Shown: positions 1-55,522 of the stretch, in pieces
How positions within the stretch are numbered: the first letter of the stretch is position 1
Layout: each line of letters opens with the position of its first letter
NCBI GenBank assembly: GCA_037445715.1
Contig: JBBIJZ010000005.1
Coordinates: 15,645 to 71,166 of the forward strand
Length of the DNA stretch: 55,522 nucleotides
From: Verrucomicrobiales bacterium
GTDB lineage: Bacteria > Verrucomicrobiota > Verrucomicrobiia > Limisphaerales > J093
Direction: 5' to 3'
Program-made: the position numbers and the translations under genes
The notes under the pieces: model-generated
Databases searched by the model: none
Seen by the model: the letters and a program-made list of their open reading frames with translations, nothing else
What the model was told of the DNA's origin: nothing

Positions 1-230
1 GGGTGTGCGACCACTGCGGCGGCCCGCTCTTCCAACGCGAGGATGACCGCCCGGACGCCATCCGCGTGCGCCTGGAGGCCTACCAGAAAAGCACCGCGCC
101 CCTGACCGATTATTATCGCCGGCTCGGCCTCCTGATTCCCGTGTCGGCCGAGGGCTCGCCGGAGGAAATCTTCGCGCGCACCCTGGCCGCGTTGAACGGG
201 CGGTCCGGCGCGACCTCCAGCGCCGCCTGA
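1..230 (+). CDS. adk: Adenylate kinase, C-terminal part (truncated by window start)
   Basis: CDHCGGPLFQREDD (end of Zn-type LID) followed by IRVRLEAYQKSTAPLTDYY, the typical Adk C-terminus. Confidence 0.9.
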   Translation, partial: VCDHCGGPLFQREDDRPDAIRVRLEAYQKSTAPLTDYYRRLGLLIPVSAEGSPEEIFARTLAALNGRSGATSSAA

Positions 231-301
231 ACGTTCATCGGTGGGCGCGGCGCCGCCGGTTTCTGCTTCAAGGCGGTCCCGACCCGGGCTACGTTGTGCC
301 C

Positions 302-769
302 ATGCCGCAACGCTGCTGGCTGGTGAAGCAAGAGCCTGCCGATTATCCGTGGTCGCAGTTGGTCGCCGAGGGCGGCACCGCGTGGACCGGCGTGCGCAAT
401 TTTCAGGCGCGAAACCACCTCCGCGCCATGCAACCCGGCGACCCGGTCCTGTATTACCACAGCGGCGCGGAAAAGGCCGTGGTGGGGCTGGCCCGCGTCT
501 CCCGCGCCGCCTACCCGGACCCCACGGCCCACGAGGGCGACTGGGTGGCGGTGGATTTGCAGCCGGTCCGCGCCCTGCCGCGACCGGTCAGCCTTGCCGA
601 GGTCAAGGCCGACCCGGCGCTCAAAGCCCTGCCCTTGATTCGGCAGTCCCGGCTTTCGGTGATGCCGGTGGGCGAACCCGAGTTCCGCCGTTTGCTCGCC
701 CTGGCGGAACAACCGTCGCCCCGCGCCACCGCGCCGCGGACCGCGCGCGCGTCCCGGAGGCCCACGTGA
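302..769 (+). CDS. EVE domain-containing protein
   Basis: WLVKQEP...W.GVRNFQARNHLRAM..GD.VLYYHS and RQSRLSVMPV motifs; ATG at 302 chosen. Confidence 0.9.
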   Translation: MPQRCWLVKQEPADYPWSQLVAEGGTAWTGVRNFQARNHLRAMQPGDPVLYYHSGAEKAVVGLARVSRAAYPDPTAHEGDWVAVDLQPVRALPRPVSLAEVKADPALKALPLIRQSRLSVMPVGEPEFRRLLALAEQPSPRATAPRTARASRRPT

Positions 770-1164
770 TCAACGCCCGCATCGAGCACCTCGGGCTGCC
801 GGCGCGCGATCCGAAGGCGCTGAAGGATTGGTACGTGCACGTGCTGGATGCGTGGGTGGTGCTCGCTCGTGAGGGACCGCCGCCGGTGTATTTCCTGGCC
901 CTGCCGGGCGGGGGACCGCTGCTGGAATTGTACGCGGCGGGCCGCGCGGTGGCGGACACTGGCGACAACGCCCTCGCCGGCTGGCGGCACGTGGCCCTGC
1001 GCGTGGACTCGCTCGACGCCGCGCGGGAGGCCCTGGCCGCGCGCGGTGTGGCGTTTCCCGAGCCCATCAAACCGGCCGGCGGCGGCGGGCGGGTGCTGTT
1101 TTTCCGCGACCCGGAGGGCAACCTGCTGCACCTGGTCGAGCGGCCGCTGACCACCTTTGCCTGA
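766..1164 (+). CDS. VOC/glyoxalase family protein
   Basis: GTGA overlap with the EVE stop; IEHLGL...WY..VL, RHVALRV, LFFRDPEGNLLHLVE; 3' part of ORF 241..1164. Confidence 0.85.
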   Translation: MINARIEHLGLPARDPKALKDWYVHVLDAWVVLAREGPPPVYFLALPGGGPLLELYAAGRAVADTGDNALAGWRHVALRVDSLDAAREALAARGVAFPEPIKPAGGGGRVLFFRDPEGNLLHLVERPLTTFA

Positions 1165-1190
1165 GCCGGGCCGCGCGGTGTGACTCTGCC

Positions 1191-1925
1191 ATGAAGCGTT
1201 TCGACGCCATCATCTTCGACATGGACGGCGTGATCGTGGACAGCGAGCCGTGGCACGAGCGCGCCTTCCGCGAGATTTTCCGCGAGCTGGGCTACGGCGA
1301 AAACCACGGCATCCACTTCCCGGACTACATCGGCCGCTCGGATCGCGCCCTGTGGCTGGATTTCATCGAAAAACACCGGCCGCCGCAGCCGCTGGAGGAA
1401 CTCCTGGCCGCCAAGCAAAACCGGCTCATCGAAATCCTCCGCCGCGAGCAACCCATCTTCCCCGGCCTGCCGGAACTGCTGGAACGACTGGCGCCGCATT
1501 ACCGGCTGGCCGTGGCCTCGGGCTCGAACCACCCGGTCATTGACGAGGTGCTGGCCATGAAGCAGCTCCGCCGGTTTTTCTCCGCCGTGGCCAGCACGCA
1601 GGACGTGGGCAAGACCAAGCCCGCGCCGGACGTGTTCCTGCACGCCGCGCGCCTGCTGGGCGTGCCGCCGATGCGGTGTTGCGTCATCGAAGACTCGGCG
1701 GCCGGTGTGACCGCGGCACGGGCGGCGGGCATGGACGTCATCGCCATCACCCACTCCCTCCCGCGCGAGCAACTGGCCGGCGCCACGCATGTCGTGGACA
1801 CGTTCGCGGAGATCGAGCGGCTGCTGGTCCCGTCCCCGGCAAAGACGCCCCCCGAGCCGGCCGGGGCGGCGTGCACGGCCCCGGCCGAGACATCCGCGAA
1901 GCCGGGCCGGCACCCCTTGATGTGA
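1191..1925 (+). CDS. HAD family phosphatase (beta-PGM/CbbY-like)
   Basis: IIFDMDGVIVDSE motif I, KPAPDVF motif III, VIEDS..GV motif IV. Confidence 0.9.
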   Translation: MKRFDAIIFDMDGVIVDSEPWHERAFREIFRELGYGENHGIHFPDYIGRSDRALWLDFIEKHRPPQPLEELLAAKQNRLIEILRREQPIFPGLPELLERLAPHYRLAVASGSNHPVIDEVLAMKQLRRFFSAVASTQDVGKTKPAPDVFLHAARLLGVPPMRCCVIEDSAAGVTAARAAGMDVIAITHSLPREQLAGATHVVDTFAEIERLLVPSPAKTPPEPAGAACTAPAETSAKPGRHPLM

Positions 1926-1968
1926 CCCGGGCGGTGCCGCCGGGACGGGAAGGGCTGATTTAACCGTT

Positions 1969-4900
1969 ATGAAACGCTGCGTTCTAATTGCTCTGGGGGC
2001 CGCCGCCACTTGGTGCGGCGCGGCCCGGGCCGACATCGCTCCGTTTGTGCTGCCCTGGGACGACGCCTCGCCGGGCGTGACCGACTTGTCCGGCCTGAAC
2101 CGGCCCATCGGCCCCGAAGACCGTGTGGGCGTAGATGCGGCGGGCCACTTTGTTGTCCGGGGCGAACGCGTCCGGTTCCTGGGCATGAACTTCGCCGGCG
2201 ACTCACCCTTCATGCCCACCAACAAGGCCGAGCGGGTGGCGGCCCGGCTGGCGAAGTTTGGCATCAACAACGTCCGCTTCCACCACATGGACGCGCCCTG
2301 GGCCACGGGTGGCGGGTTGCTCAGCTACACCGCCACCAGCAGCCGCAACGTCAATCCCGCCCAGCTCGAGCGCCTGCACTTCCTGATCGCCCGCCTCAAG
2401 GCCCACGGCATCTACGCCAACCTCAATCTGCTGGTCGGGCGCGAATACCGTTCCGGGGACGGCCTGGGCCCCGAGGTCACGAGCATGGACTGGAAGGACC
2501 AGCACATCCTGGGCTTTTTCAACGACACCGCCCTGGCCCTGCACCAGGAGTACGCCACGCGTCTGCTCACCCCCACCAACCGCTTCACCGGCCTGCCCCT
2601 GGCACGCGATCCGGCCGTGGCCTTTGTCGAGATCATCAACGAAAACGGCCTCCTCCAGAAATGGTACGACGGCGGCCTGGACCGCTTGCCGGCCCGGTAC
2701 GCGGCGGACCTCCAAGCGCGGTGGAACACCTGGCTGGCCGCCCGCTACGCCGACGACGCCGCGCTGCGGGCCGCGTGGCAATTGGTCGAGGTGCCGCTGG
2801 GAACCAACCTGCTGCGCAACGGCACGTTCGCCTCCGGCAGCACCGGCTGGGTGCTCGAACAGCACCAGGGCGCCACCGCCACCTTCACCCGCACCACCGA
2901 CTTCCACGGCGCGCCGGCGGCCAAAATCACCACCACCCGCACCGGCACAGCCGGCTGGCACGTACAGTTCAACCAGCCCGGCCTGACCGTCTCGAACGCC
3001 CAGGTGTACACGCTGATCTTTTCCGCGCGCGCGGACGCGGCGGCAGACCTGGAGGTGGCGGTCATGCAGGCGCACGACCCCTGGCAGGCCGTGGGGCTGG
3101 CCCGCACGATGCGGCTGGGCACCGAGTGGCAGACCTTCACCAACTCTTTCATCGCCGTCCTGCCCTCCGGCACGCGGGACACCAACACGCGGGTCAACTT
3201 CGGCGGCCTGGGCACGCGCCCGGGCAGCGTGTGGCTGGCGGAAGTCCGCTTCCATGCCGGCGGCGCGGTGGGCACCCTGCCGGCCGGCGCCTCCCTCGCC
3301 GCCCGCAATCTGCCCAACGTCCGGCAAAGCGGCGAGGGCTTCACCGGCACGCTGGCCGCGCGACGCGACTGGCTGGCCTTTCTGCGCGACCGCGAGGTGG
3401 CGTACTACGACGCGATGGTGGCCCACCTGCGGAACCAGTGCGGTTACCCGGGCCTGATCTTCGGCACCATCCTGGCCAACAGCCCGGCCAGCGTGCAGGC
3501 GCGCCTGGACGTGGTGGACGCCCACGCCTACTGGCAGCACCCGCAGTTCCCCGGCCAACCGTGGGACCCGGTGAACTGGATCGTGCCCAACGCCTCGATG
3601 GTCACCACGACCAACAGCGACAACACCCTGACCGGCCTCAGCCGCCAGCGCCTCCACGGCAAGCCGTTCACCGTCACCGAATACCAGCACCCCTCGCCCA
3701 TGTACTACGGCGCCGAGGGGCCGGTCATGCTCGCCGCCCAGGCCGCGCTCCAGGACTGGGACGGCCTCTGGCTCTTCGACTACGGCCCCGGCCACGACGG
3801 CGTGACGATGGGGCGCATCCGCGGCTTCTTCGACACCGCCCAGCATCCGTCCAAAATGGCCAACCTGCTCCTGGCCGCGCACCTGTTCCGGCGCGGCGAC
3901 CTGGCGCCGCTGGGCAATGAACTGGTCCTGGCGCTCACCCCGGAGCGGGAGCTGGACCTGCTGCTGACCCGCGCCGGCGCGTGGTCGGTCTTCAACAGCG
4001 GGCAGCTTGGCGTGCCCGCCGCGTGGGCGTTCACCACCCGGCTGAGTGTGGCGGTGGGCGAGAATCCGCCGGGCCTCACAAATTCACCCGCCGCACCCCC
4101 GCCACCGGCCGGCCCGCTGGCTGTGCGCTGGCTCAACAACGGCCCCGGCCGCGGCTACGTGCTGGTGGATACGCCGCGCACCAAGGCCGCCGTGGGCTAC
4201 ATCGCCGGGCGCGCTCTTGCCCTGGGCGGGCTGGAACTGACCGCGTCTCCGGTCGAACTCCCGTGGGCCTCGGTGGGCCTGACCGTGGTGCACGGGGAGT
4301 CGTTCACCAACGGCACCTTCCTGGTCATCGCCAGCGGCTGGATTGAAAACACCGGCATGGTCTGGAAAAACGCCAACAAGGACTCGGTGGGCAACCAGTG
4401 GGGCAGCGCGCCCACGCGCGTCGAGGTGGTGCCGTGGACGCTGCGCCTGCCCGTGCCTGCCGAACGCGTCCGCGCGTGGATTCTCGACGAGCGCGGCCAG
4501 CGCCGTCAGCCGATGACCCCGCAGGCCGACGGGGCGGACTTCACCCGCCTGAGCGCGCCCACCAACGCCGCGACGCTGTGGTACGAGATCGAGGTCACCG
4601 CCCCGGCCCTCACCGGTTTTGAGCGCTGGCAACAGGAGCATTTCACCCCCGCGGAGCTCGCCGACCCGGCCGTCAGCGGCCCGGACGCCACGCCCGCCGG
4701 CGACGGCGTTCCGAATTTTGTGAAGTACGCGTTGGCCGCGTCGCCCCGGACTCCCATACGGCCGGGCGACCTGCTGACGTGGGCGGCCGAAACCGTCGGT
4801 GCGAATGCACCGTGCCTGAGGCTGCGTTTTACCCGGCCCAAGGGCCTGGCCGATGCCCGCGTGCGCATCCTGGGTTCGTCCGACCTGCGCCTGTGGGCGC

Positions 4901-5034
4901 CCGCGGCAGATGCCGGGTCGCCGGTAGAAATGGTGGACCTGGGCCCGAACGAGCAGGTCACGGTGCGTACCTGTCCGCCGGGGACCACGGCGCACTGGTT
5001 CAACCAGGTGGTCATCGAACGGATCGGCCCGTGA
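1969..5034 (+). CDS. Secreted clan GH-A glycoside hydrolase with inserted CBM4-like module (GH148-like) and Verrucomicrobia-type C-terminal domain
   Basis: Signal peptide (..AARA|D); RFHHMD, EIINENG (acid/base), NLLRNGTF...WHVQFNQ CBM4/9-like insert, HAYWQHP, TVTEY (nucleophile), QDWDG. Confidence 0.75.
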   Translation: MKRCVLIALGAAATWCGAARADIAPFVLPWDDASPGVTDLSGLNRPIGPEDRVGVDAAGHFVVRGERVRFLGMNFAGDSPFMPTNKAERVAARLAKFGINNVRFHHMDAPWATGGGLLSYTATSSRNVNPAQLERLHFLIARLKAHGIYANLNLLVGREYRSGDGLGPEVTSMDWKDQHILGFFNDTALALHQEYATRLLTPTNRFTGLPLARDPAVAFVEIINENGLLQKWYDGGLDRLPARYAADLQARWNTWLAARYADDAALRAAWQLVEVPLGTNLLRNGTFASGSTGWVLEQHQGATATFTRTTDFHGAPAAKITTTRTGTAGWHVQFNQPGLTVSNAQVYTLIFSARADAAADLEVAVMQAHDPWQAVGLARTMRLGTEWQTFTNSFIAVLPSGTRDTNTRVNFGGLGTRPGSVWLAEVRFHAGGAVGTLPAGASLAARNLPNVRQSGEGFTGTLAARRDWLAFLRDREVAYYDAMVAHLRNQCGYPGLIFGTILANSPASVQARLDVVDAHAYWQHPQFPGQPWDPVNWIVPNASMVTTTNSDNTLTGLSRQRLHGKPFTVTEYQHPSPMYYGAEGPVMLAAQAALQDWDGLWLFDYGPGHDGVTMGRIRGFFDTAQHPSKMANLLLAAHLFRRGDLAPLGNELVLALTPERELDLLLTRAGAWSVFNSGQLGVPAAWAFTTRLSVAVGENPPGLTNSPAAPPPPAGPLAVRWLNNGPGRGYVLVDTPRTKAAVGYIAGRALALGGLELTASPVELPWASVGLTVVHGESFTNGTFLVIASGWIENTGMVWKNANKDSVGNQWGSAPTRVEVVPWTLRLPVPAERVRAWILDERGQRRQPMTPQADGADFTRLSAPTNAATLWYEIEVTAPALTGFERWQQEHFTPAELADPAVSGPDATPAGDGVPNFVKYALAASPRTPIRPGDLLTWAAETVGANAPCLRLRFTRPKGLADARVRILGSSDLRLWAPAADAGSPVEMVDLGPNEQVTVRTCPPGTTAHWFNQVVIERIGP

Positions 5035-5383
5035 ACCCCGGCCGGCCCGCCGTGGACCTTCCGGCGGGCGGCGCCTCCGGCGCCGCGGTCGGGGGGCGCG
5101 GCCGGTAAAACACCGCCACGTGCCCCACCTGCATGACCAACCGGCTGTTGGTGGCCTCGGCCAGCGCCGGGGCGAGCGTTCGCTTCTCCGTTTTGCGCTC
5201 GCGGAAGCGGATTTTCACCAGCTCGCGGGCGTGCAGTGCCTCGTCCAGCGCGGCGATGAAGGCGGGGGTGACGCCGGCCCGGCCCACGAGCAGGAGCGGC
5301 TTGAGCAACTGGGCGGCGGCTTTCAGGTCGCGCAGGCGCGGTGGGGGCGGTGGGGCAGGGGAGTCCGGGACAGGGGCGTTCAC
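5012..5383 (-). CDS. yhbY: YhbY/CRM-domain RNA-binding protein
   Basis: LKAAAQLLKP...VGRAGVT...AL.ARELVKIRF...QVGHVAVFYR; GTG at 5383 overlaps the upstream TGA. Confidence 0.85.
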   Translation of the reverse strand: MNAPVPDSPAPPPPPRLRDLKAAAQLLKPLLLVGRAGVTPAFIAALDEALHARELVKIRFRERKTEKRTLAPALAEATNSRLVMQVGHVAVFYRPRPPTAAPEAPPAGRSTAGRPGFTGRSVR

Positions 5384-6270
5384 GCGACGCTGGCCGGTTG
5401 AGGGTTCTGTGGCGCGGCGGCGGTTACCCCGCACTCTTTGCGAACCAATTCGACATAGAGCCGGCGCAGTTGGCCGACCAGTTCGGAGCCGGGAAAGGTG
5501 TGACCGTCAAGCACGCGGCCCTCGACCACGCCGTGGGCGCTGTTGGTGAAGATCAGCGCGTCCGAGTGGAGGAGTTGACCCAACTGGAGCAGGCGCTTTT
5601 TGACCGTGAGACCCTGCTGGGCGCAAATCTCCAGTACCACCGCGCGGGTGACGCCGGGCAACATGCCCACCGCCGTGGGGGAGGTGTAAATCACCCCGCC
5701 GCGCACCCAAAACAGGTTGGCGCTGGCGCCCTCGGCCACCTCGCCGTTGGTGTTCACCAGCAGGGCTTCGTCCGCCCCGGCGGCCTCGGCCTCCTGGCGG
5801 GCGAGCACCTGGAAAAGCTTGCTGCCGGTCTTGTGCAGGGCCAGGCGGTCGCCCGGCGCCAGGCGCATCTGGCTGGTCACCACGCGCCAGGCCGGCACCG
5901 GCTCGGGCTCGAGCGCGGGGGCCTCGTGTAAGCTCATGACCACCGACGGCGAGTGCGCCCCACGGGGCGAGTAGCCGCGTGGGCCCACGCCGCGGGTGAG
6001 GGTCAGCCGCAACAGCGCGTCGGTGCAGTGATTCTGTTCGATGAGCAGGCGAGCCGCGTGGCGCAACTCGGCGGGCGGGGTGGGGAGTTGAAAGCCCAGC
6101 GCGGCGGCGCTGCGCTGGAGGCGGTCCAGGTGCTGGTTCCAGCGGAAGACCCGTCCGTTGCACACCCGCAGCGTCTCGAACAGGCTGTCGCCGTAAAGAA
6201 AGGCGCGGTCGAACACCGAGAGCCGGGCCTCGGCCTCGGGAACCAGTGCGCCATTTACGTACACGACCAT
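5380..6270 (-). CDS. PLP-dependent aminotransferase class IV (4-amino-4-deoxychorismate lyase/IlvE-like)
   Basis: DRAFLYGDSLFETLR, HLDRL, HKT, EGASANLF, LPGVTR motifs; adjacent to pabB-like gene. Confidence 0.85.
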   Translation of the reverse strand: MVVYVNGALVPEAEARLSVFDRAFLYGDSLFETLRVCNGRVFRWNQHLDRLQRSAAALGFQLPTPPAELRHAARLLIEQNHCTDALLRLTLTRGVGPRGYSPRGAHSPSVVMSLHEAPALEPEPVPAWRVVTSQMRLAPGDRLALHKTGSKLFQVLARQEAEAAGADEALLVNTNGEVAEGASANLFWVRGGVIYTSPTAVGMLPGVTRAVVLEICAQQGLTVKKRLLQLGQLLHSDALIFTNSAHGVVEGRVLDGHTFPGSELVGQLRRLYVELVRKECGVTAAAPQNPQPASVA

Positions 6271-7745
6271 GCGGATTCCTTGCCTGCTTCCTTTGCCGGC
6301 CGACCGCTCGGCGCGGCTTGCTCCAAGCTGTGGCTTTCCCGCCCGGCGTTGTCAAGGCATTCGAGGAACCCGCGGGCCTTGGCCAGTGTCTCCGCGCTCT
6401 CGGCCGCGGGGTCCGAATCCGCCACGATGCCCGCGCCGGCCCAGTACCAGGCCGCGTCCGGCGCGCAAAAGGCGGCGCGAATGATGAGGCTGAGCTGGCT
6501 CTGGCGGTTGAAGCCCAGGTACCCCAACGCGCCGGTGTACGGCCCGCGGCCCACCGGCTCCAGTGCATCAATGACCTGCATCGCCCGGAACTTGGGCGCG
6601 CCGGTGATACTGCCGCCCGGAAAACACGCCTCCAGCGCCGCCAGATGCGTCACCCCGGCCCGGAGTCGGCCTTCAACCGTGGAGACCAGATGCTGCACCT
6701 GCCCGAACGCCTCCAGGCGCATCAATTCCGGCACGCGCACCGAACCGAAGCTGCACACCTTGCCCAGGTCGTTGCGCAGCAGGTCGGTGATCATCGTCAG
6801 CTCGGCGCGCTCCTTGGCGCTGTCCCACAATTCCCGCGCCAGCGCCCCGTCCTCCGCCGGCGTGGCCCCGCGCGGCCGGGTGCCCTTGATGGGCCGCGTG
6901 CGGACCGCCACGCCGTCCATCCGCAGAAACAACTCCGGCGAGGACGAAACCACGGCGAAGTCCGCCGTCTCGAGGTACGCGGCGTACGGCGCCGGCGAAT
7001 GCCGGCTGAGCGTGCGATACAGCGCCCAGGCGTCCACCCCGCCGGGCACGGTCCACCGGCGGGCCAGGTTCACCTGGTAAATGTCGCCCTGGCGGATGTA
7101 CCGCTGGGCCTGGCGCACGCGCCGGGCAAACGCGGCCTCATCCTGCTCCGCGTACAGGGCCGGAACGCGGGGCAGGGCAGGGGAGGGGAGCGGCGCGGGT
7201 CGGTCGCCCTCGAGCCGGCGCCGCCAGAAGTTCACCCGCTCGTCCCGAAGCCGCGCCGAGCGCGAGCCGTCCGGGTGCAGGCCGGTCGAGACAATCCACA
7301 CCCCGCCGCTTTCGTGGTCAAAGGCCACCAGGCTGTCGTAAAACGCCAGCCAGTAATCCGGCAGGGGGAGGTCCGCCCCGGGGTGCGGACGCAACTTGGG
7401 CTCGACAAACTGCCGCAGTTCGTAGCCCCAGTACCCCGCGCAAAAGCCGGCGGGCAGGGGCAGGTCAATTTCCGCGCCCAGGTCCCAGCGGGCCAGCCAG
7501 GCCTCCAACCAGCGCCAGGGATTGCCGTGCGCTTGCTCCACCCGCCCACAGGCGTGCCGGGCCGTGCCGTGCGCGCCCGTCCCGCGGACCACCAGCGCGG
7601 GCGCCACCGCCACAAATGAGAAATGCCCCGGCGCCGCCCACGGCCCGGCGCTTTCCAGCAGCAGCAACCCGTCCGCCGGGCGTAATCCGGCGGCCAAACT
7701 TTGGGGCGTGTGGCCCGAGCGCACTTGCAGGGCGCGTGTCCGCAC
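6255..7745 (-). CDS. pabB: Aminodeoxychorismate synthase component I / anthranilate synthase component I family
   Basis: LLES, GDIYQVNLA, SSSPELFL, TRPIKGTRPR, MITDLLRNDLG, FPGGSITGAPK; start placed at GTG 7745 (uncertain). Confidence 0.8.
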   Translation of the reverse strand: MRTRALQVRSGHTPQSLAAGLRPADGLLLLESAGPWAAPGHFSFVAVAPALVVRGTGAHGTARHACGRVEQAHGNPWRWLEAWLARWDLGAEIDLPLPAGFCAGYWGYELRQFVEPKLRPHPGADLPLPDYWLAFYDSLVAFDHESGGVWIVSTGLHPDGSRSARLRDERVNFWRRRLEGDRPAPLPSPALPRVPALYAEQDEAAFARRVRQAQRYIRQGDIYQVNLARRWTVPGGVDAWALYRTLSRHSPAPYAAYLETADFAVVSSSPELFLRMDGVAVRTRPIKGTRPRGATPAEDGALARELWDSAKERAELTMITDLLRNDLGKVCSFGSVRVPELMRLEAFGQVQHLVSTVEGRLRAGVTHLAALEACFPGGSITGAPKFRAMQVIDALEPVGRGPYTGALGYLGFNRQSQLSLIIRAAFCAPDAAWYWAGAGIVADSDPAAESAETLAKARGFLECLDNAGRESHSLEQAAPSGRPAKEAGKESAWSCT

Positions 7746-7876
7746 CCCGACAACGTAGCGGCCGCTCCCGCGCACGCGAGCCGCAATGCGGGCCGGGCCC
7801 GGGGGCGGGCGGCCGAGGGGCGCGCGCCCGCGCTTTGGGCTGGCCACGCTTTTGGGCGACTGCCTACGCTGCTGAC

Positions 7877-9388
7877 ATGTCTGCCGCCGTCGCCAATCCT
7901 CGGATGCCGCTGCGCGTGTTGATCGTAGAGGACTCGGAGTTCGACGCCCGACTGGTGGTCGGGCTGTTGCAGACCGCCGGGTACGAGGTCACCAGCCGCC
8001 GCGTGGACAACGTCCCCGACCTGCAGGACGCCCTGAAGCGGGAGCGCTGGGACCTGGTCCTGGCCGACCATCAAATGCCCGGACTGGATGCCGCCCAGGC
8101 TCTGCGGCTGGTCAAAGAGTCCGGCCAGGATGTGCCGTTCATCGTGGTGTCCGGCGGCATCGGCGAGGAGACCGCCGTGGCCCTGATGAAGGCCGGGGCC
8201 CACGATTCGCTGCGCAAGGGAAATCTGAGCCGCCTGGTGCCCGTGGTCGAACGCGAGCTGCGCGAGGCCCGCAACCGCGCCGAACGGCGCACCGGCGAGT
8301 TGCGCCTGCGCCGGCTCTGGGAAAGCTCGCCGGACGCGATCCTGATGGTGGACGAGCGCGGCCGCGTGGCGTTCGTGAATCCGGCCGCCGAGACGCTGTT
8401 TGGCCGCCCGGCCACCGAACTGGTGGGACAGCCCTTTGAAGCCCTGGTTACCCCCGCTGAAACCAGCGCAGCCCCCCCAGAGTCCCTGGCAAAACGGGGG
8501 GAGCGGGTCATCGAAATGGTCGGCCGGCGCGCCAGCGGGGAAGAGGTCACCCTGGAAGTGGCCTTCAGCGAGATGGAATTGCCCGACCAGCGCTACCACA
8601 TCGCTTTTGTGCGCGACATCACCGCCCGCCGCGCGGCCGAACGGGCCCTGCGCGCGGCCGAGGAGGAGTTCGGGCTGGCCCGGGATATTCAACAGCGACT
8701 GTTCCCGCGCCGGGCGCCCCAGGTTCCCGGCCTGGACATTGCCGGCAAAACCTACCCCGCCGTGCAAACCGGCGGCGATTACTACGACTTCCTCACCATG
8801 CCCGAAGGCGACGTGGGCCTGGTGGTCAGTGACGTCAGCGGCCACGGCATGGGCCCGGCCCTCATCATGGCCGAGACCCGCGCCTACCTGCGCCTGGCCG
8901 CCCACAACCGCCGCGATGCCGGCCTGGTGCTCACCGGAGCCAATCTCGTCCTGGCCGAGGACCTCGAGGATGGCACTCGGTTCGTGACCAGCCTCCTGGT
9001 TCGTCTGGTCCCGAGCGAACGCGTGATGGCCTTCGCCAACGCCGGGCACACCGCCGGTTACGTGCTTGGCGCCGACGGCGCCGTCCGCCTGCAACTCACC
9101 CGCCAGGGGCCGCCGCTGGGCGTGATGGCGGAAACCGAATATCGCGAAAGCCCCCCATTCCCGCTGGACCGGGGCGACGTACTCCTGCTTCTGACCGATG
9201 GCATCGAGGAAACCGAATCACCCGCGGGCGAGATTTTCGGGACCGAACGCCTCCTGAGCGAGGTGCGCGCCCACCAACACCTGCCCGCGGGGGACATTCT
9301 GCGCGCCATCTGGAAAGCAGCCGAGCAGTTCCGGGCGGGCCAACCGCAAAAGGATGATTGGACCCTGATCGTTGCGAAAGTGAGTTGA
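7877..9388 (+). CDS. Receiver-PAS-SpoIIE (PP2C) protein phosphatase
   Basis: VLIVEDS..D, DLVLADHQMPG receiver; SPDAILMVD..G..VNPAAE PAS; GGDYYD, DVSGHG, NAGH, TDGIEE, DDWT PP2C motifs. Confidence 0.9.
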   Translation: MSAAVANPRMPLRVLIVEDSEFDARLVVGLLQTAGYEVTSRRVDNVPDLQDALKRERWDLVLADHQMPGLDAAQALRLVKESGQDVPFIVVSGGIGEETAVALMKAGAHDSLRKGNLSRLVPVVERELREARNRAERRTGELRLRRLWESSPDAILMVDERGRVAFVNPAAETLFGRPATELVGQPFEALVTPAETSAAPPESLAKRGERVIEMVGRRASGEEVTLEVAFSEMELPDQRYHIAFVRDITARRAAERALRAAEEEFGLARDIQQRLFPRRAPQVPGLDIAGKTYPAVQTGGDYYDFLTMPEGDVGLVVSDVSGHGMGPALIMAETRAYLRLAAHNRRDAGLVLTGANLVLAEDLEDGTRFVTSLLVRLVPSERVMAFANAGHTAGYVLGADGAVRLQLTRQGPPLGVMAETEYRESPPFPLDRGDVLLLLTDGIEETESPAGEIFGTERLLSEVRAHQHLPAGDILRAIWKAAEQFRAGQPQKDDWTLIVAKVS

Positions 9389-9713
9389 GCGAACTGTCGA
9401 GCCGGCACGGGGCCCGGACGCGACAAACCACCACGAACCCGGTGCCGATCGGTGAGGTCACGTTCACGATATGCCACGACCAAGCTCCTGCGTGCCCAAC
9501 CGCACGGCCGGGCAGGGGAAAAGACGGCTCGCACTAGGAGAGCCTGTAACGGCGCAGCGACCTGCTCTGGGGTAAGTTCCAGAGGATGGCTTTTGAATAT
9601 AACAATGATTGTGCGAATATTTCGCGCCGCGCCGGTGGTTGGTTGCAGATGGGTCTTGCCGACCAGCCGGTTTTGCTTCGTTTGCCAACGAGGTCCCGGT
9701 TAGGTTCGCCGCG

Positions 9714-10436
9714 ATGCAGTGGGACAAACCCTGGACCGCCGAATCGCTCCTGCGGCTGTTGCTGCGGCTGTTTTTGTTGCTCGGGATCACCGGGTTGGTG
9801 GCCGTGGCGGTCGAGCAGTATTGGTCCGCTGGCGAGCCGGAGCCCCGGCGTTTCTGGACCTCGGCCGTGTCCGGAATCGCCGTGCAACTGGGCGGGCTGG
9901 TTTTGATCGGGCGTTTTTTACGGGAGAACGCGTTGAGCTGGGAGGCGGCGTTTGGCCTGCGACGGGCCGGAGCAGTTCGTCATCTGGCCCTGGGGGTGGC
10001 GACGGCGGCCGTGGTCTTCGGGCTGGCGCTGGGGCTGATGTTGGTGAGTCAGTGGTTGATGCGGGAGGTCCATCTGACCCCGCAGCCGCAGCGCGCCATC
10101 GAGGCCCTGCAAACTTCGCCCGACCCGGCCCGGCGGTGGGTCGTGGCGCTCACGGCCATTGTGCTGGCGCCGGTGTTCGAGGAACTGGTTTTTCGCGGGG
10201 TACTGCTGGTGTCGCTGCGCCAGGCCGGCTACCCGAGGCTGGCGTTTTGGGGCACGGCCATTTTCTTCGGCCTGACGCACATGAACCTGATGACTTTGTT
10301 GCCGTTGGTGATGTTTGCGGCGGTGCTGAATGTCTTGTACCTGCGCACCGGCAGCTTGATCGGCCCCATCACCGCCCACGCGGTGTTCAATGCGACCAAC
10401 TTTTTCTGGGTGGTGCTGGGGGGGCCGGGGTCGTAA
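9714..10436 (+). CDS. CPBP family (CAAX/Abi) intramembrane glutamic endopeptidase
   Basis: APVFEELVFRG, FGLTH, HAVFN motifs in a multi-TM protein. Confidence 0.9.
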   Translation: MQWDKPWTAESLLRLLLRLFLLLGITGLVAVAVEQYWSAGEPEPRRFWTSAVSGIAVQLGGLVLIGRFLRENALSWEAAFGLRRAGAVRHLALGVATAAVVFGLALGLMLVSQWLMREVHLTPQPQRAIEALQTSPDPARRWVVALTAIVLAPVFEELVFRGVLLVSLRQAGYPRLAFWGTAIFFGLTHMNLMTLLPLVMFAAVLNVLYLRTGSLIGPITAHAVFNATNFFWVVLGGPGS

Positions 10437-10463
10437 AAGGCCGGGAGACCGACTGGACTGCCG

Positions 10464-11402
10464 GTGAACGAATTTGAACTCATCGCCCGCCTGACGCCCG
10501 GTTTGCCGGGCAATGCCACGGTCATTGCCGGCGCGGGCGACGACTGCGCGGTGCTGGACCTCGGCCTGCCCGGGCGGTGGGTCTTGTTCAAGACCGACAC
10601 GGTGGTCGAGGGGGTGCATTTCGACGCCACCGCCCGACCCGAGCAAATCGGTCACAAGGCGCTGGCCCGTCCGTTGAGCGACATCGCCGCGATGGCCGGC
10701 GAGCCCTCGAGCGCGCTGGTCACGCTGGCGCTGCCGGCGCGTTTCGACGCCGTTTTTGTGGAGAAAGTCTATGCGGGTTTGAACACCCTGGCCGCCCGGT
10801 ACGGCGTGGCGGTGGTGGGCGGCGAAACCACCGCAAATCCCGAGCGACTCCTGGTGTCGGTGGCCGTGCTCGGCCTGGTGGCCCGGGACCGCGCGGTGCG
10901 CCGCGCCGGCGCGCAACCGGGCGATGCCCTGTTTGTGACGGGCGAGTTGGGCGGCTCACGCGCGGGCCGGCACCTGGACTTCGAGCCGCGCCTGGCCGAG
11001 GCCCGCTGGCTGGCCGAGCATTTCTCCATCCACGCCATGATTGATCTCAGCGACGGCCTGGCCGGGGATTTGCGCCACCTGCTGGCGGCGGGCGGTGTGG
11101 GGGCGGAATTGCGCGCGGACAGTATTCCCCTCAGCCGCGCCGCCCGCCAACTGGCGCGCGCGGGGCACGCCGGCGGTTCCGCGCTCCAAGCGGCCCTCAC
11201 GGACGGCGAGGACTTCGAGTTGCTCTTCTGCGTGGCCGCGCGGGACGCGGTGCGCCTGCGGGACGCCTGGCACGAACGATTTCCCGGCGTGCGCCTGACC
11301 TGCATCGGGCGGATCACGGCCGAGCCCGGCTTGCGCCTGCGGGACCGGCGCGGCCTGCATCCCTTGACGCTGCATGGCTACGTTCATTTCGCGGAGTCCT
11401 GA
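10464..11402 (+). CDS. thiL: Thiamine-monophosphate kinase
   Basis: EFELI, GAGDDCAV, LSDIAAMAG, GGET, MIDLSDGL, GEDFELLF. Confidence 0.93.
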   Translation: MNEFELIARLTPGLPGNATVIAGAGDDCAVLDLGLPGRWVLFKTDTVVEGVHFDATARPEQIGHKALARPLSDIAAMAGEPSSALVTLALPARFDAVFVEKVYAGLNTLAARYGVAVVGGETTANPERLLVSVAVLGLVARDRAVRRAGAQPGDALFVTGELGGSRAGRHLDFEPRLAEARWLAEHFSIHAMIDLSDGLAGDLRHLLAAGGVGAELRADSIPLSRAARQLARAGHAGGSALQAALTDGEDFELLFCVAARDAVRLRDAWHERFPGVRLTCIGRITAEPGLRLRDRRGLHPLTLHGYVHFAES

Positions 11403-11814
11403 GGAGACCCGGGCCCTGGGCCGGCTGTGGGGAGAAATGGCCCGCCCCGGCTGGGTGATCGGCCTGGTGGGCGATCTGGGCAGCGGCAAGACCCAACTGG
11501 TCAAGGGCTTGGCGCTTGGGCTGGGTTGTCCGGCCCGGGTGCATTCGCCGACCTTCGCGCTGGTCCATGAGTATCCGGGCGGGCGTTTGCCCCTGGTACA
11601 TCTGGACTTGTACCGTCTGGCCGATGCCGCCGCTCTGTGGAGTGCCGGGATCGAGGAATACCTGTTGGCACCCGCGGGCGTGGTGGTGGTCGAGTGGTTC
11701 GACCGGTGGCTGTCAGCCGGCCTGCCCTCCGTGACCGGTCCGTTACGGCGCGTTTGGATCGAAGCGGTGTCCGAGACCGAGCGACGGATTGTCTATGAGG
11801 ATTCTGGCGCTTGA
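11374..11814 (+). CDS. tsaE: t6A biosynthesis ATPase TsaE
   Basis: GDLGSGKT Walker A, SPTF..VHEY, HLDLYRL, VVEW. Confidence 0.95.
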   Translation: MATFISRSPEETRALGRLWGEMARPGWVIGLVGDLGSGKTQLVKGLALGLGCPARVHSPTFALVHEYPGGRLPLVHLDLYRLADAAALWSAGIEEYLLAPAGVVVVEWFDRWLSAGLPSVTGPLRRVWIEAVSETERRIVYEDSGA

Positions 11815-12466
11815 ATTTTCGAGCCGCGTCCGGAGCGTGGCGGCGTGGAATGCGGAAGGGCCCGGGGCGCGCCCGCCCGGGTTGGCTCGCGAAAGCGAGG
11901 CACGGGCGACGCCGGTTTTTTCGCTCATCGAGACGGCGCTCCGCGAAGCCGGCTTGGAGCGTGCAGACATCGAACGGATCGCCGTGGGACTGGGGCCGGG
12001 CAGTGCGATGGGCATTCGGGCGGCGATTGCCGTGGCCCAGGGCTGGTGTTTGGCGCGCGGCGTGACCGTGGTGGGCTTGAACAGCCTGGAGGTCCTGGCC
12101 GCCGGGCTGCACGCCGCAGGACAACGCGGGTGGGTGGATTTGGCCTGTGACGCCCAGCGGGGCGAATGGCACGTGGCGGGCTACGCCCTGGAACCGGCCG
12201 GACCCCTTTTGCGCGAACCACTCCGGTTGGTCTCCCACGAAGCAATGGCGGCGCGGATTCGCGCCGGCCGGACGGTGCTGGGACCGGACGTTGCGGCCGC
12301 CCTGCCGGGGGCGCGCGATGCGTTCCCGGAGGCCGCCGTGCTGGCCCGGCTGGCGGCCCGAACGGCGGCCGTAGTGGCGCCGGAAGGTCTGGCGCCGATT
12401 CACCTGCGCGCGCCGAGCTTTGTGAAAGCCGCCGCGGTCCTCCGTCCGCCCCCTCGAGCGCTGTAA
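11795..12466 (+). CDS. tsaB: t6A biosynthesis protein TsaB
   Basis: MRILALE.S, IAVGLGPGS..GIR, DAQRGE; follows tsaE. Confidence 0.88.
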   Translation: MRILALEFSSRVRSVAAWNAEGPGARPPGLARESEARATPVFSLIETALREAGLERADIERIAVGLGPGSAMGIRAAIAVAQGWCLARGVTVVGLNSLEVLAAGLHAAGQRGWVDLACDAQRGEWHVAGYALEPAGPLLREPLRLVSHEAMAARIRAGRTVLGPDVAAALPGARDAFPEAAVLARLAARTAAVVAPEGLAPIHLRAPSFVKAAAVLRPPPRAL

Positions 12467-12556
12467 AACGCCGGACCGTTTCCGGTGCCCTCCCCGGCCC
12501 TGCCTCCGGGCGGCGGGCGGCTTTACAAGCCCGGGACCAACTGACACAGTCCGCCC

Positions 12557-13360
12557 ATGAAGAAGAAACTCCTGTGGGCGGTCCTTGTGCTGGCGGTCCT
12601 GGTCGTGGCGGGACTGGGGCTCGCGCTGCTGTACCTCGGCCCGTTGGTCAAAAAAGGCGTCGAAACCGTGGGCCCGCTGGTCACCCAGGTGGACGTGAAA
12701 CTGGACAGCGCCCGGGTGGGCTTGTTGAGCGGTCACGGCTCGCTCAAGGGCCTGGTGGTGGGCAACCCGCCCGGCTACAAGAGTGCCACCGCCATGACGC
12801 TGGGCGAGGTCAGCGTGGAGGTCAAGCCCCGGTCGGTCTTCGCCGACAAAATCCACATCAAATCCGTGGCCATCCTGGCGCCGGAAATCACGGTCGAGGG
12901 CGGCCTCAAGGAAAACAATCTCACCAAGATTTTGGCCAACGTCGAGGCGTTCACCGGCGGCCCGGCCACCAACCAAACCGAGACCGCGGCCGCGCAGAAA
13001 AAAATCCAGCTCGACTCCCTCGTCCTGCGCGGAGCCCGGGTGCGTGCCGATCTGAACGTGCCCGGCGTCCCGACGCTGAACCTGACCCTGCCGGACATTG
13101 AACTGAGCAACTTGGGTCAGGGACCGGAAGGCATCACGGCCGGGGACCTCACCCGCCAACTCATCCGCCAGATCACCACCCGGACCCTGGCCGCCGTGGC
13201 CGGGGCCGCGGCCAACGCCGGCAAGGCCATTGTGGATGGCGCGAGCGGTGTCGCCACCGACGCTGCCAGGTCCGCCGCCGGCGCCGCCGAAAAAGCAGCC
13301 GGTGAGGCGGCCGGCAAGGCGCTCAAGGGCGTGGGCGATTTGTTGAAACCCCGGAAATAA
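12557..13360 (+). CDS. AsmA-family-like membrane-anchored protein
   Basis: N-terminal TM anchor, beta-rich region L.VGNP.G...I.I.S..I..PEI..E...NL..I; Ala/Gly-rich amphipathic tail. Confidence 0.6.
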   Translation: MKKKLLWAVLVLAVLVVAGLGLALLYLGPLVKKGVETVGPLVTQVDVKLDSARVGLLSGHGSLKGLVVGNPPGYKSATAMTLGEVSVEVKPRSVFADKIHIKSVAILAPEITVEGGLKENNLTKILANVEAFTGGPATNQTETAAAQKKIQLDSLVLRGARVRADLNVPGVPTLNLTLPDIELSNLGQGPEGITAGDLTRQLIRQITTRTLAAVAGAAANAGKAIVDGASGVATDAARSAAGAAEKAAGEAAGKALKGVGDLLKPRK

Positions 13361-13415
13361 CCGGCGCGCCTGTCGCCGCGCCGCGCGAACGTGAGGCGCT
13401 CCGGTTTACCCGCGC

Positions 13416-14138
13416 GTGCGTCTGTCCATCGTCATCCCCGCCTTCAACGAGGAAAAGCTGCTGGGCCGTTGCCTCGAGGCCTTGGCCAGCGCGTCGGCCG
13501 AGTTGACCTGCTGCGGGTGGGACCACGAGGTCATCGTTTGTGACAACAACTCGACCGACCGCACGGCCGAGGTGGCGCGGGCGGCCGGAGCGCGCGTGGT
13601 CTTCGAGCCGGTCAACCAGATTGCCCGGGCCCGAAATACCGGCGCGCGCGTCGCCACGGGAGACTGGCTGCTGTTCCTGGATGCGGACTGCGCCCCCTCG
13701 CGGGCGCTGTTGGCCGAACTGGCCCGGGCTCTCGGCGACGCCCGGATCCTGGGCGGGGGCGCCCGCGTGGCGCTGGAAGACGCCCCCGGTCCGGGCCGCT
13801 GGCTCACCGCGCTCTGGAACGGCCTCAGCCGGCTCACCCGCTGGGCGCCGGGCGGGTTCCTCTTCTGCGCCGCGGCGGCCTTTCGCGCGCTGGGCGGTTT
13901 CAACGAGGAACTGTTCGTCTCCGAGGAAATTGACTTCAGCCGCCGCCTCAAACGCCTGGCGCGCGCCCGGGGCCGGCGGGTGGTGATTTTGCGCACGCCG
14001 GTGCTGACCTCGGCGCGCAAGCTGCACCTGTACTCGCCCGCCGAATTGCGCGCCTTCACCTGGCAATACCTGCGCCGGCCGCTGCGCGTGGCCCGCGACC
14101 GCGAGGCCTGCCCGATCTGGTACGACGGGCGCCGCTGA
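13416..14138 (+). CDS. Glycosyltransferase family 2
   Basis: SIVIPAFNEE, VCDNNSTD.T, ARN.GA, FLDAD, GGFNE, TSARK. Confidence 0.9.
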   Translation: MRLSIVIPAFNEEKLLGRCLEALASASAELTCCGWDHEVIVCDNNSTDRTAEVARAAGARVVFEPVNQIARARNTGARVATGDWLLFLDADCAPSRALLAELARALGDARILGGGARVALEDAPGPGRWLTALWNGLSRLTRWAPGGFLFCAAAAFRALGGFNEELFVSEEIDFSRRLKRLARARGRRVVILRTPVLTSARKLHLYSPAELRAFTWQYLRRPLRVARDREACPIWYDGRR

Positions 14139-14170
14139 CCGACCGGCGCGCGTCGTCGTGGGCCGCGGGC

Positions 14171-15199
14171 TCAGGCCACCGGGCCGTAGCGCGGGCCGAG
14201 CGTGGCGGCCAGCGCACGGCCCTGAGCGAGCAGCGCTTCCTGCTCGGCCCCGGTGAGCGGCCGGTAATTCCGGGCCAGCGCGATGTTGTGCAGCGCCTGT
14301 TCGAGCGTGAACGGGCCGATGTTGGCCACGCTCACCCCTTCGAGGTCGAGCGCGTAGGCCAGCGCCTGAGGCAGGCGTTCCGGCGGCGTGACGCAGCCCA
14401 CCCAGCCCTTCTTGTGGTTGGGAAACCCGCCCTTGATGCCGGCATAGACCTTCATGGCCACTGCGCCCACGTTGCGTTTGCGGCACTCGGGCAGGACCGT
14501 GCCCTCGAAGTTGTAGATGAAGCGGTCGGCGTAATTCATCACCGCCATCACCACGTCAATCTGGTCGGTCTGCAGCATTTCGAGAAACCGCGCCGGCCGG
14601 GCGTGCCCGGACAGGCCGATGAACCGGAGTTTGCCGGCCGCCTTTTGCTTGAGCAGGTAGGCCAGCACCCCGTCGGCGGCGCGGACCTTGTCCAGGTCCT
14701 TGTCGCCGATGTGGTGGATGTGCACCAGGTCCACGTGATCGGTCCGCAGTCGCCGCAACGAGGTCTCGAGCATCTCCTGCGCGCGGGCGGCGGAGTCGGT
14801 CCAGACCTTGGTCACCAGAAACAGCCGGTCGCGCCGGGCGGGGACCAACCCGCCCAGCACCTCCTCGGCGTGGCCGTAAATGTAGGCGGTGTCCACGAAA
14901 TTCACCCCCCGGTCCAGCACCTCGCCGAAGATGCGCGTCGCCTCGGCCGGCTCGACGCGCGCTTCGCCAATGGGCGCGGTGCCCAGGCCCAGAATACTGA
15001 CCCGCGCCCCGGTGCGGCCGAGCACGCGCGCGGGCAACGGCCCCTCCGCCGCGGCGAACCCGCGCAGGCGGGGCCGGCCCACCGCGAAGCCGGCGACGGC
15101 GGCCAGGCCCGTTTTCAGGAAACACCGGCGGGGTAGCGGTGGGTGGTGGGAGGTGGGGCGTGTGGCAACAGCGAATGTGCCGGGTTTGACTGGTTTCAT
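14171..15199 (-). CDS. Aldo/keto reductase with Tat-like signal
   Basis: RRCFLK + hydrophobic stretch; LGRTG..VS.LGLG, FVDTA..YG, LVTK, SLRRL.TD..DL..IH. Confidence 0.88.
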   Translation of the reverse strand: MKPVKPGTFAVATRPTSHHPPLPRRCFLKTGLAAVAGFAVGRPRLRGFAAAEGPLPARVLGRTGARVSILGLGTAPIGEARVEPAEATRIFGEVLDRGVNFVDTAYIYGHAEEVLGGLVPARRDRLFLVTKVWTDSAARAQEMLETSLRRLRTDHVDLVHIHHIGDKDLDKVRAADGVLAYLLKQKAAGKLRFIGLSGHARPARFLEMLQTDQIDVVMAVMNYADRFIYNFEGTVLPECRKRNVGAVAMKVYAGIKGGFPNHKKGWVGCVTPPERLPQALAYALDLEGVSVANIGPFTLEQALHNIALARNYRPLTGAEQEALLAQGRALAATLGPRYGPVA

Positions 15200-15288
15200 G
15201 GCCGGGCGTTGTTTCAGGCCCAAAGTGCCTCAAGGTACGGCCGGCGCAATGCCCTTTTCCTCTCCCCTCCCCTGCCCTGCCCTGTGGG

Positions 15289-18200
15289 TCACGCCCCTGG
15301 CACGGCGCGACGGCGCGGCGCAGCGTGTGCAGCTTGGGCCGCGGCCGATGCGGGCGGGGTTTCGAGCAGGGTCCACACGCGCAGGGTTTCGGTGACGGAC
15401 CAGGCCTGGGCGTCGCAGCCGCGCTGGGTGTGCGGCGCGTCGCCGTCCAAAATTTCCGGCAACTGGCCCACGCACCCTTCGGCCAGGAGGCGGTCAGTGC
15501 CGGCCAGGTAGGCCCGGGCCGCAGCCACGGCCGCGGGGTCGAAGTCCCACGCGCGGGCCAGGGCTTCGCAGAACTGCGGCAACAGCCAGACCCACGCGGT
15601 GCCGTTGTGGTAGGCCGGTTTGCGGCGGGTGTCCTCAACGCCCTCGTATCGGCCCCAGTACGGCCGCTCCGGATCGTTGAGCAGCTCGCCGTGGGGCCCG
15701 CGGATTTCCAGCGGAGGCCGGACCGGCAACGGCGCCAGCGACCGCACCGCACCGGGCACCAACAGCCAGCGGCGGGCGGCCTCGACCTGGCGGCGGGCGC
15801 GCTCGCCGGTGAGCAGACCGAGCGTGACGGCCAGCAGGGCGTTGCCGCGCAGCGCATTTTGCGGTACCGCGTCGGCGGCGGGCTGGCCGGGCCGGGCGAG
15901 CAGGACGTCCGCGCACCAGCCGGGTTCCTCGAGCCAGAAACGGTGCGCGAAGCTTTCGGCCGCCCGAAGGGCCAGTGCGTCCCAGGGCTCGGTCACCGGG
16001 GGTAGGTCCAGGGCGGCCAGGCGGCGCAACAGGCAAACCCAGAGGGCCTGAATTTCGACCGGGTACCCCTCGCGCGGCGTGCCGGCGGGGTGGTTGGTGT
16101 CCATCCAGGTGAAGTGCGCCGGGCTGAAGACCAGTCCCGAGGCGGCGTCCACGCGGATGCCGTTGGGCGTGCCGCGCAGATACCCGGCGGCGATGGACCG
16201 CAGCACCGCGGCCAGGTCGCGGCCGGCGTCGTTCACGGGCGTGGCCAGAAACGCACGGCGGGCGGCGGGGTCGGGCAGTTGCTCCCAGTACTCGCCGGCC
16301 ACCACGCCGAACCACAGCGGCGCGTCGGAGGTGTCGCGATTCGAGGCGTCGTGGCCGAAGACGGCGTTGGGCAGCGTGCCCTCGCGCTCCCAGCGGGCGA
16401 AATTGAACAGGATTTGCCGGGCGATTTCTGCCCGGCCGGCGGCCAGCAACCCGCGCGCGGCGATCAGCGCATCCCGGCCCCAGTCCAGGAACCACGGGTA
16501 CCCGGCAATGACCGTCCATCCGCGCCCGCGGCGCACGACGAAGGCCTCGATCGCCCGGCGCAGGTGCCCGGCGAACTCGTTGTCCGCGGATTCACCGCCG
16601 GCGGGGCCGGATGTTTCGCCGGGCGTCTTTGTCGCGGCGGCGACGGACCGGGTGGAACCGGCCTCCGGCTCGAGGGCGCGGGCGATTTCCTCGGCGGTGG
16701 GTTCGTCGGGGTCGGCGCACACGACCAGGTCCAGCGTGTTGCCGCGGGCCAGGGGCAGCTCGAACCAGCCCGGGCTGTAGGCATCGCCGCTGCCTACCAG
16801 GCCGCGGCTTTGCTCGAGGGGATGGGCGATGTTGAACGACCATTCCGGCTGGGGGTGGTAGTCGCCGGCCGTGGCCCGCACGCGCAGCCGGCGGTCTGCC
16901 GCGGGGGCAAACTCGAAGCCGGCCGCGCCGGCCAGCGGCCGCGTGTGGCTGCGGAAGTGATGGTCCGCGCCGGGATTGTGCCTGGTCTCGTGGTGGAAGT
17001 TGCGGTCCTCGAGGTCCACGCGCACGGTGAGCCGAACGTCCGCGCCGGGGGGCAGGTCCCGCCCTTGCGGCGGCGGCGTGGCCGGGCGGTGAAAGCGCAG
17101 CACGGTGGTGTTGCGGCCGGGCAACATGGCCGCAGCCAGGTGAATTTCCACGCCGCGCCCGTCGCCGGCGTGGGCCAGGAAGCGCCAGCGCGGGGGCGGA
17201 CCCGGGGCAAAGTCGAGCAGGTTGTCCGCGTTGAGCGGCGACAGGAAACCGTCGGCATTGACCCAGACCCGGGCGCGTTTGGCGAAGATGTGGCGGTCCA
17301 CGGGGACCTCCGGGTGCAGGTTGGCGCCCAGCAGGCAGTCGTATTTCGACTCGATGGTGCCAAGGTTCACCGCCAGCCGGGCCATGCCGCCGCGGCCGTT
17401 GGTGAGCAACACCCGGCCTTCGCCGCACGGCGGCGGCGCCCACCGCGGCCGGGCGGACAACAGGCGCAAGGCGCCACGCAGCTCGGTTTCTCCCGGACCG
17501 TAGCGCTCCAGGGTCAGCGTGGCGTCCCCTGCCCCGCCGCGCGGGGCGAAGACGGCCACGTGCGCTTCCGCCAGGGGCGAGGACACCGCATGCAGGGGGG
17601 CGGGCACGCCGGGAATCTCCAGCGTGGCCCGGAACGGCACGGTTTCCCGTACCAACAACCAGTGTCCCGGAGGGACCGGCAGGACCCGCGTGCGGTCGGC
17701 CGGCTGCCATTCAACGACGCGCGGGTAGCCAGGGCGGTGCGATTCGAGGGCGGTCTGGACGCGTTCTGGGGGAATGTCGGCCGGCAGCGCGGCAATGGCG
17801 CTGAGGCAACCCACCGGATCGCGCGCCAACCAGTCGGCCAGCGGCGCCAGTTCGACCTGGCCGAGTTGTTCCAGCGGCAGATGCAGGCTGAGCGCCTGGA
17901 GGGCCAGCGCCTCGCGGGCGCGGCGTTGACGGTAGGCATCGCCCGCCAGGCCGGCCGGGGTGGGCGCGGCAGCCAGGCAGTAGGCCGCGCCGGGCGGCAG
18001 TTGGAAGCGGACGGCCTGGCCATCGGCGGGCTCGCACGCGGGCAGTGGCTGGCCCAGCAGGTCCACCGGTGCGGGACGCTGGCCGGCGTCGAAACGCAGG
18101 TGCGCGCGGGCGAGCTGGCTGCCTTCCAGTCGCAGGGGATGCGGGTGGTCGGGGTCGGTGTTCACCAGCACCAGCACGGCGTCGCGGCCCTCGGCCGATT

Positions 18201-19746
18201 CGCGCAGCAGGGCGTACACCGGAGAATGCGGCGGGCTGAGCCGGGTGAGGCGCGCGCCGTCGAAGAAGCACGGGTGCCCGGCCAGGAGGCGGTTCAGGGC
18301 GGCCAGTTCGGGCACCAGGTTGTCCGGGTTGCCCCAGGCCAGGCCGCGGCTGGAGTGGACGTTGACCCGCTCCGGGGCGAGCCATTCCACGCCGCAGGTG
18401 AAGCCGTAGGCGCCGGACACGCTGGTCAGCGCACAGAGGCGGTTGCGCAACAGCGACCAGGCGCGGCCGCGGGCGGCGAGGCGGGGGTTGTCGTGCGTCT
18501 CGCTGTAATGCACGTAGAGGCCCACCCGTTCGCTCTGCCGCAGGGCGTAGTCCAGGTAGCCGGCCACCTCGCCCCCGGAATAATTTTGGAACAGCTCCGA
18601 GTAGGCCCATTGCATGCCGCCCTCGGTGAGCAGGGCCTCGGTGGCTTCCCAGGACCCCCCCAGCCCCTCGAGCAGGAAAACCGTTTCGGGAAACTCGCGG
18701 CGCACGCGGGCGATGACGTACTGCCAAACGGGCAGGGGCACCTTGTAGCCGGCGTCGCACCGGAAGCCGTCCACGCCGCGACGGCACCACTCGACGAAGA
18801 TTTCGCCCAGCTCGCGGCGCAAGGCGGCCTGGCGGTGATCCAGCTCGACGAGGTCCTCCCAGATGGTGCCCCAGGCGCCGGGGCTGACGAAGCGGCCGGT
18901 GGCGTCGCGCACAAACCATTCCGGGTGGCGCTCCTGGAAGGTCGAGCCCCAGCCGGTGTGATTGATGGCCAGGTCCAGAAACAGCCGGCCCCCGCGGGCG
19001 TGCACCGCCCGGGCCAGTTCGCGGAACTGGTCCACACCGGTGGTGCGGCCGTCGAACTCGACCAGCGCCGGGTCAATGGCCAGAAAATCCTGCGCGGCGT
19101 ACGGGCTGCCGAAGCGGCCGAAACGGGCGTAGGTGGTGGGCACCGGGTTGACGGGCAGCAGGTGCAGGATGCGGCACCCCAGGCTGTCGAAGATGTGCGG
19201 CAGCTCGCGAATGAGGTCGCGCAGCTTGCCCGAGGGGGGGATGACGGTGTACCCGGCGCGGTCCAGGGCCGTAATCTCGGCAGCCTGCGCCGGCGGCTCG
19301 GTGACGCGCGCCGTCTTGGACGGCCCGAACATGCGGGGGAAGGCGCAGTAAATCGTGTTGGCCGTGCGGCACCAGGCGGGCTGGACGTTGACGCCGAAGT
19401 CCGGACCCTCCGGCCAGTGCAACCAACCGCGTTCGTCCACCGCGACGGCCTTGGCGCGGAACCAGCCCACCTCGGCCAGCGGCAGGTCCAGCACCCAGGC
19501 GTCGTCCTCGCGGCGCATGGGGATGTCGCGCCAGGCGCAGAGCGTGGGTGGTTTGCGGCATTCGACGGCGGTGAGCAGCTCCTCCCACAACACGGCGCCG
19601 CGGCCGAGATTGGTGCGCAGACAGGCGCGCCAGCCCGCGGGCAGTGGGCGGTGATGCGCCGCCTGGAGGGTGAAGCGCAGCCGGTCGCCGACAAAGGCCA
19701 CCCGGCGTTCACCCGGCGCCGGAGTTTGAACCAGTCGCACAGCCAT
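15289..19746 (-). CDS. Glycogen debranching enzyme: GH13 domain fused to amylo-alpha-1,6-glucosidase (GH133-like) domain
   Basis: GH13 regions DLAINH, GFRCDAG, FLLEG, ETHDN; C-terminal AGYPWF.DWGRD, TWMD, VEIQALW, YHNGT.W, PEILDG, QAWS. Confidence 0.85.
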   Translation of the reverse strand: MAVRLVQTPAPGERRVAFVGDRLRFTLQAAHHRPLPAGWRACLRTNLGRGAVLWEELLTAVECRKPPTLCAWRDIPMRREDDAWVLDLPLAEVGWFRAKAVAVDERGWLHWPEGPDFGVNVQPAWCRTANTIYCAFPRMFGPSKTARVTEPPAQAAEITALDRAGYTVIPPSGKLRDLIRELPHIFDSLGCRILHLLPVNPVPTTYARFGRFGSPYAAQDFLAIDPALVEFDGRTTGVDQFRELARAVHARGGRLFLDLAINHTGWGSTFQERHPEWFVRDATGRFVSPGAWGTIWEDLVELDHRQAALRRELGEIFVEWCRRGVDGFRCDAGYKVPLPVWQYVIARVRREFPETVFLLEGLGGSWEATEALLTEGGMQWAYSELFQNYSGGEVAGYLDYALRQSERVGLYVHYSETHDNPRLAARGRAWSLLRNRLCALTSVSGAYGFTCGVEWLAPERVNVHSSRGLAWGNPDNLVPELAALNRLLAGHPCFFDGARLTRLSPPHSPVYALLRESAEGRDAVLVLVNTDPDHPHPLRLEGSQLARAHLRFDAGQRPAPVDLLGQPLPACEPADGQAVRFQLPPGAAYCLAAAPTPAGLAGDAYRQRRAREALALQALSLHLPLEQLGQVELAPLADWLARDPVGCLSAIAALPADIPPERVQTALESHRPGYPRVVEWQPADRTRVLPVPPGHWLLVRETVPFRATLEIPGVPAPLHAVSSPLAEAHVAVFAPRGGAGDATLTLERYGPGETELRGALRLLSARPRWAPPPCGEGRVLLTNGRGGMARLAVNLGTIESKYDCLLGANLHPEVPVDRHIFAKRARVWVNADGFLSPLNADNLLDFAPGPPPRWRFLAHAGDGRGVEIHLAAAMLPGRNTTVLRFHRPATPPPQGRDLPPGADVRLTVRVDLEDRNFHHETRHNPGADHHFRSHTRPLAGAAGFEFAPAADRRLRVRATAGDYHPQPEWSFNIAHPLEQSRGLVGSGDAYSPGWFELPLARGNTLDLVVCADPDEPTAEEIARALEPEAGSTRSVAAATKTPGETSGPAGGESADNEFAGHLRRAIEAFVVRRGRGWTVIAGYPWFLDWGRDALIAARGLLAAGRAEIARQILFNFARWEREGTLPNAVFGHDASNRDTSDAPLWFGVVAGEYWEQLPDPAARRAFLATPVNDAGRDLAAVLRSIAAGYLRGTPNGIRVDAASGLVFSPAHFTWMDTNHPAGTPREGYPVEIQALWVCLLRRLAALDLPPVTEPWDALALRAAESFAHRFWLEEPGWCADVLLARPGQPAADAVPQNALRGNALLAVTLGLLTGERARRQVEAARRWLLVPGAVRSLAPLPVRPPLEIRGPHGELLNDPERPYWGRYEGVEDTRRKPAYHNGTAWVWLLPQFCEALARAWDFDPAAVAAARAYLAGTDRLLAEGCVGQLPEILDGDAPHTQRGCDAQAWSVTETLRVWTLLETPPASAAAQAAHAAPRRRAVPGA

Positions 19747-19980
19747 AGCGCGGGCGGGAGTGTCCGGTCAGCAGCGCGATGAAGCAACCCCGGGGTGCGG
19801 GCCGACGTGGGCCCGTCGGACACCGGTTGTTTCCGGGGCGGTGCGGACCGTCATGAAGCGGGCTCGGGCCCCCCACTAACCGGCCGCCCGTTGCGCCCCG
19901 CCGCCACGGGTTCACCGCCTTCAGGACCCGCTCCAGGTCCGGGTACAAGAGGTGAGGCCGGGACGGGGTGCGCGCGGGCT

Positions 19981-21450
<1,470 letters not shown>

Positions 21451-21656
21451 GGTGTCGTTTTCGATTCAAGGCTTTGCCGTTCCGTCGGCGCCGGACCGCG
21501 GCGCCGACCGGGGAGGCAGCTTAGACCGGTCGGGCGCGGGGAAAAACAGATTTTCCGTCGCCGCCCCCGGCGCGCCGGGGTGCGCGCCACCGCGGCAGGC
21601 CGGAGGCCTGCACCACAACCGCCGCCCCCGGTGCGCGGGCGACGTCCGCGGCCGGC

Positions 21657-23147
21657 TTATTGCAAGCTCAGCGGCAGGCTCTGCAAGCGGCGGGCCACCT
21701 CGGCGCCGATCTGGCTGGTGCGCTGCTGGGCGATTTCCCTGCCCAGTCGGACCAGACGGGCGGGGGGCAGGCTCTGGACCAGCGCACAGTACTGGCTGTT
21801 GACCAGGATGCCGAGCAGTTCGCCCTGCTTGCTGAAGGCCAGGTCGCCGCGCGAGGGGGAGAACTTGCCGAAAATCTTGCCCAACGGCCGGCGCTGCATC
21901 TTCAAGTAACTCGGCAGCCCGGGCACGAGCTTGAACTCGACCTCGCCGTAGTACCCTTCCTTGGCGCCGACCACCACCGCGTCCTGGAACTTGGCCGGGT
22001 CCTCGGAAACCTGAAACGGCTCGACACCCAGCGCGCGCACCGCTGCCTCGTCCAGCGGCGCGACCAGCACGCGGGGGTCAGCGGCCACAAAGGAAAGCGC
22101 GGACAGCGGCACGGTGGCGTTCCCGCGGGCGAGCGTGCAGGTCATTTCTTCCCAGTCCGGCCCGCCCGGCAGCGTCGGCAACGGCGTGTGGTGGATGTGG
22201 AACAGGGCGAAGACGCGCCCCCCGTCCTGAAACAAGACCACGTGCTCGGTGCGCTGATCGCCGGAGCGCAGCCCCAAAAGCCCGGCCCGGGTCGCGCGGA
22301 AGCTGCTGTCCAGGCGGTTTTCCAGGTAGCGCTTGTAAATCGTGTTGGGCGCCAGTTCGCGGTCCTGGCGGATTTCTTCGGCGAGCAACTGGGAGCCGGC
22401 AGCCAGGGTGTCGAGTCCCTTGGCCAGGGTGGAGGCGTGTTCGTGGAGGCGCTCGCGGTCCTGTTCGAGCGTGGTCAGGTACTGGCGGTTTTCCGCCAGC
22501 CGCTCCCGGTACTGGGCGGCCTCGGTGGCCACCTGGGCCAGGTTGGACGCCAGACGCGCCTTCTCGGCCTGGGCGGTGAGGGCGACGTTTTGGAGGGCGG
22601 CCATCTGCTCCTGGAGGCGCTGGACCTCGGCGCGCCGGGCGGCCAGCTCGGCCTGCAACGCCTCGGTGGTCGAGCGGGTGGCGTTGGCCTCGGTGGAGAC
22701 CTTGGTCAGGTCCTCCTGCAGGCGCTGGATGCGCACCTGGGCCTCGCTGCGCTGGGCCTCGAGCCGGGCCAGTTGCTGCTGGGCCTGGAGCTGGGCCTGT
22801 TGGAGGCGGTCGCGCTCGGCGGCCAGTTGCTGCGCGGTTTGTTCGGCCGCCCGCAGGCTGGCCTCGGCGGCCTGGAGTTGTTGCTCGCGCTGGGTCAACT
22901 CCTGCTGGCGCGCCTCGGCCAGTTGCCGGGTGCGGTCCAGTTGCTGGCGCAGCTCGCCCTGGGCGGACTTTTCCTGGAGCAGGGCCTGCTGGAGCACTTC
23001 GAGCATGTCCTGGACGGCCTTGACCTCGACGCCGATTTCGGCGCCGGCGCCCGGCTGGCCCATCTCCAGCGTGCGTTGCGAGCTGAACAGCGTGACCAGG
23101 CTGATCAGCAGGAAGTCCACCAGGACGACGAGGACGGCGCGGTTCAT
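21657..23147 (-). CDS. Hypothetical single-TM protein: ExbD/MotB-like TM Asp, long coiled coil, degenerate trypsin-like C-terminal domain
   Basis: N-terminus MNRAVLVVLVDFLLISLVTLF; ~220-aa Q/E/A/L/R heptad region; C-terminal ALFHIHH...PSRGDLAFSKQGELLGILVN; ATGA overlap with the upstream gene. Confidence 0.75.
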   Translation of the reverse strand: MNRAVLVVLVDFLLISLVTLFSSQRTLEMGQPGAGAEIGVEVKAVQDMLEVLQQALLQEKSAQGELRQQLDRTRQLAEARQQELTQREQQLQAAEASLRAAEQTAQQLAAERDRLQQAQLQAQQQLARLEAQRSEAQVRIQRLQEDLTKVSTEANATRSTTEALQAELAARRAEVQRLQEQMAALQNVALTAQAEKARLASNLAQVATEAAQYRERLAENRQYLTTLEQDRERLHEHASTLAKGLDTLAAGSQLLAEEIRQDRELAPNTIYKRYLENRLDSSFRATRAGLLGLRSGDQRTEHVVLFQDGGRVFALFHIHHTPLPTLPGGPDWEEMTCTLARGNATVPLSALSFVAADPRVLVAPLDEAAVRALGVEPFQVSEDPAKFQDAVVVGAKEGYYGEVEFKLVPGLPSYLKMQRRPLGKIFGKFSPSRGDLAFSKQGELLGILVNSQYCALVQSLPPARLVRLGREIAQQRTSQIGAEVARRLQSLPLSLQ

Positions 23148-24829
23148 GGCGTGGCCGGCTCGGCGGCGGTCTCCTGCGCGGCCTGAAGGATCAGGGTGCG
23201 GCGGTAGGTGCGCACGTGGATGATCTTGAGCAGGGAGGCGAACAACACGCCAAACCCGGTCGAGGCGTAGGCGATCATCGGGCTGGCGGTGAAGAGGTTC
23301 AACGCCAGCAGCACCAGGGCGAAGCCGGTGCCGCCCAGCCCGATGTACAGCCCGGTGTCGAAGAGGTTCTCCTCGTTGTCGAGCAGTTTGATCTTCAGCC
23401 GGCTGGGCAGGGGTTGACGTTTGATCTCGCGCAGCTTGATCAGGCCGATCAGGTACACGGTCATCTGCACCGCGAAGAACACGGCCAGGGCGAGCCAGTT
23501 GGCAGGGTTGCTACTCATAACTTTGGGCACGGAGGGCGCGGTCTGGGCGACCAGCGCCGGTTTCTGTTTGGAGAAAAGCCACAGGGTCGGTTCGGGCGTG
23601 GGGGTCTGGGCGCGGGCCAGACCGGGTTCGCCGAGGATCAACGCCAGCATCACCACCATCCCCGCCACGGTCTGTTGGCGCAGGGTGCGGATGCCCCGCA
23701 CTTCGAGCGGACGCTCGAGCGGGTCCGGCGGCGGGGCGAAGTGGGGAATGGCGCGCGCGATGAAAAACGCGCCGTCCAGCCAGAGCAGGTATTTGAGCAA
23801 GAGCGCCAGCAAGGTGCTTTGCGCCGCCAGGGCGACGATCCAGCCGTAGGCAAGGTCGGCACCGGGCACGGCCAGGACCCAGTCGCGCCAGCCGGCGTAA
23901 TACACCGGTTGCCCGCGGTCCAGTAGCAGGTTCAGGCCGGCCCGGCCGGCGGCCAGCCCGTGGCGCAGGTCACGCACGCCGGTTTGGGGTAGGCGGCGCA
24001 GGTACTCGCTCACCGCGTCCGGCCGGGCGGCCAGTTGCAGCGCGGCGAAAACCACCGGCAGGTCCCCGGGTTTGGCGGTGATGACCCGGGCCAGAGTGCG
24101 GGCGGCCTCCAGGTCGCGCACCCCGGGCATGAAGGCCAGCAACTGGTCCCAGCTCATGCGCTTGGCCAGCGAGGTCAAATTCAGGCACCACAACTCGAAG
24201 CGCGCCGTGTCGCCGGTGCGGTGGGCGGTGGCCGCCAATTCTTCGATCTGCTGGCGCAGGGTCGGATGAAACGCCTCGGCCTGCAACAGCAGCCCGGTCA
24301 GCAGCACCGCCGCCTCGAAGGCCTGGCCGGACGCCGACCCCACCGGCGGGTACAGGGCGGTCTCCCGCCAGGTGCGTGCCTTCAAGACTTCCTGCACGTC
24401 CGCCCGCCGCGAGGTACCCAGGGCGCGGGCCGCCGCGGCGCGCGCCCGTTCCGGCAGGAGCACCTCGATCACCGAGTCGCCCACCGGCGGTACTTCCCCG
24501 GGGGGACAACAGACCTGGCGCAAGAGGGAATTGGACCCGCCCCAGACCGCCGGCACCGGCTGTTCGCCGCGCAACCGCTGGACGGCGTAAAGCGTGGCCG
24601 TGGCTTCGGGCACTTCCGCCGCCAGGGCGGCCTGGGCCAGCAACACGGCCGTGCCCAGCTTGTCCAGCCGGGCCGCCTGCTGGGCCTCGGTCACCAGCCC
24701 GGGGCCCTGGGCCCCGGCGTGCGTGACCACGGCCGCATCCACCGAGCGCAGGTACGCGGGGACAAGCAGGGCGGCGAGCACGGCCAACAGGCCAAGCCCC
24801 GCGTAAATGCTGCCCAAAATCCGGCTCAC
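23144..24829 (-). CDS. Hypothetical polytopic membrane protein with C-terminal MotA/TolQ/ExbB-like channel helices
   Basis: About 6 hydrophobic segments; the last two read GLYIGLGGT and AYASTGFG; start GTG 24829 or ATG 24871. Confidence 0.75.
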   Translation of the reverse strand: MSRILGSIYAGLGLLAVLAALLVPAYLRSVDAAVVTHAGAQGPGLVTEAQQAARLDKLGTAVLLAQAALAAEVPEATATLYAVQRLRGEQPVPAVWGGSNSLLRQVCCPPGEVPPVGDSVIEVLLPERARAAAARALGTSRRADVQEVLKARTWRETALYPPVGSASGQAFEAAVLLTGLLLQAEAFHPTLRQQIEELAATAHRTGDTARFELWCLNLTSLAKRMSWDQLLAFMPGVRDLEAARTLARVITAKPGDLPVVFAALQLAARPDAVSEYLRRLPQTGVRDLRHGLAAGRAGLNLLLDRGQPVYYAGWRDWVLAVPGADLAYGWIVALAAQSTLLALLLKYLLWLDGAFFIARAIPHFAPPPDPLERPLEVRGIRTLRQQTVAGMVVMLALILGEPGLARAQTPTPEPTLWLFSKQKPALVAQTAPSVPKVMSSNPANWLALAVFFAVQMTVYLIGLIKLREIKRQPLPSRLKIKLLDNEENLFDTGLYIGLGGTGFALVLLALNLFTASPMIAYASTGFGVLFASLLKIIHVRTYRRTLILQAAQETAAEPATP

Positions 24830-25058
24830 GTCTTGAACAGTCCTGCCCGCGCCCGGCGACGGATCGCGCATCCGACGGCGAGGCCCCGGCGGCCATTCAC
24901 CCGCGTCCGCAGCACGTGCGTGCGCTCAGAGCCCGCGCAGCGGGACCGCTGGCGCACGGGGGCGCACGCCTCGGGTATCGCCGACGCCCCGAAGTTTGAA
25001 CCGGCCCGCGCGGCAGCGTCAAACGGCATCTGGACCGGGCCTGGGAATGCCCGTGGCT

Positions 25059-25119
25059 CCGGTAGGGCCGCGCGGCGACGTGGCCGGGAGAGCAGCGCAC
25101 GCGCAGCGGCGCCTACCGG
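25059..25119. repeat. Degenerate GTAG-type REP-like inverted repeat
   Basis: ccggtaggg ... gcctaccgg arms; a further ggtaggg follows at ~25126. Confidence 0.35.
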
Positions 25120-25274
25120 GGGTTCGGTAGGGACCAGGCTACACCGGGTTTCAGGCTTCATCCAGGTTCGCCGGTCGGGGAACTGGCAATCCGGAATGGC
25201 ACTCCCGGGCCCGGAGTCAGGCCGCCCCGCACGCCGTCATTGCCTCCCCTGCCCTGCCGGGGTTGACTGGGCGG

Positions 25275-28223
25275 GTGCAAACGCCTTTTTCCCGAAGTCT
25301 CCTTGCGGGGCTCACGGCCGGCCTGACCTGGTTCGCCGCACGGGCCGCGGATTTGCCGGTGTTTGACTTCACCGACCCCGCCCAAAACGCCCAGTGGGGC
25401 GAGCCGCATCACCTGGCCTCGCGCGTGACCACGGCCGAAGGCCTGGTGCTCACCCTCAACGGCCCGGACCCCTGGCTGATCAGCCCGCCCCGCGATTACC
25501 CCGCCGGCCAGCCATTGTGGCTGCACCTGCGCCTGCGCTCCGACCAGGGCGGCATGACGCAGGTGTTTTACTTCCCGGCCGGCGGCGCGCCCTCGGAGCC
25601 GAACTCGGTACGCTTCCACGTGCCGCCCGGCTCGTGGACCGAGGTCAAGGTGCGCCTGCCCGCGCTGGGACCGGCCCATCGGCTGCGCCTGGACCCGCCC
25701 GGGAGCAGCGGTCAATGTGTGCTGGGGCGGTTGTGGGTGAGCGCGCGGACGCAATTCGCCGCGCCCGACTGGCCGCGGCCCACGCCGCCAGAGCCCGGCG
25801 CGGACGCGGCGGTGCTGGAAAGCGGCGAGCTCAGGTTGGTCCACGCCCGCGCGCGGTGGGGTGGTTTCTGGGTGGAGGTGGCGGGCGAGCGCATGGCCGC
25901 GGGCCACAATGCGCCGCTCATCGGTTACGTCCGCGACGAGCAGCCCCGCTGGTTTCCCGTCAACGGTTCCAACGCCGTGGTGGTGGTCCAGCAGGCCGCC
26001 CGCACCCAACTGGCCGATGCCACGGTGGGCGGCACGTTGACGGCGCGGGTGACCGTGAGCGACCCGGACGGTGGCCGGTGGCAGCTCGAGCACACCTTCA
26101 AGCTTCACACCGCCGGGGCGCTGTGGGTCGAGGCGACCGCCCGCTGCGACCAGGACCGCGACGTGCTCTACCTGCCGCTGTTCACGCTTCTGCCCGGGCT
26201 GGGCCACTACGGCACCAACAAAACCCAGGCGCTGCTGGCGGGTGTCGAGTACCTCGAAAACGAACCCAGCAGCTCGACCGCCGACCTGAACCCGCCGGAT
26301 TCGAATCGCCAGGTGCCCGACACCGCCAAGCTGACCTTCCCGCTCATGGCCGTGGCCGCGCGGGAACGGTACGTGGCCCTGGCCTGGACCCAATCGCCCG
26401 GGGCGCCCACCTGCGCGGTGTTTGACACGCCCGACCGCCTGCTCCACTCGGGCGCCCAGCTCCTGGGCCTGCTGTTTCCCGGCTCGGACGGGACCCTGCG
26501 CGACGAGAGCAGCCTGGTGCCGTACGACACGGTGAGGCTGCCGGCCAACAAACCGGCGCGCGTGGCGGGGCTGTTGCTCGGCGGTCGCGGCCGGAGCGTG
26601 GTGCCGGCGGTGCAGGAATACGTGCGCCACTTCGGGCTGCCGCCGCGGCCGGAAATCCCCGGCGGCCCGGCCGCCTATTGGGAACTGGCGGCGCGCGGCT
26701 GGCTGGATTCGCAAATCCGCGACGGCAGTCTTTACCGGCACGCCACCCCCGGCTTTAACAGCGGGCCCGCCGCGGACGCGGCGCTGTACGAGGACTGGCT
26801 GGCCGGGCGCGTGGGGGACCCCACGCTGGCCGAGCGGCTGCGCGCCGCCGCCCGGGACGCCCTGGCCCGGGTCCCGCCGGCCCATTACAACCATGCCCGG
26901 GTGGGGCACGTGCGCGACCCCTCCCCCGCGCTGGTTTATGGCGCCGTGGCGGCAAACCTCGATCAGGCCGAGGCCCATGCCCGCGGGCTGCTCGGGCGGT
27001 TCGAGGCCGACGGGTTCATCCGCTACCAACCCGGAGGCGGAATCGGCGGCCTGGACTACGGCCGCACACACTGGGCGCCGGACGCCAACGGCCTGACCGC
27101 CGGCGTGCTGGCGGCGGTGCTGCAGGAGGCGGCCTTCACCGGCAACCGGGACCTGATCGCCGCCGGCCTTCGGCACCTGCGCGCGCTCACGGAGCGTTAC
27201 CGCGACAGTGTGCCCCGCGGCGCGCAGACCTGGGAAATTCCCCTGCACACGCCGGACATCCTGGCCTCGGCGTACCTGGTCCAGTGCTACGTGCTCGGCT
27301 ACGAGTTGAGCGGCGACGCCGCGTTGCTGGACCAGGCGCGCTACTGGGCCTGGACGGGCGTGCCGTTTGTGTACCTGAACGCCCCGACCGACCAGCCCGT
27401 GTGGGCCTACGCCACCATCCCGGTGCTGGGCGCCACGCAGTGGGTGGCGCCGAACTGGATCGGCCTGCCCGTGCAGTGGTGCGGTCTGGTCTATGCCGAC
27501 GCGCTCCTGCGCCTGGCCCGGCACGTGTCCGACGGCCCGTGGCGGCCCCTGGCCGAGGGCATCGTGCGCTCCGGCCTTCAGCAAACCTATCCGGCCAGCG
27601 ACCCGAAATACCTCGGGCTGCTGCCCGACAGTTTCAACCTGCGCACCCAGACCCGGAACCCGGCCAACATCAATCCGGCCACCTTGCTGGCTCCGGCCAT
27701 CGGCGCACTGGGTCAGCCGCCGTTGTACGAGTTCCGCGCGTTGCACCGGCAGGGCCTGGGCGTGCACGCGCCGGGAGAACTGCGCGATGTCGAGGAACAC
27801 GCCGACGGGCTGAAGTTCACCGTCGTCGGCTGGAGCCCGCGGCCGTACTACGTGCTGGTCACCGGCCTGCGCCAGACGCCGCAGGTGCGGCTGAACGGAC
27901 GGACGGTCCTGCTCAACGCGCCGCACGAATACCAGGCCGCGGCGGGGCGGTTGATCCTGCAGGCCAGCGGCCCGGCGCAGATTGACCTGGGGCATCCGGC
28001 GTTGGCGGCGTTGCAAATACGGCGTCTGCCCGGCGCCGCCGCCGTGCAGGTGCGCTGGCCCGCGGCCGCCGGCGCGAGCGACTTTGTGCTGGAATCCGCC
28101 GTGAGCCTGGCCGGGAACGCCCCCTGGGAGGAATGGAGGGAGGTGGTGCAGCCGGCGGGCGATCACCTGGCGGTGCAACTGACCGCGCCAGATCCCCAAC
28201 GCTGGTTCCGCCTGCGGCGTTGA
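25275..28223 (+). CDS. Large secreted hypothetical protein (beta-sandwich domains + predicted alpha/alpha barrel; putative carbohydrate-active enzyme) with Verrucomicrobia-type C-terminal domain
   Basis: Signal peptide ..ARA|A; Trp/acid-rich motifs RGAQTWEIPLHTPDI, YWAWTG.PFVY, PVQWCG..YA; tail V.W...FVLE...L...W...RWFRLRR. Confidence 0.75.
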   Translation: MQTPFSRSLLAGLTAGLTWFAARAADLPVFDFTDPAQNAQWGEPHHLASRVTTAEGLVLTLNGPDPWLISPPRDYPAGQPLWLHLRLRSDQGGMTQVFYFPAGGAPSEPNSVRFHVPPGSWTEVKVRLPALGPAHRLRLDPPGSSGQCVLGRLWVSARTQFAAPDWPRPTPPEPGADAAVLESGELRLVHARARWGGFWVEVAGERMAAGHNAPLIGYVRDEQPRWFPVNGSNAVVVVQQAARTQLADATVGGTLTARVTVSDPDGGRWQLEHTFKLHTAGALWVEATARCDQDRDVLYLPLFTLLPGLGHYGTNKTQALLAGVEYLENEPSSSTADLNPPDSNRQVPDTAKLTFPLMAVAARERYVALAWTQSPGAPTCAVFDTPDRLLHSGAQLLGLLFPGSDGTLRDESSLVPYDTVRLPANKPARVAGLLLGGRGRSVVPAVQEYVRHFGLPPRPEIPGGPAAYWELAARGWLDSQIRDGSLYRHATPGFNSGPAADAALYEDWLAGRVGDPTLAERLRAAARDALARVPPAHYNHARVGHVRDPSPALVYGAVAANLDQAEAHARGLLGRFEADGFIRYQPGGGIGGLDYGRTHWAPDANGLTAGVLAAVLQEAAFTGNRDLIAAGLRHLRALTERYRDSVPRGAQTWEIPLHTPDILASAYLVQCYVLGYELSGDAALLDQARYWAWTGVPFVYLNAPTDQPVWAYATIPVLGATQWVAPNWIGLPVQWCGLVYADALLRLARHVSDGPWRPLAEGIVRSGLQQTYPASDPKYLGLLPDSFNLRTQTRNPANINPATLLAPAIGALGQPPLYEFRALHRQGLGVHAPGELRDVEEHADGLKFTVVGWSPRPYYVLVTGLRQTPQVRLNGRTVLLNAPHEYQAAAGRLILQASGPAQIDLGHPALAALQIRRLPGAAAVQVRWPAAAGASDFVLESAVSLAGNAPWEEWREVVQPAGDHLAVQLTAPDPQRWFRLRR

Positions 28224-28270
28224 GGCCACGTCCGGCGGACCTTTCCCGGCGCGGGCAGGAGCGCGTTCGG

Positions 28271-28924
28271 CTACGGAGCGGTTTCCAGCCAACCCTGTTG
28301 GCGGGCGTATTGGACCATCTCGACGCGACTGCGCAGGCCGACCTTTTCGGCGATGCGCTGGCGGTAGGTCTCGACCGTTTTGACGCTGAGCCCCAGTTTG
28401 TCGGCCACTTCCTTGTTGGCGTAGCCCCAGGCCAGCAGCCGGAGCACCTGCGTTTCCCGCTCGCTCAGTTCGCGCGCGCCGGTCGCCGGGCCGGCCGGCG
28501 TCAGGAGCTCCTGTTGCAGGGCTTTGGCCGTCAGGGCGGGATCAAACCAGGTTTGCCCGGCCGCCACCGTGCGGATGGCGTCCAGGAGCCGCTCCGCGGC
28601 GGAGCGTTTGAGGATGAAACCGTGGGCGCCGGCCTGCACCGCCCCGGTCAGGTAGCTGGCGTCCTCATGCATGGTCAGCACGATGAGGCGTAGCTGGGGG
28701 AACTCGGCCTTCAGCCGTCGGGTGGCTGCCAACCCGTCCATCCCGGGCATGGAGAGATCCACCACCACCAGATCCGGCTTGTGGGTGCGGACCAGCTCGA
28801 GCAGTTCGGCCCCGTTGCCGGCCTGGCCCACCACTTGGAGACCGCGCTGCTTGCTGACCAGCAGGGCGAGCCCCTGGCGGAGGAGGGTGTGGTCGTCGGC
28901 CAGAATGATGCGCAGGTCCGGCAT
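28271..28924 (-). CDS. NarL/FixJ (LuxR-HTH) response regulator
   Basis: IILADDH, DLVVVDLSMPGMDG, LSERE.QVL.L.A.G..NKEVA..L.LS.KTVETY. Confidence 0.95.
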   Translation of the reverse strand: MPDLRIILADDHTLLRQGLALLVSKQRGLQVVGQAGNGAELLELVRTHKPDLVVVDLSMPGMDGLAATRRLKAEFPQLRLIVLTMHEDASYLTGAVQAGAHGFILKRSAAERLLDAIRTVAAGQTWFDPALTAKALQQELLTPAGPATGARELSERETQVLRLLAWGYANKEVADKLGLSVKTVETYRQRIAEKVGLRSRVEMVQYARQQGWLETAP

Positions 28925-28927
28925 GGC

Positions 28928-31519
28928 TCAGCCCGGGGCGACCGGGAGTTGGGGGCTGCGCTGGCGAACGGGCGCCGGCACGCTGGCGATGACCGTGGTG
29001 CCCTCACCGGGCTGGGACTCGACGGTGAGCGTGCCGCCGATCAGGAGCATCCGTTCCTCCATGCCCAGCAGACCGAGGTAACTGCGGATGTCGCCCTGGC
29101 GGCGCAAGGCCGCGGCGTTGAAGCCCTGGCCGTCATCCTCGACGATGAGCGAGACGGTTTGCTCGTGGCGCTGGAGCAGCACGTTGACCGTGCGGGCGCG
29201 GGCGTGGAAGTACACGTTGGCCAGCGCTTCCTGGGCCACGCGGTACAGCGCGGTTTCCACCCGGAGGGGTAACCGCTCGATCTCCATGTTCTGGGTCCAA
29301 AAGCGCACGTTCAGGCGGCTGCTCTGGGCGAAGTCGTTGCAGTAGCGTTGCAGCGCGACCTGCAGGCCGAAGTCGTCCAGCGCGGGCGGGCGCAGTTCCC
29401 AGGCCTTGCGGTGCATGGCCTGCACCAGGTGGGAGGCCAGTCCTTGCAGGCGCTGGACCTCGCCTTGGAGGGTTGCCGGGTCCCGGAAGTGATGATGCAG
29501 GAGTGCCAGCCCGATGTTCAGGGCGTTCAACTCCTGGCCGAGCTGGTCGTGCAACTCGCGCGCGAGCGCGGCGCGCTCGGTTTCCTGCAGGTCCACCAGC
29601 CGACTCAGGGCCTGGAGGTGGGCGGCCTCGGCCTGTTTGCGCTGGGCCACTTCCCGGCGCAACGCCTCGTTGATGCGGCGCAGCTCGGCGGTGCGTTCGG
29701 CCACGCGTTGCTCGAGCTCGGCATGGGCGGCTTGCAGGGCCGCCTCGGCCGTCTTTTGCCGCGTGATGTCCCGGACGTAGGTCATCAGACGCAGCGGCCG
29801 GCCGGCGGCGTCGCGCACCACGGTGGAATCCAGGTGCACCCACACCACCTGGCCGGTGCGGGTGAGGTAGCGCTTTTCCACTTCCACGCTGGGCACCTCG
29901 CCCCGCAGCAACCGGGCGAGCTGGGCCAGGCTCCGGGCCCGGTCCTCCGGGTGGGTCAGTTCCGCGAAGGTCCGCTGCAGGAGCTCATCCGCGGAGTACC
30001 CCAACAGTTCGCAAAAACTCGCGGGCACGCGCTGGAGGCGCCCGTCCAGGCCCACGTGCAACACCATCGTCCGGGCAAAGGCCTCGGCCCGTTCCCGCTG
30101 CCTTTCGCTCTCGCGCAGGGCTTGCTCGGCGCGCCGCAGCGCGGTGATGTCCGTCATGGCCACGAACACGCCCGTCACTTCGCCGGCCTCGTTGCGGCGG
30201 GGATGGAAGTTGGCCAGCCAGCAGCGGGGTTCCTCACCCGGGCCCGGAATGGCGAACTCGAAATCCAGGATCGGCTCGCCGCCGGCCAGCACGCGGCGCA
30301 GGGCATCGCCCATCGCCAGGGCCAGACCGGCGGAAACGGCGACCAGTGTTTTGCCGGTGTGGTCTTCGGCAGGGCGCTGCGTGAGACGGGTCAAAAAGGC
30401 GTTGACCCGCTCGAAGCGCAGTTCCCGGTCCAGCACGCACAACCCGACGGGCGCGTGCCGGTAAATCTGGTCCAGCTCCGCCCACTGGGCGCGGGCGCGG
30501 GCCTCGCTGGCCTGGAGCGCGGCTTCCGCCTGCCGGCGGGCGGCGTTGTCCGCGGCCAACTGCTGGGTGCGCTGGACCACGCGCTGCTCCAGTTCCAGGT
30601 TGGCCAGTTCCAATTCACGGCGGGCGCGGTGGCGTTGTGCCACCAGGATGGCGGTCGTCAGCCCCATCAGGCTGGTGGTGGCCAGGTAGGCGGTGCCGGC
30701 GAGCAGTTCCAAACCGCGGGGGACCTGCCCGAACAGGCCGGATTGGGTGGAAGCGGCGGGCAGGACCAGTGCCGACAGGGCGGTGGTCAACAGGGCCGTT
30801 TCGCGCGGGCTGAAGCCAAGCGCAATCACGATTACCACTGCGGCCGGCAGGCAGGCGAGCAACAACTGGCCCCGGAGAAATTCTTGCGGGCCGCTGAAGG
30901 CACAAGCCGCCGCTCCCAGGGCGGCGACAAACAACAGGGCCAGTCTGCGAAGCCGGGGCAGATTCCAGCGTTGCGGCGGCTGGGTGACCAGGAGCACCAC
31001 CAGCGGTGTCAGGGTCAACAGGCTCAGGACATGGGCCAGCCAGCCATCCAGCCGGCTCCCCGGACTCGCCCCCGAGCCGTCCGCCCAAAGCCAGTGGCCC
31101 GTTGCCACGGCCAGGGCCGGCACTCCGAGGCCGACCCCGAGGGTAAATCGCGCGAAGTTTTCCAAGCTGTCCAGAAACCCGGTCCCGCCACAGCATTTGC
31201 GGCTGAGCCAGGCTCCCAAACCGGCCTCGCCTGCGGCCATTGCGGCCAACAGGGCGACTTTGCCCGCGGGCAAGTTCCACAAAAGCGCGGTCACCCCCAC
31301 GCTGCCGGCCAGCGCCACGGCGCCCCGCCATCCGGCCAGCAGCCACAGCGCCACGCCGACTCCATAAACCGAGGCCAGGACGCCCGTCAGGGCCCGCTCC
31401 CCGAAAACCAAGAGTCCCATCCAGGCCGCGGCGGCCGCTACCAACAGCCCGCCCGCCAGCTGAAGGACCTGCCGGTCTTTCAGCCTGGGTTGCCCGGTGG
31501 CTGTGGCTTCGCCCGTCAT
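28928..31519 (-). CDS. Sensor histidine kinase: MASE1-like TM region, two PAS domains, HisKA_3/HATPase
   Basis: Multi-TM N-terminus; PAS (APVG..VLD; THPED); ER..LARELHD.LGQ; QEAL.N..HA; DDG.GF; GL.GM.ER; start ATG 31519 or 31588. Confidence 0.93.
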   Translation of the reverse strand: MTGEATATGQPRLKDRQVLQLAGGLLVAAAAAWMGLLVFGERALTGVLASVYGVGVALWLLAGWRGAVALAGSVGVTALLWNLPAGKVALLAAMAAGEAGLGAWLSRKCCGGTGFLDSLENFARFTLGVGLGVPALAVATGHWLWADGSGASPGSRLDGWLAHVLSLLTLTPLVVLLVTQPPQRWNLPRLRRLALLFVAALGAAACAFSGPQEFLRGQLLLACLPAAVVIVIALGFSPRETALLTTALSALVLPAASTQSGLFGQVPRGLELLAGTAYLATTSLMGLTTAILVAQRHRARRELELANLELEQRVVQRTQQLAADNAARRQAEAALQASEARARAQWAELDQIYRHAPVGLCVLDRELRFERVNAFLTRLTQRPAEDHTGKTLVAVSAGLALAMGDALRRVLAGGEPILDFEFAIPGPGEEPRCWLANFHPRRNEAGEVTGVFVAMTDITALRRAEQALRESERQRERAEAFARTMVLHVGLDGRLQRVPASFCELLGYSADELLQRTFAELTHPEDRARSLAQLARLLRGEVPSVEVEKRYLTRTGQVVWVHLDSTVVRDAAGRPLRLMTYVRDITRQKTAEAALQAAHAELEQRVAERTAELRRINEALRREVAQRKQAEAAHLQALSRLVDLQETERAALARELHDQLGQELNALNIGLALLHHHFRDPATLQGEVQRLQGLASHLVQAMHRKAWELRPPALDDFGLQVALQRYCNDFAQSSRLNVRFWTQNMEIERLPLRVETALYRVAQEALANVYFHARARTVNVLLQRHEQTVSLIVEDDGQGFNAAALRRQGDIRSYLGLLGMEERMLLIGGTLTVESQPGEGTTVIASVPAPVRQRSPQLPVAPG

Positions 31520-31635
31520 TGGCTGTTTGGCCCGTTTGGGCCTCCTACCCTCTCCATCCCGGGTTCCGCTCCTCATCCCGCCAGCCATGGCCGGACGCCG
31601 CAGGCACTCCTGCTTCCCGGAACTTACGGGTCACT

Positions 31636-31655
31636 TGTAAGGGAATTCCCCGACA
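31636..31655. promoter_or_regulatory. 20-bp inverted repeat, candidate response-regulator binding site
   Basis: TGTAAGGGAATTCCCCGACA: 16/20 self-complementary with a perfect GGGAATTCCC core, in the divergent kinase/nuoH intergenic region. Confidence 0.45.
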
Positions 31656-31764
31656 CTGTAAAGCGCCGAGTTGTCCGGGCGCTCCGGGCTGCGCTCCTTT
31701 TTGCCCGGGTGAAAACCGGCGTTGGCAGCGTGCGGGCCTTTCCCTAGCATCCGCGCGCGTTTTT

Positions 31765-32961
31765 GTGGTGGAACTCCTCGAGCAAGCGCCCTTGAAGCTG
31801 GGCCAGTGGTTGGTCGCACGGGTGCCGCAAGCCTGGCAGCCCGTGGCGGGCGCCTGCCTGGGGGCCGCCCTGATCGTGGCCGTCTTTGCCGGGTTGTTTG
31901 CCCTGACCACCTGGCTCGAGCGCAAAGGGCTGGCGCGAATGCAGAATCGCCCCGGGCCCAACCGCGTCGGCCCCGCCGGCCTGCTCCAACCGGCGGCCGA
32001 CGGGTTGAAGATGCTTTTCAAGGAGGACATCCGGCCATTTGCCGCCGACCGCTGGGTGCACACGCTGGCGCCGCTGTTGAAGGTGGTGCCGGTGGTCTGC
32101 GCGCTGGCGGTGATTCCGTTCGGGCGGCACCTGGTGGCCCTCGATCTGGATGCCGGGCTGGTGTTCTTCTTCGCGATGGGTTCGGTGACGGAGGTCGCGC
32201 TGTTCATGGCCGGCTGGGGCAGCCGCAACAAGTACTCGCTGCTGGGGGCGATGCGGGCCATCGCCCAGCTCATCAGCTACGAGGTGCCGCTGGCCCTGGC
32301 GGCGCTGACGGCGGTCCTGGTCTCGGGCAGCCTGTCGCTGTCCGCGATCGTGGACAGCCAGGCCGGCGCGTACCCGGGCGGGCTGGCGCGCTGGCACGTC
32401 TTCACGCCCTGGGGCCTGGCGGGACTGGTCCTGTTTTTCACCGCCACCACCGCCAAGGCCAACCGCGCCCCCTTTGATCTGCCCGAGGGTGAGTCGGAAA
32501 TCATCGCCGGGCACCTGGTCGAGTACTCCGGGTTCAAGTACGCCCTGTTTTTTCTGGGCGAATACCTGCTGCTGTTCGGCTACAGCGCGGTGGGGATCAC
32601 CCTGTTTCTGGGCGGCTGGCGGGCGCCTTTGGTCTGGTTGGAGTGGGTGCCGAGTTACGTGTGGTTCGCGCTGAAATTGCTGGTCTGCATCGCCTGGTTC
32701 ATCTGGCTGCGCGGCACGGTCCCGCGGCTGCGCGCGGACCAGTTGATGCACTTTGCCTGGAAGTTCCTGCTGCCGCTGGGGCTGGCGGCCAACCTCGCCG
32801 CCATGCTCTGGCAGGCCACTGCCGACTGGACCTTTGCCGGGGCGACGCCGGTGCGCTGGGCGCTGGCCGGCGGGCTGGTGCTGGTGCCGTACCAAATCCT
32901 GGGACGTTCGCTGATGGGCGAAGCGGCCACGCTGCCGCGCCGCTATCGCTTTGCCGAGTAA
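31765..32961 (+). CDS. nuoH: Complex I subunit H
   Basis: ERK..ARMQNR.GPNRVG..GLLQP.ADGLK...KED; ISYEVP; NRAPFDLPEGESE; EYSG; R.RADQLM. Confidence 0.93.
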   Translation: MVELLEQAPLKLGQWLVARVPQAWQPVAGACLGAALIVAVFAGLFALTTWLERKGLARMQNRPGPNRVGPAGLLQPAADGLKMLFKEDIRPFAADRWVHTLAPLLKVVPVVCALAVIPFGRHLVALDLDAGLVFFFAMGSVTEVALFMAGWGSRNKYSLLGAMRAIAQLISYEVPLALAALTAVLVSGSLSLSAIVDSQAGAYPGGLARWHVFTPWGLAGLVLFFTATTAKANRAPFDLPEGESEIIAGHLVEYSGFKYALFFLGEYLLLFGYSAVGITLFLGGWRAPLVWLEWVPSYVWFALKLLVCIAWFIWLRGTVPRLRADQLMHFAWKFLLPLGLAANLAAMLWQATADWTFAGATPVRWALAGGLVLVPYQILGRSLMGEAATLPRRYRFAE

Positions 32962-32966
32962 CCTGC

Positions 32967-33485
32967 ATGGAAACCGCCTTCCAACTGCTGGCCGCGGGGG
33001 TGCTGGTCGCGGCGGTGGCCGCGATGAGCCTGCGCCAGCTCGTTCACTGCGCGTTGTGTCTGGTGGCGGTCTTTGCGGCCGCCGCCGGCCTGTTCCTCAC
33101 GTTGGGCGCCGAGTTTCTGGCCTTTGCCCAGGTGCTGGTGTACGTGGGCGCCATTTCGATTCTGATCGTCTTCGCCATGTTGCTGACGCGCACCCGCGCG
33201 GTGGACCCGGCGGACCTGAGCGTGCGCCCGCGCGCGCTGGGCATCATGGTGGCGGGGGCGGTCACCGGCTTGGTGGTCGCCGCCGTGCTCGCCAGCGGGG
33301 CGCTACCGGACAAGACCGCGGCCACACCGGCGGTGCCGGTGCGGGAACTGGGCCGGGAGTTGATGACGCAGCAGGTGCCGGCCCTGCTGGCGGTGGGGCT
33401 GTTGTTGACTGCGGCCCTGATCGGCGCGGTGGTGCTGGCCCTGCGCGAGCCGCCCGCCGCGACCGGAAAGGAGCCGCGCCCATGA
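32967..33485 (+). CDS. nuoJ: Complex I subunit J
   Basis: LGAEFLAFAQVLVYVGAI.ILIVFA.ML; LL.AALIGAVVLA. Confidence 0.92.
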   Translation: METAFQLLAAGVLVAAVAAMSLRQLVHCALCLVAVFAAAAGLFLTLGAEFLAFAQVLVYVGAISILIVFAMLLTRTRAVDPADLSVRPRALGIMVAGAVTGLVVAAVLASGALPDKTAATPAVPVRELGRELMTQQVPALLAVGLLLTAALIGAVVLALREPPAATGKEPRP

Positions 33486-33793
33486 GTCCGCTCGAACGCT
33501 ATTTAATTGTGGCCGCCCTGCTGTTCGGCGTCGGTCTCGCCGGTGCCCTCACCCGTCGCAACGCCATCCTGGCCCTGGCGGGCATCGAGCTGATGCTCAC
33601 GGCGGTGAATCTCAACCTCATTGCCTTCTGGCGTCACGGCGGTCACGACGCCGGCGCCGCGGGCCAGGTCTTTGTGCTCTTTGTCATCGCGGTGGCCGCG
33701 GCGGAAACCGCCGTGGGGTTGGCGCTGATCATCGCCCTGTTCCGGCACCGGCGCACAGTGCACCTGGACGAGGCCGACCAGTTGCGGGGATGA
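33482..33793 (+). CDS. nuoK: Complex I subunit K
   Basis: RRNAI, IELML.AVNLN, VAAAE.AVGLA; ATGA overlap. Confidence 0.93.
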   Translation: MSPLERYLIVAALLFGVGLAGALTRRNAILALAGIELMLTAVNLNLIAFWRHGGHDAGAAGQVFVLFVIAVAAAETAVGLALIIALFRHRRTVHLDEADQLRG

Positions 33794-35868
33794 ACGGCGT
33801 GGTGCATCAGCTCTGGCTCGTCCCTGTCCTGCCGCTGCTGGCCGCGGGAGTGCTGGCGTTGTTGCCGCGCCGGGCCCGTCGCGTCGCCGCCGGGCTGGCG
33901 ATCGGCGCGCTGGCCGTGAGCCTGGTGCTCGCTCTGGCGGCTCTGGCCGCTACTCGGGCCGCGCCGGAGCCCGAAGGCTTCCGCGCCGTGGTCAATTTCC
34001 CCTGGCTGGCCTGGGGCGAACACACCCTCATGCTGGGCTGGGTACTCGACCCCCTGGCGGCGGCGATGCTGGTAATGGTCTGCCTGGTCGGGCTGCTGAT
34101 CTTCATCTACAGCGTCGGGTACATGGCCGGGGACGAGAACTTCACCCGGTTCTTCTGTTTCCTGTCGTTGTTTGCCGGCGCGATGCTGGCCGTGGTGATG
34201 GCCAACAGTCTGTTGCTCCTGTTCATTGCCTGGGAGCTGGTGGGGTTGGCGTCGTACCTCCTGATCGGGTTTTGGTACCAAAAACCGGCCGCCGCCGCGG
34301 CCGCCAAGAAGGCCTTTCTCACCACGCGGGTGGGCGACCTGGGGCTGTTCGCCGGGATGCTCTGGCTGTACGCCGCCACGGGGACCCTGGTTTTTTACGA
34401 CGAGGGCCGCGGTTGTCTCGAGGCGTCGGCGGTCAACACCCTGGCCGGGCGCACGGTGACGGCGGGTCTGACGTTGTCGGCGGTCATCAGCCTGCTGGTC
34501 CTGCTGGGCGCGGCGGGCAAGTCCGGTCAGTTCCCGCTGCATGTGTGGTTGCCGGACGCGATGGAAGGCCCCACGCCGGTCAGCGCCCTGATCCACGCGG
34601 CGACGATGGTGGCCGCGGGCGTGTTCCTGGTGGCGCGAATGTTTCCGCTGTTTGCCGCCGTCCCGCCCGGCGCGACCGGCCCCTCGCCCGCCCTGCAGGC
34701 GGTGGCCTGGCTGGGCGCGGGGACCGCGGTGTTTGCGGCGTTGATCGCCGTGGCCCAGACCGACCTCAAGCGCATCCTGGCCTACTCGACCGTGTCGCAA
34801 CTGGGCTACATGTTCCTGGGCCTTGGGGTGGGCGGCGTGGCCGTGGGGATGTTCCACCTGCTCACGCACGCCGGCTTCAAGGCCCTGCTGTTCCTCGGTG
34901 CCGGCTCGGTCATCCACGGCTGTCACGGCGAGCAGGACATCCGCCGGTTGGGCGGTTTGTGGCGGGCGCAACCGATCACCTTTGCGACCTACGCCGTAGG
35001 AATGATGGCCCTGGCCGGCGTGCCGCTGCTCTTCTCCGGGTTCTGGAGCAAGGAGGAAATCCTCCACGGCGCGCTCGGCTGGCCGGTGTCGCGCGGGCCG
35101 TTCTGGCTGGGAGTAGCGGGCGCGCTGCTGACGGCCTTCTACATGACCCGGCAAATGGTGTTCGTGTTCTTCGGCCCGTACCGGGGCGCAGCCGCGGCGG
35201 GCCGGGACGCGGCGGCCGCGGACGGCGTCCATGAAAGCCCGCCGGTGATGACCGTCCCGCTGGTGTTGCTGGCGGTTGGCGCGGTGGTCCCGGGCTTCTT
35301 CGGCACGCCGGCCTGGCCCGCGCTGCAAGCGTATCTGGACCCGGCCCACGCCATGCACCTCGCTCCAGACCTGCGCCGTCTGTTCAGCGCAGAGGTCTTG
35401 AAGCTGATGGCGCTTTCGACGGCCGTGGTGCTGGCCGGGCTGGGCCTGGGCTGGTGGCTCTACGGGCGCCGTCCCATCACCGATCCGGCCGCGCCGGACG
35501 CGCTCGAGCTCGCGCAGCCGGGCCTGTTCCGGCTCTTGCGCGAGAAATTCCGCGTGGACGAGTTCTACGCGGCCACGGTGGTGCGCTGGCACGCCGCTTG
35601 GGCGGGTTGGGGAGACCTGTTGGACCGCTGGCTGTGGGGCGGGCTGGTGTGGCTGGTGCAAGGCCTGGCCCTGGGCCTGGCCTGGGTGAGCCGACTGGTG
35701 GACGAGTTCGCGGTCAACGGGGGGTTCGATGCGGCGTGCGCGCGGTTGGTGCGCAGTGGGCGACGCGTGGCCGGGTTGTCCACCGGGCGGCTGCCGGGGT
35801 ACTTGCGCGGCGTGGCGGCGGGAGCGCTGGCGCTGGGGCTTTTGTTGCTGTGGGGAGGTTGCCGATGA
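33790..35868 (+). CDS. nuoL: Complex I subunit L with extended lateral helix
   Basis: YSVGYM, WELVG..SYLLIGFW, GKSGQFPLHVWLPDAMEGPTPVSALIHAATMV, GFWSKE. Confidence 0.95.
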   Translation: MNGVVHQLWLVPVLPLLAAGVLALLPRRARRVAAGLAIGALAVSLVLALAALAATRAAPEPEGFRAVVNFPWLAWGEHTLMLGWVLDPLAAAMLVMVCLVGLLIFIYSVGYMAGDENFTRFFCFLSLFAGAMLAVVMANSLLLLFIAWELVGLASYLLIGFWYQKPAAAAAAKKAFLTTRVGDLGLFAGMLWLYAATGTLVFYDEGRGCLEASAVNTLAGRTVTAGLTLSAVISLLVLLGAAGKSGQFPLHVWLPDAMEGPTPVSALIHAATMVAAGVFLVARMFPLFAAVPPGATGPSPALQAVAWLGAGTAVFAALIAVAQTDLKRILAYSTVSQLGYMFLGLGVGGVAVGMFHLLTHAGFKALLFLGAGSVIHGCHGEQDIRRLGGLWRAQPITFATYAVGMMALAGVPLLFSGFWSKEEILHGALGWPVSRGPFWLGVAGALLTAFYMTRQMVFVFFGPYRGAAAAGRDAAAADGVHESPPVMTVPLVLLAVGAVVPGFFGTPAWPALQAYLDPAHAMHLAPDLRRLFSAEVLKLMALSTAVVLAGLGLGWWLYGRRPITDPAAPDALELAQPGLFRLLREKFRVDEFYAATVVRWHAAWAGWGDLLDRWLWGGLVWLVQGLALGLAWVSRLVDEFAVNGGFDAACARLVRSGRRVAGLSTGRLPGYLRGVAAGALALGLLLLWGGCR

Positions 35869-37427
35869 GGGAGCTGCCGCTGCTGAGTGCCCTGACGTTT
35901 TTGCCGCTGGCGGGCGGGCTGCTGGTGCTCGCGCTGGGGGAACGCCGCGCCGCGGTGGCGCGCCGACTGGCCCTGGCCGTGGCCGGGCTGGGCGTGGCGC
36001 TGGCGATGGGTCTGGTGGCCGCCTTCGATCCGGCGTCGGGCTCGATGCAGTTCGTCGAGAAACACCGATGGATTCCGGCCCTGGCGGTGGATTATCACCT
36101 GGGGCTGGACGGGCTGAGCCTGGTGTTGGTGGTGCTGACCACGCTGCTGGTGCCCGCGGCCATGCTGGTCCCGGGCGGGCCGCGCGAGCGGCGGGCGTTG
36201 TTCTGGGCGCTGATGCTGTTTCTGGAGGCCGGATTGCTGGGCACGTTCACGGCCCTGAACTTTTTCCACTGGTTCCTGTTCTGGGAACTGAGCCTGATCC
36301 CGGCGTTTTTCCTGATCAAACTCTGGGGCGGCCCGGAAAGCGGCCCGGCCGCCACGCAGTTCTTCCTCTACACCCTGGCGGGCAGTGCCGCCATGTTGCT
36401 GGCGTTTCTGGCCATTTTTCTGGCGGTAGGGAAATTCGACTTCCTCGAGCTGGCCGAGCTGGGGCGGGCGGACCGGCTCACGGCGCACTTCCACGTCAGT
36501 CTGGGCTGGTACGCGCTGCCCGCGGAGACGCTCACGCGCCTGGTGTTCGCGGGGGTGTTTCTGGGGCTGGCGGTGAAGGTGCCGGTGATGCCGTTTCACA
36601 CCTGGCTGCCCGCGGCGTATGCCGAGGCGCCCACCGGGGTGACGATGTTGCTGACCGGGGCGATGTCGAAGATGGGGGTGTACGGCTTCGCGCGGCTGCT
36701 GGTGCCGATTTTTCCCGAGCAGGTCCGCGCCCTGCAAACACCGCTGCTGGTCCTGGTGGTGTTCACGATTCTGTTCTCGGCCGCCACGGCCTTCGCGCAA
36801 CGCGACCTGAAGCGGATGCTGGCCTATTCCTCGATCAACCACCTGGGCTACGCCCTGCTGGGACTCGTGGCGGCCGCCGGCGCCGGCGCCGCTGCCGACG
36901 CCCGCGCGGCCCAGGAACAAGCGGCCGCCCTCAACGGTGTGCTCTTCCAACTGTTCGCCCACGGCGTGACCGCCGCCACGCTCTTCGCCGCGGTGGGCTG
37001 GCTGGAGCAACGCAGCGGCGGGCGGCGCGGGCTGGATGATTTCGGCGGGTTGCGGCGCGTGGCGCCGGTCTTCACCGGGCTGACGGGCATCGCGCTGTTC
37101 GCCTCGCTGGGATTGCCCGGGCTGTGCGGGTTTGTGGGCGAGTTTCTGATTTTCAAGGGCGCCTTTGCGCTGGCGCCCGCGGCGGCGGCCGCGGCGTTGC
37201 CGGGGTTGCTGCTGACCGCGGTGTTCTTGCTGACGCTGATGCAGCGGGTGTTTCACGGACCGCTCGAACCGCGCTGGGCCGGGCTGGCGGACCTGACCTG
37301 GCGCGAGCGGCTGGGGCTCGCGCCGGCCCTGGCGGTGATCTTCGGGCTGGGGATTTACCCGCAAGGGTTGCTGCACTTCACCAACGCCACGGTGGTGGCG
37401 CTGGCGGAGGCCTGGCGGCCGTTTTGA
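35865..37427 (+). CDS. nuoM: Complex I subunit M (copy 1)
   Basis: FWELSLIP, AVKVP..PFHTWLP.AY, SKMGVYG, GFVGEF; ATGA overlap. Confidence 0.92.
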   Translation: MRELPLLSALTFLPLAGGLLVLALGERRAAVARRLALAVAGLGVALAMGLVAAFDPASGSMQFVEKHRWIPALAVDYHLGLDGLSLVLVVLTTLLVPAAMLVPGGPRERRALFWALMLFLEAGLLGTFTALNFFHWFLFWELSLIPAFFLIKLWGGPESGPAATQFFLYTLAGSAAMLLAFLAIFLAVGKFDFLELAELGRADRLTAHFHVSLGWYALPAETLTRLVFAGVFLGLAVKVPVMPFHTWLPAAYAEAPTGVTMLLTGAMSKMGVYGFARLLVPIFPEQVRALQTPLLVLVVFTILFSAATAFAQRDLKRMLAYSSINHLGYALLGLVAAAGAGAAADARAAQEQAAALNGVLFQLFAHGVTAATLFAAVGWLEQRSGGRRGLDDFGGLRRVAPVFTGLTGIALFASLGLPGLCGFVGEFLIFKGAFALAPAAAAAALPGLLLTAVFLLTLMQRVFHGPLEPRWAGLADLTWRERLGLAPALAVIFGLGIYPQGLLHFTNATVVALAEAWRPF

Positions 37428-37429
37428 GC

Positions 37430-38926
37430 ATGTTGCCCTGGACGATCTATCTGAGTTTCGCGGGCGCGCTGGTGTTGCTGGCGTGGCCGCGGCGTTGGGC
37501 CGGGGCGGCGCACGGCGTGGCGCTGGTGTTTGCCCTGGCCGGCGCAGTCTGCGGCATGCTGGGCGGACTGGCCTACCGGCCGGGCGGAGAATTGCTGACC
37601 CTGGTGCGGGTGCCGTGGGTGCCGGCGCTGGGCCTGGAGTATTACCTGGCCGTGGACGGTCTGAATCTGCCGCTGGTGTGGCTGACCGGCCTGGCGGCGG
37701 TGGCCGGCATTTTGTTTTCGTGGAACGTGACCGAGGCGCCGCGCGCTTTTTTTGCCCTGTACCTGGCCCTGATCGGCGGGGTGTACGGGGTGTTCCTGAG
37801 CTTCGACCTGTTCCTGCTCTTTTTCTTCTTCGAAGTGGCGATCATCCCGAAGTACTTCCTGATCGCCCGCTGGGGTTCGACCCGCCGCGAGTACGGCGCG
37901 ATGAAGCTGGCGTTGTACTCGTTTGCCGGCAGCGCGCTGGTGTTTCTGGGCGTGCTGGCGCTGTACGTCAACACGCCGGGTGGCAGCGCACCGCCGTTGG
38001 ACCTGGCGGCGCTGGCGCGGCGCGATTTCGACCCGGGGCTTCAACGCTGGGTGTTTCCGCTGTTCTTCGTGGGTTTCGGCGTGCTGGCCGGGTTGTGGCC
38101 GCTGCACACCTGGGCGCCGACCGGCCACGTGGCCGCGCCCACGGCGGCCTCGATGCTGCTGGCCGGTGTGGTGATGAAGCTGGGCGCCTACGGCGCGCTG
38201 CGCGCGGGCGTGGCGTTGTTCCCGGTCGGGCTGGCGGCGTGGCAGGGCGTGTTCCTCGCGCTGGCGGTCACGGGCATCGTTTACGGCGGGCTGGTCGCGC
38301 TGGTGCAGAAGGACTTCAAGTTCGTCATCGGTTACTCGAGCGTCAGTCACATGGGTTTCGTGCTGCTGGGGTTGGTGACGTTGAATCCGTTGGGCCTGGG
38401 CGGCGCGGTGCTGCAGATGGTCTCGCACGGCCTGATTGCGGGTCTGCTCTTCGCGGTGGTGGGCCGGATGGTGTATGACCGGGCTCACACCCGGGAACTG
38501 GACGAACTGAGCGGCCTGCGGCTGGCGCGGCGCCTGCCGTTCGCGGCAGCCACCTTCACTCTGGCCGGCATGGCCTCGATGGGGTTGCCCGGGTTCAGCG
38601 GCTTCGTGGCTGAGTTGTCGGTGCTGGTGGGCGCGTGGGAGGCGCGGCCCACCGCGGCGGTGATCACCGGGGCGGGCATCGTGATCGGCGCGGCCTACAT
38701 CTGGCGCGCGTTGCAAAAGGCCTTCGCCAGCGAACCGCTCCCGGACGCCGCCGGTTCGGCCGCCCTCGCGGCGCTGGAGCCCATCACCCTACCGGAGCGA
38801 CTGGGCGCAGGGTTGTTGCTGGCCGCGACGGTGGCGCTGGGCCTGTTTCCCGGGCTGGTGATGGATTACATCCTGCCCAGCGCGCGCGTCCTATTGGAGA
38901 CCCTGCACACCGGAGGTGCGCGGTGA
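37430..38926 (+). CDS. nuoM: Complex I subunit M (copy 2, atypical charged residues)
   Basis: FEVAIIPKY, GVLAGLWPLHTWAP, MKLGAYG, YSSVSHMG, GFVAEL. Confidence 0.9.
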   Translation: MLPWTIYLSFAGALVLLAWPRRWAGAAHGVALVFALAGAVCGMLGGLAYRPGGELLTLVRVPWVPALGLEYYLAVDGLNLPLVWLTGLAAVAGILFSWNVTEAPRAFFALYLALIGGVYGVFLSFDLFLLFFFFEVAIIPKYFLIARWGSTRREYGAMKLALYSFAGSALVFLGVLALYVNTPGGSAPPLDLAALARRDFDPGLQRWVFPLFFVGFGVLAGLWPLHTWAPTGHVAAPTAASMLLAGVVMKLGAYGALRAGVALFPVGLAAWQGVFLALAVTGIVYGGLVALVQKDFKFVIGYSSVSHMGFVLLGLVTLNPLGLGGAVLQMVSHGLIAGLLFAVVGRMVYDRAHTRELDELSGLRLARRLPFAAATFTLAGMASMGLPGFSGFVAELSVLVGAWEARPTAAVITGAGIVIGAAYIWRALQKAFASEPLPDAAGSAALAALEPITLPERLGAGLLLAATVALGLFPGLVMDYILPSARVLLETLHTGGAR

Positions 38927-40455
38927 ACACGACCCAGTTTCTCGAGCTGCTCAAACTTGCCGGTCCGGAAGTGCTGGTCACGTTGACGGCGCTGGCGGCT
39001 TTGCTGGTGGACCTGATGGTGATGCACGGGGCGCCGCTCCGCGCCCGCCGCGGCATTGCCACGCTGTTGACGGTGGTGGGCTGCGTGGCGGCCGGATTTT
39101 ACCTGGTCCATGTGCCGGTCCGGGCGGCCGGGGTGGGCGGCTTGTTCGCCGTGGACGCACTGACGCAACTGGTCAAGCTGGGGCTGGTGGGGCTGACCGC
39201 GTTGACCGCGGCGCTCTCCTTCGAGGCGGACTACACCGACCACGTGGGTGAACACTTTGCCCTGCTGCTGCTGGCCACGGTGGGGCTGATGGTCATGGCC
39301 AGTGCGGCCGACCTGGTGATGGTGTTCCTGGGGTTGGAACTGGCCGGCCTGTCCCTGTACCCGCTGGTGGCGCTGAACAAGGCCAGTCCGCGCGCGACGG
39401 AAGCGGCGCTGAAATACTTCTTCTTCGGGGCGCTGGCGGCGGCGTTCACGCTCTTCGGCTTCAGTTTCCTGTACGGTCTGACCGGCACGACCCATCTGGC
39501 CGGCATCGCGACCGCGCTGCGCGACCGGGGACCGGACCCGCTGCTGGCCGTGGCGGTGGGGATGTCGCTGGTGGGTTTCGGGTTCAAGGTGGCGGCGGTG
39601 CCGTTTCATCTGTGGGCCCCGGACGCCTACCAGGGCGCGCCGACGCCGGTGGCGGCGCTGATTGCTTCCGGCGCGAAACTGGCGGGCTTTTTCCTGCTGG
39701 GCCGGTTTGTGGCGTTGTCGCTGCCGGAAGCGCCGGGGCCGAGCGCGGCCGGGGCGACAGCGGGCTGGGTGCCGGTCGTGGCCGCGCTGGCGCTGGCCTC
39801 GATGGTGGCGGGGAACCTGGCGGCGCTGGCGCAGCGTGATTTCAAGCGCCTGTTGGCCTACTCGGCCGTGGCGCACGCGGGCTACCTGCTGCTGGCGGTG
39901 CTGGCGCTGAGAACGGCCTCCGACCGGCCGGCGGCGCTGGCGGCGCTGGTTTACTACGCTTTCACCTATGCGCTGGCCGGGCTGGGGGCATTCGCGGCGG
40001 CGGCTCACCTGGAACGCCGCACCGGCCAGGCCGCGCTGGACGGCTTGATCGGTCTGGGAAGGCAGGCCCCGTGGCTGGCGGCCGGGGTGGCGGTCTTCCT
40101 GTTGTCGCTGGCAGGGCTGCCGCCGCTGGCGGGTTTTCCGGCCAAGTTTTACGTGTTTGCCGCGGCGCTCGAACCGGGCCCGGCGGCCGGGACCTCGTTT
40201 TGGTTGGTGGTGGTGGCGTTGGGGTTGAGCCCGGTGGGCTTTTACTACTACCTGCGGGTGCTCAAGCTGGCCTGGGTGGCTGCGGAGAATGCCACGCCGG
40301 CACCCGCCTCCCCGGAAGGCGACCGCGCCCCGGCCGGCCGGGCCCTCGAAACCGCGGTGGCGCTGGTGGCGGCGGCGGGGGTCGTGTGGCTGGGGGTGTT
40401 CCCGGAGTGGCTGCTGGGGCCGTTGCGGGCGGCCATCCAGCAGGCGGGTTGGTGA
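38923..40455 (+). CDS. nuoN: Complex I subunit N
   Basis: GLEL..L..Y, EAALKYF, GFKVAAVPFHLWAPDAYQGAPT, KRLLAYS..AHAGY, GF.AKF; GTGA overlap. Confidence 0.93.
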   Translation: MNTTQFLELLKLAGPEVLVTLTALAALLVDLMVMHGAPLRARRGIATLLTVVGCVAAGFYLVHVPVRAAGVGGLFAVDALTQLVKLGLVGLTALTAALSFEADYTDHVGEHFALLLLATVGLMVMASAADLVMVFLGLELAGLSLYPLVALNKASPRATEAALKYFFFGALAAAFTLFGFSFLYGLTGTTHLAGIATALRDRGPDPLLAVAVGMSLVGFGFKVAAVPFHLWAPDAYQGAPTPVAALIASGAKLAGFFLLGRFVALSLPEAPGPSAAGATAGWVPVVAALALASMVAGNLAALAQRDFKRLLAYSAVAHAGYLLLAVLALRTASDRPAALAALVYYAFTYALAGLGAFAAAAHLERRTGQAALDGLIGLGRQAPWLAAGVAVFLLSLAGLPPLAGFPAKFYVFAAALEPGPAAGTSFWLVVVALGLSPVGFYYYLRVLKLAWVAAENATPAPASPEGDRAPAGRALETAVALVAAAGVVWLGVFPEWLLGPLRAAIQQAGW

Positions 40456-40488
40456 GCCGGGGGAATCGCGGCATCCGCACAGTGGCGG

Positions 40489-41652
40489 CTATTTTTCGCC
40501 GCTCGGGCGGAGACTCGGGTCCTCGATGACCACGTCGTATTCCTGGCGCAGCCCTTCGGCATAGGCAGGAAGCTGTTTCTCGACCATCTGGGCCAGGAGC
40601 AGGTCGCGAATGTCGTCCTCGACCTGCTCGAAGGGCAGCTTGATGGCCGGCTTGCGCTCGCGCACCCGGGCGAGGTAGTAACCGAGGGAGGTGGCGATGG
40701 GGTTGCTGAGCTGCTCGGGGGGGAGGCTGAAAAGCGCGTCCTTCAGCTCCGGGGCCATGGGCGTGTCGGCCGTGGCGAGGTAGCGGCCCCCGGTCCGGGC
40801 CACATCCGGGTCTTCGGAAACCTCGCGGGCGACTTTTTCAAAATCCTCCCCGGCCCGCAGGCGGGCCAGGGTGTTGGTGGCGCGCGCCAGCTTGGCCTTT
40901 TGCGCCTCCTCGGACAACGGCGCGCGGGTGACCGGGTCCAGGGTGTAGAACAGAATGAGGTCGGCGGTGACCTGTTCGGGCCGGGTGAGGCGGGCGAGAT
41001 TCGAGCGCCGCATGAGGTCCAGCCGGTTGGTGGCGTCGCGGTAAAACACGGTGTCCTGGTTGCCGGCGGCTTCGAGCTTGCGGATGGTCTCGCGCAGCTC
41101 GTGCGTGTGGAGGTCGTCGCCGGTCTCGTAAAAGGCCCGCACGTCCGCATCGGCCACGGTCAGCTTGGACTTGAGTTCGCGTTCGATGACCTTTTCGACC
41201 AGCGCCTGTTCGTGGGCGCGGGCCTCGAAGACTTCCGGCTTGAGGCCGGTGGCGATCAACTGACGGCGGTAGGACTCCTCGGAGGGCGCCTTCTTCTTGG
41301 TGTCGGCGATGAATTTTTCGGCCAGTTCGCGCGCCCGGGCTTTGTCGTCCTCGGTAGCTCGCTGGACCAGGATGCGCGTGAGGATCATGCGTTCGAGCAG
41401 GCGCGCGCGCAGGGCGGGTTCGTCCTGCCGGGCGATGGCCTGACCCTGGGTGGCCAGGGTGCCCTTGAGGGCGGTGAGGGTGTCGTCCAGCTCGGCCTGG
41501 CGGATTTCGAAGCCGCGCCCGCGGGCGATGACCGGGTTGTCGAACAGCGCGGCGCCGCGGGCGTGCGCCAGCCCGAGGGCCAGGGCCAGGACCAGGGCAA
41601 AGGGGCGGTCCGCCGGCCGCGCCCGGCGGCGGGCGAGCGAAACGGGGTGCAT
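40489..41652 (-). CDS. PpiC-type (parvulin) peptidyl-prolyl isomerase, SurA/PrsA-like
   Basis: Signal peptide; SurA-N-like helices; GEDFEKVAREVSED...GG; LFSL...QLS.PI.T.LGY; PFEQV...I. Confidence 0.85.
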   Translation of the reverse strand: MHPVSLARRRARPADRPFALVLALALGLAHARGAALFDNPVIARGRGFEIRQAELDDTLTALKGTLATQGQAIARQDEPALRARLLERMILTRILVQRATEDDKARARELAEKFIADTKKKAPSEESYRRQLIATGLKPEVFEARAHEQALVEKVIERELKSKLTVADADVRAFYETGDDLHTHELRETIRKLEAAGNQDTVFYRDATNRLDLMRRSNLARLTRPEQVTADLILFYTLDPVTRAPLSEEAQKAKLARATNTLARLRAGEDFEKVAREVSEDPDVARTGGRYLATADTPMAPELKDALFSLPPEQLSNPIATSLGYYLARVRERKPAIKLPFEQVEDDIRDLLLAQMVEKQLPAYAEGLRQEYDVVIEDPSLRPSGEK

Positions 41653-41656
41653 CGGC

Positions 41657-43264
41657 TCAGAGGGTGACCACGTGGAGGTTGGTAATGTCCGGATCGCGGC
41701 GCATTTCCTCGATCGCCTCGGGGGGCGGCACGCTGTCCAGGTTGAAGACGGTGAAGGCCTGGCCGCCGGCGACGTCGCGGCTCAGGCTCATGCTGGCGAT
41801 GTTGACGTTGTAGCGGCCGAGCAACGAGCCCAGGTGCCCGACCATGCCCGGCCGGTCCTTGTTGTTGAGCATGAGCACCACCCCGCTGGGGACAATCTCC
41901 GTGGGCATGCTGAAGACCCGCACGATGCGCGGGTTGTCCGGCGAGCCGAAGAAGGTGCCACCGCCGGAGACCACCTTGCGGCCGCCGCTGAAGACCTGGA
42001 CGTGCAGCCATTCGTTGAAAGTGACCGGTTCGTCCGAGCGCTTTTCCTCGACGGTCAGCCCCAACGAGGCGGCCACACTGCGCACGTTGATGTTGTTGAG
42101 ATTGTCCAGGGGCGTGCGCCGCAGGAAGCCCTGGAGGATGGCGCGGGTGACCGGGTCGGTGTTCGGCAGTTCACGCGCCTTGCCGCCGAAGGTGATGAAG
42201 AGGCGGTCCACCTGGAGCGGGGCCAACTGGCCGAGCAACCGGCCGAGTTTTTCGCCGAGCACCAGGTAGGGCCTGACCAGTTCGTAGGTGCGGGCGTCGA
42301 GGTGGGGCAGGTTCACCGCGTTGCGCACCTCACCGGTCAGCAGGTAGTTGGTGATGACCTCGGCGACCTCGATGCCGCATTTTTCCTGGGCCTCGGCCGT
42401 GCTGGCGCCCAGGTGGGGGGTCAGAATCAACGCCGGATGGCGGCGGAAGGGATGGTCGGCCGGCAGCGGCTCGGTTTGGTAAACGTCCAGCGCCGCGCCG
42501 GCGACCTTGCCCGAGTCCAGGGCGGCCAGCAGGTCGGCCTCGACCAGAATCTCGCCGCGCGCGCAGTTCACCAGGCGCACGCCGGGTTTCATTTTGGCGA
42601 AGGCGGCGGCGTTGAGCAGGCCCCGGGTTTGCTCGGTGGCCGGCATGTGGACGGTGAGGAAATCGGCCTCGCGCAGCACGGCGTCCAGGTGGTTGACCAG
42701 CTCGACGCCCAGGCCGCGGGCGCGGGCGTCGGTGAGGAAGGGGTCGTAGCCGAGCACGCGCATGTTAAAGGCGGTGGCGCGGCGGGCGACTTCGCTGCCG
42801 ATCCGGCCCAGGCCGAGGATGCCAAGGGTTTTGCCGGCCAGCTCGATGCCCTGGAAGGCTTTGCGGTCCCATTTGCCGGCGAGCATGGTTGCGTGGGCCT
42901 GGGGGATTTTGCGGGCCAGGTTCAAGAGCATGGCCAGGGTGAGCTCGGCGGTGCTGAGGGTGTTGCCGGCCGGCGTGTTCATCACCACCACGCCGTGTTG
43001 CGTGGCGGCTTCGACGTCCACATTGTCCACCCCCACCCCGGCCCGGCCCACCACGCGCAACCGGGGCGCCGCCTCGAAGACCTCGCGGGTGATTTTGGTC
43101 TCGGAACGCACCACCAGCGCCACGGCGTCACCGACCACCGCGGCCAGCTCCGACGGGGAAAGGCGCTTGTCGAGGACCTGGACCTCGAACTCGGGACGCT
43201 GTTGCAGCAGGGCAATGCCCTTGGGCGACACGGGGTCGCACACGATGATTTTCATACGGGCCAT
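41657..43264 (-). CDS. serA: D-3-phosphoglycerate dehydrogenase (ASB+ACT type)
   Basis: VRSETK, GRAGVGVDNVD, GLGRIG, NCARG, TPHLGAST.EAQ, C-terminal N.DRPG ACT domain; start ATG 43264 or 43255. Confidence 0.95.
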   Translation of the reverse strand: MARMKIIVCDPVSPKGIALLQQRPEFEVQVLDKRLSPSELAAVVGDAVALVVRSETKITREVFEAAPRLRVVGRAGVGVDNVDVEAATQHGVVVMNTPAGNTLSTAELTLAMLLNLARKIPQAHATMLAGKWDRKAFQGIELAGKTLGILGLGRIGSEVARRATAFNMRVLGYDPFLTDARARGLGVELVNHLDAVLREADFLTVHMPATEQTRGLLNAAAFAKMKPGVRLVNCARGEILVEADLLAALDSGKVAGAALDVYQTEPLPADHPFRRHPALILTPHLGASTAEAQEKCGIEVAEVITNYLLTGEVRNAVNLPHLDARTYELVRPYLVLGEKLGRLLGQLAPLQVDRLFITFGGKARELPNTDPVTRAILQGFLRRTPLDNLNNINVRSVAASLGLTVEEKRSDEPVTFNEWLHVQVFSGGRKVVSGGGTFFGSPDNPRIVRVFSMPTEIVPSGVVLMLNNKDRPGMVGHLGSLLGRYNVNIASMSLSRDVAGGQAFTVFNLDSVPPPEAIEEMRRDPDITNLHVVTL

Positions 43265-43344
43265 CGGGTAACTCTGAACGGCTCGGCGGGCAGCGTAGAG
43301 AATCCCCGCCAGCGGGTCAAACACGCGGGGCGTGGCGTTTCCCC

Positions 43345-43710
43345 AAATGACGCACGGAGCAGACGCCGAAGAGCGCCAGTCGGTGGCTTAGTGCGGTGAA
43401 CCTGTTGGGGCGGGGCCACCCGACACTCGACGTCCGGCCGATCGCATTCTTCCACTTCGATGTTTCGCACGCCGTATCGGCAAACCAGGTGTTGATGTTC
43501 CGGCCCGGCGGGGCGCAGCACCTCGGAAGCGCGCCACGCCGTCGCCCGGGTCAACTCGCTGCACCAGCTTTTCCCCGGCAGGGCAACGCCCGGCAAGCCG
43601 TGGCCGGGTCCCGGTTCCGCCGGGATTGGTGAATAGCCCCGCTGGTGAGCAGGGGTCGCATGCCGGTCAGGTGCCTCCAGACGGCCCGAGCGGTCCGGTC
43701 AGGCGTCGCG
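43345..43710 (-). pseudogene. Fur/Zur-family transcriptional regulator pseudogene (at least 4 frameshifts)
   Basis: Stitching the minus frames gives RLTGP/RAVWRHL...DPATACRAL/LVQRVDPGDGVARF/EVL....EHQHLVC....NIEVEEC...E.RVA/NRF...SHRLALFGVC, colinear with a Fur protein. Confidence 0.8.
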
Positions 43711-43886
43711 TGGCAAGGTGCGGGCGTCCGGCGAAACTGACCAGTGGGCGGGTCGGTTGCGGCGGCTCGGGAAGACAGGCTCCGGGACGCCCATGAAGGC
43801 ATGGCGGCTTGTCGCTTTTCCCCGGCCTCATGGGGCGTTGATCGCGGCGCTCCGCCACGATCGCCGGGTGGCCCGGGCCCACCGGC

Positions 43887-44141
43887 TTACTTCATCAGGA
43901 GCATCTGCCGGGCGCGCTTGACTGCGCGGGTCATGCGCCGCTGGTAACGCGCCGGCAGGCCGGTGTATTTGCGGGGCAGGATGCGGCCGGCGTCGGTGAC
44001 GAATTGCTTGAGGAGATTGACGTTTTTGTAATCGAGGGCTTCCAGGGGGAAGTCCACCTTGGGCCGGGGCCGCGGGGTGCGGATTTCCATCGCCGTCCGG
44101 CGGCGCGGCTCGGTTTTCTCCAGATTGGTCTTGCGGGGCAT
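43887..44141 (-). CDS. rpsR: 30S ribosomal protein S18 (Cys-free form)
   Basis: [13 protein letters not shown]...GRILPR..TG....QR....AVKRAR. Confidence 0.95.
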
Positions 44142-44147
44142 GGGCGT

Positions 44148-44315
44148 TTACTTGATTTCGCGGTGCAAAGTGCGGCGGCGCAAGAAGCGGTTGTATTTCA
44201 TGAGCTCGAGGCGCTCGGTCTGCAGCTTCTTGTTGCGGGTGGTTTGGTAGCGGGAAGGCGGTTTGCCTTCCTTGCGCGCTTCCGTGCACTCGAGGGTGAC
44301 AATTTCGCGGGGCAT
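44148..44315 (-). CDS. rpmG: 50S ribosomal protein L33 (one Cys; absent from the supplied ORF track)
   Basis: Manual translation [55 protein letters not shown]. Confidence 0.93.
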
Positions 44316-44321
44316 GGCGGC

Positions 44322-44930
44322 TTATTCCTTTTCCTTGACCGGTTTTTCCTCGTCTTCGATTTCCTCGTCCACTTCGGGCGGGGCCACGACATCCACCACG
44401 CCCAGGTTGCCGAGCCGGCGCTGGCGGATGGCGCCCTCACGCTCCAACTGGGCTTGGGCTTCCACGGTGAACCGGGTCCACGGGATGGCGTCCAACCGGG
44501 CCATGGGGATGGGCTTGTGCGTCAGTTCGCAAATCCCGTAGGTGCCCTTCTGGATGCGTTTGATGGCTTCGTCAATTTCGTAAATGGCGTCCTGATCGGC
44601 CGAGAGCAGGCTCAGGGCGAAGTCCCGGTCGAAGTTGTCGGTGCCCGAGTCGGCCATGTGCAGGCTGTAGCCCTCCATCTCCGCGGCCGATTCCTTGGCC
44701 AGGCCGTTCATCTGGCGCAGGAGCCGCTCCCGCAGTTCGACCAGCCGGTTGTAGTATTTCTGCCACTCGGGCCGGATGCCGGCCCGCACGCTCGCCTGCT
44801 GGGCGGCGTTTTTCTTGTCCTGTGGGACCACGGAGTGCCCCAGAATGGCCGCGGCCGTGGCCGCGGGAACCACTTTGGGACGATGGCCGGTGGACGCGCG
44901 CTTGGCGGCGCCTGTCTTCTTCTGTGTCAC
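44322..44930 (-). CDS. TraR/DksA family transcription factor
   Basis: HMADSGTD.FDRD.ALSL, EID.A.KRI..GTYGICE.T..PI...RL.AIPW; start GTG 44930 uncertain. Confidence 0.88.
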   Translation of the reverse strand: MTQKKTGAAKRASTGHRPKVVPAATAAAILGHSVVPQDKKNAAQQASVRAGIRPEWQKYYNRLVELRERLLRQMNGLAKESAAEMEGYSLHMADSGTDNFDRDFALSLLSADQDAIYEIDEAIKRIQKGTYGICELTHKPIPMARLDAIPWTRFTVEAQAQLEREGAIRQRRLGNLGVVDVVAPPEVDEEIEDEEKPVKEKE

Positions 44931-45139
44931 GGCTCGAACTTCACTTGGTTGATTCTTCGAGCGCCCGGAGCCGAGCATCTCCCGTCCGGGCGGGCCGCAC
45001 AAACTAGCAAAGAAGCCGCGGACTGCCAGAAAAAATTCGCGCGAAAATGTTCCGGCCTCCCGCAGCGGCTGATCGCCGACCCGACCCGACTTGCGCCAGC
45101 CCCGGCACCCCCCTACCCTGCCCGACACCATTTTGCACC

Positions 45140-48118
45140 ATGCACTCTATCCTGCGTTCCCGGCCGTGTTTGCTGGCTTGTTTGAGCGCCCTTGCAGTCC
45201 TGTCGGGCCTCACCCGGGCCGCCCTGCCCCCCACCGAGCTCAAAGACCTGGCGCCCCCGCCGGACTTCTTCCCCGGCGCAACGCACGACCCCGCCATCCC
45301 GACACCGGAGGCCGTGCTGGGGTTCAAGCCCGGCCAGCGCGCCGCCACACCGGCCGAAATCGAGCGCTGCCTCAAGGCGTGGACCACCGCCGCGCCGGAC
45401 CGCACCCGCCTGGTCGAGTACGCCCGCAGCCATGAGGGCCGGCCCTTGTACTACGTGGTGGTGACCGCCCCGCGGCACCTGAGCCGCTTGGACCAAATCC
45501 AGGCCGACCTGGCCCGCTTCGCCGACCCCCGCCAAACCCCCGAGGCCGAAGCGGAAAAGCTGCTGGAAGGCCTCCCCGCTCCGGCCTGGCTGGCCTACAC
45601 GATTCACGGCGACGAAACCGAGGGCTCGGACGCCGCCCTGGCCGTGCTTTACCACCTCATCGCCGGCACCGACCCGGAGGTGGCCGGACTGCGCGAGGAC
45701 CTGGTGATCATCGTGGACCCGCTCATGAACCCGGACGGCCGCGAGCGGTTCGTCAAGATGATCGCCGAGCACCGGGGCGCCCTGCCCAACGTGGACGACC
45801 AGTCGCTGGTCCACGACGGTTACTGGCCCTACGGCCGGGGCAACCACTACCTCTTCGACCTGAACCGCGACCTGCTCTGGGCCGTGCATCCCGAATCCCG
45901 CGGCCGCCTCCGGGAGTTGGCCCGCTGGAACCCGGTCCTGTTCGTGGATGCCCACGGCATGGGCTCGCAGGACACCCACCTGTTCTCGCCGCCGCGTGAG
46001 CCGATCAACCCCCACCTCCCCGCCAGCCGCGCGCGCTGGGGCGAACTTTTTGCCCGCGACCAGGCCGCCGCCTTCGACCGCCACGGCCTGGTGTACTACA
46101 CCGGCGAATGGCACGAGGAGTGGTACCCCGGTTATACCGACGCCTACACCTCGTATCGCGGCGCGGTGGGCATCCTGTACGAACAGGCGCGCATCGCCGA
46201 AGACGGCGTGCGCCGGCCCGAAGGCCGCATCCTCAGTTACGGCGAATCGGTCCAGCACCACGTCATCGGCTCGCTGGCCAATCTGACCACCGCCCGGGCC
46301 CACGCGCGCGCCCTGCTGCGCGACCTGCGCGCCAATCGCCAGGCGGCCCTCGACCCCGCCGGCCCTTACGCCCACCGCACCTTCGCCGTGTTGCCCAGCG
46401 CCAATGCCTCCCGCCTGCGGGCGTTGACCGAGTTGCTCCAGCTCCACGGCTTCGAATTGTACCGGGCCGCCCGGTCGTTCACGGCGGCCGCGGCCACCAA
46501 CCAACTGGGCCAACTGCTCACCGCCACCAATTTGCCCGCCGGCACCCTCCTCATCCCCAACCGCCAGCCGCTGGGCCATCTCGTCGCCGCCGCACTCGAA
46601 TTCGACCCCCGCCTCTCCGACCAGGCCCTGCGCGAGGAACGCCGGGAATTACTCCGCTGGGGCCGCTCGCGCCTCTACGACACGACCGCCTGGAACCTCA
46701 CCATGTTCTTCGGGCTCGATGCTCTGGCCCTGGCAGGCGACCTGCCCGCCGAAGCCGAGCCTTTCCGTGAACCCGGGCCGGCTCCCGCTCCCGCCGCCAC
46801 GCCCAGCCAGCCGGTGGCCCACGTCTTTGATGGTGCCGACGACCTCAGCGTGGCGGCCGCGGCGCGGCTGCTGGAGCGCGGCGTGCAGGTGCGCGTGGCG
46901 GAAAAAGACTTTGCCTTCGACGGGACCCGTTTCGCGCGCGGCTCGGTCGTCGTGACGCGCCTGGACAACCGGACCTTCGCCGGCGACCTCGCCGCCGTGG
47001 TGGAGCAGACCGCGCGCGAACTGGGCTTGCCAGCGGTGGCCGTGGCCAGCGGGCTGGGCGCGGGCGACCTGCCCGATCTGGGCGGGCGGCACTTCCTGCG
47101 CCTGGAGCCGCCGCGCATCGCGCTGGTGGGCCGGGGCCAGTTCGACTTCACCGACTACGGCGCGCTCTGGCACACGCTGGACCACCGCCTCGGCATTCGC
47201 CACTCGCACCTCGAGGACGGCGCCGCGCCGGACCTGGCCCGCTACAACGTCCTCATCCTGCCCCACGCCTGGGGCGGCACCAATCGCCTCGCCCTCGAGG
47301 CGCTCAAGGACTGGGTTCGTCAGGGCGGCACGCTCATCGCCATCGGCAGCTCCACCACCCGCTTCACCGCCGGGGCCGCCGCATTCAGCAAGGTACGCCC
47401 CCTGCCCGAGGTGCTCGGCCGGCTCGCCGATTACGAGCTGGCCATCCTGCGCGAGTGGCTCGCGCGTGATCCCAACCCCCAGCCACCCGCGCCGGTCTGG
47501 GCCCATCAACCCACCAACAAGCTCGCCTACCCCTGGCAGGTCGTGGACGGTGCCCACCCGGACGAAAAAGAACTCAAACGCCGCGATGCCTGGCAGGCGT
47601 TGTTCATGCCCCAGGGCGCCCTCCTGGCCTGCCGCGTGGACACAAACAACTGGCTCACCTTCGGCTGCACCGAGCCTTTGCCCGTGCTGGCCGACCGCCG
47701 CAGCGTGCTCATGGCCGCCGAGGGCGTCGAGGCCCCCATCCGCTACGGTTACCTGACCGCTGCGCCCGACCCCGTGACCGACCCGGCGCCGGTCCCTCCG
47801 TCGGGCGCCAACCCGGGCGCGGACAAGTCCCCGAAGGAATCAGGCAAGGACAAGCCGGAGTCGCCACGCATCGGCTGGGCGGCCCAACCGCCCGGCACGG
47901 CGCTTTACCTCCGCCAGAGCGGGTTGCTCTGGCCCGAGGCCGCCCACCGCATCGCCAACACCGCCTGGGTCACCCGCGAGGGCTTCGGGCGCGGCCAGAT
48001 CATCTTGTTTGCCACGCCGCCGACCTTCCGCGGTGCGACCCGCGGCACGATGCGCGTGTTCCTGAACGCGGTCGTTTATGGCCCCGGACTGGGCGCGAGC
48101 CACCCCTTGCGTCCCTGA
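45140..48118 (+). CDS. Secreted M14 zinc carboxypeptidase-family protein with C-terminal GATase-like domain
   Basis: Signal peptide; S.EGRPL, IHGDE (HxxE), NPDGRER, DLNRD, DAHGM; YNVLILP...W...GGTLI. Confidence 0.85.
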   Translation: MHSILRSRPCLLACLSALAVLSGLTRAALPPTELKDLAPPPDFFPGATHDPAIPTPEAVLGFKPGQRAATPAEIERCLKAWTTAAPDRTRLVEYARSHEGRPLYYVVVTAPRHLSRLDQIQADLARFADPRQTPEAEAEKLLEGLPAPAWLAYTIHGDETEGSDAALAVLYHLIAGTDPEVAGLREDLVIIVDPLMNPDGRERFVKMIAEHRGALPNVDDQSLVHDGYWPYGRGNHYLFDLNRDLLWAVHPESRGRLRELARWNPVLFVDAHGMGSQDTHLFSPPREPINPHLPASRARWGELFARDQAAAFDRHGLVYYTGEWHEEWYPGYTDAYTSYRGAVGILYEQARIAEDGVRRPEGRILSYGESVQHHVIGSLANLTTARAHARALLRDLRANRQAALDPAGPYAHRTFAVLPSANASRLRALTELLQLHGFELYRAARSFTAAAATNQLGQLLTATNLPAGTLLIPNRQPLGHLVAAALEFDPRLSDQALREERRELLRWGRSRLYDTTAWNLTMFFGLDALALAGDLPAEAEPFREPGPAPAPAATPSQPVAHVFDGADDLSVAAAARLLERGVQVRVAEKDFAFDGTRFARGSVVVTRLDNRTFAGDLAAVVEQTARELGLPAVAVASGLGAGDLPDLGGRHFLRLEPPRIALVGRGQFDFTDYGALWHTLDHRLGIRHSHLEDGAAPDLARYNVLILPHAWGGTNRLALEALKDWVRQGGTLIAIGSSTTRFTAGAAAFSKVRPLPEVLGRLADYELAILREWLARDPNPQPPAPVWAHQPTNKLAYPWQVVDGAHPDEKELKRRDAWQALFMPQGALLACRVDTNNWLTFGCTEPLPVLADRRSVLMAAEGVEAPIRYGYLTAAPDPVTDPAPVPPSGANPGADKSPKESGKDKPESPRIGWAAQPPGTALYLRQSGLLWPEAAHRIANTAWVTREGFGRGQIILFATPPTFRGATRGTMRVFLNAVVYGPGLGASHPLRP

Positions 48119-48144
48119 CCCCTGAAGTTCCCCGCGCGCGCTCC

Positions 48145-49524
48145 ATGACCACCCGCCTGCTCCTCGTCACCGCCCTGCTCGTCCACTTCAACTCCAGGGC
48201 AGCATCGCCGCAGGCGACGGCCCCGAACTCGTCTCCCGGTCCCGATGGGGAAGCGCCGCCCCGGCTGGTCGCTTCTCCTGAGCCCGACTGGCCGCAATGG
48301 CGCGGTCCGCATCGTGACGGCCGCTGCGAGGAAACCGGCCTGCTTCCCCGCTGGCCGGAGGGTGGTCCGCGCCAGCTCTGGCAAGCTGGCGAACTGGGCC
48401 GCGGCTATTCTTCGCCGGTCATTGTGGGGGAGCGCCTTTACCTCAGCGGCGACGTGGGCGACGAGTTGCACCTCTTCGCCCTGGACCTGGAGGGACGCCG
48501 GGTCTGGCGAGCGCAGAACGGCCGCGCTTGGCGCACGCCCTACCCCGGTGCCCGCGCCAGCGTGACCTACGCCGGCGGCCGGCTCTACCACCTCAACGCC
48601 CACGGGCGCGTGGCCTGCCTGGACGCCGCGACTGGCCGGGAAGTGTGGGCGGTGGAACTGTTCGAGCGGTTCGGCGGCCAAAACATCACCTGGGCCCTGA
48701 GCGAAAATCTGCTGGTGGACCGCGGCCGCGTGTTCGTGACCGCCGGCGGTTCACAGGCCCTGGTGGCGGCCCTGGACGCACGCACCGGCGACACCGTCTG
48801 GCAGAGCGAACCCCTGCGCCTGGGCGCCAGCAACCCGCCGGTCCACGTGCGGGTCAACGAACAGGCCGGCCGGGCGGACCCGCCTTCCTACGCCTCGCCC
48901 ATCTTGATCGAATGGGCCGGCCGCCGCCTGTTGGTGGGTTGTTCGCTAAGGCACGTGTTCGGCGTGGACGCCGAATCGGGCGCGCTGCTCTGGACCCGGC
49001 CGCTGCGCACCCGTTACGCGGTCATCGCGCTCACGCCGGTGCTGACGCCCGAAGGGGTGTTCATCACCGCGCCGGACACGGACGACGGTGGCCTGTTCCG
49101 GCTCCGGCGCGCGGGCGGACAGCTCTACGTCGAACGCGCCTGGCCCACGAGGGCTGACACCTGCCACGGCGGCGTGGTGCTGGTGGGCGACACGCTCTAC
49201 GGCTCCTGGTACCGGCGCGACAAGGGCTGGTATGCCCTGGACGCCCGCACCGGCGAGGTGCGGCATCATCTGCCCGACCTGGCGATGGGCTCGGTGCTTT
49301 ACGCGGACGGCCGCCTGTACTGCCTGAGCCAGGAGGGCGAGATGGCGCTGCTGGAGCCCACCGCGGGCGGCCTGGAATACCGGGGCCGCTTCCGGCTGGT
49401 GTCCGAGCGGGTGAACGACGCCTGGGCCCACCCGGTCATCCACCGCGGCCGGCTCTACCTGCGCTACCACGAGACCTTGTACTGCTTCGACATTCAGGCG
49501 GCGGCCGAACTGGCGCGCCCGTGA
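48145..49524 (+). CDS. PQQ-like beta-propeller repeat protein (BamB-like)
   Basis: DWPQWRGP.RDG, GYSSP, repeated LDA.TG...W, WAHPVI..GRLY.R. Confidence 0.88.
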   Translation: MTTRLLLVTALLVHFNSRAASPQATAPNSSPGPDGEAPPRLVASPEPDWPQWRGPHRDGRCEETGLLPRWPEGGPRQLWQAGELGRGYSSPVIVGERLYLSGDVGDELHLFALDLEGRRVWRAQNGRAWRTPYPGARASVTYAGGRLYHLNAHGRVACLDAATGREVWAVELFERFGGQNITWALSENLLVDRGRVFVTAGGSQALVAALDARTGDTVWQSEPLRLGASNPPVHVRVNEQAGRADPPSYASPILIEWAGRRLLVGCSLRHVFGVDAESGALLWTRPLRTRYAVIALTPVLTPEGVFITAPDTDDGGLFRLRRAGGQLYVERAWPTRADTCHGGVVLVGDTLYGSWYRRDKGWYALDARTGEVRHHLPDLAMGSVLYADGRLYCLSQEGEMALLEPTAGGLEYRGRFRLVSERVNDAWAHPVIHRGRLYLRYHETLYCFDIQAAAELARP

Positions 49525-49660
49525 AACCCGGCCCCCGACGCAACCTCGCGCTGGCTTTCAAACACAAGCGTGCCGTACAGCACCGCCGCGCGCCGCACAA
49601 GCGGCCGGTGCATGGCCGGCAACGCCGGTGCGTGGCTTGGAAGTACACCGTGGCGCTACC

Positions 49661-49820
49661 AACCACCAAGACGCTGGAGTGGAAACCACCAACCGACGAA
49701 GGCGTTGTCTTGGCGGCTTGGTGGCGCAATCCGCCCCCTTCTACAACGATTTGCCGCACGGGTTTTGTGAACCACCGAGACACAAAGACTCACTGGCACC
49801 GGCTATTCGTGACTCGGTGC
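49661..49820. repeat. Two related imperfect palindromic elements (AACCACC.AGAC.. arms)
   Basis: Copy 1 49661-49724 ccaccaagacgc/gcggcttggtgg; copy 2 49770-49820 caccgagacacaaa/ttcgtgactcggtg; between convergent genes. Confidence 0.55.
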
Positions 49821-49874
49821 CTTGGAGTAATTGGGACGGAAGCGAGACCCGCGAGACCCCGGCCCGGTGGCGAC

Positions 49875-51362
49875 TCAGTACCGGTAATGCTCCGGCTTGT
49901 AGGGGCCGTCGACCGGCACGCCGATGTAGGCGGCCTGCTTCTTGGTGAGCTTGGTGAGCTTGACGCCGATCTTCTCGAGGTGCAGCCGGGCGACTTCTTC
50001 GTCGAGTTTCTTGGGCAGGCGATAGACACCAACCTTGTAGGTGTCGCGGTTCTGCCAGAGGTCAAGCTGGGCGAGCACCTGGTTGGTGAAGCTGTTGGAC
50101 ATGACGAAGCTGGGGTGGCCCTCGGCACAGCCCAGGTTCACCAGCCGGCCCTCGGCCAGCAGGTAGAGGCTGCGGCCGTTGGGCAGGTCGTAGCGGTCCA
50201 CCTGCGGCTTGATGTTGACCTTTTTGACGCCGGGATGGGCGTTGAGCCGGTCCACCTGGATCTCGTTGTCGAAGTGGCCGATGTTGCAAACGATGGCCTG
50301 GTCTTTCATCCGCAGCATGTGCTCGAGCGTGATGACGTCGCAGTTGCCGGTGGCGGTGACGTAGATGTCGGCCTCGCCCAGGGTGTCCTCGACGGTCGTG
50401 ACCTCGAAGCCTTCCATCGCGGCCTGGAGGGCGTTGATGGGGTCAATCTCGGTGACGATGACGCGCGCGCCGAAGCCGCGCAGGCTGTGGGCGCTGCCCT
50501 TGCCGACGTCGCCGTAGCCGCAGACGACGGCGGTCTTGCCGGCAATCATGACGCCCAGGGCGCGCTTGAGGCCGTCGGCCAGCGACTCGCGGCAGCCGTA
50601 AAGGTTGTCGAACTTGGACTTGGTGACCGAGTCGTTGACGTTGATGGCGGGCACGAGGAGTTTGCCGGCTTCGAGCATCTGGTAAAGCCGATGCACGCCG
50701 GTGGTGGTTTCCTCGGAGACGCCTTTCCACTCCTTGACCGCGGCGGAGAACCAGCCGGGGCGTTCCTTGGCGCAGCGTTTGAGGAGGTTTTTGATGACCT
50801 GTTCCTCGTGGCTGGCCGAGGGTGTGTTCACCCAGTCGCTGCCCTGCTCCATCTCGTGGCCCTTGTGCAGGAGCAGGGTGGCGTCGCCGCCGTCATCCAC
50901 GACCAGTTGCGGGCCTTTCATGCCCGGATGGGTGAGGGCATTGAGGGTAAACTGCCAGTATTCTTCGAGGGATTCGCCCTTGTAGGCGAACACGGCGATG
51001 CCGGCCTTCGCGATGGCAGCGGCGGCGTGGTCCTGGGTCGAGAAGATGTTGCAGGAGGCCCAGCGAACTGAGGCGCCGAGCTCGCGCAGGGTTTCGATGA
51101 GCACGGCGGTCTCGATGGTCATGTGCAGCGAGCCGGAGATGCGCACGCCGGCGAGGGGCTTTTGCGGGCCGTACTTGGCGCGGATGGCCATCAGGCCGGG
51201 CATTTCCTGCTCGGCCACCTCGATTTCGCGCCGGCCCAGCTCGGCCAGGGAGAGGTCTTTGACGACGAAGTCGCGCTGAAGTCCGCCGTTGCGGTTTTTG
51301 GCGGTCGAACGAGCCGTTTTACCGGGCTTGATGCGGGTGGAGGGGAGTTTGACGGTAGGCAT
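49875..51362 (-). CDS. ahcY: Adenosylhomocysteinase
   Basis: [56 protein letters not shown]. Confidence 0.98.
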
Positions 51363-51392
51363 AGGTACGTGGGGTTTTGGCTGACTAAAGAC

Positions 51393-51676
51393 TCATTCAA
51401 GCGGAGCGATTTTCGAGGGGATGCAGCCGCTACGGAGCGCTGCCCAAGCGTTCTCGAGTTCTTCACGATGCAATGCCGCCCACTCCACCACCAAGCTCCG
51501 GGCGCGCGCGCAGGCAACCAACCCTGCTTGAGACGGAGGGTCGCAATGTCGAACACGGCTTCATGCTCCTGATATTTGGCGTGGAAGTGGGCCGGGGGAT
51601 GGTCCTGGGCGTAGAGCAAAATGCTGATGCCGTAGAATCGGCTGATCTCAGGTATGGGTGGAAACGGGTTGGCCAT
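51393..51676 (-). pseudogene. DUF4160-family (putative TA module) gene, frameshifted
   Basis: PEISRFYGI.I.....DH.PAHFHAKY; removing 2 nt from the (GC)5 run at 51502-51511 restores ..PARARSLVVEWA.LH.EEL...W...KIAPLE*; ATA at 51655 where the usual start Met would be. Confidence 0.8.
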
Positions 51677-51935
51677 CCGACCACAGTTCCTCGGCGGTCA
51701 TCCCGGTGATTTCCAGGTAAAGCGCATCTGCACAGGCATCCACTTCTCCAGGCCAAACCAGCGCTCGTCCGCTCTCTTCAATCTTGAAGCGCGCGAAGAC
51801 ATCCGGGTCGCGCCAAATGGCAAAGACACCCTTCCCGACTCTGGCTGACAGGTCCACCGTGCCCTCCACCCCGTCGTCGTAGCGCAGGTGCAACCGCCAG
51901 CCGGGCAGAGCTTCCGCAAAAACAATGCGTTTCAT
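51648..51935 (-). CDS. DUF2442-family protein (putative TA module partner)
   Basis: L.L.YDDG..G.VDL......GVF....D...F......G.L.W....D.C.DALY; 3' end of ORF 51648..52991 from ATG 51935. Confidence 0.82.
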   Translation of the reverse strand: MKRIVFAEALPGWRLHLRYDDGVEGTVDLSARVGKGVFAIWRDPDVFARFKIEESGRALVWPGEVDACADALYLEITGMTAEELWSDGQPVSTHT

Positions 51936-51949
51936 GGCGTCACCCTGCG

Positions 51950-53122
<1,173 letters not shown>

Positions 53123-53146
53123 GGCGGGCGGTTGTGTGTCACGCAC

Positions 53147-53166
53147 GTATTGACGTATCGCGATGC
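53147..53166. promoter_or_regulatory. Candidate SahR-type operator (imperfect 20-bp palindrome)
   Basis: Minus strand GCATC-N10-AATAC, directly downstream of the predicted metK -10 element. Confidence 0.5.
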
Positions 53167-53167
53167 G

Positions 53168-53195
53168 AGGATATAACCGGATCCGTCGGTGTCAA
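53168..53195 (-). promoter_or_regulatory. Sigma70-type promoter for metK
   Basis: TTGACA (53195-53190), 16-nt spacer, TATCCT (53173-53168). Confidence 0.6.
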
Positions 53196-53238
53196 TCCGG
53201 GATTTTGCCTCGCGACCCGGGGCACCGGCCGATAGCGC

Positions 53239-54165
53239 ATGTCCGAGACCCTGAAAGCCCTGCGCGCGCTGGCGGATCCCACCCGCCTGCGGTTGCTGGC
53301 CTTGCTGCAAGGGCAGGAGTTGTCCGTGCATGAGTTGCAGGAAATCACCGGCCTGGGTCAGTCCCGCATTTCCACACACCTGGGGTTGCTGGCCGAGGCC
53401 GGTCTGGTGCAGGCGCGCCGCGAGGGCAAACGCACCTATTACGGCCTGGCCCGGAGCCATTCCCCGGCCGCTGCCCTGCTGGGCCCGGCGTTGCGCGGCG
53501 CCGACGAGCTCCCCGAGCGCGCGGCCGACCAGATCAACCTGTGCCGGGTGCTTGACCTGCGGGCGCACCGCGAGCGGTTGTATTTCAACCAGGTGGCCGG
53601 CCGGTTCGGGCGCAGCTACGGTCCGGGCCGCTCCTGGCAGGCGTTCGGCCAGTTGCTGCTGCGCATCCTGCCGCCCCTGACCGTGGCCGACCTGGGCTCG
53701 GGCGAGGGCCTGCTGAGCGAACTGCTCGCCCTGCGCTGCCGCAAGGTCATCGCCGTGGACAACTCGGAAAAAATCATCGCCTTTGGCGCCGCCAAGGCCC
53801 GCAAGGCCGGCCTCAAAAACCTCGAATTCCGCCTGGGCGATCTCCAGGACCCGCCCATCGCGGATGCCACGGTGGACGTGGTGATTCTGAGCCAGGCCCT
53901 GCATCACGCCGAAGACCCGCCGCGCGCGTTGCGCAGTGCCCAGCGCATCCTCAAGCCCGGCGGACAGGTCATGATTCTGGACCTGCGTCAACACACCTTC
54001 ACCAGGGTCCGCGAGCTCTACGGCGACCTCTGGCCGGGCTTTGCCGAAAGCGACCTGCACCGCTGGCTGGAGGCGGCCGGCTTTGGCCAGATCGAAATCA
54101 CCGTGGTCGCCCGGGAAGAGGAACCCCCGCACTTTGAAACCCTGCTGGCCGCGGCGGTGAAGTAG
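53239..54165 (+). CDS. ArsR HTH-SAM methyltransferase-fold fusion (SahR-type regulator)
   Basis: RALADPTRLRLL..L...ELSV.EL....G..QSRIS.HL; ADLGSGEG motif I, ALHH, LKPGG; divergent from metK-ahcY. Confidence 0.88.
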   Translation: MSETLKALRALADPTRLRLLALLQGQELSVHELQEITGLGQSRISTHLGLLAEAGLVQARREGKRTYYGLARSHSPAAALLGPALRGADELPERAADQINLCRVLDLRAHRERLYFNQVAGRFGRSYGPGRSWQAFGQLLLRILPPLTVADLGSGEGLLSELLALRCRKVIAVDNSEKIIAFGAAKARKAGLKNLEFRLGDLQDPPIADATVDVVILSQALHHAEDPPRALRSAQRILKPGGQVMILDLRQHTFTRVRELYGDLWPGFAESDLHRWLEAAGFGQIEITVVAREEEPPHFETLLAAAVK

Positions 54166-54266
54166 CCGGCTTACCCGCAGGCGGCCCCGTTTCACCGGCC
54201 TCCCTGTCCGCCGCCGAACGGCTGGCAAGCGTCCCCCGCTCGGGCACGGCTCGAAGTCCCCGGCAC

Positions 54267-54899
54267 CTAAAACACCGTCCCCTTGAGCTGCTTGAGCGCG
54301 TTGATGAGGAACTGGAAGGCAATGGCCGCCAACAGCAGCCCCATGAGCCGCGTGGTGATCTTCATGGCGATGGGGTTGATCCACTGCGCGCCCCGGGCCG
54401 AGACCCGCAGGATCAGGTACGAGATCGCGCACACCACCACGATGCACCCGTAAAGGGCGATTTGCTGACCGAGGTGCTGCGCCTTGCTCTGGAGGATGAT
54501 CACGTTCGAGATGGCGCCCGGCCCGGCCAGCAACGGCACCCCCAGCGGGGCAATGGCGATGTCGTCCTTGGCGGCGCCGGCGGCCTTTTCCTCCGGCGTT
54601 TCGCGGGTCTCGGAAGGATGCGCGCGAAGCATGTCCAGGGCGATCAGCAGCAAAATCACACTGCCCGCCATCTGGAACGCCGGCAGCGAAATGCCCAGGA
54701 AGTTGAAGATTTGCTGGCCGATCAGGGCGAACACAATCAGCACCCCCGCCGCCAGCGCGCAGGCGATCTTGGCCATGCGGTCGCGCTGGGCCGGCGTGTC
54801 GTTGGGCGTCATGGCCAGAAACACCGGCACCAGCGCCAGCGGATCAATGATCACAAAGAGCGAACTGACCGCCAGCAGGATGTACTCGTACAGACTCAC
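54267..54899 (-). CDS. MarC family membrane protein
   Basis: LFVIIDP...P.F, FG/LGIS..AF..AG.ILL, IA..PL..PLLAGPGAI, TRLMGLLLAAI; GTGA overlap. Confidence 0.92.
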   Translation of the reverse strand: MSLYEYILLAVSSLFVIIDPLALVPVFLAMTPNDTPAQRDRMAKIACALAAGVLIVFALIGQQIFNFLGISLPAFQMAGSVILLLIALDMLRAHPSETRETPEEKAAGAAKDDIAIAPLGVPLLAGPGAISNVIILQSKAQHLGQQIALYGCIVVVCAISYLILRVSARGAQWINPIAMKITTRLMGLLLAAIAFQFLINALKQLKGTVF

Positions 54900-55522
54900 C
54901 CGCGCCTTTGTGCCGGTTCCGTCGGGGCGACGCAAGCCGGCGCCAGGATGGCGTCCTTCATCCCGTGAATGAGCTTCTTGTCCGCCGGGCACAAGGTGGC
55001 CAGGACCCCGCCCAGCCGGGGCCGCGCGGCATCGCCTTCGCCGTGGACGAAGTAGTACGGACATAGCCGCACCCGGGCTGGCATGGCCACCGGACGGTCT
55101 TGCTCGAAGTCAAAATACACCGCCGGCACCACGCGCGGCTTGTGGTAGCGCTGGAGCACGTGGGGCGAGGTGGGGAAGGAACGCAGGGCCTCGTCCACCG
55201 CCGCGGCCCAGTCGGCCTGCGACACGTCACTGCCCAACGTGACGCTGCGCGCGCCCCAGGCCGTGGGGTGGAAGCCGGAGACCTTCAGGATCAGGTTGCG
55301 CTCGCGCTGGGAGAGGGTCTTGAGCTGATGCCAGTCCGTCAGGCCCAACTCCGGGATGGCCGCGTGCGGCGGCAGCGGCGTCGGGTCCACCACCCAGGTG
55401 TACGGCACGTGCCGGCACAGGCGCTCGAAGAAGGCCGCGCCCAGGTGTTGATGCCAGAAGCCGCGTAGGTTGCGATTCCACAATAGCGCGAACAGCAACT
55501 TTTCCTCGAAGACCGGCCTGGG
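54896..55522 (-). CDS. ATP-grasp-like protein, C-terminal part (truncated by window end)
   Basis: EEK..FALLW, VPYTW, ILKVSG....WGARSV.LG, VLQRY pattern resembles circularly permuted ATP-grasp/Gsp-synthetase enzymes. Confidence 0.5.
   Translation of the reverse strand, partial: PRPVFEEKLLFALLWNRNLRGFWHQHLGAAFFERLCRHVPYTWVVDPTPLPPHAAIPELGLTDWHQLKTLSQRERNLILKVSGFHPTAWGARSVTLGSDVSQADWAAAVDEALRSFPTSPHVLQRYHKPRVVPAVYFDFEQDRPVAMPARVRLCPYYFVHGEGDAARPRLGGVLATLCPADKKLIHGMKDAILAPACVAPTEPAQRRG

Follow-up and report, generated by a model that had tools for sequence, protein, structure and literature searches.

A 2M-type complex I very probably encoded in three separate transcription units in a Verrucomicrobiales bacterium

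The 2M type of complex I reportedly goes back to Chadwick, Hemp, Fischer and Orphan (2018; ISME J 12:2668), and the 'Green' complex I of rhizobia is said to have been introduced by Degli Esposti and Martinez-Romero in 2016. Passages on the type of Chadwick et al. occur in several papers (PMC6606698, PMC9040806, PMC7117926, PMC11636273), and in two of them 2M enzymes are credited with a lengthened NuoL bearing an insertion of ~26 residues in the lateral helix HL (PMC9040806, PMC6606698). The 2M cluster of Nitrospira is described, in the cited passage, as devoid of nuoH, nuoE and nuoF and as containing an enlarged nuoG homologue (PMC6606698). For cultured Chloroflexi, nuoBCDI has been located apart from the membrane-arm operon (PMC7117926), so that neither 2M complex I nor the separation of Q-module genes is new to the literature (PMC6606698, PMC7117926). 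The 'Green' complex I of rhizobia is presented as an enzyme where two MrpD-like subunits replace NuoL (PMC9040806).

The stretch of DNA analysed here (the window; 55,522 nucleotides from a Verrucomicrobiales bacterium) carries seven close-packed genes on the + strand at 31765-40455, arranged as nuoH-J-K-L-M1-M2-N according to ORF coordinates and a profile search (Table 1). An earlier note, made from the sequence alone, had described seven tightly coupled genes and read them as a membrane arm of the 2M type whose antiporter-like subunits number four; coordinates and profile matches bear out the former statement and profile scores the latter. As in 2M enzymes, the two NuoM paralogues stand in tandem between nuoL and nuoN; they are spaced by 2 nt, with 4-nt overlaps at each of the J/K, K/L, L/M1 and M2/N junctions. 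The 5 nt that the note had counted between the nuoH stop (ending at 32961) and the nuoJ ATG (32967) were confirmed, as were its divergent kinase upstream, its convergent PPIase downstream and the lack of any peripheral subunit here, a profile search of the neighbourhood having found neither nuoI nor any of nuoA-G. One promoter-like site was found upstream of nuoH, with 0.3 expected from shuffles, and this candidate would be compatible with nuoH heading its own transcription unit.

Table 1. Features of the membrane-arm cluster and its flanks, in window coordinates.
Feature	Position	Strand	Remarks
Histidine kinase, PAS/HisKA_3/HATPase_c	28928-31588	-	divergent, upstream of nuoH; context only, outside the complex
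Sigma-70-like promoter candidate	31722-31750	+	TTGGCA-17-TAGCAT, just 5' of nuoH; consensus match only, weak
nuoH	31765-32961	+	398 aa; heads the fragment; PF00146 361.5 bits; NF004741 312.1 bits (cut-off 305)
nuoJ	32967-33485	+	172 aa; PF00499 98.3 bits
nuoK	33482-33793	+	103 aa; PF00420 92 bits; NF004320 103.4 bits (cut-off 57)
nuoL	33790-35868	+	692 aa, lengthened; NF005141 604.8 bits (cut-off 556)
HL insertion in NuoL	35650-35724 (approximate)	+	~25 residues, about residues 621-645; place of the gap within the helix arbitrary
nuoM1	35865-37427	+	520 aa; TIGR01972 447.1 bits (cut-off 263.8)
nuoM2	37430-38926	+	498 aa; extra antiporter-like subunit; TIGR01972 427.5 bits (cut-off 263.8)
nuoN	38923-40455	+	510 aa; closes the cluster; TIGR01770 354.5 bits (cut-off 332.6)
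SurA-like PPIase	40489-41652	-	convergent, downstream of nuoN; context only

An assembly artefact at the nuoH boundary is ruled out by three lines of evidence. The cluster is situated midway along an 81-kb contig (C5); the same-genus genome G006 has the identical layout of kinase, nuoH to nuoN and PPIase on a 461-kb contig; and independent Logan contigs, stemming from three different studies, bridge both the kinase-nuoH junction (X1 record 4, X2 record 10) and the nuoH-nuoJ junction (X2 record 10, X3 record 20), with no gene inserted. The flanking genes are conserved over a short range. The kinase neighbour is also found in G006 (58% identity) and was not found beside nuoH in G001, the closest relative with a fetched locus. 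The PPIase gene, which begins 33 nt past the nuoN stop, is kept in the same-genus G006 and G009 and not beyond the genus, with the gene at its place in L103 being only 28% identical, and was therefore rejected as a general accessory gene of the 2M cluster. A 2-oxoacid:ferredoxin oxidoreductase was likewise rejected as a general clue to the electron donor, since it adjoins nuoA only in the closely related Acidobacteriaceae loci L103 and L105.

The search for nuoA, B, C, D and I and for canonical nuo genes in the rest of the genome, which the earlier note had proposed, recovered genes on contigs C23 and C60 besides a scattered canonical set and a further set on contig C43. Contig C23 carries nuoA, B, C and D consecutively on the - strand (G000:C23:11083-14051); a GH5 cellulase comes next, with no more nuo genes after it, while a lone monocistronic nuoI occurs on contig C60 (G000:C60:~1189-1755). 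All four N2 cysteines are present in the C23 NuoB, the GPxHPxxHG and PYTDR motifs in the C23 NuoD, and two CxxCxxCxxxCP motifs, with 8 cysteines, in the C60 NuoI. Together with H, J and K of the window, these genes complete the 2M core set. Both nuoE and nuoF are missing from the cluster, as in 2M enzymes, and none of the genome's four NuoF-like genes lies on C5, C23 or C60. All 12 genes are intact ORFs with dN/dS values of 0.03-0.37 relative to the same-genus G001, itself split alike, which points to purifying selection throughout. The nuoI gene held to be cleanly absent is thus present on C60, and the supposed borrowing of NuoA-D/I was right in placing these subunits at other loci, where they are very probably dedicated partners of the same clade.

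A survey of presence and absence in 40 relatives revealed that NuoH of the window type, NuoI of the C60 type and NuoD of the C23 type each occur in the same 29 genomes and are jointly missing from the remaining 11. Orthologues are well set apart from paralogues by bit score (at least 335 versus at most 251 for H, and at least 570 versus at most 348 for D), with the nuoH orthologues of these 29 genomes showing 52-93% identity. Ranking the 29 genomes by identity to the respective orthologue also gives similar orders for H, I and D (Spearman 0.78, a descriptive value only, as kin are not independent). Orthologues of D, I and H lie side by side in that order in 15 of these genomes. In contiguous operons of relatives the gaps along D-I-H measure tens to a few hundred nt, and the four operons that were fully fetched (G011, G023, G037, G025) all read A-B-C-D-I-H-J-K-L-M1-M2-N. 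The same order of all twelve genes was found in nine named public loci from Acidobacteriaceae, Opitutaceae and Limisphaerales, and in L114 and L115 with one end gene not found. A NuoD tree puts the C23 protein into a clade of 18 rows (SH-aLRT 83, a moderate value from a quick search) made up solely of NuoD whose genes adjoin such 2M clusters, in D-I-H order or divergently (L108), and leaves both NuoD paralogues of the same genome outside; the phylogeny suggested in the note therefore groups this protein with 2M-linked NuoD, not as sister to the 2M NuoD of Nitrospira.

These arrangements indicate that nuoI precedes nuoH in this clade and was never lost between H and J, the tight H-J junction being ancestral as opposed to the outcome of a deletion. 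The ancestral order is in all likelihood the twelve-gene order given above, with no nuoE, nuoF or nuoG, as kept in relatives and Acidobacteriaceae. Within the order, break points are found at D|I, I|H and D-I|H, giving intact, two-piece and three-piece states, so the junctions at which the operon broke differ between lineages. The split state persists in several species of the genus.

The genome inventory comprises three NuoA, three complex-I-type NuoB and NuoD, three NuoH and three NuoI-like proteins. One set is contiguous on C43 and the canonical set is spread over C72, C62, C73 and C125, so that the remainder consists of C23 (ABCD), C60 (I) and the window. The genome accordingly has exactly as many A/B/D/H/I sets as membrane arms, three of each, and no spare Q-module. 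The window nuoH shares 41-43% identity with its paralogues in the genome, and the Q-module subunits only 35-50% with theirs. The C43 cluster resembles a 'Green' four-pump complex, having two MrpD-like subunits in the place of NuoL, and a genuine Mrp-like pair is located on contig C96. Canonical, Green-like and 2M complex I are thus encoded side by side.

The NuoL of the window is 70 aa longer than the canonical NuoL on C125 (622 aa). In alignments, an HL insertion of 25-26 residues is present in every 2M-type NuoL included, among them those of Nitrospira (L144, L173), and is absent from the C125 NuoL, L122, L134, L163 and the E. coli NuoL; by this alignment the window protein, with 25 residues inserted relative to the C125 NuoL, shares the lengthened NuoL of 2M-type complex I. 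The insertion alone is not diagnostic of this type, because the single-M cluster L138 also carries one.

The seven genes are best explained as the membrane-arm part of one 2M-type complex I with 12 subunits, whose dedicated partners are encoded on C23 and C60, a reading that we hold with high confidence. Against it stands the proposal of the earlier note that the arm is an interchangeable module, which would have no dedicated Q-module and would pair with the canonical or C43 NuoA-D/I, or with another redox module, altering H+/e- on demand. Two other Q-modules are indeed encoded in the genome, and the promoter-like site together with the divergent sensor kinase would permit separate regulation; the kinase, however, is not kept beside the arm even in G001. 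Moreover, the note had itself named a nuoABCD(I) cluster of the same clade elsewhere as the finding that would overturn its proposal, and such genes exist on C23 and C60, accompany the arm in 29 of 29 possessors, are absent from the other 11 relatives and are fused with it in 15. Since Q-modules equal membrane arms in number and the paralogous Q-module subunits are so divergent, an interchangeable module is very improbable, and the docking of a different redox module is likewise unsupported.

The window encodes no redox subunit, and lower-ranked profile matches reflect the homology of NuoL, M and N to MrpA and MrpD, both of which would suit a redox-independent, Mrp-like cation/proton antiporter made of NuoH-J-K-L-M-M-N alone. 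We give this reading hardly any credence. The arm includes NuoH (PF00146), the subunit that makes the quinone channel, as well as NuoJ, whereas MrpB, E, F and G were not seen; the four large subunits score best on Nuo models, above their cut-offs, and Mrp models remain far under theirs (e.g., NF009288 at 312 bits versus 1104). The strict coupling of the arm with Q-module genes over the relatives and the location of the real Mrp-like pair on C96 argue in the same direction. Fragmentation at several different junctions within the order, and the absence of the whole complex from 11 of 40 relatives, could instead signal a decaying remnant, with pieces that are no longer assembled after the break-up and are heading for loss. 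This is also highly unlikely given 12 intact ORFs out of 12, retained cofactor motifs, low dN/dS values relative to a genome with the same three-way split and the duration of that split over several species.

What the window holds is part of a scattered operon and not a free-standing module. In this lineage the operon is very probably broken into three transcription units, ABCD, I and HJKLMMN, which would be co-expressed and their products co-assembled. No RNA run was found to contain the locus, a result that speaks neither for nor against this. By analogy with the literature on complex I and its 2M type, the products of the window, C23 and C60 would assemble into one L-shaped enzyme, where NuoB, C, D and I, with clusters N2, N6a and N6b, would hand electrons to quinone at the site between NuoD, NuoH and NuoB. 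In NuoL, the lengthened helix would span the four antiporter-like subunits N, M, M and L, and as many as 5 H+ could be translocated for every 2 e-. As the operon is without the NADH-oxidising N-module, it does not reveal what donates the electrons (or, in reverse, accepts them); candidates are a carrier of the ferredoxin type or the NuoEFG of the canonical enzyme, used by both complexes.

The lysine K234, the TM7 member of a Glu-Lys pair, is essential in E. coli NuoM. Residue numbers for the proton channel follow the E. coli NuoM literature. M1 and M2 share 35% identity, whereas the identity of either protein to its own orthologue in relatives is 60-66%. Canonical proton-channel residues are kept in M1, N and L, with M1 retaining equivalents of E144, K234, K265 and E407, whereas M2 deviates at TM7, having Leu at K234 and retaining the equivalents of E144, K265 and E407. 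The TM7 lysine is missing from 16 of the 16 M2 proteins examined, independently in the Verrucomicrobiota/Acidobacteriaceae clade and in Nitrospira, where it is replaced by Ile in the second NuoM; the TM5 Glu, TM8 Lys and TM12 Glu are kept in the M2 of these clusters. Translocation of 5 H+/2e- is therefore not assured. It is conceivable, if rather unlikely, that the fourth module is no canonical pump. Should the TM7 lysine matter as much here as it does in E. coli NuoM, M2 could act as a relay, as a spacer or as a channel with another kind of gating, and both the ratio assumed for 2M enzymes and the changed stoichiometry put forward in the earlier note would need revision.

The result corrects an easy misreading: a membrane-arm-only nuo cluster should not be taken as evidence of a modular or orphan proton pump before the remaining genome has been examined. 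The intact, two-piece and three-piece states inside one order provide a natural series in the break-up of one enzyme, and the purifying selection apparent on all pieces suggests that in this lineage the genes of multi-subunit respiratory complexes can be scattered without harm to the complex. With separately promoted units in the genus, regulation of the arm might also be uncoupled from that of the Q-module. As three complex I types occur in one genome, a cultured relative would be a good place to probe the role of the extra antiporter-like subunits.

When compared to the 2M-type complex I of the cited passages, the system shares the tandem NuoM between nuoL and nuoN, the NuoL lengthened in HL by ~25-26 residues, the lack of nuoE and nuoF and the coexistence with canonical copies in one genome. 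It differs in the three units of its operon and in belonging to a Verrucomicrobiota/Acidobacteriaceae clade with D-I-H order, whose NuoD is not sister to that of Nitrospira 2M. The Chloroflexi 2M complexes, as far as the cited account extends, likewise have Q-module genes apart from membrane-arm genes with two nuoM (PMC7117926); there, however, nuoI has remained with B and a fused CD, whereas here it is also split off, C and D are unfused, and nuoA goes with B-C-D as opposed to the membrane arm. Nitrospira moscoviensis CI_1 ('clade 3') is similar in its two NuoM and lengthened NuoL, as described in the passage cited (PMC6606698), as well as in a core gene missing from the cluster and a second NuoM without the TM7 lysine. 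In that organism it is nuoH that is missing, and the Nitrospira loci L144 and L173 read A-B-C-D-I-J-K-L-M-M-N without H, whereas the present cluster begins with nuoH and lacks A-D and I; sequence identity between the Nitrospira 2M and this system is only 31-59%. The 'Green' complex I, in the part of its description cited above, also has four antiporter-like subunits, but the window encodes a true NuoL (NF005141) and two NuoM, the Green-like layout in this genome being that of C43.

The cluster has been identified with Pfam and NCBIfam as seven genes in the same direction, nuoH, nuoJ, nuoK, nuoL, nuoM, nuoM and nuoN, encoding a NuoL of 692 aa and two NuoM proteins (M1 and M2, in that order) of 520 and 498 aa. 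A spacer of 5 nt lies between the nuoH stop and the nuoJ start, and at four of the remaining junctions the genes share 4 nt, while at the fifth they are 2 nt apart. The description in the earlier note (gene set, 5-nt spacer, flanking kinase and PPIase) has been borne out. An assembly artefact at the nuoH boundary, which that note had raised, has been ruled out as the source of this layout by contig position, by the arrangement in G006, a relative of the same genus, and by bridging public contigs. The cluster occupies the central part of an 81-kb contig, G006 has the identical order of kinase, nuoH to nuoN and PPIase on a 461-kb contig, and contigs from three public runs of different studies together bridge the kinase/nuoH and nuoH/nuoJ junctions with no added gene. 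In the contigs from runs X2 and X3, a local hypervariable stretch of 106 nt, running from the NuoH C-terminus across the spacer into the first nuoJ codons, is swapped for 105 unlike letters, with flanks that are ~97% alike.

Features of the window, of complex I genes in the source genome (C, contigs) and of public loci (L), with coordinates where reported
Feature	Place	Coordinates	Orientation	Remark
PAS/HisKA_3 kinase	window, upstream		divergent	
Promoter-like site	window, ahead of nuoH	31722-31750		one site; weak evidence
nuoH-J-K-L-M1-M2-N	window	31765-40455		
Hypervariable stretch	window	32894-33001		
nuoM2	window	37430-38926		TM7 site at residue 219
SurA-like PPIase	window, downstream		convergent	
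Complex I set 1	C43			contiguous cluster
Complex I set 2	C72; C62; C73; C125			canonical, scattered: A; B, C, D; H, I; K, L, M, N
Complex I set 3	C23; C60; window			remainder: nuoA-B-C-D; nuoI; H...N
Second unusual complex I (set 1)	C43 (L020)	6188-17742 (2189-13743 in L020)	- strand in L020	
2-oxoacid:ferredoxin oxidoreductase	L103	942-3929		two subunits; adjoins nuoA of 2M operon
2-oxoacid:ferredoxin oxidoreductase	L105	785-3745		two subunits; adjoins nuoA of 2M operon

Searched by family, the assembly as a whole (4.17 Mb in 188 contigs; 95.6% complete) has yielded three NuoH and one hydrogenase-type relative, three NuoD and three NuoB of the complex I type, three NuoA, and two NuoI over the cut-off together with one on C60 at 83.5 bits. 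Antiporter-like genes occur on C5, the contig of the window (four), C43 (four), C125 (three), C96 (two) and C65 (two), and a tblastn map places the complex I genes into three sets. On C23, nuoA-B-C-D is followed by a GH5 cellulase gene with no more nuo genes there, while the nuoI-like gene of C60, encoding 188 aa with two CxxCxxCxxxCP motifs, is solitary and flanked by putatively unrelated reading frames. All 12 reading frames of the set that includes the window are intact, with dN/dS of 0.03-0.37 for every gene against the relative G001, whose operon is split in three in the same way; for the orphan nuoI the values are 0.16 against G001 and 0.12 against G008. The four cysteine positions of E. 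coli NuoB are matched by cysteines in the C23 NuoB, GPxHPxxHG and PYTDR are both intact in the C23 NuoD, and the C60 NuoI retains 8/8 cysteines, all of them residues with roles described for complex I. Together these genes form a full, conserved set for a complex I of 12 subunits that lacks the N-module.

Some breaks in the canonical set could be contig ends; on C62 the nuo run stops at a gene on the opposite strand. The C43 cluster is ordered nuoA-B-(C)D-H-I-(J)-K, two MrpD-like genes (NF006236, 794.7 bits; NF009310, 740.2 bits, the second with a NuoL-like C-terminus), nuoM and nuoN, a layout matching the 'Green complex I' of the excerpted text of PMC9040806. Canonical, Green-like and 2M complex I therefore occur side by side in this genome.

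The three pieces also occur together among 40 relatives. NuoH of the window type has been detected in 29 of them (at least 335 bits, against at most 251 for paralogues), and the identical 29 hold NuoI of the C60 type and NuoD of the C23 type (at least 570 bits, against at most 348); none of the three types was found in the remaining 11. Within the 29, the genes for D, I and H are adjacent in 15 (G010-14, 17, 20, 21, 23, 25-29, 37), I and H are adjacent with D on a separate contig in six (G002, 7, 9, 15, 22, 40), and D and I are adjacent with H elsewhere in G035. Four (G001, 3, 5, 6) have a solitary nuoI, free of other nuo genes for at least 1.4 kb to either side, and no nuoI upstream of nuoH, two (G004, G008) have genes touching contig ends so that the order is not readable, and G038 is rearranged. 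The order A-B-C-D-I-H-J-K-L-M1-M2-N was observed in 4/4 operons fetched in full. Ranked by identity, the 29 genomes fall in a similar order for H, I and D (Spearman 0.78), a value that is descriptive only, as kin are not independent. Further break points occur in G040, where J, K and L were not found within 1.5 kb downstream of nuoH, and in G038, where nuoI has the reverse orientation and adjoins a partial nuoL match.

Public loci extend this picture. Among 80 loci collected with a NuoL alignment, 13 clusters have a NuoL at least 50% identical to that of the window, from Acidobacteriaceae, Opitutaceae, Limisphaerales, Udaeobacter and other Verrucomicrobiota; L116 and L117 also reach this identity and are short fragments. 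Nine named loci carry all twelve genes in the order of the relatives' operons, L114 and L115 keep the order but for one end gene each, which was not found, L113 has I-H...N, and L109 and L112 have H...N only, as in the window. In L108, from an uncultured Verrucomicrobiae, nuoA-B-C-D-I stands back to back and divergent with nuoH-J-K-L-M1-M2-N, an inversion at the I/H junction, where the lineage of the window also broke. Identities to orthologues from contiguous operons are 66-79% for D, 50-76% for I and 49-65% for H, and to paralogues of the same genome 40-50%, 35-44% and 41-43%, respectively. In the NuoD tree, the C23 protein falls inside a clade of 18 rows (SH-aLRT 83) comprising only NuoD encoded beside such 2M clusters (in D-I-H order; divergent in L108), the C62 copy clusters with canonical Verrucomicrobiota NuoD, and Nitrospira 2M NuoD is placed outside the C23 clade. 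On this placement alone, the source organism is probably verrucomicrobial.

Acidobacteriaceae 2M operons (L103-L107, L111) have NuoL 56-61% identical to that of the window, those of its own order (L091-L094) 50-66%, and Acidobacteriaceae NuoD nest among Verrucomicrobiota. The similar NuoL identities and this nesting suggest transfer of the operon, in one direction or the other, between the phylum of the Acidobacteriaceae and Verrucomicrobiota. In the closely related Acidobacteriaceae MAGs L103 and L105, the oxidoreductase beside nuoA is transcribed divergently from it in one locus and in the same direction in the other; none was detected in the other loci checked, nor beside the nuo pieces of the source genome. 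The placement hints weakly at ferredoxin as the source of electrons for the 2M enzyme in the L103 and L105 organisms.

The 2M type, with two NuoM and four antiporter-like subunits, is also reflected in the proteins themselves. The NuoL of the window is 70 residues longer than the canonical NuoL of its genome, and 25 of these residues align as a single insertion around the lateral helix HL, in agreement with the "lengthened NuoL" and 26-residue insert of 2M enzymes described in excerpts of PMC6606698 and PMC9040806. The insertion is common to the orthologues and Nitrospira 2M NuoL, was not found in four single-M NuoL, E. coli's among them, and is present too in the single-M cluster L138. M1 and M2 are 35% identical to each other, against 60-66% for each and its own orthologues, and are old paralogues. 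In a comparison of the window with L103-L115, L144 and L173, the TM7 lysine (E. coli NuoM K234 position) is kept in M1 in 16/16 clusters and replaced in M2 in 16/16, the substitute being Leu in members of the Verrucomicrobiota/Acidobacteriaceae clade and Ile in the Nitrospira clusters; the lysine is also present in NuoN and NuoL. At the site of E. coli R313, M2 has no Arg; it keeps E144, K265, H241, H248 and E407.

The interpretation in the earlier note stands in part. The 2M identity holds, and the interchangeable module is refuted on that note's own terms by nuoABCD on C23 and nuoI on C60, both of the same clade. A loss of nuoI at the H-J junction has not been upheld either: in this clade nuoI precedes nuoH, so the tight junction is the ancestral state and no deletion scar.

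The products of the three loci would assemble into a single enzyme, in which a donor would supply electrons to the clusters of NuoI and NuoB, which in turn would reduce quinone at the NuoD/NuoH site. A conformational and electrostatic wave would then travel along N-M-M-L, braced by the longer HL, with up to five protons moved per two electrons. Alternatively, the proton-motive force may drive the reverse reaction, as proposed for Nitrospira in the available portion of PMC6606698. The Leu or Ile at the M2 TM7 position constitutes a caveat, judging from sequence. The changed stoichiometry put forward previously is the published hypothesis for the 2M family and is not a new proposal.

Complex I of the 2M type was reportedly published by Chadwick et al. 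in 2018. Separation of its parts has precedents, with nuoBCDI set apart from the membrane genes in Chloroflexi (PMC7117926, in part) and a 2M cluster without nuoH in Nitrospira (PMC6606698, as excerpted). The latter agrees with the Nitrospira MAGs L144 and L173, which have A-B-C-D-I-J-K-L-M1-M2-N, no nuoH separating nuoI from nuoJ, and in which nuoI follows nuoD as in the clade of the window. A complex with duplicated nuoM is also described for Acidobacterium capsulatum in the accessible text of PMC11636273, the genes there being contiguous. When compared to these systems, the only particular feature here is how far the operon has been fragmented (ABCD / I / HJKLMMN), together with the stepwise appearance of this state in one genus.
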